The notes under the pieces are model-generated. The model was given only the letters and a program-made list of their open reading frames with translations. It had not been told where the DNA came from and did no database searches. Below, piece after piece: positions 1 to 64,000 of a DNA stretch of 64,000 bases; positions within the stretch are counted from its first letter, which is position 1; each line of letters opens with the position of its first letter. The DNA is from Planctomycetaceae bacterium. Lineage in GTDB: Bacteria > Planctomycetota > Planctomycetia > Pirellulales > PALSA-1355. The stretch covers positions 20,879-84,878 of the forward strand of contig PLYM01000194.1 of the NCBI GenBank assembly GCA_003153375.1, written 5' to 3'. Both the position numbers and the translations under genes were made by a program.

Positions 1-633
1 GACCGTTTTGACATGAGCGCCTATGAAATGGTCGCAGGCGCGGCGGCCCGCAAGGCGTTCGACCTGAGCGCCGAGGATCCCAAGAACCGCGACCGCTATG
101 GCCGCACCTCCTGGGGCCAGAGCACGCTGTTGGCCCGCCGGCTGGTCGAAGCTGGCAGCACCTGGGTCACCGTCCACATGGGCGGCTGGGACCACCACTG
201 GAATTTGAAGGCCGGCTATGAGAACTACCTGCCGCAGGTTGATATGCTCGTCTCGGCCCTGTTCACCGACCTGGCCGAGCGCGGCCTGAGCGACAAGGTG
301 TTGGTCATGCTCTGCGGCGAGTTCAGCCGCACGCCGCGGATGAACAACGGCGGCAACGGCGGCCCCGCCGGCAGCATGGGCACGCCCGGCCGCGACCACT
401 GGGGCAACGCCATGTTCTGCCTGATGGGCGGCGGCGGCATCAAAGGCGGCCGCATCGTCGGCTCGACCAACAGCCGCGGCGAAGTGCCCAAAGACCGCCC
501 GCTGGAATGCTGCGACATCCACGCCACGGTCTATCACGCCCTCGGCGTCGACCCCAAAATCAACTTCCTCGACCACTCCGGCCGCCCCGTGCCGGCCATC
601 GATCGTGGGGAAGTGATTTCGGAGTTGCTGTAG
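1..633 (+). CDS. DUF1501 family protein (sulfatase-like fold), C-terminal part; 5' end outside the window
   Basis: The frame is open from nt 1. The C-terminal block 'GRDHWGNAMFCLMGGGGIKGGRIVGSTN...' is typical of DUF1501 proteins abundant in Planctomycetota. Confidence 0.8.
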   Translation, partial: DRFDMSAYEMVAGAAARKAFDLSAEDPKNRDRYGRTSWGQSTLLARRLVEAGSTWVTVHMGGWDHHWNLKAGYENYLPQVDMLVSALFTDLAERGLSDKVLVMLCGEFSRTPRMNNGGNGGPAGSMGTPGRDHWGNAMFCLMGGGGIKGGRIVGSTNSRGEVPKDRPLECCDIHATVYHALGVDPKINFLDHSGRPVPAIDRGEVISELL

Positions 634-736
634 GCATTTGCGGTTCGGTCGGGGAGGAGAGCGGACACTGGCCGCGATGCTGTGCGTCGCTGTTTCCTTC
701 CAATAAGCTTCTCATAATCGCCGCGCACGTTTCTTT

Positions 737-1699
737 TTATCGCAGAAATCCGTCGCGAACATTTTCACGATCAACGTGACACGCTTCGGCACTAAACGAC
801 GGTGGGTATTCATCCCACCCGATATGGATGTGCGCAATCCCTCCTGCCCCGTTTCTCATGCGCCACATCCTCGGCCGATACCAGTATTGCGACCTCTCGC
901 GCGGACGCTCCATGAAAAGATCCAGGTCTAAACCGTAAATACAAAACGAAATACCTAAGAGTCGCGCACCGTCCCGAGCATCAAGCAACGCCGATCCAAT
1001 CGCAGGGAGGGTTCCCGGTGGACCGCCGACAATTGCAGCGGTCATTATTCCTTCTGCGAACCGGCCGCGCGCAACTCGCGGTGTGTAGACTCCAGCTCCG
1101 TTTGGCAGCGGATCGCCAGAGAAAAGTGTTCCGAGCCATGACTTTGGAACTCGCCATGGTCTGGACGCATAAACACGAGAGACGGGCTTATTGTACGCGA
1201 CTGTGCAGAGAACCTTAAGCATCCATCGTTCAACGTCGAAACCATTGAAGAGCACGTGTGTGTCTTCGGGCACATTGTCAATCTGATGCTTGATCTGAGA
1301 CCGCATCGCACCGACGAACCTCCTTCCAACTTGATCCAACGGCGAAAGGGCACTGTTGTGGCGTTGACACAGTACCTTCCGTCCTGCGGCAGAGGGCGCA
1401 ACTGTGCGCGTTGAGCCATCACTAAGCGTTCGGATAATCGGAGTCCCTGCGAAATCTCTATTGATTGCATTCGCAATTGCGTGGTCTGCGGATAGCGGTG
1501 GAAGGCAATTAAAAGTTGGATTTGCGTAGCATTTTTTTACGCGTATTCCCGTGATGACTCCGTGTGGATGGACATCGACCGCGGGTGGGACAAAGTTGCG
1601 ACTCTTGCAGCGACAGGCCGCGACGGTCTTGCCGCTGGCGCATGGACAAAACTCGTCGTCTAGAAACACGAGCGTTTTCGAGTCCTTCGGCCCGTCCAT
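737..1699 (-). CDS. hypothetical protein with N-terminal SEC-C-like Cys motif
   Basis: Taken from the 387-aa ORF, starting at the internal ATG (MDGPKDSKTLVFLDDEF...). 'CPCASGKTVAACRC' matches the SEC-C pattern C-P-C-x-S-G-K-x5-C-x-C. The rest has no family I recognise. It looks more AT-rich than its neighbours. Confidence 0.5.
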   Translation of the reverse strand: MDGPKDSKTLVFLDDEFCPCASGKTVAACRCKSRNFVPPAVDVHPHGVITGIRVKKCYANPTFNCLPPLSADHAIANAINRDFAGTPIIRTLSDGSTRTVAPSAAGRKVLCQRHNSALSPLDQVGRRFVGAMRSQIKHQIDNVPEDTHVLFNGFDVERWMLKVLCTVAYNKPVSRVYASRPWRVPKSWLGTLFSGDPLPNGAGVYTPRVARGRFAEGIMTAAIVGGPPGTLPAIGSALLDARDGARLLGISFCIYGLDLDLFMERPRERSQYWYRPRMWRMRNGAGGIAHIHIGWDEYPPSFSAEACHVDRENVRDGFLR

Positions 1700-1969
1700 G
1701 TCCGGTCCTCCGCGGGTCAATCGGCGATCCTCGGACAATGCTGAGGTGCCTGACACGATTCTAGGGTGTCGGACAAGGCCTGGAAAATGAACCCAACTTG
1801 CGACCCACGACCCGTTCAAATTCAACACACCAGGCCGCAATCTATCCGGGTGACCTCGCCGATCGGAGCCGTAACGACAATTGCGTTTGCCGATTTGCAA
1901 AGGCCTTTTCCCCAGTGTCTAATTGCCTTTAGCCATCAGTTTCGACCGTCATCCACGGAGGCGTTAGCC

Positions 1970-3004
1970 ATGTCGCTCCACCGCATTTGTCCCGATTGTG
2001 AGTCGAGCTCGGAGGTTTCGCGGCGCGATTTTCTCAAGACTGCGGGCGCTGCGGCGATCGCGGTGGGGGCCGCTCCGCTCGTGGCTCGCGCGGCCGCACC
2101 GATCGCCGCGGGCAGCTCGGCCGAGTCGGTGGCCAAGATCCTCTACGAATCGCTCAACGATGCCCAGAAGAAAGAGATCTGCTTCGCCTGGGATTTCACG
2201 GAGCCGAAGCGGGGGCTGCTGCGGACGCGGGTTTCGAATAACTGGCAAATCACCGAGCCGACGATCGGCAGCGATTTTTACAACAGCGACCAGCAGGCGA
2301 TGATCCGCCACATTTTCGAGAGCATCATCCAGCCCGACTGGCACAAACGCATCTACAAGCAACTCGAGGACGACGCCCAGGGCTATGGCGAGCACCAGAG
2401 CATCGCCCTGTTCGGCCAGCCGGGCGAGAAGTTCGAGCTGGTGATGACCGGCCGCCACATGACGATTCGCTGCGACGGCAACAGCGCCGAGCACGTCGCC
2501 TTCGCCGGCCCGATCTTCTACGGCCACGCCGCCAGCGGCTTCAACGAAAAGCCCAACCATCCCGGCAACGTCTTCTGGCACCAGGCCCTGGCCGCCAACA
2601 AGGTGTACGCCATGCTCGACGAAAAGCAGCGCAAGCAGGCACTGGTCGACAAGTTGCCGCGCGAAGAGGCCGTCGCCTTCCAGGGCCCCGCGGGCAAGTT
2701 CCCCGGCATGCCCGTCACCGAAATGTCGAGCGACCAGAAGGGCCTCGTGCAGGAAGTGCTGCAAAAGCTGATCGAGCCCTATCGCCAGAGCGACCGCGAC
2801 AAGGCCCTCTCGTGCCTCACGGCCCAAGGCGGTCTGGACAAGTGCTCGCTGGCCTTCTATCGCGAAGGCGACATCGGCGACGACCAGGTCTGGGACTGCT
2901 GGCGGCTCGAAGGCCCCTCGTTCGTCTGGTACTACCGCGGCGCCCCCCACGTCCACGTGTGGGTCAACATCGCGGATGATCCCAGCGTGAAGACGAACGC
3001 CTAA
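1970..3004 (+). CDS. Tat-signal secreted protein, DUF3500-like
   Basis: Start placed at the internal ATG (MSLHRICPDC...). A twin-arginine signal 'SRRDFLKTAGAAAIAVGAAPLVARA' follows. The upstream part of the ORF is Arg/Pro-rich and looks non-coding. Confidence 0.7.
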   Translation: MSLHRICPDCESSSEVSRRDFLKTAGAAAIAVGAAPLVARAAAPIAAGSSAESVAKILYESLNDAQKKEICFAWDFTEPKRGLLRTRVSNNWQITEPTIGSDFYNSDQQAMIRHIFESIIQPDWHKRIYKQLEDDAQGYGEHQSIALFGQPGEKFELVMTGRHMTIRCDGNSAEHVAFAGPIFYGHAASGFNEKPNHPGNVFWHQALAANKVYAMLDEKQRKQALVDKLPREEAVAFQGPAGKFPGMPVTEMSSDQKGLVQEVLQKLIEPYRQSDRDKALSCLTAQGGLDKCSLAFYREGDIGDDQVWDCWRLEGPSFVWYYRGAPHVHVWVNIADDPSVKTNA

Positions 3005-3073
3005 CGCTGCTGTTTTTTCGGACGGCTAAGCCGCCAGCGAGCTCGGTGACGCGGCGGAGTGCTCATTTTCTGG

Positions 3074-3104
3074 GTGCCACTGCTGGCTTGTCCAGCAGTG
3101 GCAC
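3074..3104. repeat. perfect palindromic hairpin (13-bp stem, 5-nt loop)
   Basis: gtgccactgctgg-cttgt-ccagcagtggcac, located 70 nt downstream of the DUF3500-like stop. Confidence 0.8.
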
Positions 3105-3121
3105 ACGGCGAGTTGCAAACC

Positions 3122-3153
3122 ACTAACCCGACGCGCCAGCGAGGGCTCTTCGT
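3122..3153. repeat. dispersed 32-nt intergenic repeat, copy 1
   Basis: actaacccgacgcgcCagcgagggctcttcgt recurs at 34147..34178 with one mismatch. Confidence 0.8.
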
Positions 3154-3255
3154 CGCGTTGCCCTCGCCTGCCCGACGCGGATGTCAAAAACGCCCCGCAG
3201 GGCGGATTCCCCGCGCCCGTGATAGGCCGTCGGCGCCGCCTGCTACAATACGGGA

Positions 3256-3666
3256 ATGGCGGATTGGCTTAAAAAACCACATCGACGTGTATTAATAGGC
3301 CTAATTGCCGGACCGCTGCTGTCGTGGCTGTTGATGGTCTCGCGAAATGCCCAAATCGACGCGGTTCACGCTCGGCGTGCGGCTGCCCAGTGCATCACCG
3401 CGAGCTTGGGCGAAGTTCACTACGACCGACACTTGGGCCTCTTCCCACCCAAGATCGAACGGGTTGGGAACGGTTGGCGAGCACCGTGGTTCTACCGACG
3501 ATCGCTCGGCGACCAATCCGTGTCGCATATTCTATTTCTCCGGCCGCGGCTGACGGACGAAGATGTGGAGGCAGCCAATCACTTTCCAGAAGCCGATATT
3601 TACACCTGGCCCGATCAGTGCGCTCATCGCGGCGAGCGCTGTTGCCCCTTTTGTGGCCCGCGTTGA
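3256..3666 (+). CDS. hypothetical small membrane protein
   Basis: 136-aa ORF with an N-terminal hydrophobic helix (VLIGLIAGPLLSWLLMV). No recognisable domain. Confidence 0.35.
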   Translation: MADWLKKPHRRVLIGLIAGPLLSWLLMVSRNAQIDAVHARRAAAQCITASLGEVHYDRHLGLFPPKIERVGNGWRAPWFYRRSLGDQSVSHILFLRPRLTDEDVEAANHFPEADIYTWPDQCAHRGERCCPFCGPR

Positions 3667-3711
3667 TCGCGGGAGTTTCAACCCGTGCGGTTTCGGATTC
3701 AAGTAACTTCG

Positions 3712-5148
3712 ATGCACACATTCCTGCTAGTCTCGATATGCATCCTGACGGCCTGGCTGCCAACCGCTCGCGCCGAGTCTCCTTCGCGCCCGGCTGCCCC
3801 GGTCGACCCGTCAACGCTGGCCGGGGCCGATTGGCCGCTGGAACGCGTGACGCTCAAGGACGGAAAGAGCTATCAGGGATTAATCGGGGCCGAGACCCCC
3901 TCGAGCGTCGACTTCATCGAAGTCCGCCGGCCCAAGGGCAAGAAGATGTTCCTGGCCATGCGGTGGTTCGATCCCAAGGCCATTGCCAGCTTCGAACGGC
4001 TCGACGCACTCGAACGCCAGGAGCTGCGCGCCAAGCTGGAGAAGTACAAGAACCGGGCCTTGGTCGAAGGCCGGCAGATGGAAGACCTGGTGGTGACGCC
4101 GGCGAAGCACGACGGCGTGCCCACCTGGGAATATGAAGGGCAGTTGTTTTCGCTCGAGAGCACGGCCGACGAGCCGATGACCCGGCGGCTGATCGTGCGG
4201 CTGGAGCAAATCTTCACCGCCTATCAGCAACTCTTTCCCCCGCGCTGGGTCACCTCGGGTCGCGTCCGCATTCGCATTTTCGGGGCCACCGATCAATACC
4301 GCGCGACGCTGAAGGACGCGGGCCTGGCGATCAAGAACCCGGCCGTGTTCCTGGTCGATCAGAACACGATTTTGGCCGGCAGCGAATTGAACCGTTTTGA
4401 CGCCGAGTTGGCGCAAATCAATCGCCACCATCTCGAGATCAAGCAGCAGCTCGATACGCTGATCGCCGAATTGCCCGCGCGGCTCAAGGAACTGGGCGAG
4501 ACGCTCAAGGAGAACAACGTGCCGGCTGGCGAGCGGCAAAAGATCGTCGCCGCCGAGCAGCGCAAGTGGGAAGACCAGCGCAAGAACGCGCGGCGCAAGA
4601 TTGCCGCGCTCGACCGCAAGAACGCGGCCCGTTTCGACGAGGTGGCCGGCCAGATGTTCACGCGGCTGGCGCACGAGGCCTTTCACGCCTATCTGGAAAT
4701 CCAAGTCTATCCGCGGCAAGTGTACGACGTGCCGCGCTGGCTGAACGAGGGCCTGGCGCAAACCTTCGAGACCGGCCAGCTCGAGGTCGACTCGCTGCGC
4801 ATCGACGCCCCCAATCTCACAGCGCTCGGGCTCTTGCAGAGCGACTTGCGCGGCGAGCGGCCGTTGGAACTGGCCGAATTGCTCAACGCCGGCAGCGAAA
4901 CGTTTCTCTCGGACCACGGCTCCGACCGGGCGACCCCTTCGCGCAGCTATTACTACTCGTGGGGCCTGGCCTATTACCTGGCCTTCGAACAGGGCGTGTT
5001 CGGCACCCCCCAGTTCGACGCCTATCTGAGCCCCGCCGCCGCCAGCCTGGGCAGCGTCGAGCGGTTCGAACGGCTGGTCGGCATGCCGCTGGCAGAGTTT
5101 CAAGCCCGCTGGCGCAAGGCCATGCTGGATCTCAAGCCCACACAGTAG
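3712..5148 (+). CDS. DUF1570-like secreted protein (putative MA-clan metallopeptidase-like)
   Basis: Signal peptide MHTFLLVSICILTAWLPTARA. 'HEAFHAY' followed by '...WLNEGLAQTFE' resembles an HExxH-plus-downstream-Glu arrangement. Confidence 0.7.
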   Translation: MHTFLLVSICILTAWLPTARAESPSRPAAPVDPSTLAGADWPLERVTLKDGKSYQGLIGAETPSSVDFIEVRRPKGKKMFLAMRWFDPKAIASFERLDALERQELRAKLEKYKNRALVEGRQMEDLVVTPAKHDGVPTWEYEGQLFSLESTADEPMTRRLIVRLEQIFTAYQQLFPPRWVTSGRVRIRIFGATDQYRATLKDAGLAIKNPAVFLVDQNTILAGSELNRFDAELAQINRHHLEIKQQLDTLIAELPARLKELGETLKENNVPAGERQKIVAAEQRKWEDQRKNARRKIAALDRKNAARFDEVAGQMFTRLAHEAFHAYLEIQVYPRQVYDVPRWLNEGLAQTFETGQLEVDSLRIDAPNLTALGLLQSDLRGERPLELAELLNAGSETFLSDHGSDRATPSRSYYYSWGLAYYLAFEQGVFGTPQFDAYLSPAAASLGSVERFERLVGMPLAEFQARWRKAMLDLKPTQ

Positions 5149-5180
5149 CGGCCGGTTGCAGGATTCGACGGCCTGTTCGC

Positions 5181-7862
5181 TCAGTCGTCGTCCGACATCG
5201 CCGCGATCGCTTCGTGCAGCCGGGCGCTGATCTGCTGCAAGCGATCGTCGTCCAGAATCTTCCGGCCTTGCGGATCGGTGACATAAAACACGTCCACGAC
5301 CTGGTCCAGGTAGGTGCCGATCTTGGCCACCGAGATCGACAACTCCATCTCGAACAGCGTGCGGGCGATCGTGAACAACAGCCCCTGCCGGTCGGAGGTG
5401 AAAATGTCGATGATCGTCAACCGATCCGAGGTGCTGTTGTCGATCCGCACCCGGGTGGGCAGCCGGGTCAGCGCCGCCCGTTCGCGGCTGGCGGCGCTGC
5501 GAAACACCTTGCGAAAGGCCGGGCTGCCGCCGCTGGGCGATTTGAGAGCCTGCACCAACGCATGGCTCACCTGGTCGAGCCGGTGCTGCGGCGGTTCCTC
5601 GATAAAGTCGGGGTCGCTCACGTAGAAGCGGTCGAGCACCAGCCCATCGGCCAGGGTATTGATTTCGGCCGAGAGGATCTGCAACCCTTGGCTCGCTAGC
5701 GCCCCGGCCAGTTTGTGGAACACGCCCGGCGTGATTTGCTCGTGCGTGCCCACGACATATTCGACGGTCCGGCTTTCGCTCAGATAGCGGCCCGAGGCGC
5801 GCACGTCGCCCAGCGACAGCGAGTGCAAATCGCGCAGCTCGGCCGCGATCCGCTCAGGCGCGGCGTTGACCACGTAGGCGTGCGGCATGGCTCGCACTTG
5901 AAGCTCGTACCATTCGGCGTCGGCCTCGCCGGCCAGGTGTTCTCGCACCGCGGCGCGGCGCACTTCGAGCCGCTCGGCCGAGTCGGCGGCCGGCGCGTCG
6001 CCCGCCAGTCGCTGCATGGTGCGGCTATAAAGATCGGCGACGACTTCCGCCTTCCAGTTGTCCCACACGCCCGGCCCCACCGAGGCGAAATCGGCCGCCG
6101 TGAGCACGAACAGCATGTCGAGCACTTCGGGCGAGCCCACGTCCACGGCAAACCGCACCACCAGCTGGTCGTCGCTCGTGTCGCGGCGAAACGCCAGGTG
6201 CGACATCACCAGGTGCTTGTGGACCAGGAACTTGAGGGTCTCCGCCTCGCGCGTGGGCAACCCCAGCCGCTGGGCGGTGTCGTCGGCGATTCGCAGCCCG
6301 ATTTCACTGTGGTCTTCGACATAGCCCTTGCCCAGGTCGTGAATCAACAGCGCCAGGTGCAAGATGCGTTTCTGCTTGATGCCGCGATAGACGCGACCGA
6401 CGATTCCGGGGTCGGAAAAGAACTGGGTCGCCCGTTCGACGGCCAGGATACAGTGCTCGTCGACGGTGTACTTGTGATATTCGTTGAATTGCAACAGGCA
6501 ACGGGCATGGGTGAAATCGGGCAGGATCTTTTCCAGCACGCCCAATTCGTGCAGCCGCCGCAACAATTCTCCCAAGCGAGCCGGTTGCGACAAAAGCGAG
6601 AGAAACTGCTTGGTGATCGCGGCGTTCGGCTCATTGGGAAAGTTCACCGCCGCGGCGCGAATGGCGTCCCACGTCGAGGCATCGATCCGCTTGTCGTGCA
6701 TGTTGGCCAGATCGCACAGCCTGAGCACCTCGCCCGGGTCGATTCGCAGTTTCGCCAGCGCTCGGTCCGTGGCGGCGATATGTTTCGAAGTAATGCGGTA
6801 GTTGCCGTCGATCTGATGGCTGAAGATCGAGCCCCAGACGCCTCGCCAGGTGCGGCTGGGCCGGGCCGTGGCGGCAAAATTGCTGACCACGCTCTGCACG
6901 GCGCTGGTGTGGCGAAAATAGGCGCGCATGAACTGCTCGACGGGCAGGATGCCGTCGGTGCCCTGATGGCCATAGAGCGGCGCCAGGCGCACTTGCTCGG
7001 AGCGGTCGAGCACGTCGTTCGACTTGCCGGCATGAAAGTGCAGCTCATTGCGCAAGCGGAGCAAAAATTCCGTCGCTTCTCGCAGGATGCGCAGATCCGA
7101 GGGGCTGATTCGGCCCATCTGCTGCAACACGTCAAAGTCGTTCGAGCCATAACGGGCAAAACCCAGCCAACGCAGCAGTTGCAGATCGCGCAGGCCGCCG
7201 CGCGTGCGCTTGATGTTGGGCTCCAGCAGATAGACGGTCTCGCCAAATTGCTGCCGCTCGCGGCGGCGCGCGCTTTCGATGGACTTGAGCAGCGTGCGGC
7301 GTCGGCCACGAACCTGGCGGTGGAATTTCTCGATGAAGCCAGTGTACAGATCCTCGTTGCCAGCCAGCCGGCGCGACTCCATCAACGAGGTACACACCGC
7401 CGCGTCTTCGGCGGCCAGGGTACACGCCTCGACGGGCGTGCGCACGCTTTGGCCCAGCTCGAGCCCCGCGTCGAACAGGTCGTGCAGCATCCGGCTGGCC
7501 AGGGCAAAGGCCTGCTTTTGCGCCGCGGGCGCATAGAGGATCATCAAGTCCACGTCCGAGTAAGGCGCCACGTCGCGGCGACCATATCCGCCATGGGCCA
7601 CCAGGGTGATCTGTGGTGTGCTGCTGCCGACGGCCCGTGGCCACAGGTCCTCGGTTGCGGCCTCGAACAAGAACAGCACGATCGCGTCGAGCAACTCGGT
7701 CAGCCGGGTCGATATTTGAATGCCGCCCGAGCCCGTGGCGTGCTGCTCCTTGATCTCCTGGCGACCAGCGATCAGTCTTTGGCGCGCGGCGAGCAGCGAT
7801 TCGCGAAAATGGGGGGCCGTGGGCATGACCGAAGAGTTCTGCGTCGGATTGATCGAGTTCAT
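5181..7862 (-). CDS. glnD: [protein-PII] uridylyltransferase / uridylyl-removing enzyme
   Basis: 893 aa. Nucleotidyltransferase motif 'GGYGRRDVAPYSDVDLMILY', HD domain 'LLIHDLGKG', and two ACT-like C-terminal segments. Lies immediately upstream of glnB. Confidence 0.9.
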   Translation of the reverse strand: MNSINPTQNSSVMPTAPHFRESLLAARQRLIAGRQEIKEQHATGSGGIQISTRLTELLDAIVLFLFEAATEDLWPRAVGSSTPQITLVAHGGYGRRDVAPYSDVDLMILYAPAAQKQAFALASRMLHDLFDAGLELGQSVRTPVEACTLAAEDAAVCTSLMESRRLAGNEDLYTGFIEKFHRQVRGRRRTLLKSIESARRRERQQFGETVYLLEPNIKRTRGGLRDLQLLRWLGFARYGSNDFDVLQQMGRISPSDLRILREATEFLLRLRNELHFHAGKSNDVLDRSEQVRLAPLYGHQGTDGILPVEQFMRAYFRHTSAVQSVVSNFAATARPSRTWRGVWGSIFSHQIDGNYRITSKHIAATDRALAKLRIDPGEVLRLCDLANMHDKRIDASTWDAIRAAAVNFPNEPNAAITKQFLSLLSQPARLGELLRRLHELGVLEKILPDFTHARCLLQFNEYHKYTVDEHCILAVERATQFFSDPGIVGRVYRGIKQKRILHLALLIHDLGKGYVEDHSEIGLRIADDTAQRLGLPTREAETLKFLVHKHLVMSHLAFRRDTSDDQLVVRFAVDVGSPEVLDMLFVLTAADFASVGPGVWDNWKAEVVADLYSRTMQRLAGDAPAADSAERLEVRRAAVREHLAGEADAEWYELQVRAMPHAYVVNAAPERIAAELRDLHSLSLGDVRASGRYLSESRTVEYVVGTHEQITPGVFHKLAGALASQGLQILSAEINTLADGLVLDRFYVSDPDFIEEPPQHRLDQVSHALVQALKSPSGGSPAFRKVFRSAASRERAALTRLPTRVRIDNSTSDRLTIIDIFTSDRQGLLFTIARTLFEMELSISVAKIGTYLDQVVDVFYVTDPQGRKILDDDRLQQISARLHEAIAAMSDDD

Positions 7863-7874
7863 GCCGTGGCGCCG

Positions 7875-8357
<483 letters not shown>

Positions 8358-8906
8358 TCAGGCCTTCTGCCAGGGCACGTCGCCGCTGCCGCCCAAGTGG
8401 TTGACCGCCCGCGCCAAGACAAATAGCAAATCGCTGAGCCGATTCAGGTAAATCAGCAGATCGTTGGCGATCGGTTCGGCCGACTCGTGCGTCAGCGTAA
8501 CCAGTCGCCGCTCGGCCCGGCGACAGACCGTGCGGGCCAGGTGCAGGGCGGCGCCGGCCGGCGTGCCACCGGGCAGGATGAATTGCTTGAGTGGCTCGAG
8601 CCCCGCTTCCCAATGGTCGATGGCCGCTTCGAGCGCGGCGATGTGCGCGGGGCCGATCAGGCTGGTTTGATGGGCCAACGGGTTCGGCGTGGCCAACTGG
8701 GCACCCAAATTGAACAGCTCGTTTTGAATGCGCGCCAGCAGCTCATCGATCGGCCCCGGGACGGCGTGGCTGCGAACCACGCCCAGCACGCTATTGAGCT
8801 CATCGACCGTGCCATAGGCTTCGATGCGCGGCGCATCCTTGGCCACGCGTGGCCCGCCGAACAGTCCCGTGTCGCCGCTGTCACCGGTCTTCGTGTAGAT
8901 TTTCAT
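8358..8906 (-). CDS. PduO-type ATP:cob(I)alamin adenosyltransferase
   Basis: 'MKIYTKTGDSGDTGLFGG...RIEAYGTVDELNSVLGV' is the typical N-terminus of this family. Confidence 0.9.
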   Translation of the reverse strand: MKIYTKTGDSGDTGLFGGPRVAKDAPRIEAYGTVDELNSVLGVVRSHAVPGPIDELLARIQNELFNLGAQLATPNPLAHQTSLIGPAHIAALEAAIDHWEAGLEPLKQFILPGGTPAGAALHLARTVCRRAERRLVTLTHESAEPIANDLLIYLNRLSDLLFVLARAVNHLGGSGDVPWQKA

Positions 8907-9066
8907 GGCGTTTTCAATGTCACGGTTGCGGTCCCAGGTCTGCAGGCGGTAGGCTGAATGAAGGCTGGCCCGACGGGCCGCGCGCGGCACCCTTCCAACA
9001 ACGCCCGCTCGTCATCCCCATTCCTCGCCGCTCACGCCAACCAAAAACCCCGGACTGACACTCCTC

Positions 9067-10098
9067 ATGAAATGCTTCGCACTCGCGTTGTTCGTTTTCC
9101 TGTTGCCGGTGGCCGTCTCGGCCGCCGACTCGATCGAAGGCCAGCATCTGGCCAACATCCGACAGGCCACCTCGGGCTTCGTCAAGGCCGGCGAGGGCTA
9201 CTTCTCGCCCGATGGTCGCACGATTATCTACCAGGCCGTGCCCCAGGGCTATCCATTCTATCAAATCTATAAACAACCGCTCGCCGGCGGCCCGCCGCAG
9301 TTGCTCTCCAGCGGCCGGGGCCGGACGACGTGCAGTTTTTTCTCGCCCGATGGCAAGCACATCATCTTTGCCTCCAGCCATCTCGATCCGCAGCTCTCGG
9401 AAACCGAGGAGAAGGAGCGCAAGCAGCAAGCCGACGATGCCAAGAGCGGGAAGCGACGTCGCTATCAATGGGACTTCGATCCGTATATGGAGATTTTCGA
9501 AGCCGACCTCGACGGCAAGCACCTCCGCCGCTTGACCGATGCCAAGGGCTATGACGCCGAAGGCTCCTACTCGCCCGACGGCAAGCTGATCGTGTTCTGC
9601 AGCGACCGCGATGGCGATCCCGATCTGTACGTGATGAACGCCGACGGGTCGGAGCTGCGGCAGTTGACCAATGTGCCCGGCTACGACGGCGGCCCGTTCG
9701 TCTCACCCAACGGCAAGTGGGTCGTCTATCGGAGCGATCGCAAGAAGTCGGAGATGTTGCAAATTCACGTGATCGGCATCGACGGCAAGAATGACACCGC
9801 GTTGACCGACAACATCGGCGTCAACTGGGCCCCCTACTGGCACCCCACCAAGCCCTACATCATTTGGACCGGCGCCGACCATTCCGATCCCAAGGCCCGG
9901 CCCAACTACGACCTGTGGCTGATGAAGTACGAAGAAAAAGACGGCAAGATCGTTCCCGGTCCCATCGAGCGGATCACCGACAATCCGGCCGCCGACGTGC
10001 TGCCGGTCTTTTCGCCCGACGGCAAGCAACTGATGTGGACCAGCAACCGCACGGACGATCACTCGAGCCAATTGTGGATCGCCGATTTCAAGGAGTAG
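9067..10098 (+). CDS. TolB-like / PD40 beta-propeller repeat protein
   Basis: Signal peptide followed by repeated 'FSPDGK / YSPDGK / VSPNGK' PD40 motifs. Confidence 0.8.
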   Translation: MKCFALALFVFLLPVAVSAADSIEGQHLANIRQATSGFVKAGEGYFSPDGRTIIYQAVPQGYPFYQIYKQPLAGGPPQLLSSGRGRTTCSFFSPDGKHIIFASSHLDPQLSETEEKERKQQADDAKSGKRRRYQWDFDPYMEIFEADLDGKHLRRLTDAKGYDAEGSYSPDGKLIVFCSDRDGDPDLYVMNADGSELRQLTNVPGYDGGPFVSPNGKWVVYRSDRKKSEMLQIHVIGIDGKNDTALTDNIGVNWAPYWHPTKPYIIWTGADHSDPKARPNYDLWLMKYEEKDGKIVPGPIERITDNPAADVLPVFSPDGKQLMWTSNRTDDHSSQLWIADFKE

Positions 10099-10152
10099 CG
10101 TTTTCAGCGATCGAGGACGGCCCGGGAAATCGGCCACTCCCAGCGCGATCGA

Positions 10153-11724
10153 CTAATCGATGACGCTCAGTTTCAACTGGCCGACGACCTGCGCCACCGG
10201 CAGAAAGCTGCTATACGCCGCCGGACCGTCGAGGCTTGAATCGGTGAGCTTGAGGTAGGCCGCGCTCGTACCTCCCTGCCCCAACACGGCGTCCATCGGC
10301 ACCCAGGTGCCGTCGAGATACAGCTCGGTCCACATGTGATAGCCGAAGCCGCCGGCGCTTTCGACGTAAACCAGGCCGATCGCGACGCGAGAGGGAATCT
10401 GGCAGGCGCGCGCGAGCGCCGCCAGCAGCACGGCGTGCTCGGTGCAGTCGCCTTCGCGCGACTCGGCCACTTCGGCCGCCGTGGCGAAGGCTTGCGAGAA
10501 GTTCTTTTTGGTCACGGCGCGATTCACGAACTTCTCCAGTGCCACGGCCACCTCGCGCGGACTGGTGGCCGTGCCCTTGCCCTCTTTGGCCATGGCCAGC
10601 ACCCGCGGATCGTCGATTTGCAGCACGTTGTTGGCCGAGGTGTATTGCTTGCCCACGGCTGGCGCGGCTTTGTCGACCGCTGGCAAGTCTTGAGGCCGCA
10701 GGCTGCGCACGGTCACCTCGGCCGTGTGTGGACCGAGCGACTTGACGGCCTGCGTCGGACCCGTGGCAAAGACTTTCGCCGGGTCGTCGTCGGTCAATTC
10801 GACCCGATAGCGAACTTCCTTGGTGCGGTGCGGATTGGGCAAGGGCTGGGGCAGTTTGACGATCAGGTCGTTGCCCAGGTCAAAACTCGCGCCAGCCGGC
10901 TGTTCGGCCAGGGCCAGTTCGCGCGTCGTGCGATACGACTCCTGTTTGAGGGCCGCCACGCGGGATTTGATCGTATGGCCCTGGGCGTCGACCCACTCGG
11001 TCGAGGCGATCAGGTTGCCGTCGGGCAAACTGGCCTTGCAGTCGACCTTGAGCAGCCGGGTCTGGGTGCCCAGCACCGACGTGGTTTCGAAGTCGCGGGC
11101 CTTGAGCTCGATCTGGGCCACCTGGTTCACCACGGGCATCAGCATCTTGAACTTCCGTTTCTCGCCCGGTTTGAGCGGCTGCTCTTCGAGCGAACGCTCG
11201 GACGCCCGAAAACCGCGAATGTCGTCCGACCAGGGCAGGCGGTCGGTCGTCGTCCGTCCCTGGGTCACGGTCTGGATCACCATCTGCGAGCCGTCGACGT
11301 GGCCCTCGACGCGCGTGGGCGTGGGACCGAAGGTGATGTCGGCCTTGAACGAAACCAGCTTTCCCTCCGGCGTTTCCCAGCACCAGGTTTTGAATTCTTG
11401 CTCGGTCTTCTGGCCGAATCGGGCAATCGACAGATGGTTGAGGGTTTCGGTCTCGATCAGCTTTTGGCCGTCGCGTTCCACGCGGCGCTCGATCGTGTGG
11501 CCGTAGCCGATTTTCGTATCCTGGAGATAGAAGGCCTCCCAAGTGTCCTCCAGGGCCGGCGCCTGAGTTTCGGCCGCATGCGCTCGGGGCGCCGGAGCTT
11601 CGGTCTTGGGCCACAGCGGGATCATCACGGCCAAGGCCACGACCGACCCCAGAATCCACAGCCGTGCCAGTCCAGCGGGGGCACGCGGGAATCGATTGGG
11701 CTTCGCGACGCGAATTATAGACAT
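10153..11724 (-). CDS. transglutaminase-like domain protein, membrane anchored
   Basis: Core motif 'REGDCTEHAVLLAALARACQIPSRVAIGLVY' plus an N-terminal TM helix. Confidence 0.8.
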   Translation of the reverse strand: MSIIRVAKPNRFPRAPAGLARLWILGSVVALAVMIPLWPKTEAPAPRAHAAETQAPALEDTWEAFYLQDTKIGYGHTIERRVERDGQKLIETETLNHLSIARFGQKTEQEFKTWCWETPEGKLVSFKADITFGPTPTRVEGHVDGSQMVIQTVTQGRTTTDRLPWSDDIRGFRASERSLEEQPLKPGEKRKFKMLMPVVNQVAQIELKARDFETTSVLGTQTRLLKVDCKASLPDGNLIASTEWVDAQGHTIKSRVAALKQESYRTTRELALAEQPAGASFDLGNDLIVKLPQPLPNPHRTKEVRYRVELTDDDPAKVFATGPTQAVKSLGPHTAEVTVRSLRPQDLPAVDKAAPAVGKQYTSANNVLQIDDPRVLAMAKEGKGTATSPREVAVALEKFVNRAVTKKNFSQAFATAAEVAESREGDCTEHAVLLAALARACQIPSRVAIGLVYVESAGGFGYHMWTELYLDGTWVPMDAVLGQGGTSAAYLKLTDSSLDGPAAYSSFLPVAQVVGQLKLSVID

Positions 11725-12287
11725 GGGAATGGTGCCCTCAGGGCTGTGCTAACGAATGCTCAAGGCTGAGCCAAAAAAAAGGCCGTCCGGGCCGCACTCC
11801 CTTGATTGTATCGCCCTCGACCCCGATGATTCCAGACGACAACCTGTACGACGCATCTCTCGGGGCTACGATCGCCCTCGTGTTTTCCAATTCAACCCTG
11901 CCGCGCTCAAGGTCCGGGCTGTTTGGGCCAACTTTGCCTGCGGGGCATTTCTTCGTTTTCCGACCCGGTGCGGCAACGTGGAAAAGTTCTCTGCCCACAC
12001 CGGGCCTGCGCGGCGACGCCAACGAATCGACGGTGGTAGAGTTAGTGTATTCGCGCGGCGGCGCGGGAAAATTCGCGATTTCGGCCTGTTTTCGCGGCGT
12101 CTGCGGGGTCGCGCAAGCGACCGATGCGACGGATTATGCCGTTTCTACAGGCCCCCGGAAGCTGCCAGGAAAACTTGTCCAATTGCGCCGTCGAGCGCCG
12201 TACGTCGCCTCCAACGTAACCTAAGCTTCCCTTAGAACGATTTCCAAGCCGATAGGCACTTTGAGTTTGCTAATTTTGAGGTCGCCG

Positions 12288-12983
12288 ATGGGGTTTCTGA
12301 AGAAATTCATTCGCAACGTGTTCCGCGATGGAATGCCGGCACATACCACCAGCAGCTTCGCACGCCTCACCGACGAGGAATTGGAAGCTCACCTGGGTGT
12401 GGCGCGCTACGGCGATTTCACGCTGCCGGGAGCCGTCCGCCCGTCCTACGACTTGCAGGTCGTGCCGTGCCAAGGCTACCGGCATGACGTCTATCGCGAC
12501 GACGAGAACAAGACGACCGTGCCGGTGCTGATGGGAGCGGCTTCCAGCGAGCGGCTGTTCGACATGTTCCTCGAAATCCTGGATCCCTTGGGACCCGAGG
12601 TCGACGTCGTGCTCGAAACCAGCCACAACCGCGAGGCCCGCGGCCATGTGGACCTGTATCGCGAGCACATCGATCTGCCGGTGCTCAAGAGCATCCTCTG
12701 CGACTATGAAGATCTGCTGGTCAACGACGGCTGCACGGGCATCGCCGTGCTCAACCCCTCGATTCCGCAGGAAGTGCAGTTCGACGAGCACAAGCTGCTG
12801 ATCGTCTACGGCAGTCACTTGCACGAATACGAGCGGATCTTTGCCGACCGTGGCGTGCGCTGCAACGACCAGATGAAGTTCATCACCGAAGCCGAGCACG
12901 TCCACTCTTCGAGCGAGGACTTCGGCGAGCAGTTCGAAGAGCTCAAAATCCGCCTGGGCATCGATTCCCACTTCGGCTGCTGA
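12288..12983 (+). CDS. hypothetical protein
   Basis: Acidic protein starting at MGFLKKFIRN. Composition looks coding. No domain recognised. Confidence 0.5.
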   Translation: MGFLKKFIRNVFRDGMPAHTTSSFARLTDEELEAHLGVARYGDFTLPGAVRPSYDLQVVPCQGYRHDVYRDDENKTTVPVLMGAASSERLFDMFLEILDPLGPEVDVVLETSHNREARGHVDLYREHIDLPVLKSILCDYEDLLVNDGCTGIAVLNPSIPQEVQFDEHKLLIVYGSHLHEYERIFADRGVRCNDQMKFITEAEHVHSSSEDFGEQFEELKIRLGIDSHFGC

Positions 12984-13055
12984 GAGCGGAATTCAAGGCT
13001 GTAGACCGAGGGCTGAAGGCGGAAGGGTGCAAACGGGCCCACGGCCCGCCCGCTG

Positions 13056-13331
13056 CTATTCCGCGTGGATCATGGTCAGCGTGCGGTCGCGATTGGTGAC
13101 GATCACCAGGCGCTCACCCGAGGCGACCTGATAGGCCGATTGCACGTTGAACGATTCGGCCAAGCCGCGCTCGTTGACCATCCGAACCTGGTCGCTCACG
13201 TCGCCCCAATCTCCGGCCTGGTGCTGGGCCAACAGCTCATCCACCGACAATCCGCTGGCTTCCAGCGCTGCCGACGCGGCGGGCGTGATCACGATCTGGC
13301 CGAGTTCGAATTTCGCGTGTTGAGCTCTCAA
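13056..13331 (-). CDS. small GDWGD-motif protein (family usually seen on plasmids and ICEs)
   Basis: 91 aa. '...HQAGDWGDVSDQVRMVNERGLAESFNVQSAY...RLVIVTNRDRTLTMI' matches, from memory, the small 'plasmid-related' family (GDWGD...N..A...G.R..S.Y...IIT..DRS.TTI). Confidence 0.6.
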   Translation of the reverse strand: MRAQHAKFELGQIVITPAASAALEASGLSVDELLAQHQAGDWGDVSDQVRMVNERGLAESFNVQSAYQVASGERLVIVTNRDRTLTMIHAE

Positions 13332-13534
13332 TGGGATGGCTTCCGTAAAAGACGCTTGCCCCCCCGCCTGCTGGCAACTCTGCCGCCTGTTCGCAACTCC
13401 TCATTGTGCCGACCCCGGCGCGTTTGTAAACCAGCGCGGCGAAAATCGACACAAATCAAACGGGACTCGAACACACATCAGCCAGTGGCCGCGCATGCTT
13501 TCGCGCACCTGCTGCATGTGGTATCAACAAATCC

Positions 13535-14890
13535 ATGGACATTCCCCCCACACTGCTCGAGGCTGCCGCGGCGATTGCTCACGGAACACTAACACCCTTG
13601 CAACTCACCGCCGACTGCCTGAGTCGCATCGGTCGTTACGAGCCGCGGGTTTCTGCCTGGGTACACGTCGACACACCTGGCGCCATGCATGCTGCCCAAA
13701 TTCTGACGCAACAGCTAATCGCCGGCACGAGCCGGGGACCGCTGCACGGAATTCCGCTGGCGATCAAAGACGTGGTCGACGTGGCCGGCATGCCGACCCG
13801 GGCCGGCTCGTCGCTCACCGACGCGCGTCCGGCATCGGCCGACGCTCCGGTGGTGGCTCGCTTGCGAGCGGCCGGCGCGATCATCCTGGGCAAGACCGTG
13901 ACCACCGAGTTCGCCTGTTTCGATCCGCCGCCGACCAAGAATCCCTGGAACCTTGCTCACACGCCCGGCGGTTCGTCGAGCGGCTCGGCTGCCGCGCTGG
14001 CTCTGGGGATGTGCTTGGGCGCGATCGGTTCTCAAACCGGCGGTTCGATCACGCGGCCGGCCAGCTTTTGTGGCGTGTCGGGTTGCAAGCCCTCGTTCGG
14101 CCGCGTCAGCCGCCGCGGCGCCGTGCCGGTGACGTTTCACCTCGACCACGTCGGCCCGCTGGCCCGCACGGCGGCCGATTGTGCCGTGTTGCTCTCGGTC
14201 ATGGCCGGCGACGATCCGCTCGACCCGGCCAGCAGCCCGCGTGTCGCGGAAGACTTTTCCGTAGCCGTTGAGGCTCGCGCCGCACGCCCTCCACGGCTGG
14301 GAGTGATCCGGCCGTTTTTCTTCGACCGCGCCGAAAGCGAAGTCGCGCGGCTGACCCAGTCGGCCCTCGACGTGCTCGTCGCCGCCGGCGCCGAGGTGAT
14401 CGACGTGCCGCTGCCCGTTGGCTTCGACACGGTTCACGCGATGCACCGCAGGATCATGGCCTGCGAAGCCGCCGACTATCATCGCCGGCAATTCGGCGCC
14501 CCCTGCCCGGGCTACAGTCCCAAGCTGGCTGCGTTGCTCGACGAAGGTTTTGCCACGTCGATGGCCGATTATCAGGAAGCCTTGCGCCACCAGGCGGCTT
14601 TTGGTCACGCCGTCGAGCGCTCGACCCACGACGTGGACGCCCTGGTCACCCCCTCGACCCCCACCGCCGCCCCGGGCCTGGAAACCACCGGCGACCCCCT
14701 GTTCAACTCTCCCTGGAGCCACGCCGGCGTGCCGACCGTCTCGATTCCCTGCGCCCTGACTGCCGCGGGGCTGCCCCTCTCGCTCCAACTCATCGGCCCC
14801 CGGTGGAGCGAAGTCCCGTTGCTGGCCGTCGCCGTCTGGTGCGAGCGATTGCTCGATTTTCGCTGCGCGCCACCGATGTTGGCCGATTAA
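13535..14890 (+). CDS. amidase (amidase-signature family, GatA-like)
   Basis: Amidase-signature block 'GGSSSGSAAALALG' and 'GSQTGGSITRPASFCGV'. Confidence 0.85.
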   Translation: MDIPPTLLEAAAAIAHGTLTPLQLTADCLSRIGRYEPRVSAWVHVDTPGAMHAAQILTQQLIAGTSRGPLHGIPLAIKDVVDVAGMPTRAGSSLTDARPASADAPVVARLRAAGAIILGKTVTTEFACFDPPPTKNPWNLAHTPGGSSSGSAAALALGMCLGAIGSQTGGSITRPASFCGVSGCKPSFGRVSRRGAVPVTFHLDHVGPLARTAADCAVLLSVMAGDDPLDPASSPRVAEDFSVAVEARAARPPRLGVIRPFFFDRAESEVARLTQSALDVLVAAGAEVIDVPLPVGFDTVHAMHRRIMACEAADYHRRQFGAPCPGYSPKLAALLDEGFATSMADYQEALRHQAAFGHAVERSTHDVDALVTPSTPTAAPGLETTGDPLFNSPWSHAGVPTVSIPCALTAAGLPLSLQLIGPRWSEVPLLAVAVWCERLLDFRCAPPMLAD

Positions 14891-14936
14891 CTCCGCCCGT
14901 GAGACTTGCGGAGGTCTGCGAAAGGATTCGGACGCG

Positions 14937-15476
14937 ATGGAAACGAACGCCGCCTTGAAGCGAAACGTCGAGCTCAAGGCCCGCTGCCCGGACTTGGACC
15001 GCGCCCAGGCGATCGCGAAGGAACTGGGGGCCGGCGATCCGACAATCGAGCATCAGCGTGACACGTACTTTCACGTTTCGCACGGCCGTTTGAAGCTGCG
15101 CGAAATTGAAGGTCGCGGGGCGACCCTGATCTGGTACGACCGGCCCGACGACAGCCACGCGCGGCTGAGCCGCTACCTGATCACGCCAGTCGCCGACGCC
15201 GAAACGACCCGGCAAATTCTCTCCCTGGCGCTCGGTGTCCATCGCGTCGTCGAGAAAGAGCGGCAGATCATGTTGTATCGCAACGTCCGCCTGCACTTCG
15301 ACCGCGTCGCCGGCCTCGGCGACTTCATCGAATTCGAAGCCGTACTATCGCCCGAAGAGCCAGAACCATCCGGCCAGGACATCCTGGCGGAATTGCGAAT
15401 CCGCTTCGCCATTACCGACGCCGACGTTTTTCAAGGCTCGTATGAAGCGATGCCGCCCAACCCATCAAGTATCTAA
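14937..15476 (+). CDS. CYTH domain protein / class IV adenylate cyclase-like
   Basis: N-terminal 'NVELKARC' (ExExK-type) and a size of about 180 aa. Confidence 0.7.
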   Translation: METNAALKRNVELKARCPDLDRAQAIAKELGAGDPTIEHQRDTYFHVSHGRLKLREIEGRGATLIWYDRPDDSHARLSRYLITPVADAETTRQILSLALGVHRVVEKERQIMLYRNVRLHFDRVAGLGDFIEFEAVLSPEEPEPSGQDILAELRIRFAITDADVFQGSYEAMPPNPSSI

Positions 15477-15776
15477 GCTCGCCAGAAACTCGCCCATCTC
15501 GGCCGCCGCGTGGGCGTTGCCCTCAATGTGGGCGGCGGCGATGCCGGAACGCAGGACGTCGGCGGCTTCGTCGCTGCGGTCCAAGCGGGCCAGCTGTTGG
15601 GCCGCCATGAAGAAGGCCGGCACGTACGGCGGGCTCTCGCCTGTCAGTCGCTGATACTCGGCCAGGCTCCGCTCGTGCTCCCCTTCCTTGTCCAACTCCA
15701 TCGCCAGGCTATAGCGCAGGAACACATCGTCGGGCTCGTCGACGAGCATGGCTTCGATTTTTTCGCGGCGCGACAT
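15465..15776 (-). CDS. small tetratricopeptide-repeat protein
   Basis: 103 aa with TPR-like helices. Its 3' end overlaps the convergent CYTH gene by 12 nt. Confidence 0.6.
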   Translation of the reverse strand: MSRREKIEAMLVDEPDDVFLRYSLAMELDKEGEHERSLAEYQRLTGESPPYVPAFFMAAQQLARLDRSDEAADVLRSGIAAAHIEGNAHAAAEMGEFLASLDT

Positions 15777-15780
15777 GGGG

Positions 15781-15910
15781 GGAAGGCTGGAGGCCGGAGG
15801 CTGGAGGGGGCAGGAAAAAACCGGACTGAACTATTCGCACATCGGAAGCATGGATCCTGTCTTCTTTGTTTTCGTTTTTTCGTCCTCCGGTCTCCAGCCT
15901 CCGGCCTGAC
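15781..15910. repeat. 130-bp palindromic GC-rich intergenic element (family 'ggaggccggaggctggag'), copy E1
   Basis: The arms ccggaggctggag / ctccagcctccgg can pair. The element fills the whole leuD-to-TPR intergenic gap. Its reverse complement aligns with 18110..18240. Confidence 0.8.
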
Positions 15911-15911
15911 T

Positions 15912-16499
15912 TCAAACCACGTGCGCCGCCTCATACGCGCTGATCTTGGCTTCGTGCTCCAGCGTCAGCCCGATGTCGTCCAGGCCGTTGAGCAGGCAGT
16001 GGCGGCGGAACGATTCGACTTCGAAGGGAATCGACAACCCGGCGGTGTCGGTGATTTTGCAGGTTTCGAGGTCGACGGTCAGGTGATAACTGTTGGTTTT
16101 GGCGCGGCGGAACAGGTCGTCGACTTGTTCTTCGCTCAGCCGGATCGGCAGCATGCCGTTCTTGAAGCAGTTGTTGAAGAAGATGTCGGCGAAGCTGGGC
16201 GCGATTACCACCTGAAAGCCGTAATCCTGCAACGCCCAGGGGGCATGCTCGCGGCTCGAGCCACTGCCGAAGTTGCGACGGGCCAGCAGAATGCTCGCAC
16301 CCTTCAGGGCCGGCTGGTTCAGCTCGAACTCCGCGTTGGGCGTGCCGTCGTCGTGAAAGCGCCAATCGAAGAACAAGAATTGGCCGAAGCCGGTGCGCTC
16401 GATCCGCTTCAAGAACTGCTTGGGAATGATCTGATCGGTATCCACGTTGGCCCGATCCATGGCGGCCACCAGGCCGGTGTGCTTCTTGAAGGGCTGCAT
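15912..16499 (-). CDS. leuD: 3-isopropylmalate dehydratase small subunit
   Basis: '[39 protein letters not shown]' is the canonical LeuD N-terminus. Confidence 0.95.
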
Positions 16500-16593
16500 G
16501 TCGAAAGCATTTCCGAAAGAGGGTTCGAGAATCGTCCGGGACGCGGCCAATGCGCGATTCAGTGCCCCGGCCTGCCGTTAATTCCGCGGGCCG

Positions 16594-18012
<1,419 letters not shown>

Positions 18013-18109
18013 GGGTGGGGTCGAATAGCGGGATAGAAGTCAATCAAGCCCTTAATTCTACACTACCGCACGACAGCGGGCGACCGGCCCAGGTTCGGGG
18101 GAAGGAGGG

Positions 18110-18240
18110 GGAAGACAGGCCGGAGGCTGGAGACGGGAGGCCGGAGGACGCAGAGACGAAGAAACGAAAACAAGCGCAAATGCTGCAGCGCGGCCGTAAC
18201 CTGGAAACTCCGGCCTCCGGCCTCCGGTCTCCAGCCTCTC
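18110..18240. repeat. 130-bp palindromic GC-rich intergenic element, copy E2 (inverted relative to E1)
   Basis: Arms aggccggaggctggagacgggaggccggagg / ctccggcctccggcctccggtctccagcctc. The loop segment 'gaagaaacgaaaacaag' matches the reverse complement of the E1 loop. Confidence 0.8.
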
Positions 18241-18241
18241 C

Positions 18242-18787
18242 TCACGCCGCGCGATGCCGGCGACCGGCGCTGGCCAGTGCTTCGATCTGGCTGGCCGGCA
18301 GCAAGGTGGGGACGGTCGCGCCCTCGACGGTCAGCTCGCGATAGACGACCGACTTCGGGTGCAGCATCCGCGGCAGGTAGAACCAGACGCCCGCCAGAGT
18401 GGCGTCGTCATGGCTGGCCGAGATGATGATCAGGTCCATGTTCTGCAGCGCGTTGGCACTGCGCTGCACGGCCGACGCATCGCCCGGAATGAGTTGCACC
18501 TGGGCGCCCGTTGCTTTGAAGATGCGATGGGCATCCTTGAGCGAGAGGCTGGCGGCCTGCTCCTTGGGCCGGGCCTCGAACAGGTCGATGGCCACATAGC
18601 GCACCACTTCGCCGGCGGTCTGGCGCTGGGCAACGCCAATCATCCGCTGCACACGGGCGACACTGCCGATGCCGATCTCCAGAATCTTGCGGACGTTCTG
18701 CCGCTGGATCACGCGGTAGAGTGCTCGATCCGGCTTGGGCTTTGAAAGATAGGCAAGATACAGGTACTTGAGCCGGCTGGTAGCCAC
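18242..18787 (-). CDS. class I SAM-dependent methyltransferase-like protein
   Basis: Start placed at a GTG (MATSRLKYLYL...). The motif 'ILEIGIGS...VRYVAIDLFE' resembles an AdoMet-binding fold. The upstream 150 aa of the 333-aa ORF are Arg/Gly/Pro-rich and overlap the murJ 5' region. Confidence 0.5.
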   Translation of the reverse strand: MATSRLKYLYLAYLSKPKPDRALYRVIQRQNVRKILEIGIGSVARVQRMIGVAQRQTAGEVVRYVAIDLFEARPKEQAASLSLKDAHRIFKATGAQVQLIPGDASAVQRSANALQNMDLIIISASHDDATLAGVWFYLPRMLHPKSVVYRELTVEGATVPTLLPASQIEALASAGRRHRAA

Positions 18788-18994
18788 GATTGCGCCCTTT
18801 GTGTGCCATTCCCTTGGTACTTTCCTAACTTCGGATAACGGGGGGCAAGAAATGGAGTGGAAATAGACCGCGAATCGTCGAGAATATGGGTGGTTTGGGT
18901 GCCCGTTTTCGCTCGGCTCGTAGACGCTCGGTCGACGACGCGCTCGAATCGTCCGCCGGGGCCACGACCATAACGAAATCGTGTTCCCCCGTGC

Positions 18995-20401
18995 TTGGGT
19001 CTTTCCCTTCCAATGCTCGACCCCGAATTGCCCACCACCTCTGAGCCGGCGTTGTCCCCGTGGGACGGTCATCGTCGGATGTTGGCCAGTGCAGCCATCT
19101 GGGGCTCGGTGACGTTGCTGGCCAAGTTCGTGGCCTTTGGCAAGGATTGGCTGGTTGCCCAGCGGTTTGGAGCTGGCGACGAGCTGGATGCCTTTCTGGT
19201 GGCGCTGTTGATTCCGACCTACGCGGTCGCCGTGCTCTCGCACTCGTTTGCATCCGGATTTCTGCCCACCTACCTACGCCTTTGGCAACGAGCAGGGCAG
19301 GCAGCCGCCGGTCGACTTGTCGGCAGCGCGCTGGCCGCGGCGATCGTCTTGATGATCGCGGCCGTCGTCTTGCTGACCGTTCTTTCGCCCTGGCTCCTTC
19401 CCCTGCTTGGCGAAGGCTTCGATAGCGCGAAGCTGGCCTTGGCGCAATCGCTGTTTTTTGTGCTGGCCGGCATGGTGGCGATCACCGGAGTCTCGGCTGT
19501 CTTGGCGGCGGTGCTCAACGCTCACGAGCGATTTACGATCACCGCCTGGGCCCCGCTGGCAGTGCCGCTGGGCACGATCGCCGTCTTTTGGCCGTTGGAA
19601 GGCCCCCACGCGATCGAGGCCTTGGCCTGGGGAACCCTGTTGGGCTATGGCCTGGAAGCGGCCGTGCTGGCCGTCGGAGCCTATCGCCGGGGCCTGTTGC
19701 CCGTGCCGCGCTGGCAGGGGCTCGATGAGGATTTACGGCACGTCGCCGCGCAGTACCTGCCGATCGCGCTAGGGGCGGTGCTGATGAGCAGTTCGATCCT
19801 GATCGATCAGTCGATGGCCGCTAGCCTGGGCAGCGGCAATGTGTCGGTACTCAACTTCGGCAACAAGATTCCGGCCCTGCTGCTGAGCATCGTGGCCATC
19901 AGTCTGAGCACCGTGTTGTTTCCGCGCTTCGCGCGGCTGATCATGGCTCGCCAATGGAATGAGCTGGAACGCATGATCCAGCTCTATGCCACCGTGATTC
20001 TGCTCGGATCGGTTCCGCTGCTGGTGCTCCTGGCCTTCTTTTCCGAGCCGCTGGTCGGCCTGTTGTTCCAACGGGGCGCGTTCACGGCCGAGATCACGCA
20101 TGCCGTCGCGCGGGTGCAGATTGGTTACCTGCCGCAAGTGCCGTTCGCCGTGCTGGTGATGATCGGCTATCGGCTGCTGAGCGCGCTCGATAGCAATCGC
20201 ACGGTGCTGGCGATCGGGGTGCTCAATCTCCTGATGAACGTAGGCGGGAACCTGATTTTGATGCACTGGTTCGGCGTTCGCGGGATCGCCCTGTCGACGT
20301 CGCTGATGTATTTCGTAGCTGCCCTCGCCACGTACACCACAATTCGCTACAAACTCGCCCAAGCGAAGGTGCAAGCCGCAGACACCATCGCGCCAGGGTA
20401 G
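18995..20401 (+). CDS. murJ: MurJ/MviN-family lipid II flippase (MOP superfamily)
   Basis: About 14 predicted hydrophobic segments. The N-terminal 'GSVTLLAKFVAFGKDWLVAQRFGAG' resembles the MurJ N-terminus. The exact start is uncertain. Confidence 0.7.
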   Translation: MGLSLPMLDPELPTTSEPALSPWDGHRRMLASAAIWGSVTLLAKFVAFGKDWLVAQRFGAGDELDAFLVALLIPTYAVAVLSHSFASGFLPTYLRLWQRAGQAAAGRLVGSALAAAIVLMIAAVVLLTVLSPWLLPLLGEGFDSAKLALAQSLFFVLAGMVAITGVSAVLAAVLNAHERFTITAWAPLAVPLGTIAVFWPLEGPHAIEALAWGTLLGYGLEAAVLAVGAYRRGLLPVPRWQGLDEDLRHVAAQYLPIALGAVLMSSSILIDQSMAASLGSGNVSVLNFGNKIPALLLSIVAISLSTVLFPRFARLIMARQWNELERMIQLYATVILLGSVPLLVLLAFFSEPLVGLLFQRGAFTAEITHAVARVQIGYLPQVPFAVLVMIGYRLLSALDSNRTVLAIGVLNLLMNVGGNLILMHWFGVRGIALSTSLMYFVAALATYTTIRYKLAQAKVQAADTIAPG

Positions 20402-20529
20402 GGTCTGGGGTGATTGGGTATTGTGGAGAAACGTGTCGGATGGCGCAAACCTTGCAGGAAGAGCGTATTTTGGGGTATTATCCCCAGTGTCCCCGTGCAT
20501 AGCCTGTCAACCAGCTGAGGCATTCGGCG

Positions 20530-21567
20530 GTGAAGTACGCCCAAATCGGTCCCATCGCGATTCATCTGCCCGAGCGGATCGAAACCAACGCCGATCTGGC
20601 CGCCCTGTTCCCCAAGTGGGACATGGACTTGATTTACAGCAAGACGGGCATCGCTGCCCGACACATCGCCGAGCCCGACGAGTGTGCGAGCGACCTGGGC
20701 GTGGCCGCCGCCGAGAAGCTGTTTGACGAACATCAGATCGATCGCGGCTCGATCGACTTTCTGCTCTTCTGCACGCAGACGCCCGACTATCCGCTGCCCA
20801 CCTCGGCCTGTTTGATGCAGCATCGGCTGGGGCTGCCCACCTCGATCGGGGCCCTGGATTTCAACCTCGGCTGCTCGGGCTTTGTCTATGGCCTGTCGCT
20901 GGCCGAGGGGCTGATCCGCGGCGGCATGGCCCAGCGCATCCTGCTGATCACGGCCGAGACTTACTCCAAATACATCGACGACGAAGACCGCTCGCTGCGC
21001 ACGATCTTTGGCGACGGCGCGGCGGCCACGCTCATCGACGCCTCGAAGACCCCTTCGCTCTCGTCGTTCTCCTTCGGCACCGACGGCAGCGCCGGCGACG
21101 CCCTGATGGTCAACAGCGGCGGCGCGCGACCAGCCGAAAGCGCTCTGCAACCGCGCAGCCGGCTGCGCTGGGCCAGCAAGCTCTACATGGACGGTCCCGG
21201 GCTGATCAAGCTGACGCTCGAAACCGTGCCCCAAACGATCGAACGCGTGCTGGCCGAGGGGCAGGTCGACGAATCGGATATCGATCTCTACCTGGTTCAC
21301 CAGGCGACGCACAAGATGCTCGATCAATTGCGCCGCGAAATGCGGGTCGACGAAGACCGCATGCCCACGGCGCTGCGCGATTATGGCAACACCGTGTCGT
21401 CGACCATTCCGATCATCATGAACGAGCTGCGTGCCAGCGGCCGTTTGCGTCGCGGCAGCCGCTGCCTGATGGCCGGCTTCGGCGTCGGCTTCTCCTGGGC
21501 CGGTTGCCTATGGACCGAAACCTGGCAAAACAAAGCCGTCACCCCCGCCGATCTCGAAGCGGCCTGA
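20530..21567 (+). CDS. 3-oxoacyl-ACP synthase III (FabH-like) family protein
   Basis: Active-site region 'LDFNLGCSGFVYGL', then 'LVHQAT' and 'YGNTVSSTIP' (Cys-His-Asn triad context). Confidence 0.8.
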   Translation: MKYAQIGPIAIHLPERIETNADLAALFPKWDMDLIYSKTGIAARHIAEPDECASDLGVAAAEKLFDEHQIDRGSIDFLLFCTQTPDYPLPTSACLMQHRLGLPTSIGALDFNLGCSGFVYGLSLAEGLIRGGMAQRILLITAETYSKYIDDEDRSLRTIFGDGAAATLIDASKTPSLSSFSFGTDGSAGDALMVNSGGARPAESALQPRSRLRWASKLYMDGPGLIKLTLETVPQTIERVLAEGQVDESDIDLYLVHQATHKMLDQLRREMRVDEDRMPTALRDYGNTVSSTIPIIMNELRASGRLRRGSRCLMAGFGVGFSWAGCLWTETWQNKAVTPADLEAA

Positions 21568-21573
21568 CTGAAA

Positions 21574-21600
21574 AAAGGGGACGGGAGTTGCGTCCCCTTT
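21574..21600. terminator. bidirectional hairpin between convergent genes
   Basis: aaaggggacg-ggagttg-cgtccccttt, with A/T runs on both sides. Confidence 0.7.
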
Positions 21601-21654
21601 AATTATTCTTGCCGGCTCGATGGAGGCCGAGGCTGGTCAGCCGGCCCCTCTATT

Positions 21655-22701
21655 TCATCTACCTGGCTTCGCTTTGTATCCCAATGCTTCGGCTTGGGCG
21701 AAATCGGCGTGGGCTTTGGCTTTCTCGTCTTTCTGCCAGTACGAGTAGCCCCGAGCATAGAAAGTGTACCCACTTCTCGGATTGATCCCAATTGCCGCTG
21801 TATAGTCGTTGATTGCCCTGTCGTGGTCGCCCTTCTCGCGGTAGGCCCAGCCACGGTTGTGGTACGCGTCGGCATCCTTCGGGTTAAGTAGGACGGCCTC
21901 GGTGAAGTCAGCGATGGCCTTGTCGAATTCACCCTTCTTGACGTAGGCCAAGCCACGATTGTAGTACGTCGTGGCATGTTTCGGATCGAGTCTGATGGCC
22001 TCATCGTAGTCAGCGAAGGCCTTGTCGAACTCACCCTTCTTTCCATAGGCATAGCCCCGCCCACAATAGACTGCGGCATGTCGTGGATTGAGCCGAATCG
22101 ACTCCGTGAAGTCAGCGATCGCCTTGTCGAATTCGCCCTTCTCTTGGTTGGCATGGCCTCGCCCCCAATATGCCTCGGCAGATTGTGGATTGAGTCGAAT
22201 GGCCTCGGTGTAGTCCGCAATCGCCTTGTCGAATTCACTCTTCATTTCATAAATCTTGGCTCGCCCCTGAAATGCTTGAAACAACTTCGGGTCGAGGCGA
22301 ATAGCGTCGGTACAATCAGCAATTGCTCTGTCAAAATCACCCTTCTGAGCATAGACGATTCCTCGGACATAGCATGCCTCGGCACCGTGCGGGTCGGGGC
22401 GATTAGCCTCCGTGCAGTCAGCCATCGCCTTGTCGAGGTCGCCGTTCCTGCCGTGGGAGTGACCCCGCCAGCAATATGCCTCGGCCATCGTCGGATCAAG
22501 CTGTATGGCTTTGTCACAGTCGGCGATGGCCTTGTCGAATTCGCCTTTTCGCAAGTAAGCTTGGCCCCGGCGGGAATACGGCTGAGCGTTATGTGGATGC
22601 AGACGAATGCCTTCGGTGTAAGCCGCGATCGCTCCATCGAAATCGCCTTTGTCCCGCAGCGAATTGCCTTGCTTTGTTGCTTCATCTTCTGGGCTACTCA
22701 T
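21655..22701 (-). CDS. tetratricopeptide-repeat protein (about 9 tandem TPRs)
   Basis: Repeating 'GEFDKAIADYTEAIRLNP...A.AY..RG.AY'. Visibly lower GC than its neighbours. Confidence 0.85.
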   Translation of the reverse strand: MSSPEDEATKQGNSLRDKGDFDGAIAAYTEGIRLHPHNAQPYSRRGQAYLRKGEFDKAIADCDKAIQLDPTMAEAYCWRGHSHGRNGDLDKAMADCTEANRPDPHGAEACYVRGIVYAQKGDFDRAIADCTDAIRLDPKLFQAFQGRAKIYEMKSEFDKAIADYTEAIRLNPQSAEAYWGRGHANQEKGEFDKAIADFTESIRLNPRHAAVYCGRGYAYGKKGEFDKAFADYDEAIRLDPKHATTYYNRGLAYVKKGEFDKAIADFTEAVLLNPKDADAYHNRGWAYREKGDHDRAINDYTAAIGINPRSGYTFYARGYSYWQKDEKAKAHADFAQAEALGYKAKPGR

Positions 22702-22788
22702 AACGAATTCTCCTACAGTGCCACCCATTGCTGCTGGCAGCGGCCATTTTCAATTGGAGCAAGTGCAAGAGATCGTTGCAAAAAGTGC

Positions 22789-22838
22789 AAAAAGGGGACG
22801 GGAGTCAAATCGATCGATTTGACTCCCGTCCCCTTTTT
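22789..22838. terminator. perfect 50-nt palindrome (25-bp stem) directly after a stop codon
   Basis: aaaaaggggacgggagtcaaatcga|tcgatttgactcccgtccccttttt. It starts 1 nt after the stop of the 22839..23861 gene. Confidence 0.85.
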
Positions 22839-23861
22839 CTAGAACACGATCTTCCCATCATCCATCGGCTGGGGCGCGCCGGCTCCCGTCGGGCGGGGCC
22901 TGAGAAAATCGTCGAGCAACTGGTCGCTGTTGCCGCCAAGTTGGGAGACGCGGGTGAAGAAGACGCTGGCTCGATCGCGCTGGCCGTCGAAGTAGAGCGT
23001 CATGCCCAGCGCCAGCAGGGCGTTGGAGTCGAGCGGGTTGGCTTCGATGGCCTTGGCCAGATTTTCCAGGTGCTCGTCCTTGGCTAGTTGAGCGTTGCCG
23101 TACAACTCGTTCAAGCGAAATGGCGAGCCGGCCCAGTCGGAGCGAATCTTCAGGCCCCGGCGAAAGGCTTTGACCGCGTTGTCATACTGGCCCACCGCCA
23201 CCATCGCATATCCTTGCCGAAAGAACGGCTCGGCCAGGTCGGGCGCGAATTGGGCCGCCGATTTGTAACGCTCGATCGCGGCGAAGAACTGCTGCTTGCC
23301 GAAATTCGTGTCGCCCATGCCCAGCAGCTTGCCGGCCCGCGTTTTCTGATCGGCCGTGCTGACGCGCGGCTTCGGTTTCGCCGCGGGCTCGGGCGGATCG
23401 ACCGGATCGAGATTGCGCGGCTCGGGCGCCGGCCGCGGCGCGACGGAAAAATTGACGCTCGGCGCGACGTAATAAGGAATCGTCGCCAGGTAGGGCCCGA
23501 ACGTCGGCGTGTAATAGCCGCTCCAGGCAAACGGATAGCCGCCGAAATAAGCCGACGACGAGTAGATGAACGGCGAGTAGCCCGCCCAGTAATGCTGATG
23601 ATGCCCCGCAAAGCCGCCGTGCAGCGAGCCGGCCTGTGCTGCTGCGGCCATGGGAGCGACGTGCGCCACATGTGGCCCGCCCCCCGCGCGGCCGACATGC
23701 GGCTGTGCGTGAGACGGTTGCGTCAGCGTGAAGTAATGGACCGTCGGCGCTGCCGCCTGGCCCGCTTGAACAGGGAGCCGATGAACCTGCCCCAACGCCG
23801 GCAGCCCTAGCCACCCAACCGCCAATCCCGTGAGCAAGAAGCTCGAAACAAGATGTCGCAT
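22839..23861 (-). CDS. secreted hypothetical protein with Tyr/Pro-rich middle and TPR-like C-terminus
   Basis: Signal peptide MRHLVSSFLLTGLAVGWLGLPALG. No domain recognised. Confidence 0.6.
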   Translation of the reverse strand: MRHLVSSFLLTGLAVGWLGLPALGQVHRLPVQAGQAAAPTVHYFTLTQPSHAQPHVGRAGGGPHVAHVAPMAAAAQAGSLHGGFAGHHQHYWAGYSPFIYSSSAYFGGYPFAWSGYYTPTFGPYLATIPYYVAPSVNFSVAPRPAPEPRNLDPVDPPEPAAKPKPRVSTADQKTRAGKLLGMGDTNFGKQQFFAAIERYKSAAQFAPDLAEPFFRQGYAMVAVGQYDNAVKAFRRGLKIRSDWAGSPFRLNELYGNAQLAKDEHLENLAKAIEANPLDSNALLALGMTLYFDGQRDRASVFFTRVSQLGGNSDQLLDDFLRPRPTGAGAPQPMDDGKIVF

Positions 23862-23944
23862 CGGCCCTCCCCTTGGCCAACGACACAACGCACGTCGCCG
23901 ACAATCATTATCGGCCGCGCCGGTTTCACATTCAAGACGGAAAG

Positions 23945-24033
23945 AGAGGCTGGAGGCCGGAGACCGAAGGTTAGAACCTACCCGCCTCATTTTCATCCTT
24001 CATCCTTCCGCCTTCATCCTTCGTCTTCCATGC
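23945..24033. repeat. composite repeat: half-arm of the 'gaggctggaggccggagacc' family plus a 'tcatcct' heptamer element (copy A)
   Basis: 23990..24033 'ttttcatccttcatccttccgccttcatccttcgtcttccatgc' recurs at 30415..30464. Confidence 0.7.
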
Positions 24034-24844
24034 TCGCCTGCCCCAGCACCTTGCGCAGCGCCGTCATCGCCACCTCGCCGAACTGCAAGGGAGCGATCCG
24101 CCAGATCTGGGGGTTCATCAGCTCGACCGAGACGTGGCCGGCGTAGCCAATCTGGCGCAGGTGTTCGACCAAGGGCGCCAGGTTGAAGTCGCCGTCGCCG
24201 GGCAGCACCCGGTCGGCGTCGCTGGCAAATTCCCGGGCCACCCCGGCCAGGTCGCACAACTGCACGTGAAACAAATTGTTAGTCGACAGGTAGCCATAAT
24301 CCTCGGCCTTGCTCGGCCCCGTGTAGTAGTGGAAGGCGTCGAGGCAGATGCCAAGTTGCGGGCTGGCGATTTCGGCCACCAGGGCGGCGGCCGTTTGCAG
24401 GTTGTTGGCAAACGCCGCCCGGCCCTGAAACTCCAGGGCCAGCCGCACGCCGTGTCGCCCGGCCAGTTCGGCTCCTTGTCGCAAGGAGAGCTGAATGCGG
24501 TCGAGTCCCTGCTGATCGAGCGGGCCACCGATGTCGCCGGCCACGACCAGCGTGCCAATGCCCAGCCGTTCGCATTGGGCCAGGCGATTGCCGAACGCCT
24601 CCCAGTGCTGCTTGCGCGCCTCGCCCTGGCTGATCAGCAACCCGCCCTGAAAGCTGGCCACGGGCGTCGCCACGCCATGCTCGGACAGAAGCTTCGTCAG
24701 GTCGTTTTCGCTGTGCCGCTCGAGATACTGATCGAGCTTGCCGATCCAAAGCTCGATCGCCTGGCAGTGGCCGGCCGCGTAGTCCTCGATGTCCTGCTCC
24801 AGCGGCGATTCGAGCGAACAGACATTGGCCAGTGCCGGTTTCAC
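24014..24844 (-). CDS. sugar phosphate isomerase/epimerase (xylose isomerase-like TIM barrel)
   Basis: GTG start (MKPALANVCSL...) overlaps the glyQS stop in a GTGA arrangement. The N-terminal extension of the 406-aa ORF is Arg/Gly-rich and overlaps glyQS. Confidence 0.75.
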   Translation of the reverse strand: MKPALANVCSLESPLEQDIEDYAAGHCQAIELWIGKLDQYLERHSENDLTKLLSEHGVATPVASFQGGLLISQGEARKQHWEAFGNRLAQCERLGIGTLVVAGDIGGPLDQQGLDRIQLSLRQGAELAGRHGVRLALEFQGRAAFANNLQTAAALVAEIASPQLGICLDAFHYYTGPSKAEDYGYLSTNNLFHVQLCDLAGVAREFASDADRVLPGDGDFNLAPLVEHLRQIGYAGHVSVELMNPQIWRIAPLQFGEVAMTALRKVLGQASMEDEG

Positions 24845-26466
24845 GTTGCCAGTTCCCCGCCCGCGATCAGCCGGCTGATCTCGGCCACCGTGTCGTCGGC
24901 CTTGATGCGCCACTGCTTGAGCGAATCGCGATCGCGCACCGTGACGGTCTGGTCCACCAGCGTCTGGCCGTCGACCGTAATGCAGTAGGGAGTGCCGGCC
25001 TCGTCCTGGCGGCGATAGCGGCGGCCGACGGCACCCTTCTCGTCGTAAAACACGTTGAACGATTTCTTCAGGTCGCGATAAATCCGCTGGGCCACCTCGG
25101 GCATGCCGTCCTTCTTCACCAGCGGAAACACCGCCGCCTTGACTGGCGCGATGCGGGGATGGAACTTCATCACCACGCGCTGCTGCATCTTGCCGTTTTC
25201 GTCGGGGGCTTCGTCCTCGGTGTAGGCCTGGCACAAGAACGCCAGCGTGGCCCGATCGGCGCCGGCCGAGGGCTCGATCACGTGCGGCACGAACCGCTCG
25301 TTGGTCAGGTCATCGCGATAGCTCAAGTCCTTGCCGCTGCCCCGATGCCGCGGCTTGCCCTCGGCGTCGAGCTCGACCACCAGCTCGTTGCCTTGCCGCA
25401 CCAGCTTGCCTTCCATGTGGCTGCGCAGATCAAAATCGCCGCGATGGGCGATGCCCTCCAGCTCGCCGAATTCGCCCGGCGGCAGGAACGGAAACGCATA
25501 TTCGATGTCGGCCGTGCCGCACGAATAGTGGCTCAGCTCATCCTGGTCGTGATCGCGCAGCCGCAGCCGCTCTCCCTCGAGCCCCAGGCTCAGATACCAG
25601 GCATAACGCCGGTCGCGCCAGAATTTGTACCACTCGGGCGACGACTTGGGATGGCAGAAGAATTCGATCTCCATCTGCTCGAACTCGCGCGAGCGAAACG
25701 TGAAGTTGCGGGGCGTGATCTCGTTGCGAAAACTCTTGCCCATCTGCGCGATGCCAAACGGCACCCGCACGCGCGAGCTGTCGAGCACGTTCTTGAAGTT
25801 GACGAAAATGCCCTGGGCCGTCTCGGGCCGCAGGAAGGCCGCGCCTTCCTCGCCGCTCAGGGCGCCGACGTAGGTTTTAAACATCAAGTTGAATTCGCGC
25901 GGCGGGGTCAGCGTGCCCAATTCCTTGGCGTCGGGCCCCAACACCCGCGAAAACTCGGGCACCGCGGTCAGCAAGACCAGCGGGCCGTCCCACTTCAACT
26001 GGTCAACGTCCTTGCCGCGCAGGTTGAAGAACTTGAGCGCCCGCTGTTGCGTCTCGGCCTCGCCTTCCTCGCCCCCCTGCTGCGTCGCGACGAAGATGCG
26101 CTGCCCCTTGGCCTCCAGCCAGCGGCCGCGCACCTGGTCGAGGCGGTAGCGCTTCTTCGACTCGCGACAGTCGACCATATAGTCGTGAAACAGGTCGTAG
26201 TGGCCCGAGCACTTCCAAACCTGCGGGTGCATGATGATCGTGCAATCGAGGCCGGTCATCTCGTACGGCTCGGGCGCGCCCGAGAGCGTGGCCAGATCAT
26301 CGTGGCCGCGGACCATGTCCTGCCACCAGGCTTCCTTGACGTTCCGCTTCAACTCGACGCCCAGCGGCCCATAGTCCCAGAAGCCGTTCAAGCCGCCGTA
26401 GATTTCGCTCGACTGAAACAGAAAGCCGCGCCGCTTGCACAGCGACACCAGTTTGTCCATGTCCAT
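24841..26466 (-). CDS. glyQS: glycine--tRNA ligase (dimeric class II type)
   Basis: 'LVSLCKRRGFLFQSSEIYGGLNGFWDYGPLGVELKRNVKEAWW' is the canonical GlyQS N-terminus. Confidence 0.95.
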   Translation of the reverse strand: MDMDKLVSLCKRRGFLFQSSEIYGGLNGFWDYGPLGVELKRNVKEAWWQDMVRGHDDLATLSGAPEPYEMTGLDCTIIMHPQVWKCSGHYDLFHDYMVDCRESKKRYRLDQVRGRWLEAKGQRIFVATQQGGEEGEAETQQRALKFFNLRGKDVDQLKWDGPLVLLTAVPEFSRVLGPDAKELGTLTPPREFNLMFKTYVGALSGEEGAAFLRPETAQGIFVNFKNVLDSSRVRVPFGIAQMGKSFRNEITPRNFTFRSREFEQMEIEFFCHPKSSPEWYKFWRDRRYAWYLSLGLEGERLRLRDHDQDELSHYSCGTADIEYAFPFLPPGEFGELEGIAHRGDFDLRSHMEGKLVRQGNELVVELDAEGKPRHRGSGKDLSYRDDLTNERFVPHVIEPSAGADRATLAFLCQAYTEDEAPDENGKMQQRVVMKFHPRIAPVKAAVFPLVKKDGMPEVAQRIYRDLKKSFNVFYDEKGAVGRRYRRQDEAGTPYCITVDGQTLVDQTVTVRDRDSLKQWRIKADDTVAEISRLIAGGELAT

Positions 26467-26619
26467 GGCAGGAATCGATCTCCAACAATCAATGAATCGG
26501 CGTAATCTACGGGTCGCTGCGAGTTTTGAAGTTTACCCGGCACCCTCCGGGTCGGTCTATGCCTGGGCCGAGCCGCCGGTTGTCGAAAAGATGGCAACCG
26601 GACGCCCGTCGAGTCGCGA

Positions 26620-27411
26620 TTAAAGCGTGATCTCTCCGCGATCGGCGAAATACCGCGGCATGATCGCATAGCGGTCGATCTCGGCGGCCAGCTCGATGTC
26701 GCTGGCCATGCCGATCTCGATCAAGTTGAGCCCGCCGCGGCTGGAGCGCATGGCCGCGACAAGCCGGGTTCGCAATGCGTCGCCGTTCTGGCCACCGGCA
26801 ACGTGCAGCCAGGCGTCGCGAGCCACCGTGGCCGCGTCGTTCGGCTGCCAGCCAGGTGATTCCGTCAGCCGCGCCACGACCGCGCCGGCAAACAGGACAT
26901 CCTCGCGCGTGATCTGCCCGTCGGTGCCTGCGCAGAGCAAATCGACGTGCGTCAGATCGGCTGCGGCCGCGCAGACGGCCGAAAAGTTGACGAACGCCCC
27001 GATAATGACCTGCCCCGCCGATCGCGCGTGCAACAGCGCCTTGGTGCCGTTGGTGGTGGTCAACAGCACCGTCCGCCCGCCAACCGTCGCGGGAGTATAC
27101 TCCGCCGGCGAATTGCCCAGGTCGAAGCCGTCAATCGGGCGTCCGCCGCGCTCGCCGGCCAGCACGCACGCCTTGCGTGCCGCGACGCGATGAGCTTCCA
27201 ACGCTGCTTCGATCGACAGAAACGGCACCACGCGCCGCGCGCCAGCGGCCACGGCCGCCACGATCGTCGTCGTGGCCCGCAACACGTCGATCACCACGCA
27301 GCCGCCAGGAATTGCCCGTTGCCGGCTGTCGAACAATAGCGAACTAGTACCCAAGTCCTCGGGCGCGACCAGCTCCGGCAAAAAATGAACTCGTAAAGGG
27401 CGCATCGGCAT
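26620..27411 (-). CDS. 2-phosphosulfolactate phosphatase (ComB) family protein
   Basis: 'VVIDVLRATTTIVAAVAAGARRVVPF' matches the family. The start is either of two nearby ATGs. Confidence 0.7.
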   Translation of the reverse strand: MPMRPLRVHFLPELVAPEDLGTSSLLFDSRQRAIPGGCVVIDVLRATTTIVAAVAAGARRVVPFLSIEAALEAHRVAARKACVLAGERGGRPIDGFDLGNSPAEYTPATVGGRTVLLTTTNGTKALLHARSAGQVIIGAFVNFSAVCAAAADLTHVDLLCAGTDGQITREDVLFAGAVVARLTESPGWQPNDAATVARDAWLHVAGGQNGDALRTRLVAAMRSSRGGLNLIEIGMASDIELAAEIDRYAIMPRYFADRGEITL

Positions 27412-27546
27412 TCTCGGCTCTGCTCGGGTCAGCTTCCATGATAGCGACCGGCCGCCGCGCCGGCACGGGCCACGCACACACCAGCCGTGACGTGCACCCA
27501 CACGCCGTGCGATCTCCTCTAACTCGGTCTCCCAGGCGCCGTTACA

Positions 27547-29013
27547 ATGGCCGCCATGTCATACCGTTCGCTGGCTGATTTTCTCGAAGAGCTCTCGGCG
27601 CACGGCGAGCTCCAGCGCATCGCCGCCGAGGTCGATCCCGCGCTGGAAGTGGCCGAAATCACCCGTCGCGTTGCGGCCAGCGGCGGCCCCGCGCTGCTCT
27701 TCGAGCGCGTGCGCGGCGCGAGCCTGGCGGTCGTCACCAATTTGCTCGGCACCGAAGCCCGCGTGTGCCGCGCGCTGGCGATCGAGTCATTGGATGAAAT
27801 TCCGCTGCGCTGCGAGGCCTTGATTCAGAAAAACACGCCCCAGAACTGGTTCGACCGCCTGAAAACGTCGCCCGAGGACGTGGGCGCCAACAAGTTTCGC
27901 GCCCGCGTGGCCAAGAGCGGCCCCTGCCAGCAGGTCGTGCGGCTGGGACGCGACGTCGACCTGGCCACCTTCCCGCTCGTCAAGCAATGGCCCGCCGAAT
28001 CGGCCCCGGCAATCACCGCCGGACAGTTGATCTCGCCAGGCCAGGACTCTCAGCAGCGCGGCGTCAGCCTTTGCTCGCTGCAAGCCGCCGGGCCCAGCGC
28101 CTTGGCGGTTCTCGACGACGGGCACTCGAGCTTTGCGCGCCACTGGGCTCGGCATCGCGCGGCCGGAGAGAAAATGCCCGCCGCCGTGGTGGTCGGCGGA
28201 GATCCCGCGTCGCTGATCGCGGCCAGCCTCGAAGTGCCGGACGACGCCGACGCCTACCATGTGACGGGCTTGCTGCGCGGCGCGCCGGTCGACCTGGTCA
28301 AATGCCGCACCCACGCGATCGAAGTGCCGGCCGATGCCGACCTCGTGTTTGAAGGTTATCTCGACCCCGAAGCGCCGCTGGCCGATGTCGTCGCGGCCGC
28401 CGCCGGCGGCAGTTACTATCGCCAAGCGTTGCCCGCGTCGGTATTGCACGTGACGGCTGTCACGCACCGCAGTCACGCGTTGTTTCCGGCACTGGTGGAA
28501 AGTGGATCGCAGGGCGATCACGCGGCCTTGCTGGCCGCCCGCGAGCGGATGCTGCTGCCGGCGGTGCGCAACGTGGCACCGGACGTCGTCGATTTGCACC
28601 TACCCACCTATGGCGGCCCGCATCGCTACGCGTTCGTTTCCATCCACAAGCGCTATCCGTTTCAGTCGCGGCAGATCGCCAGCGCCCTGTGGGGTTCCGA
28701 TGCGCTAAGGTTCGTCAAGTTCCTGATCCTGGTCGATCCGCACGTCAACGTGCACGACGTGGCCGCCGTGTTCGCTGCCGTCGGCGCCAACGTTGCCCCC
28801 GAGCGCGACGTCTTCTCCTATGACGGCCCCGCCCACGGTTCGGATCACGCCCAGCACCTCGATCAACTCAGCCGCCACCTGGCCTTCGACGCCACCGCCA
28901 AGCTGCCCACCGAACAAGCCGGCCCCTGGCCCGCTCCCTTGGCCACCAGCGAAGAAATCCGGCGGCTGGTTACCGAGCGTTGGGAAGAGTATCGGGTGAA
29001 GTCGCAAAGCTGA
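27547..29013 (+). CDS. UbiD-family decarboxylase (menaquinone biosynthesis)
   Basis: 'YRSLADFLEELSAHGELQRIAAEVDPALEVAEITRRV' is a UbiD-type N-terminus. UbiX, UbiE and UbiA-like genes lie nearby. Confidence 0.85.
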   Translation: MAAMSYRSLADFLEELSAHGELQRIAAEVDPALEVAEITRRVAASGGPALLFERVRGASLAVVTNLLGTEARVCRALAIESLDEIPLRCEALIQKNTPQNWFDRLKTSPEDVGANKFRARVAKSGPCQQVVRLGRDVDLATFPLVKQWPAESAPAITAGQLISPGQDSQQRGVSLCSLQAAGPSALAVLDDGHSSFARHWARHRAAGEKMPAAVVVGGDPASLIAASLEVPDDADAYHVTGLLRGAPVDLVKCRTHAIEVPADADLVFEGYLDPEAPLADVVAAAAGGSYYRQALPASVLHVTAVTHRSHALFPALVESGSQGDHAALLAARERMLLPAVRNVAPDVVDLHLPTYGGPHRYAFVSIHKRYPFQSRQIASALWGSDALRFVKFLILVDPHVNVHDVAAVFAAVGANVAPERDVFSYDGPAHGSDHAQHLDQLSRHLAFDATAKLPTEQAGPWPAPLATSEEIRRLVTERWEEYRVKSQS

Positions 29014-29081
29014 TCGAGTCAAGCGACACGTCACCACGGGCGAAATTTGGCTGAGGCGCATCTCCTCGCGGTTCTTCTCCC

Positions 29082-30074
29082 TCAGCGCTTGCGGCGCCAG
29101 GCAAACACGCTGAACGCTGCCGTCGCCAGCCCCAGCAAACACAACGTCGACGGCTCGGGCACGACCGTAACCAGGTACGTGCTGTTCGCCGGATCATAGA
29201 TCGCTCCCCGGGCGATGCCTGGCAGGGGAATGGTTCCGCGGCTGGTGCGGTTCACCGCGTCGTACAGATACAGCGTGGCATTGCCGTTGGCGTCGTAGGT
29301 GGCGATGCCAAGCGTGCGGTTCGTCGAATCGTAGAAGCTCGTCGAGGCGGTGCCGGGAGTTGTGATCGTTTCGGTGCTTTGAATGATGCGCGACGTGGCG
29401 TCGTAGGCGTAGGTGGTCGTGTTGCCCAAGCTGTCAGGCACCGACACATTGAGGCGATTGCCATTGGGGTCATAAGCATACGAGGTCACGCGGCCCTGCG
29501 TGTCGATGTTGTCGCTGGTTTGCGCCAGCCGACTCGTCGAGTCGTAGGCATACGTGGTCGTGTGCCCATTCGTGTCGGGAACCGCCACGTTGATTTGGTT
29601 GTTGGCCGAGTCGTAGGCCGTGGCTGTCGCAGTGCCGGTCGTATTGATGTTGCTCGAGCTTTGGATCGCGCGAGAAGCCCCGTCGTAGGCGTAGGTCGTG
29701 GTGTTGCCGTTGGCGTCGGTCGTCGAGACGTTCACCTGATTGTTGACCGAGTCATAGGCGCCTCCGGCGCCCGTGCCGCTGGTATTGATCGTGGCGCCGC
29801 TCTGAATCACGCGCGAGGTCGCGTCATAGGCATACGTCGTGACGTGACCCAGGTTGTTGGTCGAGATATCAATCTGGTGCTGCGTCGTGTCGTAGACGCT
29901 GACAAAGACCACGCCGGGCGTGGAAAAGCTGGCGCTGGAAATGAACTGGATGTGCAGCGGATCGCTCACGTCATAGACATAGGTCGTGCTGTCGGCCAGC
30001 GCCGCGGAGCCTGACAAGAGAGCAGCCACCACCGCCGCGCCGATCGTGCGGGCCGACAAGCATTTCCGACTCAT
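29082..30074 (-). CDS. YD/RHS-repeat protein with PEP-CTERM anchor
   Basis: Signal peptide, at least 6 units of 'G(N/H)TTTYAYD(A/S)TSR.IQS...', and a C-terminal 'VPEPSTLCLLGLATAAFSVFAWRRKR'. Confidence 0.8.
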   Translation of the reverse strand: MSRKCLSARTIGAAVVAALLSGSAALADSTTYVYDVSDPLHIQFISSASFSTPGVVFVSVYDTTQHQIDISTNNLGHVTTYAYDATSRVIQSGATINTSGTGAGGAYDSVNNQVNVSTTDANGNTTTYAYDGASRAIQSSSNINTTGTATATAYDSANNQINVAVPDTNGHTTTYAYDSTSRLAQTSDNIDTQGRVTSYAYDPNGNRLNVSVPDSLGNTTTYAYDATSRIIQSTETITTPGTASTSFYDSTNRTLGIATYDANGNATLYLYDAVNRTSRGTIPLPGIARGAIYDPANSTYLVTVVPEPSTLCLLGLATAAFSVFAWRRKR

Positions 30075-30414
30075 GAGCGTTCCCCCTTGCGATGAAAAAA
30101 CGATCCGATCCAGCCACCCGACCCCGTGTGATTAAACCGCGCGAAAAATAGAAAGTCAAGAAATTCACTTGATTGCTCGCGGGTCGCTACTGTTCGCAAT
30201 TTGGGGTGGCAAAAACCACTGCGGATGCAGCGCGAGCAGACTCGAAGCAAACTCGCTTTGACCTCGAATCACCGGCGACAACGCAAGAGCCGATTCCGAC
30301 ATGATCGCTATCGATTCGTCGTTGGGGCCCAACCCAAGCTCCTCCCGCTCCCGCGTGCAAAACGCTAGGCTGTACCAATCACCGCCACTTTGCCCTGGGC
30401 GTTGTCGCCCCTCG

Positions 30415-30464
30415 TTTTCATCCTTCATCCTTCATCCTTCCGCCTTCATCCTTCTCCTCCATGC
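30415..30464. repeat. 'tcatcct' heptamer element, copy B, ending in the ubiE start codon
   Basis: ttttcatccttcatccttcatccttccgccttcatccttctcctccATGc. The ATG at 30461 is the ubiE/menG start. Confidence 0.7.
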
Positions 30465-31168
30465 CCGTCGACAAGTCGGAAGTTCGAGTGCGGCGGATGT
30501 TCGATGAGATCGCGCCGCGTTACGACTTCATGAACCATTTGCTCTCGCTGGGCATCGATGTCTACTGGCGGTGGCGCACGGTGCGCAAGGTGCCTCCGGC
30601 GGGCGAGGCCCCGATTTTGGACCTGTGTACCGGCACGGGCGATCTGGCCTTGGCCTATTACAAGGCCTCCGGGCGGCGCACGCCGGTCGTCGGAGCCGAT
30701 TTCTGCCATCCGATGCTGGTCATCGGCCGCGGCAAGGCGGCCGACGGGCAGGCCGACGGGGTGACGTTCGTCGAGGCCGACGCGCAGCGATTGCCCTTTG
30801 TCGATGGTCATTTTCAGATTGTCTCCGTCGCCTTCGGGCTGCGCAACGTGACCGATACGGATCAGGGTTTGCGCGAGATGCTGCGCGTCTGCCGGCCGGG
30901 CGGTCGCATCGCGGTGCTCGAGTTCTCGATGCCTTGCTGGCAGCCGTTCAAGTTTCTGTACGGCGCCTATTTTCGCCACGTGCTGCCACGCATCGGCCAG
31001 GCCCTGGCGCGCAACCGGCATGACGCCTACAATTATCTGCCGGACAGCGTCGGCGAGTTTCCCTCGGGCGAGGCCCTGGCCGAGCGGATGCGCGCGGCCG
31101 GCGCCAGCCAGGTGCAGCACTATCCGCTTTCGCTCGGCGTGGCCACGCTTTATGTAGGCACGAAATGA
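30461..31168 (+). CDS. ubiE: demethylmenaquinone / ubiquinone C-methyltransferase
   Basis: 'VRRMFDEIAPRYDFMNHLLSLGIDVYWR' and 'ILDLCTGTGDLA' are canonical UbiE/MenG blocks. Confidence 0.9.
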   Translation: MPVDKSEVRVRRMFDEIAPRYDFMNHLLSLGIDVYWRWRTVRKVPPAGEAPILDLCTGTGDLALAYYKASGRRTPVVGADFCHPMLVIGRGKAADGQADGVTFVEADAQRLPFVDGHFQIVSVAFGLRNVTDTDQGLREMLRVCRPGGRIAVLEFSMPCWQPFKFLYGAYFRHVLPRIGQALARNRHDAYNYLPDSVGEFPSGEALAERMRAAGASQVQHYPLSLGVATLYVGTK

Positions 31169-31860
31169 CGCGACCCAACATCGTCCTGGCCCTGACCGGA
31201 GCCAGCGGAGCCATTTATGGCGTCCGCCTGCTGCACGTGTTGCTGGCCGCCGATCAGCACGTACACCTGTCAATCAGCCCGTCGGCTCAACTCGTGCTCA
31301 AGCACGAGCTGGGGTTGAGCGTCGACCTGGAGACCTTTCGGCCCGAGAGCCTGCTGTGCGGCGACGAATCGCCCGGCGGCGGATCGCTGAGCGAAGCGAT
31401 GGCCGAAGTGCTCGAGCGCGGCCAGTCGGAGCGTGAAGGAGCAGACCGGGGCCAGCTCACCTACCACCACTACAAGAACCTGATGGCGTCGATCGCCAGC
31501 GGCTCGTTTCTGACCGCGGGTATGGTGATTTGCCCCTGCTCGGGCACCACGTTGGGGGCGGTCGTACACGGCACCGGCGAAAACCTGATCCATCGCGCCG
31601 CCGGCGTCCACCTGAAGGAACGCCGCAAATTGATCCTCGTGCCGCGTGAAACACCGCTGTCGCTCGTCCAGCTCGACAACATGCGACGCGCCGTCGAAGC
31701 CGGCGCCATCCTGCTGCCCGCCATGCCCGGCTTTTATCACAGCGTCCGATCCATCGCCGACCTCGTCGATTTCGTCGTCGCTAGAATCTGCGACCAGTTA
31801 GGAATTGAACACCGATTGATTCACCGCTGGGGAAGCGGGGAATCAGGGGCTAGGGAATAG
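31165..31860 (+). CDS. ubiX: flavin prenyltransferase UbiX (with an insertion of about 40 aa)
   Basis: 'IVLALTGASGAIYGVRLL', '...ICPCSGTTLGAVVHG', '...RRKLILVPRETPLS'. There is a 4-nt overlap with ubiE. Confidence 0.9.
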   Translation: MTRPNIVLALTGASGAIYGVRLLHVLLAADQHVHLSISPSAQLVLKHELGLSVDLETFRPESLLCGDESPGGGSLSEAMAEVLERGQSEREGADRGQLTYHHYKNLMASIASGSFLTAGMVICPCSGTTLGAVVHGTGENLIHRAAGVHLKERRKLILVPRETPLSLVQLDNMRRAVEAGAILLPAMPGFYHSVRSIADLVDFVVARICDQLGIEHRLIHRWGSGESGARE

Positions 31861-31955
31861 GGATTGGGGTTTAGACGAAGATCGCGCGTTTGCCACCACC
31901 GACCTCGGGCCGCTCATCCTTGAACCCCAACCCCTAACCCCCGACACCTAATCCC
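31838..31955. repeat. low-complexity G/C-run inverted repeat between ubiX and the ubiA-like gene
   Basis: agggattggggtt (31859-31871) pairs with aaccccaacccct (31923-31935) with one mismatch. Confidence 0.45.
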
Positions 31956-31963
31956 TTTTTCCT

Positions 31964-32878
31964 ATGCTCCGCTCCCTCCGCAACATTCTGGAGATGATTC
32001 GCTTCAGCCACACGCTGTTCGCGCTGCCGTTTGCGCTGCTGGCGGCGGTGATGGCTTGGGTGGCGGGGGCGAGGACTGAGCCGGAGGTGGCGTTTCGGGG
32101 GCGCGATCTGCTGGGCATCGTGCTCTGCATGGTGTTGGCGCGCAGCGCGGCGATGGCCTTTAATCGGGTTGCCGATTGGCGGCTGGATGCGGCCAATCCG
32201 CGCACGAGAATGCGGCACATACCCTCCGGCACGTTGAGCCTGGGCAGCGTGGCGACGTTCGCCGTGGTCTGCTCGATCGGCTTCGTGCTCGCGACCTTGG
32301 TGTTTCTGCCCAATCGCTTGCCGTTCTATCTCTCGCTGCCCGTGTTGGCGTTCTTGCTGGGCTATAGCTTCACCAAGCGCTTCACCACGGCGGCCCATTT
32401 CTGGCTCGGCGCGGCGCTGATGCTGGCGCCGATCTCGGCCTGGATCGCCATTCGCGGTCAGGTCGTGCTCGCCGACCCGGCCGACTTGCTGCCCGCGATC
32501 GTGCTGGGCGGCGCCGTGCTGTTGTGGGTCGCCGGTTTCGATATCATCTATGCCTGCCAGGACGTCGAATTCGACGTCGCCGCCGGCCTGCACAGCGTGC
32601 CCAGCCGCCTCGGCGTTGCGCGGTCACTTCGTTTGGCCGCGCTCTGCCACCTGGGCATGGTCATCCTGCTGGCCGCCCTGCCCCTGGTCTATCCGCTCCT
32701 GGGCTGGATCTACCTGGCCGGCATCGCCGCCGTGGCCCTGCTGCTGATCTACGAGCACCGCCTTGTCCGCCCCGACGATCTGACCCGCGTCAACGAAGCC
32801 TTCTTTCAAGTCAACGCCGTGGTCAGCATCGGCCTGTTCCTGCTGGGCAGCTTGGATTTGCTGGCTTCGCGGGGATAA
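31964..32878 (+). CDS. UbiA-family polyprenyltransferase (4-hydroxybenzoate / MqnP-like)
   Basis: Multi-TM protein. It carries 'ARSAAMAFNRVADWRLD', a UbiA Asp-rich motif variant, and 'YACQDVEFD'. Confidence 0.85.
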   Translation: MLRSLRNILEMIRFSHTLFALPFALLAAVMAWVAGARTEPEVAFRGRDLLGIVLCMVLARSAAMAFNRVADWRLDAANPRTRMRHIPSGTLSLGSVATFAVVCSIGFVLATLVFLPNRLPFYLSLPVLAFLLGYSFTKRFTTAAHFWLGAALMLAPISAWIAIRGQVVLADPADLLPAIVLGGAVLLWVAGFDIIYACQDVEFDVAAGLHSVPSRLGVARSLRLAALCHLGMVILLAALPLVYPLLGWIYLAGIAAVALLLIYEHRLVRPDDLTRVNEAFFQVNAVVSIGLFLLGSLDLLASRG

Positions 32879-33105
32879 GAATCCCTAGCGGGCAGTCTCT
32901 CACTTCTCGCCCAAAAAGTCGCAATCCGGCCCGCGATTCTGGAAGTCCTCGTCAGCCGTGCTATAAGGTGGAGGACACAAGCCGGGCAGGGTAAGTCTTG
33001 GACTGATGGTTCCTCGCAACCATTGTCAGACCAAGGCCTGACCGACGTGGCTGCGGCGCGGTGCGAGATGTCCAACGATCGCAACCCTTACCAGGAGAAC
33101 TTTCG

Positions 33106-34113
33106 ATGATCTCGATTTTCAAGAAATCGGGCGCGGCCTGTTTGTGTGCCGCCACCTGGACCATGGCCATGTTCATGTCCGGCGATGTGCTGGGAGCGGA
33201 CCGACCGAAAACGCTGACCGAGGTCGAGGCGCTGGTCACGGAGCTTTCGAATTGGGGCCGCTGGGGCAAGGACGACCAGCTCGGGGCGCTCAACCTGATT
33301 ACGCCTGAGAAGCGTAAGCAGGCGGCGGCCTTGGTGCGCGAAGGCAAGAGCGTGTCGCTGGCCCGAATCGTGGAAAAGCAGTCGGCCGCCGACAATCCGG
33401 ATCCGTTCGAGCAAACGATGCTGCCCAACGTCGATGGCGGCCAGAGCCAGTGGACCCTTGATCGCTACAGCGTGGCCTACCATGGCTACGCGCACACGCA
33501 CCTCGACGCGCTGTGCCACCTGATCTACCGCGGCAAGATGTACAACGGCTTCTCGCAGAGCGAAATCGGGCCCAAGGGGGCGGCCAAACTGTCGATCCGC
33601 AACGCCCGCGGCGGCGTCTTCACGCGCGGCGTCCTGTTTGACATTCCACGGATGCGCGGCGTCCGCTATTTGGAACCGGCCACGCCCATCTATCCCGAAG
33701 ATCTCGACGCCTGGGAAAAACACGCCGGCCTCAAGGTCGGCCCTGGCGACGTGATCTTCATCCGCACGGGCCGCTGGCAGCGGCGCGCGGTGCTGGGCCC
33801 CTGGGACGCGACCGATCCGGGCATCGCCGGGCTGCACGTCTCCTGCGCCCGCTGGCTCAAGCAGCGCGACGTGGCCATCCTGGGCAGCGACGCCGCCAGC
33901 GACGTGCTCCCTTCGGGCATCCCCGGCATGACCCACCCGGTCCATCTGCTCGCACTGCACGCGATGGGCATGAACATCTTCGACAACTGCGATCTCGACG
34001 AGCTGAGCGAAGTCGCGCAGCAGCACAAACGCTGGGAGTTCCTGCTCACCGCCGCGCCCCTGCCCGTCGACGGTGGCACCGGTTCGCCCCTGAATCCGCT
34101 GGCGACCTACTGA
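33106..34113 (+). CDS. cyclase-family protein (kynurenine formamidase-like), secreted
   Basis: Signal peptide and 'HGYAHTHLDALCH', the HxGTHxDxPxH-type motif. Confidence 0.75.
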   Translation: MISIFKKSGAACLCAATWTMAMFMSGDVLGADRPKTLTEVEALVTELSNWGRWGKDDQLGALNLITPEKRKQAAALVREGKSVSLARIVEKQSAADNPDPFEQTMLPNVDGGQSQWTLDRYSVAYHGYAHTHLDALCHLIYRGKMYNGFSQSEIGPKGAAKLSIRNARGGVFTRGVLFDIPRMRGVRYLEPATPIYPEDLDAWEKHAGLKVGPGDVIFIRTGRWQRRAVLGPWDATDPGIAGLHVSCARWLKQRDVAILGSDAASDVLPSGIPGMTHPVHLLALHAMGMNIFDNCDLDELSEVAQQHKRWEFLLTAAPLPVDGGTGSPLNPLATY

Positions 34114-34146
34114 GCCGGCGTCGTGCCGATACGCACGCTCCCCAAT

Positions 34147-34178
34147 ACTAACCCGACGCGCGAGCGAGGGCTCTTCGT
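34147..34178. repeat. dispersed 32-nt intergenic repeat, copy 2
   Basis: actaacccgacgcgcGagcgagggctcttcgt; compare 3122..3153. Confidence 0.8.
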
Positions 34179-34397
34179 AGTCTTCGTTGCCTCCCTCCTC
34201 GTCCCCGCTCAGCCCACGCGTGTCCATATCTGCTTTGCCTGACTTGCCAAAATGCCGGGCCCCACTTCGGGGCGGCGTTCCGACAGCGATGGTCGTATTT
34301 CATTATTCTTGAATGACTTACGGCATCTGAAACCAACTGGGATCGCCCTGGGTATATCGTAATGAGAGTACCGTTACTGAACTGGTGGGGACTTCGG

Positions 34398-35081
34398 ATG
34401 ACGGCCCAGCAGAAAACGGAGCCCGAGTCACGGTGGATCAACCCGGCCGTGCAGCTTCGTAGCCGAGATAGCCTCGAGCGGATTCTCGGAGCGACGGCAC
34501 GGTTGTTGGCGACGCGTTCGTTCCGCGACATCAAAGTAACCGAAATCGCTCACGAGGCGGGCGCTTCGCCGACTTCCGTTTATGCCCGCTTTGAGAACAA
34601 ACAGGCGTTGCTCGGTGCCCTCTTCGAGCGCCACGCGATCGCTCAGCGTGAATTCATCGGTCAGCTCCTGGACGCCGATCGCTGGCAAGGCGTGCCGCTG
34701 GCAGTGGCCCTGCGTCAGACGTTTCCCGTGATCGTGGCAGGCTATTGCGCGAAGCAGGGACTGATCCGCGCTTTTCTCGAACAAGCCTCCGAAGACGCTC
34801 GCTTTCGGGAGGACTGGTCGGAAGTGGGCAACTTCATCGCGGGCCGCGTGTCGCAACTCGCCTTGGCCCGCCTGTTCGAAATCGATCATCCCAGTCCCGA
34901 ACGCGGGATTCAGATCGTGCTGGGAATCGCCTTCGCCACGCTGGCCCATCAAATCCAGATGCGTGAAATCGACAAACCGCAGATGGACGAAATCACCGAA
35001 GAACTGATTCGCATGATGCTACGCTATATGGGAATTGCCGATGTCTCCACCATCACGGGTGGAAGTCCTGACGAGAGCTAA
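34398..35081 (+). CDS. TetR/AcrR family transcriptional regulator
   Basis: N-terminal HTH 'FRDIKVTEIAHEAGASPTSVYARFENKQALL'. Confidence 0.85.
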   Translation: MTAQQKTEPESRWINPAVQLRSRDSLERILGATARLLATRSFRDIKVTEIAHEAGASPTSVYARFENKQALLGALFERHAIAQREFIGQLLDADRWQGVPLAVALRQTFPVIVAGYCAKQGLIRAFLEQASEDARFREDWSEVGNFIAGRVSQLALARLFEIDHPSPERGIQIVLGIAFATLAHQIQMREIDKPQMDEITEELIRMMLRYMGIADVSTITGGSPDES

Positions 35082-35120
35082 GGACGTTCATCGAATAACC
35101 GAATAGGGAGGACTCGATCG

Positions 35121-36659
35121 ATGTGGTTGCCGCGCCATGGAATCCGAAGCACGCGTTATGCGATTGCAATCCTGCTCTCTATTACCTCGACGGTTGGATT
35201 GGCCTCGGAGCCGTTGGCCTACTATGGATTCGACGTGCAGGACCATTCGGCGGCCGCCCAGGAGGGATTGCAGGAGATCTTTTGCGGCCGCTGCTTTCAT
35301 AACGCTGTTCCACTCGTCACCGCGCGCATGCTGCTCCGCGCCGTAGCTGGCTCGCCGAAGAAGCTGGGCTACGATCCGGACTCTGCCGACGGGCGATTCT
35401 ATGCGTCTGGTCGATTGCCCTCGCCGCCCAACCGGACTTCGGGCGCCGACCCCAGCTTTGGCTTGGGCGAAAGCGTGTTCGTTCGCGACGGTGCGCAACT
35501 GGTCAACATCAATTGCTTCACGTGCCACGCCGGGGTCGTCAACGGCCAGGTTGTGGCCGGCCTGGCGAACAACCACGTGAATCAGTCCGACCCCAAGAAC
35601 TTGCGGACTCGCGGCGACAACTTCGGGCCCTACGCGGTCTGGCGTCTGGGTGCGCAATTGGCCGACCCGGCAAACGAGGGCATGGTCGTCGCCAAGGAAA
35701 AGACGGAACTCGAAACGTTGTTCGAATCGGTCGAACTTCCACCGGTCGATCCGATGCCCTGGTGGTTGATGAAGTATAAGAAACTGGACTATTGGTACGC
35801 CGACGCCGGCATCCATGACGCCGCCAGCTTCTCGATCAATTTCACCACCGCGCATCCTGAAATGAACGCCCATCACGCCGACCACGTCAAGGTCGTCGCC
35901 AAGGCGCTGGCCTTTGCGCGGGAAACACAGTCTCCCTTGTTTCCCAATTCGCTCGACGGCGAACTGGTTCGAAAAGGAGCCGACTTGTTCCACGGTCGCA
36001 CCCCGCCTGCGGAGACCAGAGGCTTCGTGTCGTGCAAAACCTGCCATGGGACCTATACCAGGAAGGAATCGCAAACCGACCTGAACCAGTCGGGTTCGTG
36101 GGCCGTGGCCTACGATTTCTCGCACGTGCTGAGAAATCTGAAAACGGATGGGTCGTATAACGCAACGCTTCAGAAGCTGAAGCCGATCGCGGACCATATC
36201 AACAAACTGGAAGTCTATTTCACGGCCCAGGGAATACCGGAGCTGATACCGCACGCCGCGGTTCCGAGCCAAGACGGCTATGTCGCCCCGCCCTTGGTGG
36301 GCGTCTGGGCATCGGCGCCCTATTTCCACAATGGTTCCGTTCCCACGATCGAGGCCGTGCTCAACTCAGAGACGCGGCCGGAAATCTGGGCACGCGACAA
36401 TCGCGACCCGCATGCCTACGATCTGGAAAAGGTCGGCATGCGCTATCGATCGTTATCGCGCGCCGAATTCGAGCAGAGCGCCGCCGGCGCGGTGGGCAAA
36501 CCGTTCCTCTCGCGGGCCGCGATCGATCACGGCGCCAACTATGACACCAAGGGATTCGGCCACGGAAACTCGGGCCATACGTTTGGCGATCGACTGAGCG
36601 CGGATGAGCGCCGTGCGGTGATCGAATTCCTGAAGAGTCTGTCAGGGCCGGACATGTAG
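35121..36659 (+). CDS. di-haem cytochrome c (cytochrome c peroxidase/MauG-like)
   Basis: Two CxxCH sites (CFTCH, CKTCH) and a CCP-like 'APYFHNGSVPTIEAVL'. Confidence 0.7.
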   Translation: MWLPRHGIRSTRYAIAILLSITSTVGLASEPLAYYGFDVQDHSAAAQEGLQEIFCGRCFHNAVPLVTARMLLRAVAGSPKKLGYDPDSADGRFYASGRLPSPPNRTSGADPSFGLGESVFVRDGAQLVNINCFTCHAGVVNGQVVAGLANNHVNQSDPKNLRTRGDNFGPYAVWRLGAQLADPANEGMVVAKEKTELETLFESVELPPVDPMPWWLMKYKKLDYWYADAGIHDAASFSINFTTAHPEMNAHHADHVKVVAKALAFARETQSPLFPNSLDGELVRKGADLFHGRTPPAETRGFVSCKTCHGTYTRKESQTDLNQSGSWAVAYDFSHVLRNLKTDGSYNATLQKLKPIADHINKLEVYFTAQGIPELIPHAAVPSQDGYVAPPLVGVWASAPYFHNGSVPTIEAVLNSETRPEIWARDNRDPHAYDLEKVGMRYRSLSRAEFEQSAAGAVGKPFLSRAAIDHGANYDTKGFGHGNSGHTFGDRLSADERRAVIEFLKSLSGPDM

Positions 36660-36715
36660 TGCGGGCGGCTGGTGGCGGCGCATACCCGCCGATCTTCAAA
36701 GCAAGGAGCAACAAC

Positions 36716-37186
36716 GTGTCTGATTCGACACTCCACCGGCGAAAGCTGGACTTCAAGAACTGGCCGGAAGTTCTGGCGGACATCGACCACCTTCGCCGCG
36801 CTGGTTACGATCGCGCGGGGAACTGGGATCTCTCGCAAATCGTCGAGCACATTGGAGAAGGCCCGCGAACGGCCTTGCGGGGCAAGAATCATCGGGCCGG
36901 CTGGATGATTCGCAAATTATTGGGCCCGATCGTGCTGCGACAAATCTTGCGCCAGCGACGCATGAAGGCAGGCATCAAGGTTCCCGAGTGGTGGCTCCCC
37001 GGACCCACTCACGACGAGTCCGCCGCCATCAACGCGTTTCGTGCCGATCTCTCGGCATTTCAGCAAATGACGACCGATCCGTTCCCGCATCCCTTCTTCG
37101 GCACGCTCACGAAACAGCAATGGAATGATCTCGCGCTGATCCATGCCGCCCATCATCTCAGCTTTCTGGTCCCCAGAGATCAGTAA
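36716..37186 (+). CDS. DinB-like / DUF1569 family protein
   Basis: GTG start 7 nt after AAGGAG. C-terminal 'HAAHHLSFL' and a size of about 156 aa. Confidence 0.65.
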   Translation: MSDSTLHRRKLDFKNWPEVLADIDHLRRAGYDRAGNWDLSQIVEHIGEGPRTALRGKNHRAGWMIRKLLGPIVLRQILRQRRMKAGIKVPEWWLPGPTHDESAAINAFRADLSAFQQMTTDPFPHPFFGTLTKQQWNDLALIHAAHHLSFLVPRDQ

Positions 37187-37427
37187 GCGTCGCGTTGGGT
37201 TCGCGGCCTTTAGCGTCCGTGCCTTTCTCAGCCAGGTCGGAAGTAGCTCAGGCGTGCCGTGCTAGCGCCCGAGTCGCATGGGGGCGATAGCAGAATATCA
37301 GCTCTCAGATTGATCTTGCCCGAATTGACGCGCGCGGCTTGAATGGTCCGCTGGATGGGCAAAAGCCGAGGTGCTGACGCTCAAAATTGGCTCCAGCGCT
37401 CCCGCAAACTGGAAAGGTGAACGTGCA

Positions 37428-37952
37428 ATGAGCATTCGATTATCACGCTTGGCGACGGGCATGTTGGTTGTCGCGGCAATGGTACTGATGTCTGGCCGCT
37501 GTTGGGCGATCAGGAATGGGCTGGGTCCCTCGAAAGACGAATGGGGATTGAAGTACGACGTGGCGGTCTCCGACGCGGATGGCGACAAGGTCACCGTCGT
37601 GTTTACGCTCCTCGACGAAGGGAGACTGAAACCCTTCTATTCGATCGACCTGGTTGCTTTCAGTCAGCAGACGGATAATCAGGGCGGTCGCACGTATGAC
37701 GTCATGACGCCCATTGAGTTGAAGACGACCGAAGATGGCAAACGCACCGGCCAGGTTCAGATACGCAAGGAATTCGTCAACCGCGCCAAGATTCGCATCA
37801 TCACCCTGATGGTCGACGGCAAGCGACAACCGTCCGGTGGAGCGTTCTATGACATTCCTATTGGAAAGTTCTTGAACAAAACCCCGGCGGCCGCATCGCC
37901 CCTAGCGCGACAGCCCAATGCGGCGCCGTCCGCATCGAAAGTCACCAAGTAG
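37428..37952 (+). CDS. secreted hypothetical protein
   Basis: Signal peptide MSIRLSRLATGMLVVAAMVLMSGRCWA. No domain recognised. Confidence 0.5.
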   Translation: MSIRLSRLATGMLVVAAMVLMSGRCWAIRNGLGPSKDEWGLKYDVAVSDADGDKVTVVFTLLDEGRLKPFYSIDLVAFSQQTDNQGGRTYDVMTPIELKTTEDGKRTGQVQIRKEFVNRAKIRIITLMVDGKRQPSGGAFYDIPIGKFLNKTPAAASPLARQPNAAPSASKVTK

Positions 37953-38302
37953 CAATCGGCGCATGCCTGGCGTCTTGCCTGTGGCCGCCATGATCGGTCG
38001 GCAGGCGACAGCCGCTTGCGCTGTCGTGGCGACCGTGGGCATTTTGGCGATCGCCGCTACGCCGTTTTATTACGGCCCACAAGCCGGTCCGCGCTTCCCT
38101 TTCCGGAAAGCCGGGACAGGTGTCGCTTGAACATGACGACACGATTGCGTACTGGCCGATCACGCCGGCGTGCGCTCCGCTGATAGGAAATTCAGGACTC
38201 CCTGAAAGGGATTGCACGGTCCATGGATTGGAAGGTCGATTGAACTTCTGGCTTGCCGAGCGCGCCAAAGTCCTGATCAGGGGTCGCCCGGCCAATGCCC
38301 CG

Positions 38303-38527
38303 CGACCCGCTCGTCACCCAAACCGTCCGATTCTCAAAGTCCGCTTCGCTCGTCAATTCCTCGCCCGCTCGAACGGTTACCTGTCGACTGCTCGCCGCAG
38401 GATTCGCCAAGACCAGGATTGCACCGGCGGTTCACGTCGTTCGAGAGACGATCGTGCCTCCGATTTCCCACAGCGTGGCTTGTGGCGCGAGATTCCGTCA
38501 AGCCAGCGGTAGGCGCGAGTGCTTAGC
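38303..38527 (+). repeat. diverged direct repeat 'X', copy 1
   Basis: The core 38321..38450 aligns with 45748..45880 at roughly 75-80% identity by eye. Both copies end in 'gtgcttagc'. Confidence 0.6.
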
Positions 38528-38746
38528 TCGCTGCGATCCAGTATCGGTGCGTCGGTTTGTCGGACCGACGCGGGTCAGATTGCGGACCGGACAGTCTTCC
38601 CTGCTTACTCGCGTTCAACGAATGTTCGACCGCTTGATCGATGAGATTGATTAATAGCTACCGACTTTCGCAGAGTCCCTGGTGGCGGACTTAAGATTTC
38701 GCGACTGAAGCGGACGACGCAAGCTGACGTTGGCACGCCGGGTCAG

Positions 38747-39022
38747 CCGCGGTATCAGCGATGGCTTGCCAGGCCGGTGCGAACCGGGCTGCCCGACTCA
38801 AACGAATCAGGGCGCTACGCGATGATGGGGATGGCCCTGCAACAACCCGGCTGTGGAAATGTCCCAGGTTTGAATGCCCAGCACCCGCGCGGGTGACTCG
38901 GGCCGCAGGCGGAGGTCGCCGTGTTCGACGTCGACGAACAGGGGATCGGCGGAGAGGCTGTGAAGCTCGACGCCGTAGCGTTTCTGCTGGTCGATGTGCC
39001 GCTGGCCCCATTGGGGATCGGC
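38747..39022 (-). repeat. 276-bp inverted repeat, copy 1 (3' end of the beta-helix gene plus about 60 nt downstream)
   Basis: Its reverse complement matches 45438..45713 at roughly 90% identity by eye. The encoded peptides are nearly identical. Confidence 0.85.
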
Positions 39023-41146
39023 GGGGCACCAAAACAAGTTGTAGTCGGTCTGGGTGTCTTTCAGGCGGTCGCCGGCGCCGGTGGCAAGGCTCTTGTGCTC
39101 GACGATGGGCCAATAGTCGGCACGCGGCGACCAGACGATGTTGCGCAGGATCTGGGCGCCTTCGATGGGCCAGGTGGGATTGGGTATCGAGATGTAGCCA
39201 TGGACGATGTTGGGTTTGGTGATTGGCCGGCGACTGGGGATCAGGTCGACGATGATGTTGTTGACGACGTGGTTGGCTTCGGTCATCGAGATGCCGGTTT
39301 GGGCGCTGCGGATCTTGTACAACACGTTGCCGTCGATGAGGGTCTCGTACTGGTCGTTGTCGCAGCGGATGCCCGAGGCCACGCCGTCGCCATCGAGATG
39401 GTGAATATAGTTCTGGTAGATACGATTCTCTTTGCCGGTGCCCGAAATATAGATTCCGTTGCCGTCGCCCATGGTTTGCATCACGTCGTGGATGTCGTTA
39501 TGGGCCACGAAGTTCTTGCGGCCGTGCATATACCGTTCGCGGGCCTGCCACCATTCGCGGTGTACCCGGTTCGACCCGCTGGCCGCGCTGGGCAGCGCGT
39601 TGTAGGCCGGCAAGTCGACTTCCCGCGCGCGGAAGGTTTCGTCGGCCTCGCTCGTCCAGCCCGTTCGGCCGCTGACGGTGATGCCTGAGTAGGGCATGTC
39701 GTGGACCAGATTGTGAGTCACCTGGTTTTCGCCGCTTTGCCAGACCATGATTGCGGGCGAGGCCCAGTAAATCTCTCCCACGTGATGCACCCAGTTGTTC
39801 GACACGACGTTGCGTTTGCTCTCGTCTTTCGTGCCGGGGCCGTAGCCGGCGACCAGGATGCCGACGCCTCCGACATGAGCGACCTCGTTGTCGATGACGC
39901 GGTTGTCCAAGCAGGTGAGATCCAGGCGCAGGCCCGTTCCGCTCGTGTCGACGAACCGGCAGGCCTCGACCGTGCATCCCCGGGCGCCCCGCAGACGCAC
40001 CAGCGCGCTCGGCCGATCAAAATGTTCCCACTTGTGCTGGAGTTCTCCGGGCGTGGCGCCATGCCACGGCAATCGCTGGCCGCCGGTGAGAGTGAGCCCA
40101 CGAAACACGAGACCCGTTACGGGCTTGTCGACGGGCCCGTCGTAGTCGATGTTGCCTTCGACGCGCAGCAACTCGGTGAGCAGCGGCACGTTGATGGCGC
40201 CGGAGGGCGCTTCGCGAGGCGGCCAGAGATACAGCTTCCGATCGGTGGCGCCAAAGACCCACTCTCCCGGCTCGTCGAGCACTTCCAGGATGTTTTCCAC
40301 CCAGGCGGTTTCGCTCAGGAATTTCACCCGGCCCATGGTGCGGGAGGCCGGAACCGCTGTCTTGGCCAGACCGGCCTGCTCATCCACTGAGGCCAGAGGC
40401 AACAGGCACATTTCATAGTCGCAGGACGGAATCACGCGGAGCTCCGCATTGCCGAGGTCGGGCCAGTTCTTCATGGCGCCCGAGGGGAAGGCGATTTGGT
40501 CGTGCGGGGTCTTCGCATCGGCGAACGCCACGGGCGTAAAGGGCTTGGACCAGGCCCGCCGCAGACGATTGCGCCCATCGTACAACGTCAGGACGTTCGA
40601 CAAACTCGCGGGAACATCCGCGGTCCACACCGAGTCGCGGGCGTTCTCGGGCAGTAGCGGGGAGGGATGCTGGGGCTTAGTCCAGCCAACGATCGGAACG
40701 GCCGACGTAAAGACTGGGGTCTCGTCGCCGTAGGCAGCATAGGTGATCGTGCCGCTAACAGGCGCCGAATCCTCTAGCGAAAAAACCACGGCCTCCTGGA
40801 GCCGGTACTCACCACCGCGAATCAGCACCAGGATTTCCTGCCGGTCGCCGTGCCGTTTGAACTCCCGAACCGCATCTCGAGCTCGGGCGAGCGTCGCGAA
40901 GGGACCATCGGTGCTCGCAGGATTGGGCTGTTGCAATTTTCCCGACCACCCATCAGATCCATTCACCGCGACAAAGAAGTCCGCGGTGGTTTGCCCCTTC
41001 TCGCCCGAACCGCGAGCGAGGGCGTCGGTTGGCAATCCGGCCAGCAATAGGCCACAGGCCACCAGGGCAAAAAGAAACTGACCCAAGGAACGACGCGAAT
41101 CGTTTTCTGGCCGCCGGGTCTGATGGAGTATGGCGATCTGGGACAT
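38807..41146 (-). CDS. right-handed parallel beta-helix repeat protein (pectate-lyase-fold), secreted
   Basis: 779 aa with a signal/TM segment. Ends in '...ADPLFVDVEHGDLRLRPESPA', typical of this family. Confidence 0.8.
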   Translation of the reverse strand: MSQIAILHQTRRPENDSRRSLGQFLFALVACGLLLAGLPTDALARGSGEKGQTTADFFVAVNGSDGWSGKLQQPNPASTDGPFATLARARDAVREFKRHGDRQEILVLIRGGEYRLQEAVVFSLEDSAPVSGTITYAAYGDETPVFTSAVPIVGWTKPQHPSPLLPENARDSVWTADVPASLSNVLTLYDGRNRLRRAWSKPFTPVAFADAKTPHDQIAFPSGAMKNWPDLGNAELRVIPSCDYEMCLLPLASVDEQAGLAKTAVPASRTMGRVKFLSETAWVENILEVLDEPGEWVFGATDRKLYLWPPREAPSGAINVPLLTELLRVEGNIDYDGPVDKPVTGLVFRGLTLTGGQRLPWHGATPGELQHKWEHFDRPSALVRLRGARGCTVEACRFVDTSGTGLRLDLTCLDNRVIDNEVAHVGGVGILVAGYGPGTKDESKRNVVSNNWVHHVGEIYWASPAIMVWQSGENQVTHNLVHDMPYSGITVSGRTGWTSEADETFRAREVDLPAYNALPSAASGSNRVHREWWQARERYMHGRKNFVAHNDIHDVMQTMGDGNGIYISGTGKENRIYQNYIHHLDGDGVASGIRCDNDQYETLIDGNVLYKIRSAQTGISMTEANHVVNNIIVDLIPSRRPITKPNIVHGYISIPNPTWPIEGAQILRNIVWSPRADYWPIVEHKSLATGAGDRLKDTQTDYNLFWCPADPQWGQRHIDQQKRYGVELHSLSADPLFVDVEHGDLRLRPESPARVLGIQTWDISTAGLLQGHPHHRVAP

Positions 41147-41619
41147 CCCCCTATCCTACGAGCTGGAACCGTCCGTGGAAATTGGCCTTGATGTGAACCG
41201 ATGGTATTTCCTGGTCAAGCAAGAATATCTCCGAGCGGGAAGGCCCGTGACTGAGAATGTTCAGCCACGTTGGAAACATGGACGGGCGAGATAGCGCGAG
41301 CAGTCGGCAGTGAACCGTTCGATCGGGCGAGCAGGGCATGAGCGAACCAGACTTTGAGAATCGAGCGGTATTGGTGACGGACTCAGACGCGGGGCATTTC
41401 TTGGCATTTCTTGTAAGTCATCGGTCTTTGCGGTTACCAATACCTCTGGAATGAGGTTGCGATTTGTTGGTTGACAAAGTCCACCCGTCGCGAGTCACGG
41501 CCTGATTGGACGAGGCTGGCTGAACGAGCCTGGTTGGACGGGGCTGGCTTGTCGATCATGAAGGGGGCGAGAATGCGCCCTCCTGGGATGAACTCTCTTA
41601 CTTGTGCGAGGTCTCGAAG

Positions 41620-43023
41620 ATGAACGGTCCGCGTTGTATTTTGATCGTGCTTTCCATCGCGGTGAACTGCTCGGTTGGTGGAGCGATCGCCTGGGCGCAG
41701 AATCTGACGGATCAATGGGTCGAGAAAGCGGCCGGGCCGTTGGTTGAAAAGCGAATCGCCGATGGGCTGTCGGTCGGTTACATCGAGGATGAGCATTATG
41801 GAATGGTACACCTGGGAAGCGCGAGCCCGGCGGGGAAGAATGCCAACAACTTGACCGTCTATGAGATCGGGTCGATCAGCAAGGTTTTTACCTCACTGTT
41901 GCTGGCCGATGCGGTGGTGCGGGGAGAGATTAAATTGGAAGCGGCGGCGGATGTTGCCAATGAGGCCGGGATTCGGTTGCCGTCGCATGACAGTACGCCG
42001 ATCACATGGGCTGATCTGAGCACGCATCGCTCAGGGCTGCCGCGCCTGCCCACCAATTTGCCGCTGACCGATTTCGTGAATCCGTATCGAGAATACGATT
42101 CGAAGAAGGCCGCGGCGTTCCTGAGCGAATACCAACTGCCTCGTCAACCCGGCGATTCGCAGGAATATTCCAACCTCGGGGTGTCGGTTCTTGGATACCT
42201 AGTCGCGCAGAAAGCTGGCAAGCCCTATCAACAGTTGCTGCGGGAGCGAATCGCCGAACCGCTGCGTATGACCGATTGCACCGTTTCACTGAGCAGCGAT
42301 CAGACGAAGCGGCTCGCCACGCCCCATAATAAAGTCGGCTCTGCCGCATCGCCCTGGACGTTTGCCGACCTGCCGGGCGCCGGCGGAATTCACGCCACGA
42401 TGCGTGATATGATGCGTTTCGCCAAGGCTCACTTGAATCCGCCGACCGGCACGCTCGGCGAGGCGATCGAACTGGCTTGGAAGCAACACAGCAAAGCCGA
42501 CGCATCGGCGCCCGCGATGGGCCTGGGCTGGATGATTGCGCGGGATGGTCAGACTCGTTGGCACAACGGTCAGACCGGTGGATTCCATGCGGCACTCTTC
42601 ATCAATCGCGAGCTCAAGTGCGCGGTCGTCGTGTTGTGCAACACGGCCGTATCCAACGAAATCGATCAGCTGGCGACGCAGTTGATTTTGAAAGCAGCAG
42701 GCCAGGAAGCAAAGCCGGAGCCGAGCGAGGCTTCGGACGGTGACTCGGACAAGCTGGCCATCGATGCGGCGCTGCGCAAACGGTTGGTGGGGCGTTATCA
42801 GTTGACGCCGAGTTTCATTTTCGACGTTCGTGAGGATGACGGGCGGCTGATGGTTGGTATTACCAATCAACCCACGCAGGAGGTCTATCCTGACTCTCCC
42901 ACGAAATGGTCATACCGTGGGGTCGACGCCACGCTCGAATTCAAGCTGACGAAAACCGGTCCCGCCAAGAGCCTGGTTCTCCATCAAAATGGCATCCAGC
43001 AGACTGCTCGCCGAATGAAGTGA
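41620..43023 (+). CDS. secreted serine hydrolase, beta-lactamase (class C/PBP4-like) family with a C-terminal DUF3471-like domain
   Basis: Signal peptide plus SxxK 'SISKVF', YxN 'YSN' and 'WHNGQTGG'. Confidence 0.85.
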   Translation: MNGPRCILIVLSIAVNCSVGGAIAWAQNLTDQWVEKAAGPLVEKRIADGLSVGYIEDEHYGMVHLGSASPAGKNANNLTVYEIGSISKVFTSLLLADAVVRGEIKLEAAADVANEAGIRLPSHDSTPITWADLSTHRSGLPRLPTNLPLTDFVNPYREYDSKKAAAFLSEYQLPRQPGDSQEYSNLGVSVLGYLVAQKAGKPYQQLLRERIAEPLRMTDCTVSLSSDQTKRLATPHNKVGSAASPWTFADLPGAGGIHATMRDMMRFAKAHLNPPTGTLGEAIELAWKQHSKADASAPAMGLGWMIARDGQTRWHNGQTGGFHAALFINRELKCAVVVLCNTAVSNEIDQLATQLILKAAGQEAKPEPSEASDGDSDKLAIDAALRKRLVGRYQLTPSFIFDVREDDGRLMVGITNQPTQEVYPDSPTKWSYRGVDATLEFKLTKTGPAKSLVLHQNGIQQTARRMK

Positions 43024-43084
43024 GCGCATTGAACGATCCGTGTGTCGGCTGTTGGCCTGATCGGTCAGACCGCGAGGTTTTGCG

Positions 43085-43609
43085 TTGCTGGACGAGGATC
43101 ACAAGTCACTCTTCCTGAACTGGCTGGGCGAGCATGGTTCCTCGGTCATGAAGGTGGCGCGCGCCTACACCCTTACCAGCGACGAGTGCCAGGACCTCGC
43201 CCAGGAGATTCTGCTCCAAGCCTGGCGGTCGTTGCCGAACTTCGAGGGCAAGGCCAGCGCGGCGACGTGGTTTTATCGTGTGGCACTCCATACCGCGATG
43301 AATTGGCATCGCAAGGACAAACCGCGCCGAGCCAGGCAGCAACCGCTCGTGGAAGTACAAGTCTTGGCAACCGACGGGGCCGGCAGCGCCGAGCAAGCCC
43401 AGCAGCGAGAGACCGTCGAGCAGCTCTACCAGGCAATTCACCAGTTGCCGAAAACCGATGCCGCGCTCGTGCTGCTGTATCTGGACGAACTGAGTTATCG
43501 GGAGATGGCCGACGTGTTGGGCATCTCCGAAGGCAACGTGGGCGTGAAGCTGAATCGGGCGAAAAAAGTGCTGAGCGAACTGATGAAGGGCCAGTCACAT
43601 GAACAATGA
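43085..43609 (+). CDS. ECF-type RNA polymerase sigma-70 factor
   Basis: Region 2 'DLAQEILLQAWRSLPNFEGKASAATWFYRVALHTAMNWHRK'. Region 4 'LYLDELSYREMADVLGISEGNVGVKLNRAKKVL'. TTG start. Confidence 0.85.
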   Translation: MLDEDHKSLFLNWLGEHGSSVMKVARAYTLTSDECQDLAQEILLQAWRSLPNFEGKASAATWFYRVALHTAMNWHRKDKPRRARQQPLVEVQVLATDGAGSAEQAQQRETVEQLYQAIHQLPKTDAALVLLYLDELSYREMADVLGISEGNVGVKLNRAKKVLSELMKGQSHEQ

Positions 43610-45653
43610 CGGCCTTATGGCCCCTGATACCTTGCAACAAGCCTGGCGGGCGCAATCGTCTCAGACGCGTGTCACGGTCGATCCCGACTTGCTGCTGAAG
43701 GAAGTGCAACGCTCCCAACGAACTTTCCGAGCGACGATCTTCTGGCGAGATTTTCGCGAGGTTGTGGTGGCGATCGTGCTGCTGCCGTACTGGTTTTATG
43801 CAGGCATCACGCACTCATTGCCCTGGACATGGTATCTCACCGTGCCGGCTATTATTTGGGTTGGCGGGTTCGTTCTGGTGGATCGAATGCGCCACAAGCG
43901 GAAGCCGAGTGCGCCGGGTGACCCCCTGCTAGAGAGTGTGAGCGAATCACTGACGCAGGTAGAGCATCAAATTTGGTTGCTGCGCAACGTCTTCTGGTGG
44001 TATCTATTGCCGTTCACCATTTCCATTCTGGCATTCTTTGCCCAGGTTACTTTGCAGGTCTCTCGAAACTGGTTGGAGGCTCTTGCCGCCGGGGGCTTTT
44101 CATCCGTCTTTCTTTCGGCGCTTTATTATTTCATTGATTACATCAATCAACGCGCCGTACGAACGCAGCTTGAGCCGCGACACCGGGAGTTGCTCGCGCT
44201 GCTCAAAAGTCTCAGCGACGAAACGACCAGCGAGGACTCGCTGAAACGCACGCAGAGCGTGGATAGCCCAAGGATTGTCAGGCGATGGCTCATCGTCGCT
44301 GTCTTGTGCCTCGTGACCCTCGTGGTGATTGTCCTGGCAAGCGGGTTGTTCGATTCCAGCTATGACGGGCCTCCTCGCAGCAGCGGCCCCGCCGGCGCGT
44401 CGCTGGGGAAATTGGTCACCGATCTGCGCAAGCAGAAGCATCTCGTCGGCCTCGCCGCGATGGTGACGGTCGACAGGCAAGTCGAGGCTGCCGCGGCCAG
44501 CGGGGAACGGAAGAAAAGCAGCGGGGTGCCACTGGAGATCAGCGATCGCTGGCATCTGGGAGGGATTAGCAAGAGTATCACGGCCACGATGATCGCGCGC
44601 TTGGTCGAATCGGGTCGGATGCAGTGGTCAGACACCGTCGGCGAGATTTTTCCCGAGGCCGCGACCCATGAAGAATGGAAGCCGGTCACGCTCAGGCAAC
44701 TACTGACGGACACAGCGGGCGCGCCAGCGAACTTCCCCAAAGCGGTTTGGCGCCAACGGCCCGCGCTGGGTGCCGAGTGTACCGAAGCGCGTCGAGAGGC
44801 GGTGTTGAATGTGATGGCGGATCAACCGGCATACCCACCGGGTAAAAAGTTTGCCTACTCGAATGTCGGCTACACCATTGCGGGGGCGATGGCCGAGAAG
44901 GTGACCGGCGCCACTTGGGAAGACCTGGTGAAACGCGAGGTGTTTGAGCCTTTAGGACTCACAGGTGCCGGATTTGGCCCGCCCAAGAGTGTGGACGAAA
45001 CGCTCCAGCAGCCGCGCGGTCACCGAGCGGTCCTGGTTGGGAAAGTCTCGGTGGATGACCAGGCCGATAATTCTCCCATCATTTCTCCCGCGGCCACCCT
45101 TCACATGACGCTCGATAATCTCTGCACGTTCGCCACGGAGCACCTGCGCGGCGACCGAGGCGCGGGCAAGCTGCTCTCGGCCGAGACCTACAAACGGCTG
45201 CACACACCTGAGATCAGCCAGTATGCCTGCGGCTGGATCAGGAACGAACCGAGCGACGAAATCCCCTACACGGCCTACTGGCACAATGGCTCGAACACGT
45301 TCTGGTACGCACTGGTAGCGTTCATCCCCGAAAAGAATATGGTGATCGCCGTCACCTCGAACGATGGCGACGTTGAGCAGGCCGAAGCAGCCGCCTGGGA
45401 GATCGTGAGGGCCAGCGTGAAGCAATTCAACGTCGCAGCCGATCCCCAGTGGGACCAACGCCACATCGACGACCAGCGCCGCTACGGCGTCGAGCTTCAC
45501 AGCCTCTCCGCCGATCCCCTGTTCGTCGACGTCGACCACGGCGACCTCCGCCTGCGCCCCGAGTCCCCCGCGCGGGCGCTGGGCATTCAAACCTGGGACA
45601 TTTCCACCGCCGGGCTGTTGCAGGGGCATCCCTATTACCGCGCAGCGCCATGA
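43599..45653 (+). CDS. multi-TM protein with extracytoplasmic beta-lactamase-family domain and a grafted beta-helix-protein C-terminus (putative anti-sigma/sensor)
   Basis: Overlaps the sigma gene by 11 nt. About 5 hydrophobic helices in aa 50-260. Motifs 'SKSI' (SxxK), 'YSN' and 'WHNGSN'. The last 72 aa are nearly identical to the end of the 38807..41146 product. Confidence 0.8.
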   Translation: MNNDGLMAPDTLQQAWRAQSSQTRVTVDPDLLLKEVQRSQRTFRATIFWRDFREVVVAIVLLPYWFYAGITHSLPWTWYLTVPAIIWVGGFVLVDRMRHKRKPSAPGDPLLESVSESLTQVEHQIWLLRNVFWWYLLPFTISILAFFAQVTLQVSRNWLEALAAGGFSSVFLSALYYFIDYINQRAVRTQLEPRHRELLALLKSLSDETTSEDSLKRTQSVDSPRIVRRWLIVAVLCLVTLVVIVLASGLFDSSYDGPPRSSGPAGASLGKLVTDLRKQKHLVGLAAMVTVDRQVEAAAASGERKKSSGVPLEISDRWHLGGISKSITATMIARLVESGRMQWSDTVGEIFPEAATHEEWKPVTLRQLLTDTAGAPANFPKAVWRQRPALGAECTEARREAVLNVMADQPAYPPGKKFAYSNVGYTIAGAMAEKVTGATWEDLVKREVFEPLGLTGAGFGPPKSVDETLQQPRGHRAVLVGKVSVDDQADNSPIISPAATLHMTLDNLCTFATEHLRGDRGAGKLLSAETYKRLHTPEISQYACGWIRNEPSDEIPYTAYWHNGSNTFWYALVAFIPEKNMVIAVTSNDGDVEQAEAAAWEIVRASVKQFNVAADPQWDQRHIDDQRRYGVELHSLSADPLFVDVDHGDLRLRPESPARALGIQTWDISTAGLLQGHPYYRAAP

Positions 45654-45713
45654 TTCGTGCGCGTCGGGCGGCGCGGTTCACACTGGCCCGTCCGACCATC
45701 GCTGATATCGCGG
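45438..45713 (+). repeat. 276-bp inverted repeat, copy 2
   Basis: See 38747..39022. Confidence 0.85.
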
Positions 45714-45736
45714 AAGATCGAGATTCCAATCGATAG

Positions 45737-45901
45737 ACCCTCACCATAACCGTCCGATTCTCCAAATCCGCTTCGGTCGTCCCATCCTCGCCCGCTCGAA
45801 CGGTTGACTGCCGACTGGTCGCAGCATAATTCGGCAATACCAGGATTGGTACCGCGCGGTTCACGGCGCCCGAGAGACTATGGGAGGGGCTTGTGCTTAG
45901 C
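45737..45901 (+). repeat. diverged direct repeat 'X', copy 2
   Basis: See 38303..38527. It starts about 25 nt after inverted-repeat copy 2. Confidence 0.6.
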
Positions 45902-46061
45902 CGCCATCGCCTTGCGACCCAAATCCAACCCGCCTGTGCGAACAATCATACCAGTTCAAGCGGAACCGGCTTTCGTGAGGGTATTCAAAGTCGATTGCCA
46001 TTCAGATATAAAACATGGCGTTTCTCAGGGATCGCGCGGGCAACACTGGGGAGAACGAAAG

Positions 46062-46391
46062 ATGAAAAATCTGAAAGCACTTGCGGTTTTCTCCGTCACT
46101 TTCGGAGTCTTGGGCGGCTACATGGTAGCGACCGGCACGATTTCATCGCATTACGGAGCCGATGACGGTAAATCCGCTGCAAAAACAAACGCACCGCAGA
46201 TCACCGGCGTACCGGGTTCACCTAGCGCCACGGAGACCCTCCGTGGGAAACAAATCCCCGCGCCGCCGCTGCCGTTTGGTGGCGTGATCAAGGAGACCCT
46301 CAAGGGATCCAAGACGTGGTGGCCACCGCGCATCGTGCCACCCCAGGACGCGCCGAACGTCCAGCTGATCATGACTGACGACAACGATTAA
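46062..46391 (+). pseudogene. arylsulfatase N-terminal fragment (truncated)
   Basis: Signal peptide followed by '...PPQDAPNVQLIMTDDND*'. The ORF stops right at the metal-binding 'DD' block, where sulfatases normally continue for more than 350 aa. Confidence 0.65.
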
Positions 46392-46618
46392 CCAACGGAG
46401 CGTAGCAGTTGGATCCGCGACAAAAAGCCCATAAACACACGGATTCAACGACTCCACGCCATCCGCGAAACTTCGGCCAATCGCGGCGGTTTTAGGGGGA
46501 TTAACTACACTCTGCTACACGAAGTGGTTCCCCTCGGCGGCACTGGGTGTAGGCGATGCGACCGACGTTCGCTTCGATCACCGGTGGTGTTGAATCATGC
46601 TTGGTCTCCAGCCCCCCT

Positions 46619-46660
46619 CAAGGAGCTCCCCGGACGAGTGCTCGTCGGGGGAGCTCCTTG
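46619..46660. terminator. 19-20-bp-stem hairpin downstream of the minus-strand micropeptide ORF
   Basis: caaggagctccccggacgag / ctcgtcgggggagctccttg with one mismatch. There is no U-tract, so it is not a canonical intrinsic terminator. Confidence 0.6.
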
Positions 46661-46708
46661 CTGATTACCCCAACGTGCCTTGTCGAATGACCACGAGAAA
46701 CCGCTGAG

Positions 46709-46849
46709 CTATTGGCGGTTAAAACGCCCGCGGCAGGCGCAGCGCCGTGGACACCGACAATCGTTGCGGCGGCGATGTCCGGTGGGAGTGCTCAGCCATG
46801 CAACCACGGCCAGCACGATTAAGATCAAGACGACGATAAACATGTACAT
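46709..46849 (-). CDS. candidate 46-aa membrane micropeptide with Arg/Cys-rich tail (below the ORF-track size cutoff)
   Basis: My own translation: MYMFIVVLILIVLAVVAWLSTPTGHRRRNDCRCPRRCACRGRFNRQ*. AGGAG sits 4 nt upstream of the ATG. The ORF begins 82 nt downstream of the sigma-like gene on the same strand. Confidence 0.35.
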   Translation of the reverse strand: MYMFIVVLILIVLAVVAWLSTPTGHRRRNDCRCPRRCACRGRFNRQ

Positions 46850-46931
46850 TTGGCTCCTGAGTGGGTTATTGTTGGAGGCCTGGATTTCCTAGCGATTACC
46901 GCCTTGGAACGATTGCCGAGAGGCCTGCGGC

Positions 46932-47585
46932 TCACTGTGCAGTTGGCTGATACGGGCACTGGAAACACTGAACCGCTGGGCGTATTTCCTGGAAGCTCTC
47001 CCAGCTCGTCTTCAACTCGGCGCGGATCTGACTGATCCTCGCCGAGCTCAACTTGAACTGCTGGGCTACATCGCCCGTGGTTTCACCCCTGGCCAGTGCT
47101 TTGGCAATCCGGCAATTTCTCTGGGTGAGTGAGCGAAGCCAGGTCGCCACGTCAATTCGCGCTGCCGCGATGTCCGCCGGCGTGGCACGCCGATCTTCAA
47201 CCAGTACGGCGCGCCATTCACCTTGCACTTCGTCAAACATGTCCAGCCGTTCAACAACAATCCCAAAGTCTGCATGAGCCTTTGGCGAAAGGACGTCACG
47301 ACGGTTTGGTTTCGTGCCGACTTGTCGACCGGCAATAACCTGGCGAATCGCATAATTGGCGAGCGGCGTGGCGTAGGTGACGTCGGCCTTGCCGCGGTGG
47401 ACCAGCGCTACAAATGTGCAAAAGGCATTGGCCTCTACCTCCTGCACGAGTTCGTCTCTGAGTTCGGGACGAAATCGGTGAAATGCTCGGTGCGCCTGAC
47501 GGCGAACTCTTGGCAGCATTTCGAGAAACCGTTCGTGTTCTTGCGACTTTATGACCTGATGCGGTTTCTTGATGATCGTAATCAC
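46932..47585 (-). CDS. sigma-70-like / HTH protein (regions 2- and 4-like)
   Basis: GTG start 8 nt after AAAGGAGG (MITIIKKPHQ...). C-terminal HTH 'TTGDVAQQFKLSSARISQIRAEL'. The upstream part of the 304-aa ORF looks non-coding. Confidence 0.6.
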   Translation of the reverse strand: MITIIKKPHQVIKSQEHERFLEMLPRVRRQAHRAFHRFRPELRDELVQEVEANAFCTFVALVHRGKADVTYATPLANYAIRQVIAGRQVGTKPNRRDVLSPKAHADFGIVVERLDMFDEVQGEWRAVLVEDRRATPADIAAARIDVATWLRSLTQRNCRIAKALARGETTGDVAQQFKLSSARISQIRAELKTSWESFQEIRPAVQCFQCPYQPTAQ

Positions 47586-47785
47586 GGGGACGACCTCCTT
47601 TGGGAAAGAGACCGCCCACCCGGGCGGTCGTGTAAAGAAACACAACCGCCCTGGCACACTGCCTGGGCGAACAGGGACACTCTTCAATCGGGCGCCACGA
47701 GTGCAAGAAAGAGCCCTCAGGTCAGCGCACGGCTGTATTCTGAGGGCCTCTTGGCGACTGGCACCAGGTGCTAGTCGGGCGCCGA

Positions 47786-47893
47786 GATCGACCTGTAATT
47801 CCGGGCTGGCGAGGCGTAGGCCTGCAGCGTGATATGAGTGGTGCACCCGCCAGTGAATCGTACAATGTGCAACGGCGCAAGCTGGCCGGCACG
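47786..47893 (+). repeat. ~110-bp direct repeat, copy A
   Basis: gatcgacCTgtaatt...catatgagtgg...gtgaat.g.acaatgtgc.acggcg...ggccggcacg aligns with 48098..48208 at roughly 75-80% by eye. Confidence 0.7.
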
Positions 47894-47923
47894 GACGTCC
47901 GCGAAGATGTCGGCTTGGCGAAC

Positions 47924-48055
47924 TTCTATGTTCGGATCCGCAAGCGGTCCAGCGCCAAGATCGCTCGTGCCCCTGTTGCGCGGAAGTTGGGGGAAATCTG
48001 TTGGAAGCGACTGCTTCGCTGGCAGCAAGCGCATGATGTGTTTACTGCGGCCTGA
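47924..48055 (+). pseudogene. IS110-family (DEDD) transposase C-terminal remnant
   Basis: 'FYVRIRKRSSAKIARAPVARKLGEICWKRLL' resembles the conserved C-terminal 'FY.RL...GK..KVALVAVARKLL.I.W.ML' block. No catalytic N-terminal part is present. Confidence 0.45.
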
Positions 48056-48097
48056 GATATTAAGAGGAGCACAACTGCGACGCGCTGAAGTCGGCGG

Positions 48098-48208
48098 GAT
48101 CGACGCGTAATTCTGGCACGGTGAGGCGTCAGCCTGCACCGTTCATATGAGTGGGAGTCCCCCGCCGGTGAATTGCACAATGTGCGACGGCGTATGCCGG
48201 CCGGCACG
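48098..48208 (+). repeat. ~110-bp direct repeat, copy B (contains the 12-nt palindrome tgccggccggca)
   Basis: See copy A. It lies immediately downstream of the transposase remnant's stop. Confidence 0.7.
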
Positions 48209-48701
48209 AATGGCTGACTATGAGCGCGCTTGATTCAAGCGACCAAACTCGGCTCCCGAAAAGCTAGGTGCTCCCCATCCTATATGCCAGGAAAACCACG
48301 AATCATTAAGCTGGGGCGCACTTTGCACGACGGTGCGGTTCAGCTACTTCACGCGTCGTGCGCACCACTGCAACGTGAAGTGCGCTTGCCGTTGGTAGAT
48401 GCGGACCTTCGTCGGGCTGCGGATGCCTTGAGGAAAATCGGTCACCCGCTGAAGTCTGTGACGAGCCGCGTAACGGGTTGTCCAGTCGGGCTTCTTGCCT
48501 GCAGAGACGGAAACCGCCTGCCGCAAGGCGCCCATATCGATCGACGCGAGCTGGTGATCCATAGTCTGTTGGGGTGCCATACCGCTTCAGGTCGTGACTC
48601 GCAATTGTCGTGTGCTAGCCCCTAATCAAGCGAACTCTTTGCGTTGAGTTGCGGAGAAGTTTGGGGAAAAATGAAATCCCTCGGCGTTTCTGCGGTGTTT
48701 C

Positions 48702-49019
48702 ATGAGTGTCGAAACTCGGAACATCACAGCCACGGAGGGATTTCAAGTGAAGACCAGCATACGACGACGACTGGGAGTGGTGTACTCGATCAATCAGGAC
48801 GGCAGCGGCTTCCAGCAGCTCGAGGCCTTTGCGGGCCCCAACGGCAACGTGCCCACGGGCCACCTAGTGGCCGTGGGTTCGAACTTGTACGGCGCAACGG
48901 AGAGTGACGGACCCACCCTGCCCGAGCCCAGCGCCCTCGTCCTGGCCGTGTTGGGATGTGCGGCGCTAGTTGGATGCGGCGTTCGAAATCGCAGGCGCTC
49001 AACTGCTGGCGCTGGCTGA
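48702..49019 (+). pseudogene. orphan C-terminal fragment of a PEP-CTERM protein
   Basis: 'VYSINQDGSGFQQLEAFAGPNGNVPTGHLVAVGSNLYGAT' looks like a choice-of-anchor-type repeat. It is followed by 'LPEPSALVLAVLGCAALVGCGVRNRRR'. There is no signal peptide. Confidence 0.45.
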
Positions 49020-49284
49020 GTCTAATCCGGTTCGGCCCACACCCATCGCCGCCGCCAATTCGCACGCCTTCAAGACGCCCGCCGCAGCCCGCTCTTGGAC
49101 TTGCTCGGCTGGGCTAACCTGTTAGGCTAATTGGTAATCTGTCGGATTTTGGGCATTTTCCGCTGCTTTTTTTCCTTCGCGGTTAAGTCCTGTCGGCGGT
49201 TGCGGTTAGAGTCAGTAGCTGGGGTTGTTTGCCCCAACGCGTTATTGGGAAACAATTCGCCTCCTGCCCACGCGAGACGAAGTC

Positions 49285-50418
49285 ATGATCCGAGCCACGG
49301 AACCGACCCTGCGGTTGATTCGCGAAAAAGTCGAAGCCGGCGTCCGCTTGTCGCTGGATGAAGGCATCTACTTGTATCGCCCCGACGTGCCGCTGCCCGA
49401 GGTGGGCGAGTTGGCCAACCTGGTGCGCGAGCGCAAGAACGGCAACCGCGCCTACTACAACATCAACACGCATCTGAACCCGACCAACGTCTGCGTTTAT
49501 CGTTGCGTGTTCTGCGCCTTCCGCTCCGACCTGCGCAGCCCCAAGGGCTATTTGATGAGCGACGAGCAGATTCTGGCTCGCGGTCAGGAAGCGGTCGATT
49601 GCGGCGCCACCGAGATGCACATCGTCGGCGGCCTGCACCATCAGATGAAGTATGAGTGGTATCTGAACCTGATTCGCATCCTGCACGACGCCTATCCCCG
49701 GCTGCACCTGAAAGCCTGGACCGGCGTCGAGCTGGACTGGTTCGCCCGCATGACGGGCCGGCCCATGCGCTCAATCCTCGAAGAAATGATCGAAGCCGGC
49801 TTGGGCAGCCTGCCGGGCGGCGGGGCCGAGATTTTCCACCCCGAGGTGCGCGACCGGATTTGCGAGCACAAAGCCGACGCCGGCCGCTGGATCGACATCC
49901 ACCGCACCGCCCACTCGCTGGGCATTCGCTCGAACGCCACGATGCTCTATGGCCACCTCGAGAACTCGTTTCACCGGGTCGATCACCTGATCCGCCTCCG
50001 CGAGCTGCAAGACGAGACCGGCGGCTTTCAGACCTTCGTCCCGCTGGCCTTCCATCCCGAAAACACCGGTCTGAGCGAGATCAAAAAGGCCTCGGGCGTG
50101 ATGGACCTGCGCACCGTGGCCGTGGCCCGGCTGATGCTCGACAATTTCGACCACGTGAAGGCCTATTGGATTATGCTGGGTGTGGGCACCGCGCAGACAG
50201 CCTTGGCTTATGGCGCCGACGACCTCGACGGCACCGTGCGGCACGAATTGATCTATCACGATGCCGGGGCCACGACCCCGGAAGTGCTGTCGGTCGAGGA
50301 GATTCGCCGCCTGATCGTGGAGGCCGGCCGCGAGCCGGTCGAGCGCGACACGCTTTACCATCGTGTCGTGCGCGAGGGAGCCAACTGGCATTCCGCCGAG
50401 CCGATCGCCACCGGCTGA
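49285..50418 (+). CDS. radical SAM futalosine-pathway enzyme (MqnE-like aminofutalosine synthase; MqnC not excluded)
   Basis: 'NINTHLNPTNVCVYRCVFCAF' is a CxxxCxxC cluster. 'KAWTGVELDW' and 'GLGSLPGGGAEIF' are also present. Confidence 0.75.
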   Translation: MIRATEPTLRLIREKVEAGVRLSLDEGIYLYRPDVPLPEVGELANLVRERKNGNRAYYNINTHLNPTNVCVYRCVFCAFRSDLRSPKGYLMSDEQILARGQEAVDCGATEMHIVGGLHHQMKYEWYLNLIRILHDAYPRLHLKAWTGVELDWFARMTGRPMRSILEEMIEAGLGSLPGGGAEIFHPEVRDRICEHKADAGRWIDIHRTAHSLGIRSNATMLYGHLENSFHRVDHLIRLRELQDETGGFQTFVPLAFHPENTGLSEIKKASGVMDLRTVAVARLMLDNFDHVKAYWIMLGVGTAQTALAYGADDLDGTVRHELIYHDAGATTPEVLSVEEIRRLIVEAGREPVERDTLYHRVVREGANWHSAEPIATG

Positions 50419-50457
50419 GTGCAACGTTCCGGGCATTAATTAACAAAGAGTCGCCAC

Positions 50458-51297
50458 ATGCCGATCCAACGCCGCCTGGTTCAGGTGTCTGCCCAAGCGG
50501 CGTTGGTAATCTGCATTGCCTTTTCGTTGACCGCGCCTTCGGGCGCGGCGACGCTCAAGATGGGCGTGCTGGGGGATAGCATGAGCGCCGGCACGGGCAG
50601 CTCCTACGGCGAGTTCCCCAATTGGCTGACGCAACTTTCGAGCGCCGGCAAATTCACGATCCCGTCGGGCGCTGACGCGGCCGTGGGCGGCGCGCGGGTC
50701 GCCGATCTGAGCGGCCAGTTCAATTCCAGCGGTTTTCAAGCCGCCCTGCCCTCGCTCAACTACGCTGTCGTCATCATGGGCGGCAACGACGCCACGGCCA
50801 TGGGGCTTGACCCGTCGACCATTCCCACATTCATCCACGACGTGGTTGCCGATATCGCTAGCGTCATGAACGCGATTCACACCGCCAATCCGGCCGCGCA
50901 CCGCATCGTGGCCACGGTCCCCGATGTGTTCGTTACGCCTCTGGTTCAGCAATATGTGACCCAATTGGGCATTTCGCCGGGCCAGATCAGCGCGGCCGAA
51001 GCGGCGATTCAAGTCGCCAACAGCCAGATCATTGCGTTTGCCATCAACAACCAGATTCCCGTCATCGATCTCTACGCGGCCACGGCCACCGTCACTCCTC
51101 CGCCGCCCAGCGCCCAGACCGGGCTGATCACCAGTGGATCGGTCGTGATCGATGGCTACACGTTTACAGCGACGACTGGGCTGTTCTCGTCCGACAATTT
51201 CCATCCCGGCCCAATCGTGCATGGCCTGTTGGCCAACATGGTGATCGGTGCAGCCGACAAGGGCTATGCGGCGGGCCTGACCGCGATCAGTGATTAA
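50458..51297 (+). CDS. SGNH/GDSL hydrolase family protein, secreted
   Basis: Signal peptide, 'VLGDSMSAG' (block I), 'VVIMGGNDA' (block III) and 'DNFHPG' (block V). Confidence 0.8.
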   Translation: MPIQRRLVQVSAQAALVICIAFSLTAPSGAATLKMGVLGDSMSAGTGSSYGEFPNWLTQLSSAGKFTIPSGADAAVGGARVADLSGQFNSSGFQAALPSLNYAVVIMGGNDATAMGLDPSTIPTFIHDVVADIASVMNAIHTANPAAHRIVATVPDVFVTPLVQQYVTQLGISPGQISAAEAAIQVANSQIIAFAINNQIPVIDLYAATATVTPPPPSAQTGLITSGSVVIDGYTFTATTGLFSSDNFHPGPIVHGLLANMVIGAADKGYAAGLTAISD

Positions 51298-51361
51298 ACG
51301 CTCGTGCAGACGGTGGGCAAAACTCCCGTCGGCGGGCCGACGTTTTACAACGTCAGCCCCC

Positions 51362-51463
51362 TATGTCCTGGTGCCCGAGCCGAGCAGCGTGGCACTCGCA
51401 GGCCTGGCATTGGCCATGGTGAGCGGTCGTCTGGCGATTCGGCGTCGACTCGGGTGCTGCTAG
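51362..51463 (+). pseudogene. detached PEP-CTERM anchor remnant
   Basis: The +1 frame reads YVLVPEPSSVALAGLALAMVSGRLAIRRRLGCC*. It is separated from the SGNH gene by a TAA and a 1-nt frame offset in a C-run. Confidence 0.55.
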
Positions 51464-51469
51464 AAGTTC

Positions 51470-51661
51470 TCAGTCGCGGATAGACGGGTTGGGCGTGTCG
51501 GTCACGCTGAAGCCCGCTAAGGCTCCATTCTTCGCGTTCGTACGCGTCATCGAGGCCTGGTCCGAATCCGTTCCGCCCAGCGTTCCGCGCAGCCAGTCAG
51601 CGGCGGTGCATCCCGGCAGTGCCACTGCAAGCACGATAGCGACCATCAGTACCCTTCTCAT
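51470..51661 (-). CDS. small lipoprotein
   Basis: MRRVLMVAIVLAVALPGC carries a lipobox. Confidence 0.5.
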   Translation of the reverse strand: MRRVLMVAIVLAVALPGCTAADWLRGTLGGTDSDQASMTRTNAKNGALAGFSVTDTPNPSIRD

Positions 51662-51771
51662 CGTGCGGTCCTTGATGCTGGTTCCCAGCTTGCCGGCCCA
51701 GAACACCAAGGAACTTATCGGCAAAAGAGCGATTCAAGCCACAGCCGCGGTGTTCCAGCAGGTATCCATTC

Positions 51772-53955
51772 TCACCCCACGTCGGCCAGATCGAGCGATT
51801 TTCCATACCGCACCAGGGCCATGCGCCGCAACAGGGCGTGCTCGGGTTGGGTAAGTTGAGGGTCCAACTCCACGAGTCTGCGGGCGTCGAGCCGCGCCTC
51901 CTCAACCGTGGCCGCGTCGCGCACCAGGTCGGCGATGCGCAGCGGCGGAAGGCCGTGCTGCCGCGTTCCCAACAGATTGCCAGGACCGCGCAGCGAAAAG
52001 TCGAGTTCGGCCAGCCGGAAACCGTCGGTCGAGTTGACAAACGCTTGCAGTCGTTCGACCGCCGCTTCGTTGGCCGCATTGGCAAACAGGCAGCAATAGC
52101 CGGGAAAAGAACCGCGACTGACCCGGCCGCGCAGTTGATGGAGTTGTGCCAGACCAAAACGCTCGGCGCTTTCGATCGTCATCAACGTCGCGTTCGGCAC
52201 GTCGACGCCGACTTCGACCACCGAAGTGGCCACCAGCACCTGAATGTCTCCCTGGCGAAACGCGCTCATCACGGCATGTTTCTCCCCCGGAGTCATGCGG
52301 CCGTGAATCAGTCCCAGCCGAAACGCCTCAAGCTCGCCATTGGCCAGCGATTCGTAGGCGGCCTCGAGGCTGGCCGTGGCGACAGGCGATGTCTCCTCAT
52401 TCGCCAGTTCGTCCTCATCCGCTGGCACCGTTTCGCCGAGAGTTTCGGTTTCTCCGCCGCCGTCGGCCACAAGCGGCGCAACAACGTAGCCCTGCCGCCC
52501 TTCGCGCAGCTTTTTGCGAAAGAACTCCCACCAACGGCCGCGCTCCTCGGCCGGCGGCAGATACGTGTGCGTGTTCTGCCGGCCGGGCGGACTGTCGCTC
52601 AACGTGGTGACGTCCAGGTCGCCGAACAGCGTCATCGTCACGGTCCGTGGAATGGGTGTCGCGGTCATTACCAAATAGTGCGGATGGACGGCTGAATTTT
52701 TCAGAGCCGCCCGCTGGCGAACGCCAAACTTGTGCTGCTCGTCGATCACGACCAGGCCCAAGCGGGCGAAGGGCACGTCACTGGCCACGACGGCTTGCGT
52801 GCCGACAACGATCTGGATCTCGCCCGAGGCAATCCGCGCCAGTAAATCTTGCCGAACGCGCGTGCTCTGCCCGCCGGTCAACAAGCCCAACCGGGTGTGG
52901 CTGCCGGCCAGTAGTCGGTCGAGCGTTTCGGCATGCTGCCGGGCGAGCACCTCGGTGGGGGCCATCAAGACGACTTGCGTCTGGTGGGCCACAGCCAAGA
53001 GCATGGCGTAGACGGCCACGATCGTTTTGCCGCTGCCGACATCGCCTTGCAGCAGCCGGTTCATGGGCTGGGGGCGGCCCATGTCGGCTGCGATCTCGGC
53101 TACGGCCTGATTTTGTCCGGCGGTCAAGTCAAACGGAAACAGCCGGCGAATTCTGGCGTCGATCTTGGCCGTTAGCTCGAGCGGAGTCGCGCGTAGCGCG
53201 TCGTGCATTTGCCGCCGTTTCAGCGCCAATGCCAACTGCAAAACCAACAGCTCCTGATAGACAAACCGCCGCCTAGCGTGCTCAAGGCTGGCCTGATCGT
53301 CTGGAAAATGAAGTTGCCGCAAGGCCGCGGAGATCGGCCAGAGTTGCTTCTGCTCGAGGAACGACTGGGGGAAAACCTCCTCCAGTTGATCGGCGCAATC
53401 ATCGAGCACGCGACGGACCAGTTGGCGAACGTGGCGCATTGCCAGCCCCTCCGTCAGCGGATAGATCGGCAGCAGCTGGCTGGGGGTGACCACCGTTGGC
53501 GCGGCGGTGGCATCATCCTCGACGTCGACAACTTGCACGTGCGGGTGAACCATCTCCCAGCGAATGCCGCGGCGGCGAGCTTTGCCGGACACCAGCAGAA
53601 GCTGCCCGCGGCGATACTTCTCACGCAGAAAAGGTTGATTGAACCACAGCGCGCGTAAAAAGCCCGCCCCTTGCCGCAGCAGCACGCCCAGCACCGAGCG
53701 TCCGCCGCCGCTGTCGCGCAGCTCGACCTCCTCGACCGTTCCCAGCACGCTGAGCAAGGGGCCCTCTTCCAGCTGATCGATGTCGCGCAGGTCGGTCAGG
53801 TCCTGATAGCCGCGGGGGAAGAAGAACAGCAGATCGCGCACCGTGTGCACGCCCAGGCGGCCCAGCTGCTCGGCCCGAGGGCCGCCGCAGCCTTTGACGA
53901 ATTGTACGGGCGTCGTCAGTTCGAGCGGAGGCGACTTGTCCGAAGTCTTGGCCAT
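51772..53955 (-). CDS. recG: ATP-dependent DNA helicase RecG
   Basis: Walker A 'GDVGSGKT', 'DEQH', helicase C motifs and an N-terminal wedge region. Confidence 0.95.
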   Translation of the reverse strand: MAKTSDKSPPLELTTPVQFVKGCGGPRAEQLGRLGVHTVRDLLFFFPRGYQDLTDLRDIDQLEEGPLLSVLGTVEEVELRDSGGGRSVLGVLLRQGAGFLRALWFNQPFLREKYRRGQLLLVSGKARRRGIRWEMVHPHVQVVDVEDDATAAPTVVTPSQLLPIYPLTEGLAMRHVRQLVRRVLDDCADQLEEVFPQSFLEQKQLWPISAALRQLHFPDDQASLEHARRRFVYQELLVLQLALALKRRQMHDALRATPLELTAKIDARIRRLFPFDLTAGQNQAVAEIAADMGRPQPMNRLLQGDVGSGKTIVAVYAMLLAVAHQTQVVLMAPTEVLARQHAETLDRLLAGSHTRLGLLTGGQSTRVRQDLLARIASGEIQIVVGTQAVVASDVPFARLGLVVIDEQHKFGVRQRAALKNSAVHPHYLVMTATPIPRTVTMTLFGDLDVTTLSDSPPGRQNTHTYLPPAEERGRWWEFFRKKLREGRQGYVVAPLVADGGGETETLGETVPADEDELANEETSPVATASLEAAYESLANGELEAFRLGLIHGRMTPGEKHAVMSAFRQGDIQVLVATSVVEVGVDVPNATLMTIESAERFGLAQLHQLRGRVSRGSFPGYCCLFANAANEAAVERLQAFVNSTDGFRLAELDFSLRGPGNLLGTRQHGLPPLRIADLVRDAATVEEARLDARRLVELDPQLTQPEHALLRRMALVRYGKSLDLADVG

Positions 53956-54042
53956 ACCATCATTGTATCGGCCCTGCGACCCATGATGAGGGGGTCGCAT
54001 TCAGCGAGGGGTTGAGTGGACCTCGCCGCGGCACTCCCGCTC

Positions 54043-54534
54043 TTACGGCTTCCGCCGGGCGCCGAGAAATTGCTGATAAGCCGCCACGGCCAGCTCGTCA
54101 CAGCGGTCGTTTTCGGGATGGCCGCTGTGCCCGGCGACGCGGATGTAGGTGAGATGGTGCAGTGAGATCAACTCGTCCAGGCGTCGCCACAGGTCTTCAT
54201 TCTTTACTTCCTTCCACTGGCTGCCCTCGCGGCGACGCCAGCCGTTAGCTTTCCACTTGGGCATCCACTCGACCAGTCCCTTGCCGACGTAGACGCTGTC
54301 GGTCATGAGCTTGACGTGCGACGGCTTTTTGAGAGCTTCGAAGCCGCGGACGACGGCCGTCAACTCCATGCGGTTGTTGGTCGTTTCTTGCTCCCCACCT
54401 GATCGTTCGAGCTCTTTGTTCGAAGCCGGATGCCGCAGGATGAAGGCCCAGCCGCCCGGGCCGGGGTTGCCGCTGCAACCCCCGTCGGTGAACAGTTCGA
54501 CCAGATCAGCAGCAGTTTTTGCTTCAGGTGCCAT
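54043..54534 (-). CDS. rnhA: ribonuclease HI
   Basis: 'LFTDGGCSGNPGPGGWAFIL...TNNRMEL...DSVYV' are canonical. Confidence 0.95.
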   Translation of the reverse strand: MAPEAKTAADLVELFTDGGCSGNPGPGGWAFILRHPASNKELERSGGEQETTNNRMELTAVVRGFEALKKPSHVKLMTDSVYVGKGLVEWMPKWKANGWRRREGSQWKEVKNEDLWRRLDELISLHHLTYIRVAGHSGHPENDRCDELAVAAYQQFLGARRKP

Positions 54535-54633
54535 GGCGGCTCATGGTACTGAAATCTGCGAAAATAGAAAGGCGACCTGGCCGCCGCATGGCCCTTTCGC
54601 TGACTCGATCACGAGATTGACGGACGCAACGAT

Positions 54634-56391
54634 TCAAGACGTTGTGGCAGGAGCCTCGAGCGTGCGAAGATAATCGGCGCGGCGCGCTTTGACCAGCTCA
54701 TCGGCGCCGTTGGCGGCAGCTGGTTCGAAGCGCGGCTGATCGGCCCGCGTCCATGGCAGCGCGACCGTGAACGTGCTGCCCTTGCCGAGCTCGCTTTCCA
54801 ACGAGATTTCGCCGCCCAGCAGCTTGCAAAGCTCCTTGACGATGGAGAGCCCAAGTCCGGTGCCCGAGTATTCGCGGGTCATGGCGTCGCCGCCGGTGAG
54901 CACCGATTTGCCTTGGCGGAACTTCTCAAAAATCGTCACGGTGTCCTCCGGCGCGATTCCCACTCCCGTGTCGGTTACCTTGAGCAGCAACTGGTTCGCC
55001 TCGCCACGGTGAGCGCTGACGACGATTCGCCCCCCCTCGGGCGTGAACTTAATCGCGTTCGATAGCAGGTTGTTAAGGATCTGCTGCACTTTGGCCTGAT
55101 CCTGGAACATCTCGGGCAGATCGGGATCGATCTGAGTTTCCAGATCGATGTTCTTCCGCTCGGTCAGCGGCCGAGCCATGTCGCACTGGGCGGATACGAC
55201 GCCGCCGATACGAAAATCGGAGAGCCGGACCTCCATTTTGCCGCTTTCGATCTTGGCCAGGTCCAGAATGTCATTGATCATTTCCAGCAGCACCTTGCCG
55301 GAAGTCTGGATGTTGCGCAGATAGCGCTTCTGCTTGTCATCGAGCGAGGCGATCGACTCCAGCACGTCGCTGAAGCCGATGATCGCGTTGAGCGGCGTAC
55401 GCAGCTCGTGGCTCATCGTTGCCAAAAAGTCGCTCTTCAGCCGGTTCATTTCATAGAGTCGCATGTTGGCCTGCGCCAATTCGTCGACCTTCACGTTCAG
55501 GTTGCCGTTGACGTCCTTCAGCTCCTCCTGGTTGTTGGCCAATTGGCGCAACATGCGGTTGAAGGCCGTGGCCAGCTTCTCGAACTCGTCGCCGGTATGC
55601 AGTTCGGCCCGCAACGAGATGTCGCCGTGGCTGATGCGATCGCTCACGTCGCGCAGGTGTGCCAGCGGCTTGACGATCACATAGCGAACGATCGCATACG
55701 AGGCCCACATGGCCATGAAAACCGTAAAGATGGCCGTGCCCAACAGGATCGCATGGTTCCGCCGCGTGGCATCCTGCGTTTTGCCGTCAGGCAGCGAAAT
55801 CTTGACCACCGATACCAGATCGCCGACGTCTTGGGGCGGGCCGCCGGCCACGCCGAGGTTCAAGCTGGCGTGGCACAACGCGCATTGCGCATTCGTGATC
55901 CGAATCGGTGCGTAGTATTGGTACTCAGGCTGAGCGTCGACCGTGACCCGGCGCTCCTCATACTCATAACTTGGGGAGGCGGTCTTGTCGGCCTCTTCTT
56001 TGGTCGGTGGACGCCGCATGAATTTGTTGAGGATGCTGGCCTCAAAGCCGTCCTCGACGCTCGATCCGTCTTCCAGCGGGCGGATGAAGTCCCAGTGATA
56101 CTGGCGGCTGGCCAGGCCCTTGCCCAAGTCCTGCACGAACTCGCCGAAGTCCTGGCCCCACTTTTTGTCTTCGTCGCTCTGCCAGAACTTCCAGTGGTGC
56201 ATCACGATGATCGACTCGACCAGCCCGCGGGCCGATTCGCGACTGGCCTCGAGCACCAGGTCCTCGGTGCTGCGACCGTACCACCAAAAGCTGCCGGTGA
56301 TCAGCACCAACAGACAACCGCCGAATAAGAAGCGGCACTTCCGCTCCAGGCTGGTTTCGCCCAACACGCGTTTGAGCGTGCGATATGACAT
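54634..56391 (-). CDS. membrane sensor histidine kinase with HAMP domain
   Basis: Two TM segments, HAMP, H-box 'FLATMSHELRTPLNAI', and N/G boxes. Confidence 0.85.
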   Translation of the reverse strand: MSYRTLKRVLGETSLERKCRFLFGGCLLVLITGSFWWYGRSTEDLVLEASRESARGLVESIIVMHHWKFWQSDEDKKWGQDFGEFVQDLGKGLASRQYHWDFIRPLEDGSSVEDGFEASILNKFMRRPPTKEEADKTASPSYEYEERRVTVDAQPEYQYYAPIRITNAQCALCHASLNLGVAGGPPQDVGDLVSVVKISLPDGKTQDATRRNHAILLGTAIFTVFMAMWASYAIVRYVIVKPLAHLRDVSDRISHGDISLRAELHTGDEFEKLATAFNRMLRQLANNQEELKDVNGNLNVKVDELAQANMRLYEMNRLKSDFLATMSHELRTPLNAIIGFSDVLESIASLDDKQKRYLRNIQTSGKVLLEMINDILDLAKIESGKMEVRLSDFRIGGVVSAQCDMARPLTERKNIDLETQIDPDLPEMFQDQAKVQQILNNLLSNAIKFTPEGGRIVVSAHRGEANQLLLKVTDTGVGIAPEDTVTIFEKFRQGKSVLTGGDAMTREYSGTGLGLSIVKELCKLLGGEISLESELGKGSTFTVALPWTRADQPRFEPAAANGADELVKARRADYLRTLEAPATTS

Positions 56392-56497
56392 GCGTCGGGT
56401 CGCTGGGTGAAGGGGTTTCCCTAACTTCTATAGTTTACGGCAATTCGGGGGCCAGCTCCAAGAGGAATGTGTGGTCGATTTCGTCCATCTTGGGCGA

Positions 56498-58801
56498 TCA
56501 AAGCATATCCAGAGGATCAATGTCGGCCATCCATAGCACTTCAGCAGGTGGCTTGAGCTCTGTGGTGGCTGTACGCACGGCCTGGCGCAGGGAGGGGCCA
56601 TCGCTGGCCTGGATCTGAATTTGAAAGCGAAAGTGCCCCCGCAATTTCGCGATTGGCGCGGGTGCCGGGCCCAGGATGCGGGCGGTGCACTGGGCCTTGT
56701 CGAGCGTCGTTCGCAGAAGCCGGGCCACTTCGTCGGCGAACTGACCGGTCGTCACTTCGGCTGGACCGCGAACCACGAGTCGCACCATCGAGCCAAATGG
56801 CGGGTAGCCGAGCGACTCACGAATCGGCAATTCGACGGCGGCAAAGGCGTCGTAGTCGTGGCGCACCGCCGCGGCGATGGCCGGATGATCGGGGCTAAAC
56901 GTTTGCACCAATACCCGGCCGCCACGATCGCCGCGGCCGGTGCGCCCGGCCACCTGCGTGACCAACTGAAAGGTGCGCTCGGCGGCGCGAAAATCGGGCA
57001 GGTGCAGCGCCGTGTCGGCGTTGATCACACCCACCAACGTGACGTTCGGAAAATCGAGTCCCTTGGCGATCATTTGCGTGCCCACCAAAATGCGCACCTC
57101 GCCGGCCCGAAACCGATCGAACGCCGCGGCGTGGCTCCCCGGTTTTTGCATGGCATCGGTGTCCATCCGCAGGCAGGTGTGCTGTGGAAAGCGGGCCCTC
57201 ACCTCGGCCTCGAGTCGTTGCGTTCCGAAGCCAGCATAACGGATGCCCTCGAAAGAACATTCTGGACAAACGGCCGGCGCTTTGACCTGGTAGTCACAGT
57301 AGTGGCAAAGCGCGATCTGCTGCTGCCAGTGATGCGTCAGTGCGATCGCGCAGTGGGGGCATTCGAGCACCATGCCGCAGGCCGGGCACTGAATGTGGGT
57401 TGAATAGCCACGGCGATTCAAAAGCAGGATGATCTGCCCTTCATCCTTCAAGGTCGCGTCCATCGCCAGGTACAACTGCCGGCTGATCGCGCCGCGGCTG
57501 CGTCGATCGCGATACGCATTGCGAAGGTCGATCGTGGCCACCGACGGCAATGGCCGGTCGTTGACCCGGCTGGGCAGCGAGATCAAACGAAACTGACCGC
57601 TTTGGGCCCGCTGCCAGCTCTCCAGCGAAGGAGTCGCCGAACCCAGCACCAGCGGAATCTTCTCGGCGCGGGCCCGTTCGAGCGCCACGTCGCGGGCGTT
57701 ATAGCGAGGCGCACTGTCTTGCTTGAACGAGCTCTCGTGCTCTTCGTCGAGCACGATGATGCCCAGATTGGGTGTTGGCGCAAAAATCGCGCTCCGTGCG
57801 CCAACGACTAGTGACACGCGTCCGTCGGCGATCTGTTCCCAGTGGCGCCGCCGCTGAGCGTCGGTCAAATGGCTGTGCAGCAGAGCCACGTCGCCGAACC
57901 GCGAGCGGAAGCGGGCCTCGGTCTGGGGCGTCAGGCTGATTTCAGGCACCAGCACGATCGCTTGCCGGCCGAAACGCAAGACTTCCTGAATCGCCTGGAT
58001 GTAGACTTCGGTCTTGCCGCTGCCCGTCACGCCGTGCACGAGCACAGTCTGATGCTTGCGAGATTCGAGGCCCGAAAGAATGGCGGCGAGCGCGCGCTGC
58101 TGGTCGGCGTTGAGCGTCAGGTGCTCCTCGCGGGGATGCGCGGGCAGCGCGTCGAGCTCGCCGGCATCGACGCGCCGCGATTGAAATACAAGCAATCCCT
58201 TCTTGTGCAGCGTGTGAATCGATGCCGGCGTGCAGCGAGCGGCTCGGGCCAAGTGTCCGATCGCGACTGGCGCGGTCTGGCCAGCCAGGACGTCCAAGAT
58301 TCGCTTTTGAATCGGAGTGAATTTGAGCGATGCTAGCCGCGCGGCGACATGGTTTGGCAGCGAGACAAACTGAGTTTGGCGTGTGCCAGCCTGGCCGCGC
58401 ACGCCGGCCGGCACGACTGCTTCCAGCACCTGACCCCAAGCGCACAAGTAGTAGTCGGCCATCCACTCGGTCAGCCGCAGCATGGCCGGGCTCAACAGCG
58501 AACGGTCGTCGATGATGCTATCCAACGGCTTGAGACGCCGATTGCCCGCCAGGCGATTCTCCAGACGCACACAATAACCGGTGACCAGCCGATCCCCCTT
58601 GCCAAAGGGAGCCCGCACGCGCTGCCCGGCCACGATTCGGTCGCGCAGACCCGGGGGCACCAGGTAATCGAAAACCTGGGCCGGCCCCGTCGCGAAAACG
58701 AGCGTGGCCACGAACTGCTCGCGCGCATCGTCCTCTTCCCACGGAGCGGGATGCAGTTCGAAGAGACTTTGCTGCTCAGCTTTCATGCTATAATCCGACA
58801 C
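56498..58801 (-). CDS. priA: primosomal protein N' (replication restart helicase)
   Basis: 'GVTGSGKTEVY', 'DEEH', and the Cys-rich zinc region 'CPACGMVLECPHC...CHYCDY...CPEC'. Confidence 0.95.
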   Translation of the reverse strand: MSDYSMKAEQQSLFELHPAPWEEDDAREQFVATLVFATGPAQVFDYLVPPGLRDRIVAGQRVRAPFGKGDRLVTGYCVRLENRLAGNRRLKPLDSIIDDRSLLSPAMLRLTEWMADYYLCAWGQVLEAVVPAGVRGQAGTRQTQFVSLPNHVAARLASLKFTPIQKRILDVLAGQTAPVAIGHLARAARCTPASIHTLHKKGLLVFQSRRVDAGELDALPAHPREEHLTLNADQQRALAAILSGLESRKHQTVLVHGVTGSGKTEVYIQAIQEVLRFGRQAIVLVPEISLTPQTEARFRSRFGDVALLHSHLTDAQRRRHWEQIADGRVSLVVGARSAIFAPTPNLGIIVLDEEHESSFKQDSAPRYNARDVALERARAEKIPLVLGSATPSLESWQRAQSGQFRLISLPSRVNDRPLPSVATIDLRNAYRDRRSRGAISRQLYLAMDATLKDEGQIILLLNRRGYSTHIQCPACGMVLECPHCAIALTHHWQQQIALCHYCDYQVKAPAVCPECSFEGIRYAGFGTQRLEAEVRARFPQHTCLRMDTDAMQKPGSHAAAFDRFRAGEVRILVGTQMIAKGLDFPNVTLVGVINADTALHLPDFRAAERTFQLVTQVAGRTGRGDRGGRVLVQTFSPDHPAIAAAVRHDYDAFAAVELPIRESLGYPPFGSMVRLVVRGPAEVTTGQFADEVARLLRTTLDKAQCTARILGPAPAPIAKLRGHFRFQIQIQASDGPSLRQAVRTATTELKPPAEVLWMADIDPLDML

Positions 58802-58907
58802 CGCTTCCCCCCTGGCGGGAGGTGAGACGACTTACTTTATACATTGGTATGGCATTACGGTTCTGGCCGACGCGGCGGTTCGGACGCGAAAAAAGGGCAA
58901 ATGAGCG

Positions 58908-59549
58908 ATGCGGTTGGGGATTCTAGGAGGCACGTTCGATCCGGTCCATTATGGGCATCTGCTGCTGGCCGAGTCATGCCGAGAGGATTTGGCGCTGGAC
59001 CATATTTGGTTTCTGCCCACTGCCATGCCGCCGCACAAGCAGCAGCGCGTGGTCGCCACGACCAGTGCGCGCGTCGACATGCTCGAACTGGCCGTAGCCG
59101 GCCACTCGGGTTTTTCGGTTTGCACCTACGAAGCCGACCGGGGTGGTGTGAATTATACCGTTGAGACGCTCGCCCACTTCAAGGCCGAGGATCCCACGCA
59201 CGAGTTGTTCTTTTTGATGGGGGCCGACGCCCTTCGCGATTTGCCCACCTGGAAGGAGCCCCGGCGGCTTTGCGAGCTGGCTATTCCGGTGATTGTCGGA
59301 CGGGGCGATACCGACGCGCCGGGCAAGGCCGAGAAGCTCGATTGGCAAGGGCTCGCGGACCTGATCTCGCCAGAGCGTCTGGCCGCGATCCAAGAGCATC
59401 AGGTCTCGTTGACGCGCATCGACGTCAGCAGCAGCGACATCCGTGCCCGGGTCGCCACAGGGCGCACGATTCGCTATCGCACGCCACGAGCCGTCGAAAT
59501 GTATATCAAGACGAACGGCCTCTATCGGGCCCCAGCCGAGACGCCGTGA
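58908..59549 (+). CDS. nadD: nicotinate-nucleotide adenylyltransferase
   Basis: 'MRLGILGGTFDPVHYGHL' and '...SSSDIR'. Confidence 0.95.
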   Translation: MRLGILGGTFDPVHYGHLLLAESCREDLALDHIWFLPTAMPPHKQQRVVATTSARVDMLELAVAGHSGFSVCTYEADRGGVNYTVETLAHFKAEDPTHELFFLMGADALRDLPTWKEPRRLCELAIPVIVGRGDTDAPGKAEKLDWQGLADLISPERLAAIQEHQVSLTRIDVSSSDIRARVATGRTIRYRTPRAVEMYIKTNGLYRAPAETP

Positions 59550-59621
59550 GGCCGCGTGCTGCCGCCTTCGATGTAGCCCCGGCAGCGAGCGAATTTGCGG
59601 GATTGCGGTTGCCGTTGAGCG

Positions 59622-59888
59622 CTAAGCAGCACGCCGTGTGGCGAGCACGGTGTGCAGTTGAGGCGGCACCTTGTTGTCGACTTCAATCAGGTGGGGTACG
59701 TCGTTCAACCCGCTGAGCACCTGATCGAGCTGTTCGCGCGGCGACAGGGAGAGGTCGATGAAGACCCAACGGCGCCCCTGAAACTCACAGGCGCCGGCCG
59801 CCGAGCCGCCAAACCAATCCTGCCGTACGACAATACCGCAGCGGTTCGCCAGGCCAATCGCCTGGTCGAGCAGTTCCACCGTGTGCAT
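59622..59888 (-). CDS. hypothetical protein
   Basis: 88 aa from the internal ATG (MHTVELLDQAIG...). No domain recognised. Confidence 0.4.
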   Translation of the reverse strand: MHTVELLDQAIGLANRCGIVVRQDWFGGSAAGACEFQGRRWVFIDLSLSPREQLDQVLSGLNDVPHLIEVDNKVPPQLHTVLATRRAA

Positions 59889-60169
59889 TCGTTGCTTCCA
59901 TGCTAGTTCGAGTTTGCAGCCCACTCCGATCATCCGTGGAGGGGCCAGGTCCCATGACGCGGGCGAGATTATATCGGCTTGGGTTTTAGTTGCCCAGGCA
60001 GACACGACGATATCCGAGCAAGGACTAAATATCGATGGCTCAACGTGTTAAATCACGTCAACGGTCACCGGGTGGGGGCTGTAGACCAGGAGGGCAAGTG
60101 GGCGAAAGCACGCTCAATGCCCAGTCTGGGTGGCCGCCTCTTGCCTGCAAGCACAAAAGGGAAGCCAGT

Positions 60170-60997
60170 ATGTCGCGCAGTGAATCGTCGTCTGCTCCAT
60201 CGTTGGAGGAACAGGTTACCATCTTGAAGGAGCAACTGGCCCAGGCTCAAAAGCTGACCGCTCTTGGCGACCTGGTCAGCACGACGACGCACGAATTCAA
60301 CAATGTGCTGACGACAATCATCAATTACGCCAAGATGGGACAGCGCCACGGCGACCGGGCGACCCGCGACAAAGCGTTCGAGAAAATCCTCGCGGCCGGA
60401 CTGCGTGCGGCTAGGATCACCAACGGCATTCTCGGCTTCGCTCGCAATCGACCGCAGGGCTTCGAACCGGCCGACCTGGTCAAGCTGATCGACGACTCGC
60501 TGCTGCTGCTCGAGCGCGAGATGACCAAGTATCGGGTCGCGGTCGAGACACAGTATCAACCGGTGCCGCTGGCAATGATCAACACCAACCAGATCCAGCA
60601 AGTGCTGATGAACTTGCTGGTCAACGCGCGGCAGGCGATGAGTGCCGGCGGGCAAATCGTGATTCGTCTCAGCCACGATCCGGTGCACAACACCGTCGAC
60701 CTGATGGTGCGCGACACCGGCGCGGGCATTCCGGCCGACAAGCTGCCGAAAATCTTCGACCGCTTCTACACCACTAAGAGCGGCCCGGACGCCAGCGGCA
60801 AGGGCGGCACCGGCTTGGGCCTGTCGTTCTGTCGCGACGTGATTGAAGCACATCAAGGCCGCATTCGCGTCGAGAGCACGGTCGGCAAAGGCACCGCCTT
60901 CACGCTCAAGTTGCCGGCCGTCAAGCAGCCCGAGCCGAACGTGGTGCCGCTCTCGCCGATTGTTTCCGAGGCACCGCAAAGCCACATCGCCGGCTGA
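60170..60997 (+). CDS. cytoplasmic histidine kinase (no sensor or TM region)
   Basis: Coiled-coil, then H-box 'TTTHEFNNVLTTI', N-box 'NLLVNARQA', 'DTGAGI' and 'GTGLGLS'. Confidence 0.85.
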   Translation: MSRSESSSAPSLEEQVTILKEQLAQAQKLTALGDLVSTTTHEFNNVLTTIINYAKMGQRHGDRATRDKAFEKILAAGLRAARITNGILGFARNRPQGFEPADLVKLIDDSLLLLEREMTKYRVAVETQYQPVPLAMINTNQIQQVLMNLLVNARQAMSAGGQIVIRLSHDPVHNTVDLMVRDTGAGIPADKLPKIFDRFYTTKSGPDASGKGGTGLGLSFCRDVIEAHQGRIRVESTVGKGTAFTLKLPAVKQPEPNVVPLSPIVSEAPQSHIAG

Positions 60998-61196
60998 CCG
61001 CGGTCGTCACCCCGTGAGCCGAGCGAAGCGAGAGATCAGGGCTTGCGCTGCTCCCCGCAAGTTTGACAGATCTCTTCCTTGATTGTATAAAACCCGCGCC
61101 CCATATCGTGGGTTTTCACGTCCGACTGCGGATCGTTTGCCAAGGACGGCTGATTCTGGCGGAGCTTTTTGGCATTCACCCGAGGAGGACACTTCC

Positions 61197-62624
61197 ATGC
61201 GCGCGGGAGCATCCCAATCCCGCATTCAGGCCCCGGTCAAACGTCACGTTTCCAACCAGCGTAAGCGGCGCCTTGGAGCCGAGCGACTCGAAGACCGGCA
61301 GTTGTTGGCAGGTGACGTCTCGGCCAGCGTGGTGCGTGGAACCCTGAACATCACCGGCGACAACGCAGACAACTTTGTCGAAGTGTTCGCAACCGGCACG
61401 CCCGGTCAGTTCGTCGTCGAAGGCTTCACCGACAACCACGGTGTGAACACGACGATCAACCACTCGACCAATCCGCAGACGTTCAGCGGCGTGACGAACA
61501 TCAACGTGAGCCTCAAGCGAGGCGACGACTTCTTCGGCTTCGAAAATGGCACCGTTGCCGGCAACATGACGATTGACATGGGCGAAGGAAACAATGAAGT
61601 CAACGTCGGCATACCGAAGCTCGTCAGCGTCACGGCGAGCACCGCGACCGTCAAGCCACTGCTCGTTACCAGTGTCCTTTCGTCGGCCACGATCAATGGC
61701 TCGCTGTGCATCAACCTGGGTTCGGGCAACGGCTGGCTGATCGAGGGCTCGACCCACGTCAAGGGTTCCGAAAGCGTCAGCGCCTGCGATGGCAACGACA
61801 AGATCGAATTCATTGACACCGGCGGCGTACAGGGCGGCAACACGATCGGCAACGGAGTGACGGTCGACCACGATTTGACCGTGAATCTGGGCGGCGGGTC
61901 GAACTATCTCGATGCCTACGACCTGGCCGTCTGTGGTTGTTTCCAAGTCAACGGCAGCGGCGAGAACGACATCGACCTGGCCGTGCTGAACGTGGCCAAA
62001 GACGCGGTGTTCAATCTCTGCGGCCGCGGCAACCAAACGTTCTCGCTTGAGCCGGAGCCGACCTTGGGCACGATCCTGGGCGCTCAGCAAAATCACATTG
62101 GCGGCGATCTGGTCGTCAACACCGGCTGTGGCAACGACGACATTACCGAGTCCTCCTTGTTCGTCGGCGGCTCGAACAAGATCAACACTGACGGAGGAAA
62201 CGATGATGTGACGATTGGTGAGCCGCCTGCAGCTGGTCCGGAGGAAATCAACTACCAAGTCACCGTGGGCAAAGATCTGATTATCAACCTCGGATGCGGC
62301 ACGGACTCGGCCACGTTGGACTACGTTCGAGTAAGCCGAAATCTCAACATCACCCAGGGATTGGGCAACTCGACGATTAGTTTGACCGACGTCTACCAGG
62401 CCCAATCGCTCAAAATCCTGACCGATGGCGGGCAGGATCATGTGTCGCTCAATGCAACCGCGTTCGGCACCGCCCTGATCGATCTCGGCTCTGGCAACGA
62501 CTCGCTAAGCGTGACGAACACCACGATCACCACGAGCACGTTCGAAGGCGGCACGGGCGTCAACACCTACACCGACGGAGGCGCGAACTCATTGCTTAAT
62601 CTGACCAAGCGCCATTTCACCTGA
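61197..62624 (+). CDS. secreted repeat (solenoid-like) protein with N-terminal 'LEDRQLLA' motif
   Basis: GAGGAGGA sits upstream of the ATG. There are about 15 units of 'G.GN(D)x(I/V)' (GDNADNF, GEGNNEV, GSGENDI, GCGNDDI, DGGNDDV, GSGNDSL...). Confidence 0.7.
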   Translation: MRAGASQSRIQAPVKRHVSNQRKRRLGAERLEDRQLLAGDVSASVVRGTLNITGDNADNFVEVFATGTPGQFVVEGFTDNHGVNTTINHSTNPQTFSGVTNINVSLKRGDDFFGFENGTVAGNMTIDMGEGNNEVNVGIPKLVSVTASTATVKPLLVTSVLSSATINGSLCINLGSGNGWLIEGSTHVKGSESVSACDGNDKIEFIDTGGVQGGNTIGNGVTVDHDLTVNLGGGSNYLDAYDLAVCGCFQVNGSGENDIDLAVLNVAKDAVFNLCGRGNQTFSLEPEPTLGTILGAQQNHIGGDLVVNTGCGNDDITESSLFVGGSNKINTDGGNDDVTIGEPPAAGPEEINYQVTVGKDLIINLGCGTDSATLDYVRVSRNLNITQGLGNSTISLTDVYQAQSLKILTDGGQDHVSLNATAFGTALIDLGSGNDSLSVTNTTITTSTFEGGTGVNTYTDGGANSLLNLTKRHFT

Positions 62625-62678
62625 CGTTGTCAATCATTGGAAAATGCTCAGGTGCTTTGGTAATTGGGCACCGCGAGC

Positions 62679-63362
62679 TTAGTACGGCTGCGGGGGTCCG
62701 TAGCCCGATAGCCGTTCCTGAATATGTGACAGGATGACCTGCTCCAAGGCCGTATCGCGGCCCAGGCGGATCCAGCCAATCGTGGGCTGCGCGCCGCCAA
62801 CCGGGTTGGTCACGCGCTGCAGCGAGTTGTCGTTGCGCAAGGCTTGTGGATTCGCGAGGCTGACCGCTCCTGTCTCGGGGCTGGGCACGTCCTCCAATTC
62901 CTTGAACACCTGCACGTCAACCAGGAACCCGGCTTCGTTCGGAATCACGCGCACTTGAGCGATGCGTCGGATCGACTGCAACGTGCTTTCGAGCCGTTCG
63001 TACGAATTCACCGAGTCCTTGTTCCACGGCTCGAAGATCGTGGATCCGCCGCGAGGGTAAGTGTCCAGTACGCCTTCGGTCAACAGATCGCCCACCAGCC
63101 GCACTCGTTCTTCCTTGTAGATGCGGAAATAATCGTCGACCACGTCGACCACCTGATCCCAGACATAGTCGCGATCGACGTTCGTGATCTGCACTGGGTT
63201 CGGCATCTGCGGCGCCGGACCAAAGGCGACCTCCGGCGGTACATAGCTCGCCGGTGTCCAGGCACGGCAGCCATCCAGCATCAGCACGGCCAGCGCAATG
63301 AAGCACCACGTGGCAAAATATCGGCGCACAGATACGGCCCGATCGCGGTGCATAGAAACCAT
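62679..63362 (-). CDS. lipoprotein, hypothetical
   Basis: MVSMHRDRAVSVRRYFATWCFIALAVLMLDGC has a lipobox-like end. Confidence 0.55.
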   Translation of the reverse strand: MVSMHRDRAVSVRRYFATWCFIALAVLMLDGCRAWTPASYVPPEVAFGPAPQMPNPVQITNVDRDYVWDQVVDVVDDYFRIYKEERVRLVGDLLTEGVLDTYPRGGSTIFEPWNKDSVNSYERLESTLQSIRRIAQVRVIPNEAGFLVDVQVFKELEDVPSPETGAVSLANPQALRNDNSLQRVTNPVGGAQPTIGWIRLGRDTALEQVILSHIQERLSGYGPPQPY

Positions 63363-63525
63363 GCGAGATGAACGGTCGCAAGAAATGGGGCGGTAGTCTG
63401 ACGCAAAGCCGAATGCCCGACAAGAGCACCCCTCTCTATCGTCGGCACGCGGAGCCCTGCGTCCGCACCGTCTGCTAGCACCCATGGGTGGCGAATCGGC
63501 GACGCATTCCCCGCAGCTTCAGCGA

Positions 63526-64000
63526 TCAGCCTTTCTTGCCGCAGGCCTCGGCAATGGCGCACCCACTGACGCAGGTCTTGCAGCCGCTGGCGGCCTCGGT
63601 GCCGCAGGCGGGACCGCAACCGGTCTCAACGGCGTCGGTGAAGCGACGAAACTGGACATGGGTCTCATAGAGCTCCGCCAGTTCGGCCGTGATTGCCTCC
63701 AATTCGGCCGTCATCTCGCCCAGGAAATAAAACAGCAGCGTCTGGCCGTCGAACAGATGCTCCACGTCCATCAGCACCGCCGGCGACCCGGCCGTGACCA
63801 GTCTCGTCGCGCAGGCTTCATAGGCGGCCTGGCGATTCTGCTCCAACCGTGCGGCCAGCAGTTGGTCTTCGGCGGTCAGCCCGCGCAAGATCGAGCCGTC
63901 GGCGCGCTCGTTGTCGGCGGAATCCCCAGGCGGGGCCAGTACTTCGCCCAGTTCCAGGCCGCGACCCGTTCGCACCACGACCCGCGCGTGGCGGGGATAA
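63526..64000 (-). CDS. PSP1-like domain protein with Cys-rich C-terminal tail; 5' end outside the window
   Basis: 'VEHLFDGQTLLFYFLGEMTAELEAITAELAELYETHVQFRR' resembles the PSP1 C-terminal domain. The tail reads 'CGPACGTEAASGCKTCVSGCAIAEACG'. The frame stays open to nt 64000. Confidence 0.55.
   Translation of the reverse strand, partial: YPRHARVVVRTGRGLELGEVLAPPGDSADNERADGSILRGLTAEDQLLAARLEQNRQAAYEACATRLVTAGSPAVLMDVEHLFDGQTLLFYFLGEMTAELEAITAELAELYETHVQFRRFTDAVETGCGPACGTEAASGCKTCVSGCAIAEACGKKG

Follow-up and report, generated by a model that had tools for sequence, protein, structure and literature searches.

The stretch of DNA analysed here (64,000 nt; hereafter the window) carries a block of four genes bounded by the two arms of a long inverted repeat, T1 and T2, and flanked by copies of a second repeat, X (Table 1). 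A sequence-only reading of the same DNA had assigned the block a beta-helix gene (BH), a beta-lactamase-family gene (BL1), an ECF sigma gene and a membrane hydrolase gene (BL2), and the Pfam domains of the block genes (Beta_helix, two Beta-lactamase-family proteins and an ECF sigma factor) bear this out. It had further claimed that no transposase or recombinase lies inside the block, which agrees with our finding that, in the 34-50 kb interval, no tested ORF has a Pfam transposase or recombinase domain. In BL2, about 250 N-terminal residues, which had been read as membrane-spanning, are followed by a beta-lactamase-fold domain and by the 72-aa tail derived from BH.

Table 1. Positions of genes, repeat copies and junctions in and beside the block (numbered from the first letter of the window)
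Feature	Position	Strand	Remarks
X1	38294..38540	+	longest X copy; 38294-38395 common with X3, 38304-38540 common with X2
Spacer, X1 to T1	38541..38746	.	38708-38746 is native BH 3' flank, common to L004 and in register with L012
T1 (repeat arm 1, parental copy)	38747..39022	-	last 72 BH codons and 60 nt of 3' flank
BH	38807..41146	-	779-aa right-handed beta-helix protein, GH141-like fold; tail kept in all orthologs
Donor-side microhomology GCCGATCCCC	39013..39022	-	Ala-Asp-Pro in BH
X3	41296..41398	-	third, inverted X copy, inside the block, about 150 nt upstream of BH start
BL1	41602..43023	+	473-aa beta-lactamase-family (AmpH/class C-like) serine hydrolase; opens the conserved BL1-sigma-BL2 unit
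ECF sigma factor	43085..43609	+	174 aa; 3' end overlaps BL2 start by 11 nt
BL2	43599..45653	+	684-aa chimera, putative membrane serine hydrolase
Fusion junction, microhomology GCCGATCCCC	45438..45447	+	native BL2 (L015) homology ends at 45447, BH homology begins at 45438
T2 (repeat arm 2, derived copy of BH 3' end)	45438..45713	+	
X2	45736..45921	+	direct X copy; starts 22 nt past the detectable end of the inverted repeat, at most about 8 nt past the probable true end of T2
Truncated sulfatase N-terminal fragment	46062..46391	+	109 aa, ends in ..PNVQLIMTDDND before the stop codon; cut at breakpoint 46378

The inverted repeat and the two genes that end in it

The arms of the inverted repeat are 276 nt each, 88% complementary and separated by 6415 nt, and they form the only long dispersed inverted repeat in the window. 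BLASTN aligns them gap-free at 87.7% identity (E 2e-97), and their longest perfect run is 56 nt. The self-alignment that had been proposed as a check thus recovers the arms where they had been placed, close to the identity of roughly 90% estimated by eye, and it recovers the flanking X copies as well (E 2e-35). In each arm, 216 of the 276 nt (78%) are the final 72 codons of a gene and the remaining 60 nt are 3' flank, so that the arms are the 3' ends of two outward-facing genes, BH on the minus strand and BL2, with similarity running at least 60 nt beyond both stop codons. The coding part is 9.7% diverged and the flank 21.7%, with 12 of the 21 coding differences at third codon positions. That both arms are mostly coding, and belong to two different genes, had been overlooked in the sequence-only reading.

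Judged by homology, the tail is native to BH and foreign to BL2. All seven of the BH orthologs fetched match the right arm from 45438-45440 exactly, the tail belongs to the family consensus, and a structure model of BH has pLDDT values of 89-98 over most of residues 701-770. T1 is contiguous with the BH body, and homology to a relative about 92% identical (L004) passes the end of the repeat and continues to 38708. For BL2, only the self-match spans 100% of the query among the 120 matches listed; the other 119 listed homologs cover 51-94% of it, mostly 88-90%, and none extends into the tail. Native BL2 C-termini end in ..KQFNVGADPPRREPLQGAD at the stop codon, the ortholog in L001 is 606 aa long, and the native end ..PRREPLQGAD is gone from the chimera. 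The donor is therefore intact in its native context and the recipient, BL2, is altered, as in a templated duplication.

Two relatives, L001 and L015, carry only BL1-sigma-BL2, and their BL2 homology ends at 45429 and 45447, respectively, that is, at the fusion junction on the inner end of the right arm. At this join, native BL2 and BH share the 10-nt microhomology GCCGATCCCC; it is read as Ala-Asp-Pro in both genes, and the chimera is consequently in frame. A microhomology at a novel junction, as in MMBIR/FoSTeS/TID-like events, is thus present at one junction (45438-45447, comparing L015 with BH).

The flanks of the two arms bear on the extent and the age of the copy. In-register similarity to the BH flank of another relative, L012, suggests that T2 really extends to about 45727: positions +1 to +14 of the T2 flank match L012 at 10 of 14 sites (p 9e-4), at bases lost in T1 and L004. 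The T1 flank matches L012 in register at 10 of 11 sites from +17 to +27 (p 2e-5). T2 also retains the ancestral residues R, A and Y, and informative sites in the tail split 5:2:4. Together, the ancestral flank bases and residues of T2 and this split would place the duplication at or before the divergence from L004, probably in the common ancestor of the two genomes. The coding parts of T1 and T2 are 90% similar to each other and 84-85% similar to the L004 tail; the BH tail of L004 is fast-evolving, with 28 unique changes. Since the arms have diverged less in their coding part than in the flank, and there mostly at third positions, the BL2 tail may be under selection and so be more than a passive scar.

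Copies of repeat X

X1 and X2 flank the block as a direct repeat. BLASTN aligns them over 141 nt at 83% identity (E 2e-35), and an ungapped core (38314-38421 against 45741-45848) is 84% identical. A gapped alignment with a 55-nt indel joins 38304-38540 to 45736-45921, an extension matched by 1 of 300 shuffles. These alignments uphold the flanking direct repeat that had been proposed, and its earlier ends (38527 and 45901) are reasonable since the gapped alignment reaches 38540 and 45921. The spacers between X and the arms are unequal: 22 nt on the right, against some 206-294 nt on the left according to the end chosen for X1.

The block also contains a third copy, X3, in inverted orientation, which is 79% identical to X1 (E 1e-18) and 80% identical to X2 (E 4e-17). 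It adjoins the conserved upstream region of BH, which stops at about 41289 in L008 and L012, and a 36-nt core is nearly invariant across the three copies. X3 had been missed in the sequence-only reading. X is absent from L001, L004-L012, L015 and L016, and a pattern scan of metagenomes for the X core returned only two matches, both unrelated or due to chance.

Several identities for X were considered and rejected. As a coding relic, X has one frame open in all three copies, but its variable sites are spread 8/7/7 over the codon positions. As a structured RNA, its three-copy consensus fold lacks compensatory pairs and its single folds are no better than those of shuffled sequences (z = +2.2, +1.0 and -0.4). 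Rfam searches found nothing, either across the window at gathering thresholds or, at E<=1, between 38.0 and 46.5 kb; the copied 3' flank of BH showed no significant terminator structure. An ECF promoter was set aside because the motif GAAC-N14-19-CG[TA]C was found neither in X nor ahead of the sigma operon of the window, L001 or L015. A shared 12-mer at 43002 is a chance match. An ancestral order of BH, X and sulfatase was likewise dismissed: the sulfatase gene that follows BH in L012 is unrelated to the fragment in the window, and X is absent there.

Rearrangement in related genomes

An inversion of about 10 kb sets L004 apart from the window; it breaks at about 38.0-38.7 kb on one side and 48.4-49.0 kb on the other, in both cases beyond the inverted repeat. 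Its homology boundaries lie at 38708, 41211, 46378 and 48363/49010, and a truncated IS66 replaces 41211-46378. We considered the end at 46378 as a transposon terminus and rejected it, no matching inverted repeat being found. IS630-like, IS66 and IS4-like elements occur at nearby breakpoints in relatives. BH and the BL1-sigma-BL2 operon are found separately in other genomes, without the inverted repeat or X, and in no relative does homology start or stop at the outer limits of the block, 38747 and 45713. The comparison of synteny that had been proposed with the earlier reading therefore confirms rearrangement in the region but not a block present or absent as a unit at its own ends. With its inversion of about 10 kb, the IS elements at breakpoints in sister genomes and the truncated sulfatase gene, the region is a local rearrangement hotspot.

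The block had also been described as invertible by homologous recombination. With a longest perfect run of 56 nt, such an inversion across the repeat is possible, but the sole inversion seen against a relative breaks outside it. A gene block between inverted repeats, in a region where a close relative is inverted, is something the locus shares with invertons, shufflons and segments that homologous recombination inverts. Unlike invertons and shufflons, it shows no invertase or other recombinase domain (tested ORFs of 34-50 kb), and in place of short crossover sites it has repeats that are long, coding and 12-21% diverged.

Origin of the repeats

We consider it likely that the inverted repeat is an old microhomology-mediated, template-switch-type duplication of the BH gene end in a rearrangement hotspot, and not a mobile element. 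About 276-290 nt of the BH 3' end (72 codons and at least 60 nt of flank) would have been copied in inverted orientation, non-reciprocally, and joined to the BL2 3' end 6.4 kb away within the 10-nt microhomology. The copied tail would have replaced the native last ten or so codons of BL2, whose 684-aa ORF now terminates with the stop codon of BH. A copy of X would have been placed almost directly after the T2 patch, X1 being a candidate source some 200-300 nt from the BH tail, and a third, partial copy upstream of BH. Such patches could arise by microhomology-primed template switching or by illegitimate recombination during replication or repair (MMBIR/FoSTeS/TID-like), and the region would later have been reshuffled through the inversion (about 10 kb) and deletions linked to IS elements. 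The comparisons above establish which gene was donor and which recipient, the microhomology at their junction, the chimera as unique and X as having a third copy; template switching as the mechanism, one event for T2 and X2 together, and the timing are inferred. T2 (inverted, from 38747-39022) is followed within 8-22 nt by X2 (a direct match to 38304-38540), and a single event may have produced both. For the locus as a whole, no single-event model yields all junctions and at least three events are needed: reciprocal inversion at the microhomology, staggered-break inversion and tandem inversion duplication with deletions each leave at least one junction unexplained.

Template-switch models (MMBIR, FoSTeS, ODIRA) give inverted copies at microhomologies or short inverted repeats (PMC4689423). 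The locus resembles MMBIR/FoSTeS products, the tandem inversion duplication (TID) of Salmonella (Kugelberg et al. 2010, PMC2870977, as described in PMC4689423) and ODIRA inverted triplications (PMC4689423) in that nearby sequence is copied inverted with the donor left intact, the join is a short (10-nt) microhomology, and a second patch, its putative template a few hundred nucleotides away, follows directly. The direct, inverted, direct order of the X copies likewise recalls these products. Unlike fresh events of these kinds, the structure is an old product, about 12-20% diverged and seen in one natural genome only, and on a product of such age and divergence a mechanistic label such as MMBIR stays putative. 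It consists of small patches with one verifiable junction and no triplicated genes, and a full TID or ODIRA product could not be turned into it without extra deletions.

The sequence-only reading had treated the terminal inverted repeats and flanking direct repeats as the formal signature of an inserted or rearranged unit, offering an old segmental duplication, gene conversion and a non-autonomous element as explanations. The rearrangement scar and old duplication come close to the truth, what was duplicated being the end of the BH gene; the inserted unit does not stand. In a non-autonomous element or cassette mobilised by an enzyme encoded elsewhere, the arms would be terminal inverted repeats and X1 and X2 flanking direct repeats. 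The order of direct repeat, inverted repeat, cargo, inverted repeat and direct repeat is indeed that of composite or TIR transposons and MITE-like elements, and the region is plastic, with IS630-like, IS66 and IS4-like elements near breakpoints in relatives. But where such elements have non-coding recognition ends, the arms here are 78% coding, the 3' ends of two unrelated cargo genes, and the arm sequence is native to every BH ortholog. X1 and X2, at 186-237 nt and 83% identity, are not the short, identical, abutting duplications of a target site, given that the X copies are long (100-240 nt), only about 80% identical, unequally spaced (206-294 against 22 nt) and accompanied by a third, inverted copy inside the block. 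No transposase domain was found in the tested ORFs of 34-50 kb, nor any further copy in the window, in 12 related loci or in the metagenome pattern scan, whose two matches for the X core were chance ones. Presence/absence boundaries are missing from the outer ends of the inverted repeat in L004, L001 and L015, those of L004 (38708, 41211, 46378) lying away from them, and BH and BL1-sigma-BL2 are separate in relatives. The idea of a mobile element is thereby largely refuted, and we regard it as extremely improbable; the presence of inverted and flanking direct repeats around genes is not in itself proof of mobility. Hardly more credible is that BH and BL2 natively share a C-terminal domain, as conserved paralog ends or through gene conversion. 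Similarity between the arms is higher within the coding sequence than in the flank, third-position changes dominate, and the coding parts of T1 and T2 resemble one another more (90%) than either resembles the L004 tail (84-85%), all as this explanation would have it. However, the tail is found in none of the 119 other BL2 homologs listed, native BL2 is known to end in a different sequence, both stop codons are followed by at least 60 nt of further similarity, and the distance of the L004 tail comes simply from its fast evolution. A shared end of this kind is thus refuted as the origin; later conversion tracts between T1 and T2 are possible.

Another explanation is a duplicative, staggered-break inversion of the BL operon and BH body, which would have duplicated the 276-nt BH tail at both ends, leaving T2 with the original downstream context of BH and T1 with a new outer junction. 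The arms bracket exactly the BH body and BL operon, the first 14 positions of the T2 flank resemble the native BH flank of L012, BL2 and T2 join at a microhomology, and L004 shows that inversions happen in the region. Yet the outer flank of T1 is native too: being common to L004 (to 38708) and in register with L012 (+17 to +27), it is unlike a novel junction, and on inspection of the sequence the remnant of the native BL2 3' end expected beside 38746 is not recognisable. We therefore think this inversion unlikely. A functional design, in which X is the promoter or operator of an ECF sigma regulon upstream of BH and the sulfatase gene, and the inverted repeat or the X1/X3 and X3/X2 pairs are sites of programmed inversion, seems very unlikely. 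It would suit the ECF sigma gene within the block, the near-invariant X core and the placing of X copies ahead of genes (X3 about 150 nt upstream of the BH start, X2 141 nt upstream of the start of the sulfatase fragment), but no gene follows X1 and none of the orthologs has X ahead of BH. Neither the ECF-type motif, in X or upstream of the sigma operon (window, L001 and L015), nor a sigma-70-like promoter in 37-47 kb was found, no recombinase lies nearby (Pfam, tested ORFs of 34-50 kb), and inversion between any of the pairs would probably not change usefully which flank each gene faces.

We give similarly little credence to a broader functional proposal, in which the BH-derived tail of BL2 is functional and selected. 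BL2, which may be the sensor that works with the ECF sigma factor, would have gained the BH C-terminal cap, and the three X copies would form a lineage-private regulatory or recombination module linking BH, the sigma operon and the sulfatase gene in one regulon or switchable unit. If it held, the locus would be a natural bacterial case in which a sensor was rewired by microhomology-mediated, exon-like shuffling.

On the reading we favour, duplication of the BH gene end by template switching, the consequences would be a chimeric BL2 C-terminus and 276 nt of diverged repeat on which RecA-type inversion could rarely act, any function of the structure being putative at most. The locus opens no long-standing question; its value is as a clean natural example, from the Planctomycetota, of microhomology-mediated inverted duplication with a junction readable at the nucleotide level. 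BL2 resembles chimeric genes made by 3'-end replacement or partial duplication in taking a new in-frame C-terminus, stop codon and 3' flank from another gene by duplication at the DNA level. It differs from typical cases in that the donated segment is no autonomous domain but the C-terminus of a beta-helix enzyme, and the function of the chimera is putative. The in-frame chimeric gene created by the duplication has probably persisted since before the split from the relative about 92% identical.

The inverted repeat and the genes it joins

BLASTN self-alignment placed the inverted repeat exactly where the sequence-only reading had put it: two arms of 276 nt, T1 (38747-39022) and T2 (45438-45713), 88% complementary and aligned gap-free (87.7% identity, E 2e-97), with 6415 nt between them. 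The 64-kb window contains no other long dispersed inverted repeat. With genes assigned from Pfam and NCBIfam, each arm comprises the final 72 codons of a gene plus 60 nt past its stop codon, the genes being those for a beta-helix protein (BH) at T1 and for BL2, the second of two beta-lactamase-family proteins, at T2. BL2 begins within the end of the ECF sigma gene, and its N-terminal part was read as membrane-spanning from the sequence alone. The AlphaFold model of BH (pLDDT 89) has as its nearest structure the GH141 enzyme BT_1002 (5MQP; E 2.6e-29, 20% identity); the last 72 aa, modelled confidently, form the C-terminal end of the beta-helix protein and contain short strands and a helix (713-722).

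Features of the window, and blocks shared with the related locus L004
Feature	Window position	Strand or orientation	Description
BH	38807-41146	minus	779-aa right-handed beta-helix protein
BL1	41602-43023	plus	473-aa AmpH/class-C-like serine hydrolase
ECF sigma factor	43085-43609	plus	
BL2	43599-45653	plus	684 aa; N-terminal part of ~250 aa, then beta-lactamase-fold domain
TetR regulator	34362-35081		in 3.1-kb segment missing from L004
RoxA-like di-haem cytochrome c	35121-36659		in 3.1-kb segment missing from L004
DUF1569/DinB-like protein	36659-37186		in 3.1-kb segment missing from L004
L004 2030-3152	33010-34132	same	
L004 3182-3844	37246-37908	same	
L004 5071-5206	37902-38037	same	
L004 5937-7921	48363-46378	inverted	
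L004 9936-12435	41211-38708	inverted	BH
L004 12912-22339	49010-58468	same	

Eight of the 72 residues differ between the BH and BL2 tails, and the arms diverge by 9.7% in their coding part versus 21.7% in the flank, with third positions accounting for 12 of the 21 coding differences. This pattern is compatible with translation of both tails; as proof of selection on T2, these sequence differences are too few. The longest perfect run between the arms is 56 nt. Given the substrate requirements of RecA, the 6.4-kb block could on rare occasions invert through homologous recombination, which would do no more than exchange the tails and turn the block round. A 40-nt direct repeat, 75% identical, has one copy upstream of BL1 (41530-41569) and the other at the sigma gene's 5' end (43120-43159); the resemblance is probably due to chance.

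Donor, recipient and age of the copy

The family of BH is large and well conserved (1313 matches), its consensus includes the tail, and the BH 3' end matches T2 from 45438-45440 onward in each of the seven orthologous loci fetched. Among the 120 BL2 matches listed, the 100% self-hit alone covers the full query; the others cover 51-94%, mostly 88-90%, and thus none reaches the tail. Native BL2 C-termini end in AAWEIVKASAKQFNVGADPPRREPLQGAD and a stop, and the ortholog in L001, a related locus, has 606 aa. Because BH orthologs carry the tail and the other listed BL2 homologs lack it, the tail is native in BH and a secondary acquisition of BL2, which bears a foreign 72-aa C-terminus. The BL2-BH chimera is known from this genome only.

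The fusion junction could be located by means of L015, which contains the 3' end of BL1 as well as the sigma gene and BL2 (82.5% nucleotide identity to the window). This homology spans 42534-45447, ending 10 nt inside T2, and BH homology begins at 45438. The overlap, GCCGATCCCC, lies within ..GGA GCC GAT CCC CCA.. in native BL2 and ..CCC GCC GAT CCC CAA.. in BH, and translates as Ala-Asp-Pro in both. As the overlap is shared by both homologies, the fusion site is a 10-nt microhomology, at which the frame was kept automatically. About 10 native BL2 codons gave way to 69 codons of BH together with its stop codon and 3' flank.

For the outer end, the BH 3' flank past the repeat was compared in register with L012 and L004. 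Homology with L004 (~92% nucleotide identity to the window) crosses the outer end of T1, reaching 38708, and positions +17 to +27 of the T1 flank match L012 at 10 of 11 bases (p 2e-5); T1 is therefore the parent copy, with native surroundings on either side. The T2 flank matches L012 at 10 of 14 bases from +1 to +14 (p 9e-4), so the copied stretch probably extends to about 45727, nearly reaching X2, a copy of a local repeat, at 45736. Bases +1 to +14 are changed in T1 and L004, in a version common to both. Since this change is specific to T1 and L004, the copying came earlier, and the duplication is older than the split from L004. The phylogeny of the tail sequences agrees with a copy predating that split, the informative sites grouping T1 with L004 (5), T1 with T2 (2) or T2 with L004 (4); ancestral residues lost from T1 are still present in T2.

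Mechanism of the rearrangement

Among the explanations offered by the sequence-only reading, an old segmental duplication proved essentially right. In the ORFs tested at 34-50 kb, Pfam revealed no transposase or recombinase domain, and the transposon-like interpretation gained no support. In L001, BL1-sigma-BL2 is a conserved separate unit, and the BH neighbourhood differs in each of the other contigs fetched (BH orthologs are 81-93% identical). Because BH and the BL unit are unlinked elsewhere, the 6.4-kb block is not a unit that moves together.

The best-supported reading is microhomology-primed, non-reciprocal copying by template switching or illegitimate recombination (MMBIR, FoSTeS, TID or ODIRA), by which the BH 3' end would have been patched, inverted, onto the BL2 3' end, and a second patch, X, would have followed directly, its template lying just some 200-300 nt from that of the first. 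The sequence comparisons show which gene was donor and which recipient, the microhomology, that the chimera is unique and that the event is old; the replication-based mechanism is inferred, and T2 and X2 may have arisen in one event. The template-switch class of models is summarised in PMC4689423, which cites Salmonella tandem inversion duplication. The native look of the T1 outer flank speaks against the main rival, duplicative inversion of the block through staggered breaks. No single-event derivation of the whole arrangement was obtained. The locus is an ordinary rearrangement scar, unusually well resolved, that gave rise to a chimeric gene.

Repeat X and rearrangements around the block

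The diverged direct repeat reported on either side of the block is real: the cores of X1 and X2 (38314-38421 and 45741-45848) are 84% identical, a 141-nt BLASTN alignment is 83% identical (E 2e-35), and allowing a 55-nt indel lengthens the match to 38304-38540 and 45736-45921. A third copy absent from that reading, X3 (41296-41398, inverted), lies inside the block and is 79-80% identical to X1 and X2 (E 1e-18 and 4e-17), all three falling within 7.6 kb. The most complete copy, X1, shares a 5' extension with X3 and a 3' extension with X2. X3 adjoins the conserved region upstream of BH, whose limit in L008 and L012 is at ~41289; downstream of X2 comes a truncated sulfatase fragment (46062-46391), and no gene follows X1. 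Given their comparable divergence, the X copies (79-83% identity) and the non-coding part of the inverted repeat (78%) may be of similar age.

No function for X emerged from the tests made. As candidates for X, coding sequence and structured RNA were rejected, the repeat being non-coding and unstructured. X had no Rfam match and no ECF-type or sigma-70-type promoter motif, and was not found in the related loci examined or in a metagenome pattern scan. Downstream of BH in L012, ~4686-4858 weakly resembles window 38433-38596 (the X1 3' part and spacer), a similarity equalled by 2 of 300 shuffles and possibly due to chance; if real, X-like sequence would formerly have been native downstream of BH.

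The block map of L004 against the window indicates a ~10-kb inversion with breakpoints in 38.0-38.7 kb and 48.4-49.0 kb, outside the repeat. The junction regions (window 38037-38708 and 48363-49010; L004 5207-5936 and 12436-12911) have no detectable homology, so that sequence was replaced as well as inverted at both breakpoints. L004 carries an IS630-like element between blocks 3182-3844 and 5071-5206, at the equivalent of window 37902-37908, and an IS66 element between its two inverted blocks; this IS66, 5'-truncated, stands in place of window 41211-46378, which contains X3, the BL operon, T2, X2 and the sulfatase fragment. L016 (94.6% identical) has the same junction of the sulfatase fragment with 46378, and an IS4-like transposase upstream of 46001. 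The region is a rearrangement hotspot.

The 46378 breakpoint is nucleotide-exact (L004 7921; L016 5125) and its partners differ between genomes: the truncated sulfatase N-terminus in the window and L016 (..PNVQLIMTD, then DND and a stop, across the breakpoint), and the interior of the 5'-truncated IS66 in L004. The search for a terminal inverted repeat matching this end was negative. The adjoining 2-kb segment inverted in L004 (46378-48363) contains an ORF (46932-47846, minus) weakly similar to ECF sigma factors (TIGR02937 E 8e-5; GerE E 4e-3). Where the window has the 3.1-kb segment 34132-37246, L004 has 30 nt. Elsewhere, an ORF contains a 102-nt (34-aa) unit eight times in tandem (21804-22644), 67-80% identical to the reference copy and equal in length to a TPR repeat.

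Follow-up and report, generated by a model that had tools for sequence, protein, structure and literature searches.

A lineage-specific chimeric gene in Pirellulales: a sigma-linked serine hydrolase with the C-terminal end of a neighbouring beta-helix protein

The 64-kb stretch of planctomycete DNA analysed here (the window) codes for a 684-aa membrane protein of the serine beta-lactamase-like PF00144 family, the end of which had been matched in the initial annotation to the end of a 779-aa beta-helix protein. This raised the question of whether the two proteins share a genuine domain or whether the 3' end of one gene was grafted locally onto the other. The chimeric gene (43599..45653, + strand) is an uninterrupted ORF coding for a hydrophobic N-terminal membrane region, with its clearest transmembrane segment at residues 231-249, a PF00144 domain and a tail of 71 residues. 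The Pfam match to PF00144 (E = 1.1e-53) spans residues 271-603 and positions 3-324 of the 329 in the profile. A whole hydrolase domain thus precedes the tail, and PF00144 is the only Pfam family found in this protein. As no beta-helix domain precedes the tail module, the protein is to be regarded as a fragment carrier and not as a member of the GH141-like family.

We compared the gene with its counterparts in Pirellulales. Its start overlaps by 11 nt the stop of an ECF-type sigma factor gene (43085..43609, + strand; Pfam Sigma70_r2 and Sigma70_r4_2) to which it is translationally coupled, and a soluble 473-aa PF00144 paralogue (41602..43023, + strand; Pfam) is the first gene of this conserved three-gene cluster. 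The sigma-hydrolase pairing was also found in loci L002, L003 and L004, the last with the same gene order, blac (467 aa)-sigma-blac (726 aa). The protein thus resembles, in its upstream ECF sigma gene and its synteny, the Pirellulales sigma-linked membrane serine hydrolases (PF00144, named 'CubicO group peptidase' in JGI), which include P0058 of Lacipirellula limnantheis. Identity to these proteins is 60-78% over the N-terminal membrane region and the PF00144 domain, the N-terminus aligns with all homologues from residues 1-7, and the native part of the gene (43599..45437, + strand) is orthologous to theirs in the alignment with L002-L005. Among the best 120 homologues the tail occurs only in one, the identical entry P0002. 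In the 119 non-identical homologues it is absent, and their alignment ends at query residues ~605-633, after which the homologues stop within 0-27 residues (the short form, ending soon after '...KQFNV'), continue into an unrelated domain of ~110-130 residues ('SPFAAVRWQ...') or carry a second PF00144 domain. The C-terminus of the family is therefore naturally variable and accepts extra domains, and the expectation that orthologues would end near residue 610 held for the short form only, not for the two longer ones. The 684-aa protein has none of these native ends; in their place it carries a segment of a beta-helix cap. When the C-termini of six orthologues were used as tblastn queries, no trace of a native end came up downstream of the graft or beside the donor.

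The repeat search over the 64-kb window gave for the tail a single repeat pair, I1, an inverted repeat of 276 nt with arms at 38747-39022 and 45438-45713 that are 88% complementary. A direct count gives 242 identical nt of 276 between the arms, free of indels; the longest stretch without a mismatch is 56 nt. The grafted coding segment (45438..45653, + strand) consists of 71 codons and the stop codon and is 90.3% identical in nucleotides to the end of the resident beta-helix gene. At the protein level the last 71 residues of the 684-aa product equal the end of the 779-aa product at 63 of 71 positions, which bears out the match first described. In the pairwise alignment the two genes are unrelated up to and including 45437 and ~90% identical from GCCGATCCCCA through the stop codon at 45651-45653, so the abrupt start after a complete hydrolase domain was described correctly. 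The claim that similarity runs on for about 60 nt past both stop codons proved equally accurate: a copied stretch of the donor's non-coding 3' flank (45654..45713, + strand) is 78% identical to 38747-38806 on the opposite strand, and the alignment ends at 45713. The match is not attributable to chance, since the repeat stretch also matches the orthologous gene of locus L001 with a BLAST E value of 7.6e-73. With the tail lacking from the hydrolase orthologues and the similarity extending into non-coding DNA, the segment is a local DNA graft and not a shared domain, as the initial annotation had proposed.

The source family of the tail is that of the 779-aa protein, a GH141-like right-handed beta-helix protein (38807..41146, - strand) recognised by Pfam (Beta_helix, NosD and a weak GH141_M match), AlphaFold2 and Foldseek. 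The AlphaFold2 model has a pLDDT of 90, and its best Foldseek match is 5MQP, the glycoside hydrolase BT_1002 (E = 1.7e-27, TM-score 0.70, target-normalised). The donor arm (38747..39022, - strand) holds the original last 71 codons and stop codon of this gene together with 60 nt of flank. Every aligned beta-helix orthologue carries the tail at its C-terminus, and in an alignment of 67 beta-helix sequences D734, P735, F737, G743, D744, R746, L747, S751, P752 and A753 are invariant or nearly so. The graft carries the module motif of the GH141-like proteins, ADP[LM]FVD...GDLRL...SPA, and this ending is indeed native to beta-helix proteins and foreign to those of the beta-lactamase fold. Eight proteins of other architectures possess the module, either after or alongside a Beta_helix domain or with an N-terminal sequence too short to contain one; P0239 (GHL15) is the one open case among them.

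To place the junction, we compared the window with both the orthologues and the donor. Loci L002, L003, L004 and L005 show ~82% nucleotide identity to the 684-aa gene ending at 45441-45447, while homology to the donor begins at 45438, so the switch lies within a microhomology of 10 nt, GCCGATCCCC (45438..45447). This sequence is common to the donor gene and to the recipient as seen in orthologue L002, which reads GCCGATCCCCCAC at the junction position. No relative with the pre-fusion state of the exact locus was found; what the recipient contributed to the microhomology, and where the right-hand junction lies, are drawn here from orthologues that are only ~82% identical and are to be taken as probable. 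The graft is in frame with the hydrolase ((45438-43599) mod 3 = 0), and the junction of the product reads '...KQFNVAADPQWDQR...'. As it is by chance in frame, translation continues into the foreign tail and ends at the stop codon of the donor.

The direction of transfer follows from locus L001, which is collinear with the copy at 38747-39022 for a further 39 nt beyond the repeat, to 38708, and whose match to the copy at 45438 ends as early as 45686. The copy at 38747-39022 is accordingly the original. In its coding part the graft shares 90.3% identity with the resident copy, against 84.7% with L001, 80.6% with L006 and 81.5% with L007. The two copies are thus each other's closest relatives, which places the donor in the lineage of the resident gene and led us to reject a horizontal origin of the tail. 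The event is not recent: dS between the copies is 0.23, compared with 0.35 when the window's entire beta-helix gene is set against that of L001.

We consider that the 684-aa gene is a lineage-specific chimera formed by illegitimate recombination, its tail most likely a passenger, and we give this reading, for a fusion carried by one assembly only, a probability of about 0.8. In the proposed course of events codon ~613-615 of the hydrolase gene would have been joined, with the use of only the 10-nt microhomology, to a copied end of the GH141-like gene (its final 71 codons with the stop codon, and 60 nt of flanking DNA), and the native 3' end of the hydrolase gene would have been lost. By one route, template switching may have copied a short inverted patch of the resident gene, which lies at a distance of 6.4 kb; by another, an inverted duplicate of the beta-helix gene, since lost, may have had its body excised by a microhomology-mediated deletion. 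Both routes give the same present sequence and are not distinguishable from it. A simple staggered-break inversion appears less likely: it would be expected to leave the lost end beside 38746, where tblastn found no remnant, and it is further disfavoured because 38708-38746 is native beta-helix flank according to L001.

The surroundings of the graft were searched for traces of its history. A local repeat R is present in three copies, R1 (38294-38452, + strand), R2 (41296-41398, - strand) and R3 (45725..45881, + strand), the last ~12-28 nt past the graft end depending on the copy aligned. It had no match in Rfam, was absent from loci L001-L007, and the exact pattern of its 31-nt core gave 0 matches in JGI metagenome contigs. 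Further downstream lies the 5' fragment of a truncated arylsulfatase gene (46062..46391, + strand; 109 codons), the homologues of which are N-termini of PF00884 sulfatases; its ORF ends with '...LIMTDDND' and a stop codon, and the same truncation is seen in relative L008. We considered a single donor block made of tail, R3 and sulfatase start, after the 'beta-helix then sulfatase' order of L007; it has against it that the L007 sulfatase is not homologous to the fragment and that the repeat beside the resident beta-helix gene has the opposite orientation. No terminators or promoters above shuffled expectation were detected around either copy. Relatives at this locus contain IS66-family, DDE_3 and DDE_Tnp_1 elements and an inversion of the interval. 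With the sulfatase gene fragment, the local repeats and the IS elements and inversion of the relatives, the locus is prone to rearrangement.

The fusion could also be an assembly or sequencing artefact, in which a contig of mixed origin, or a read that was chimeric or folded back, attached a fragment of another molecule or strain to the hydrolase gene. Inverted duplications are a known type of amplification and long-read artefact, and this one is carried by a single assembly (one 139-kb contig, in NCBI and ENA), with none found in others: the exact 29-mer pattern of the junction gave 0 matches in the collections searched for it (185,579 species genomes and the JGI metagenomes), as did a degenerate amino-acid-level pattern in species genome contigs and metagenome contigs. 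Nevertheless, 34 of the 276 positions differ between the copies, without indels, and 12 of the 21 coding differences fall on third codon positions, which indicates copies diverged by evolution and not a single molecule folded back on itself. At the left join the shared sequence is just 10 nt long, too short for an assembler overlap. To the right the sequence (46001-47284) is collinear with the independent relative L008, and also with L001, so that two false joins would have to be assumed for a foreign insert. An artefact is for these reasons very unlikely. The tail might instead be a portable sorting or secretion tag, or a promiscuous domain of many exported proteins, given that both proteins are probably extracytoplasmic and that motif-level matches (ADPLF.D...GD.RL..SPA) are frequent in giant proteins. 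This we find scarcely credible. The window holds no additional copies of the tail, no Pfam family covers it, and its absence from all hydrolase orthologues and the run of similarity into non-coding DNA count against it as well. In a library of 1.84 billion proteins full-length tail matches stand after beta-helix domains or in fragments, and none of the carriers of other architecture is a PF00144 protein.

A more serious rival is that the tail was kept because it is useful, for instance by binding on the sensor the same glycan or partner as in the GH141-like enzyme, or by coupling the sigma/anti-sigma-like sensor to that enzyme. The frame and stop codon are intact after a dS of ~0.23, the most conserved module motif, SADPLFVDV..GDLRLRPESPA, is almost unchanged, and a hydrolase family whose C-terminus tolerates added domains could have accepted it. 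About 10 substitutions were assigned to the graft branch, 5 synonymous and 5 non-synonymous (omega ~0.33), where ~1:3 is expected under neutrality. This ratio is a weak sign of selection on the grafted copy and, ten changes giving a binomial P of 0.075, not a significant one; it leans towards constraint and away from neutrality. The frame is still open, with no indel in 276 nt. Against this, the pairwise omega between the copies is 0.30, ~3 times that of the beta-helix gene (0.10), and the 56-nt exact run could stem from gene conversion by the resident copy and not from selection. Nor was any other PF00144 protein found with the tail. The structure predictions for the two contexts, suggested in the initial annotation, also speak against a use: the tail reaches a pLDDT of 91-98 up to ~residue 770 in the beta-helix model, whereas on the hydrolase it stays at 40-63, a low value due in part to the thin alignment there (5 rows). 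Judged by these models the tail appears to be part of a larger fold and not an autonomous domain. In its native context it would pack onto the end of the beta-helix, and with that scaffold missing it most probably extends the hydrolase C-terminus as a passenger with little structure. A useful tail is therefore unlikely in our view, and its specific form, a functional neo-C-terminus in which the sensor's outer domain would use the beta-helix cap peptide to bind the substrate glycan or the GH141-like enzyme, is quite improbable; if true, the sigma regulon would be coupled in its expression to the activity of that enzyme. Where the two genes join, which copy is the original, that orthologues lack the tail and that the donor was of this lineage are shown by the data; the molecular mechanism and the lack of function we infer. 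We regard the fusion as a real but unremarkable trace of imprecise recombination that probably has no function.

The formation of chimeric genes by partial duplication or by illegitimate, microhomology-mediated recombination is a concept treated in a review (PMC3449122). As in such genes, part of a gene with its non-coding flank was joined here to another gene, homology switches abruptly at a few bases of microhomology, and the result is lineage-specific with the donor copy retained nearby. Unlike in the typical cases, the copy is inverted, at 6.4 kb from its source, and a 3' end was replaced where otherwise a new 5' end is added. The donor protein shares the fold of the GH141 enzyme BT_1002 and the grafted tail is the C-terminal end of this fold; the 684-aa protein differs in having its last 71 residues only, which are not predicted to fold alone.

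Shufflon-type and invertase systems switch the 3' ends of genes, and the locus recalls them in its inverted repeats inside the 3' coding ends of two genes, where recombination between the arms would swap the tails. It departs from them in having a single pair of arms, 12% diverged, and in that a swap of near-identical tails would change nothing of substance. No recombinase family was found by Pfam in the nine larger ORFs scanned between 33 and 49 kb. On the improbable reading of a functional neo-C-terminus, the 276-nt inverted arms would permit continuing gene conversion or inversion between the two genes, at which the 56-nt identical core hints.

In the literature we found no specific precedent for beta-lactamase-type anti-sigma factors in Planctomycetes or for bacterial microhomology chimeras. 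Unless the tail is functional, the chimera points to no new system or mechanism. It offers a clean bacterial example of a new protein C-terminus gained in one step through a 10-base microhomology, with donor, recipient, orthologues and rough age all visible. It also calls for caution in annotation, the 684-aa 'serine hydrolase' ending non-natively, and adds a data point on rearrangement-prone loci in Pirellulales.

The membrane beta-lactamase-like protein of 684 aa is encoded by an uninterrupted ORF (43599-45653, + strand). It has a hydrophobic N-terminal region, with the clearest transmembrane segment at aa 231-249, and PF00144 (Beta-lactamase) at residues 271-603 is its sole Pfam domain. This ORF starts within the last 11 nt of a gene for an ECF-type sigma factor (43085-43609), and a soluble PF00144 paralogue (41602-43023) lies upstream in the cluster. 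The sigma-hydrolase pair was also found in the related loci L002, L003 and L004, with the full three-gene order (blac-sigma-blac) again in L004, and the position beside the sigma gene suggests a putative anti-sigma-like sensor role for the 684-aa protein. In all tested features but its C-terminus, the protein belongs to the sigma-linked PF00144 family. By the names that its homologues carry, the window is assigned to Pirellulales (Planctomycetota).

A repeat search showed a single long inverted repeat in the window, of 276 nt and 88% complementary, with arms at 38747-39022 and 45438-45713. By direct count the arms were identical at 242 of 276 positions, without indels, and the longest stretch of exact identity was 56 nt. 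The left arm corresponds to the 3' end of the beta-helix ORF of 779 aa (38807-41146, - strand). In the pairwise alignment of the arms, the sequences were unrelated up to 45437; the similarity started from GCCGATCCCCA, passed both stop codons and stopped 60 nt further on, at 45713. Identity between the tail copies was 90.3% in the coding part and 78% in the flank, and the tail peptides were identical at 63 of 71 positions. The sequence statements of the initial annotation were all borne out.

We then located the junction. Four orthologous hydrolase loci (~82% nt identity) could be aligned to the window until exactly 45441-45447, and the similarity to the donor begins at 45438. The two overlap in GCCGATCCCC, which places the crossover at a microhomology of ~10 nt corresponding to Ala-Asp-Pro codons (L002, GGAGCCGATCCCCCAC; donor, CCCGCCGATCCCCAAT; window, GCAGCCGATCCCCAGT). 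Such a crossover is the signature of illegitimate recombination, in contrast to site-specific or homologous exchange. Downstream of the junction, the native hydrolase C-terminus has left no trace, and neither the genome collection nor the JGI metagenomes contained a match to an exact or a degenerate junction pattern.

Among the 120 best homologues of the 684-aa protein, the tail was present only in the identical entry P0002. The remaining ones could be aligned to query residues about 605-633 and exhibited three forms beyond. Short proteins end within 0-27 residues of the alignment limit (e.g. '...QFNVGADPPRREPLQGAD' followed by the stop); others carry an extra conserved domain of ~110-130 aa ('SPFAAVRWQ...') for which there is no Pfam model; proteins of ~950-1100 aa have a tandem second PF00144 domain. 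The C-terminus of the hydrolase family is therefore naturally variable, and the ending of orthologues near aa 610, raised in the initial annotation, applied to the short form but not to those with the 'SPFAAVRWQ' or second PF00144 domain. C-terminal architectures of sigma-linked hydrolases were also noted in P0001, P0012, P0013, P0023 and the ~720-770-aa forms (e.g. P0011, P0020), and the syntenic orthologue of L004, P0003, seems to be frameshifted within the extra domain. The beta-helix tail is foreign to the hydrolase family and unique to the 684-aa gene; its absence from all non-identical homologues among the best 120 supports the proposed DNA graft rather than a shared domain.

The 779-aa protein matched Pfam Beta_helix and NosD and, weakly, GH141_M. 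Its AlphaFold2 model (pLDDT 90, 67-row alignment) had the GH141 hydrolase BT_1002 (PDB 5MQP, E = 1.7e-27) as best structural match. Close beta-helix orthologues terminate in the tail module, the motif columns of which were invariant or nearly so in 67 beta-helix sequences. When the module was searched against 1.84 billion representative proteins, 915 matches were obtained; these were C-termini of ~700-800-aa proteins, fragments, and giant proteins matched repeatedly at the level of the motif. Ten matches of unusual length were scanned against Pfam: six contained Beta_helix, three had CHB_HEX_C_1 and Fn3_assoc only, with the module too N-terminal for a preceding beta-helix domain, and P0239, the one open case, had a GHL15 domain after the module. 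None of the ten was a PF00144 protein, and Pfam holds no model for the tail itself. The tail is native to the beta-helix family, of which the 684-aa protein is not a member.

The direction of transfer was deduced from L001, a beta-helix locus ~92% identical to the window overall. Collinearity of L001 with the resident copy extends to 38708, 39 nt past the repeat, and its match to the graft reaches only 45686, which identifies the resident copy as the original. The coding identity of the graft was 90.3% with the resident copy versus 84.7%, 80.6% and 81.5% with L001, L006 and L007, from which the resident copy is as distant as the graft. The two copies are sisters, so that the donor was the lineage's own gene or its duplicate and not a foreign gene. 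The copies are separated by a dS of 0.23, compared with 0.35 for the entire beta-helix gene of the window and that of L001; since the event, ~10 coding changes have had time to accumulate on each branch.

The pairwise dN/dS of the tail was 0.30, about threefold that of the whole beta-helix gene (0.10). Polarisation with three outgroups gave 5 synonymous and 5 non-synonymous changes on the graft branch, suggestive of, but not significant for, a departure from neutrality (binomial P = 0.075), and 3 and 6, respectively, on the resident branch. In the 56-nt run identical in both copies (45480-45535 and 38925-38980), three orthologues differ at 6-10 sites; this identity may be due to chance or selection, or be a trace of gene conversion involving the inverted arms. 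Structure prediction in both contexts, as proposed initially, gave the tail a pLDDT of 91-98 to about residue 770 on the beta-helix, compared to only 40-63 on the hydrolase domain, where the alignment of the tail stretch had five rows. Most probably, the tail is a passenger; a functional role is the less likely possibility.

The flank forms a patchwork. A repeat of 100-160 nt (R) is present in three copies, 79-83% identical to each other: R1 (38294-38452, +), 300 nt past the 3' flank of the resident gene and in opposite relative orientation, R2 (41296-41398, -), ~150 nt before the start of the beta-helix gene, and R3 (about 45725-45881, +), ~12-28 nt after the graft and ~180 nt upstream of a sulfatase fragment. 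In the surroundings of the beta-helix gene and the hydrolase cluster, every copy coincides with a rearrangement boundary or is close to one. R had no Rfam match and was absent from L001-L007, and the JGI metagenomes gave no exact match to its core pattern; a shared promoter or leader region is one possible identity, a small element of mobile or recombinogenic nature another. The arylsulfatase N-terminal fragment (46062-46391, +, 109 codons; homologues carry PF00884) has a signal-peptide-like start and is cut at '...LIMTDDND' and a stop; the identical truncation occurs in L008, with a DDE transposase immediately to its left. In L001, the region of about 38.0-48.4 kb is inverted relative to the window (comparison of about 38037-49010 with L001:3182-12912), the blac-sigma-blac cluster (41211-46378) is replaced by an IS66-family element, and the inversion junctions carry an IS66-family transposase and an IS with HTH and DDE_3. 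The right breakpoint (~49010) lies within a small PEP-CTERM ORF (48702-49019), the N-terminus of which therefore differs between the window and L001. The locus is thus prone to rearrangement in the clade, which fits an accidental origin of the fusion and explains why none of the available relatives preserves the pre-fusion state. Elsewhere in the window, a long ORF (21655-22728, -), apparently for a repeat-containing protein, includes eight tandem 102-nt units (21804-22644) with 67-80% identity to the reference copy. A 'TTCATCC'-rich motif of 30-40 nt occurs twice (23985-24025 and 30410-30450) and, with 97% identity, in an otherwise unrelated part of L004 (L004:20564-20594).

Two routes, not separable from each other, would both yield the present sequence. 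In the first, a template switch at GCCGATCCCC during replication or repair would have led to the inverted resident gene, at a distance of 6.4 kb, from which 276 nt were copied. In the second, a microhomology-mediated deletion would have eliminated both the native 3' end of the hydrolase gene and the body of a second, inverted duplicate of the beta-helix gene. A staggered-break inversion is disfavoured, the DNA beside the resident arm being native beta-helix flank without the missing hydrolase end. The fusion is carried by one assembly only, but an assembly or sequencing artefact is improbable: there are 34 differences between the copies over 276 positions, 12 of the 21 coding differences are at third codon positions, and the left join has only 10 nt in common. 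Moreover, the right-hand DNA is collinear with two independent relatives (L001, L008), so that an artefact would require two false joins.

A shufflon-like switch was rejected because there is a single, diverged pair of repeat arms, a tail swap would be without effect and the nine ORFs scanned with Pfam between 33 and 49 kb showed no recombinase family. A sorting tag was also rejected, the tail having only two copies in the window, no Pfam model and no PF00144 carrier among the module matches scanned. The 684-aa gene behaves like a classic chimeric gene arising by partial duplication or illegitimate recombination, and the fusion is a tidy example of this class and a caveat for annotation rather than a new system.
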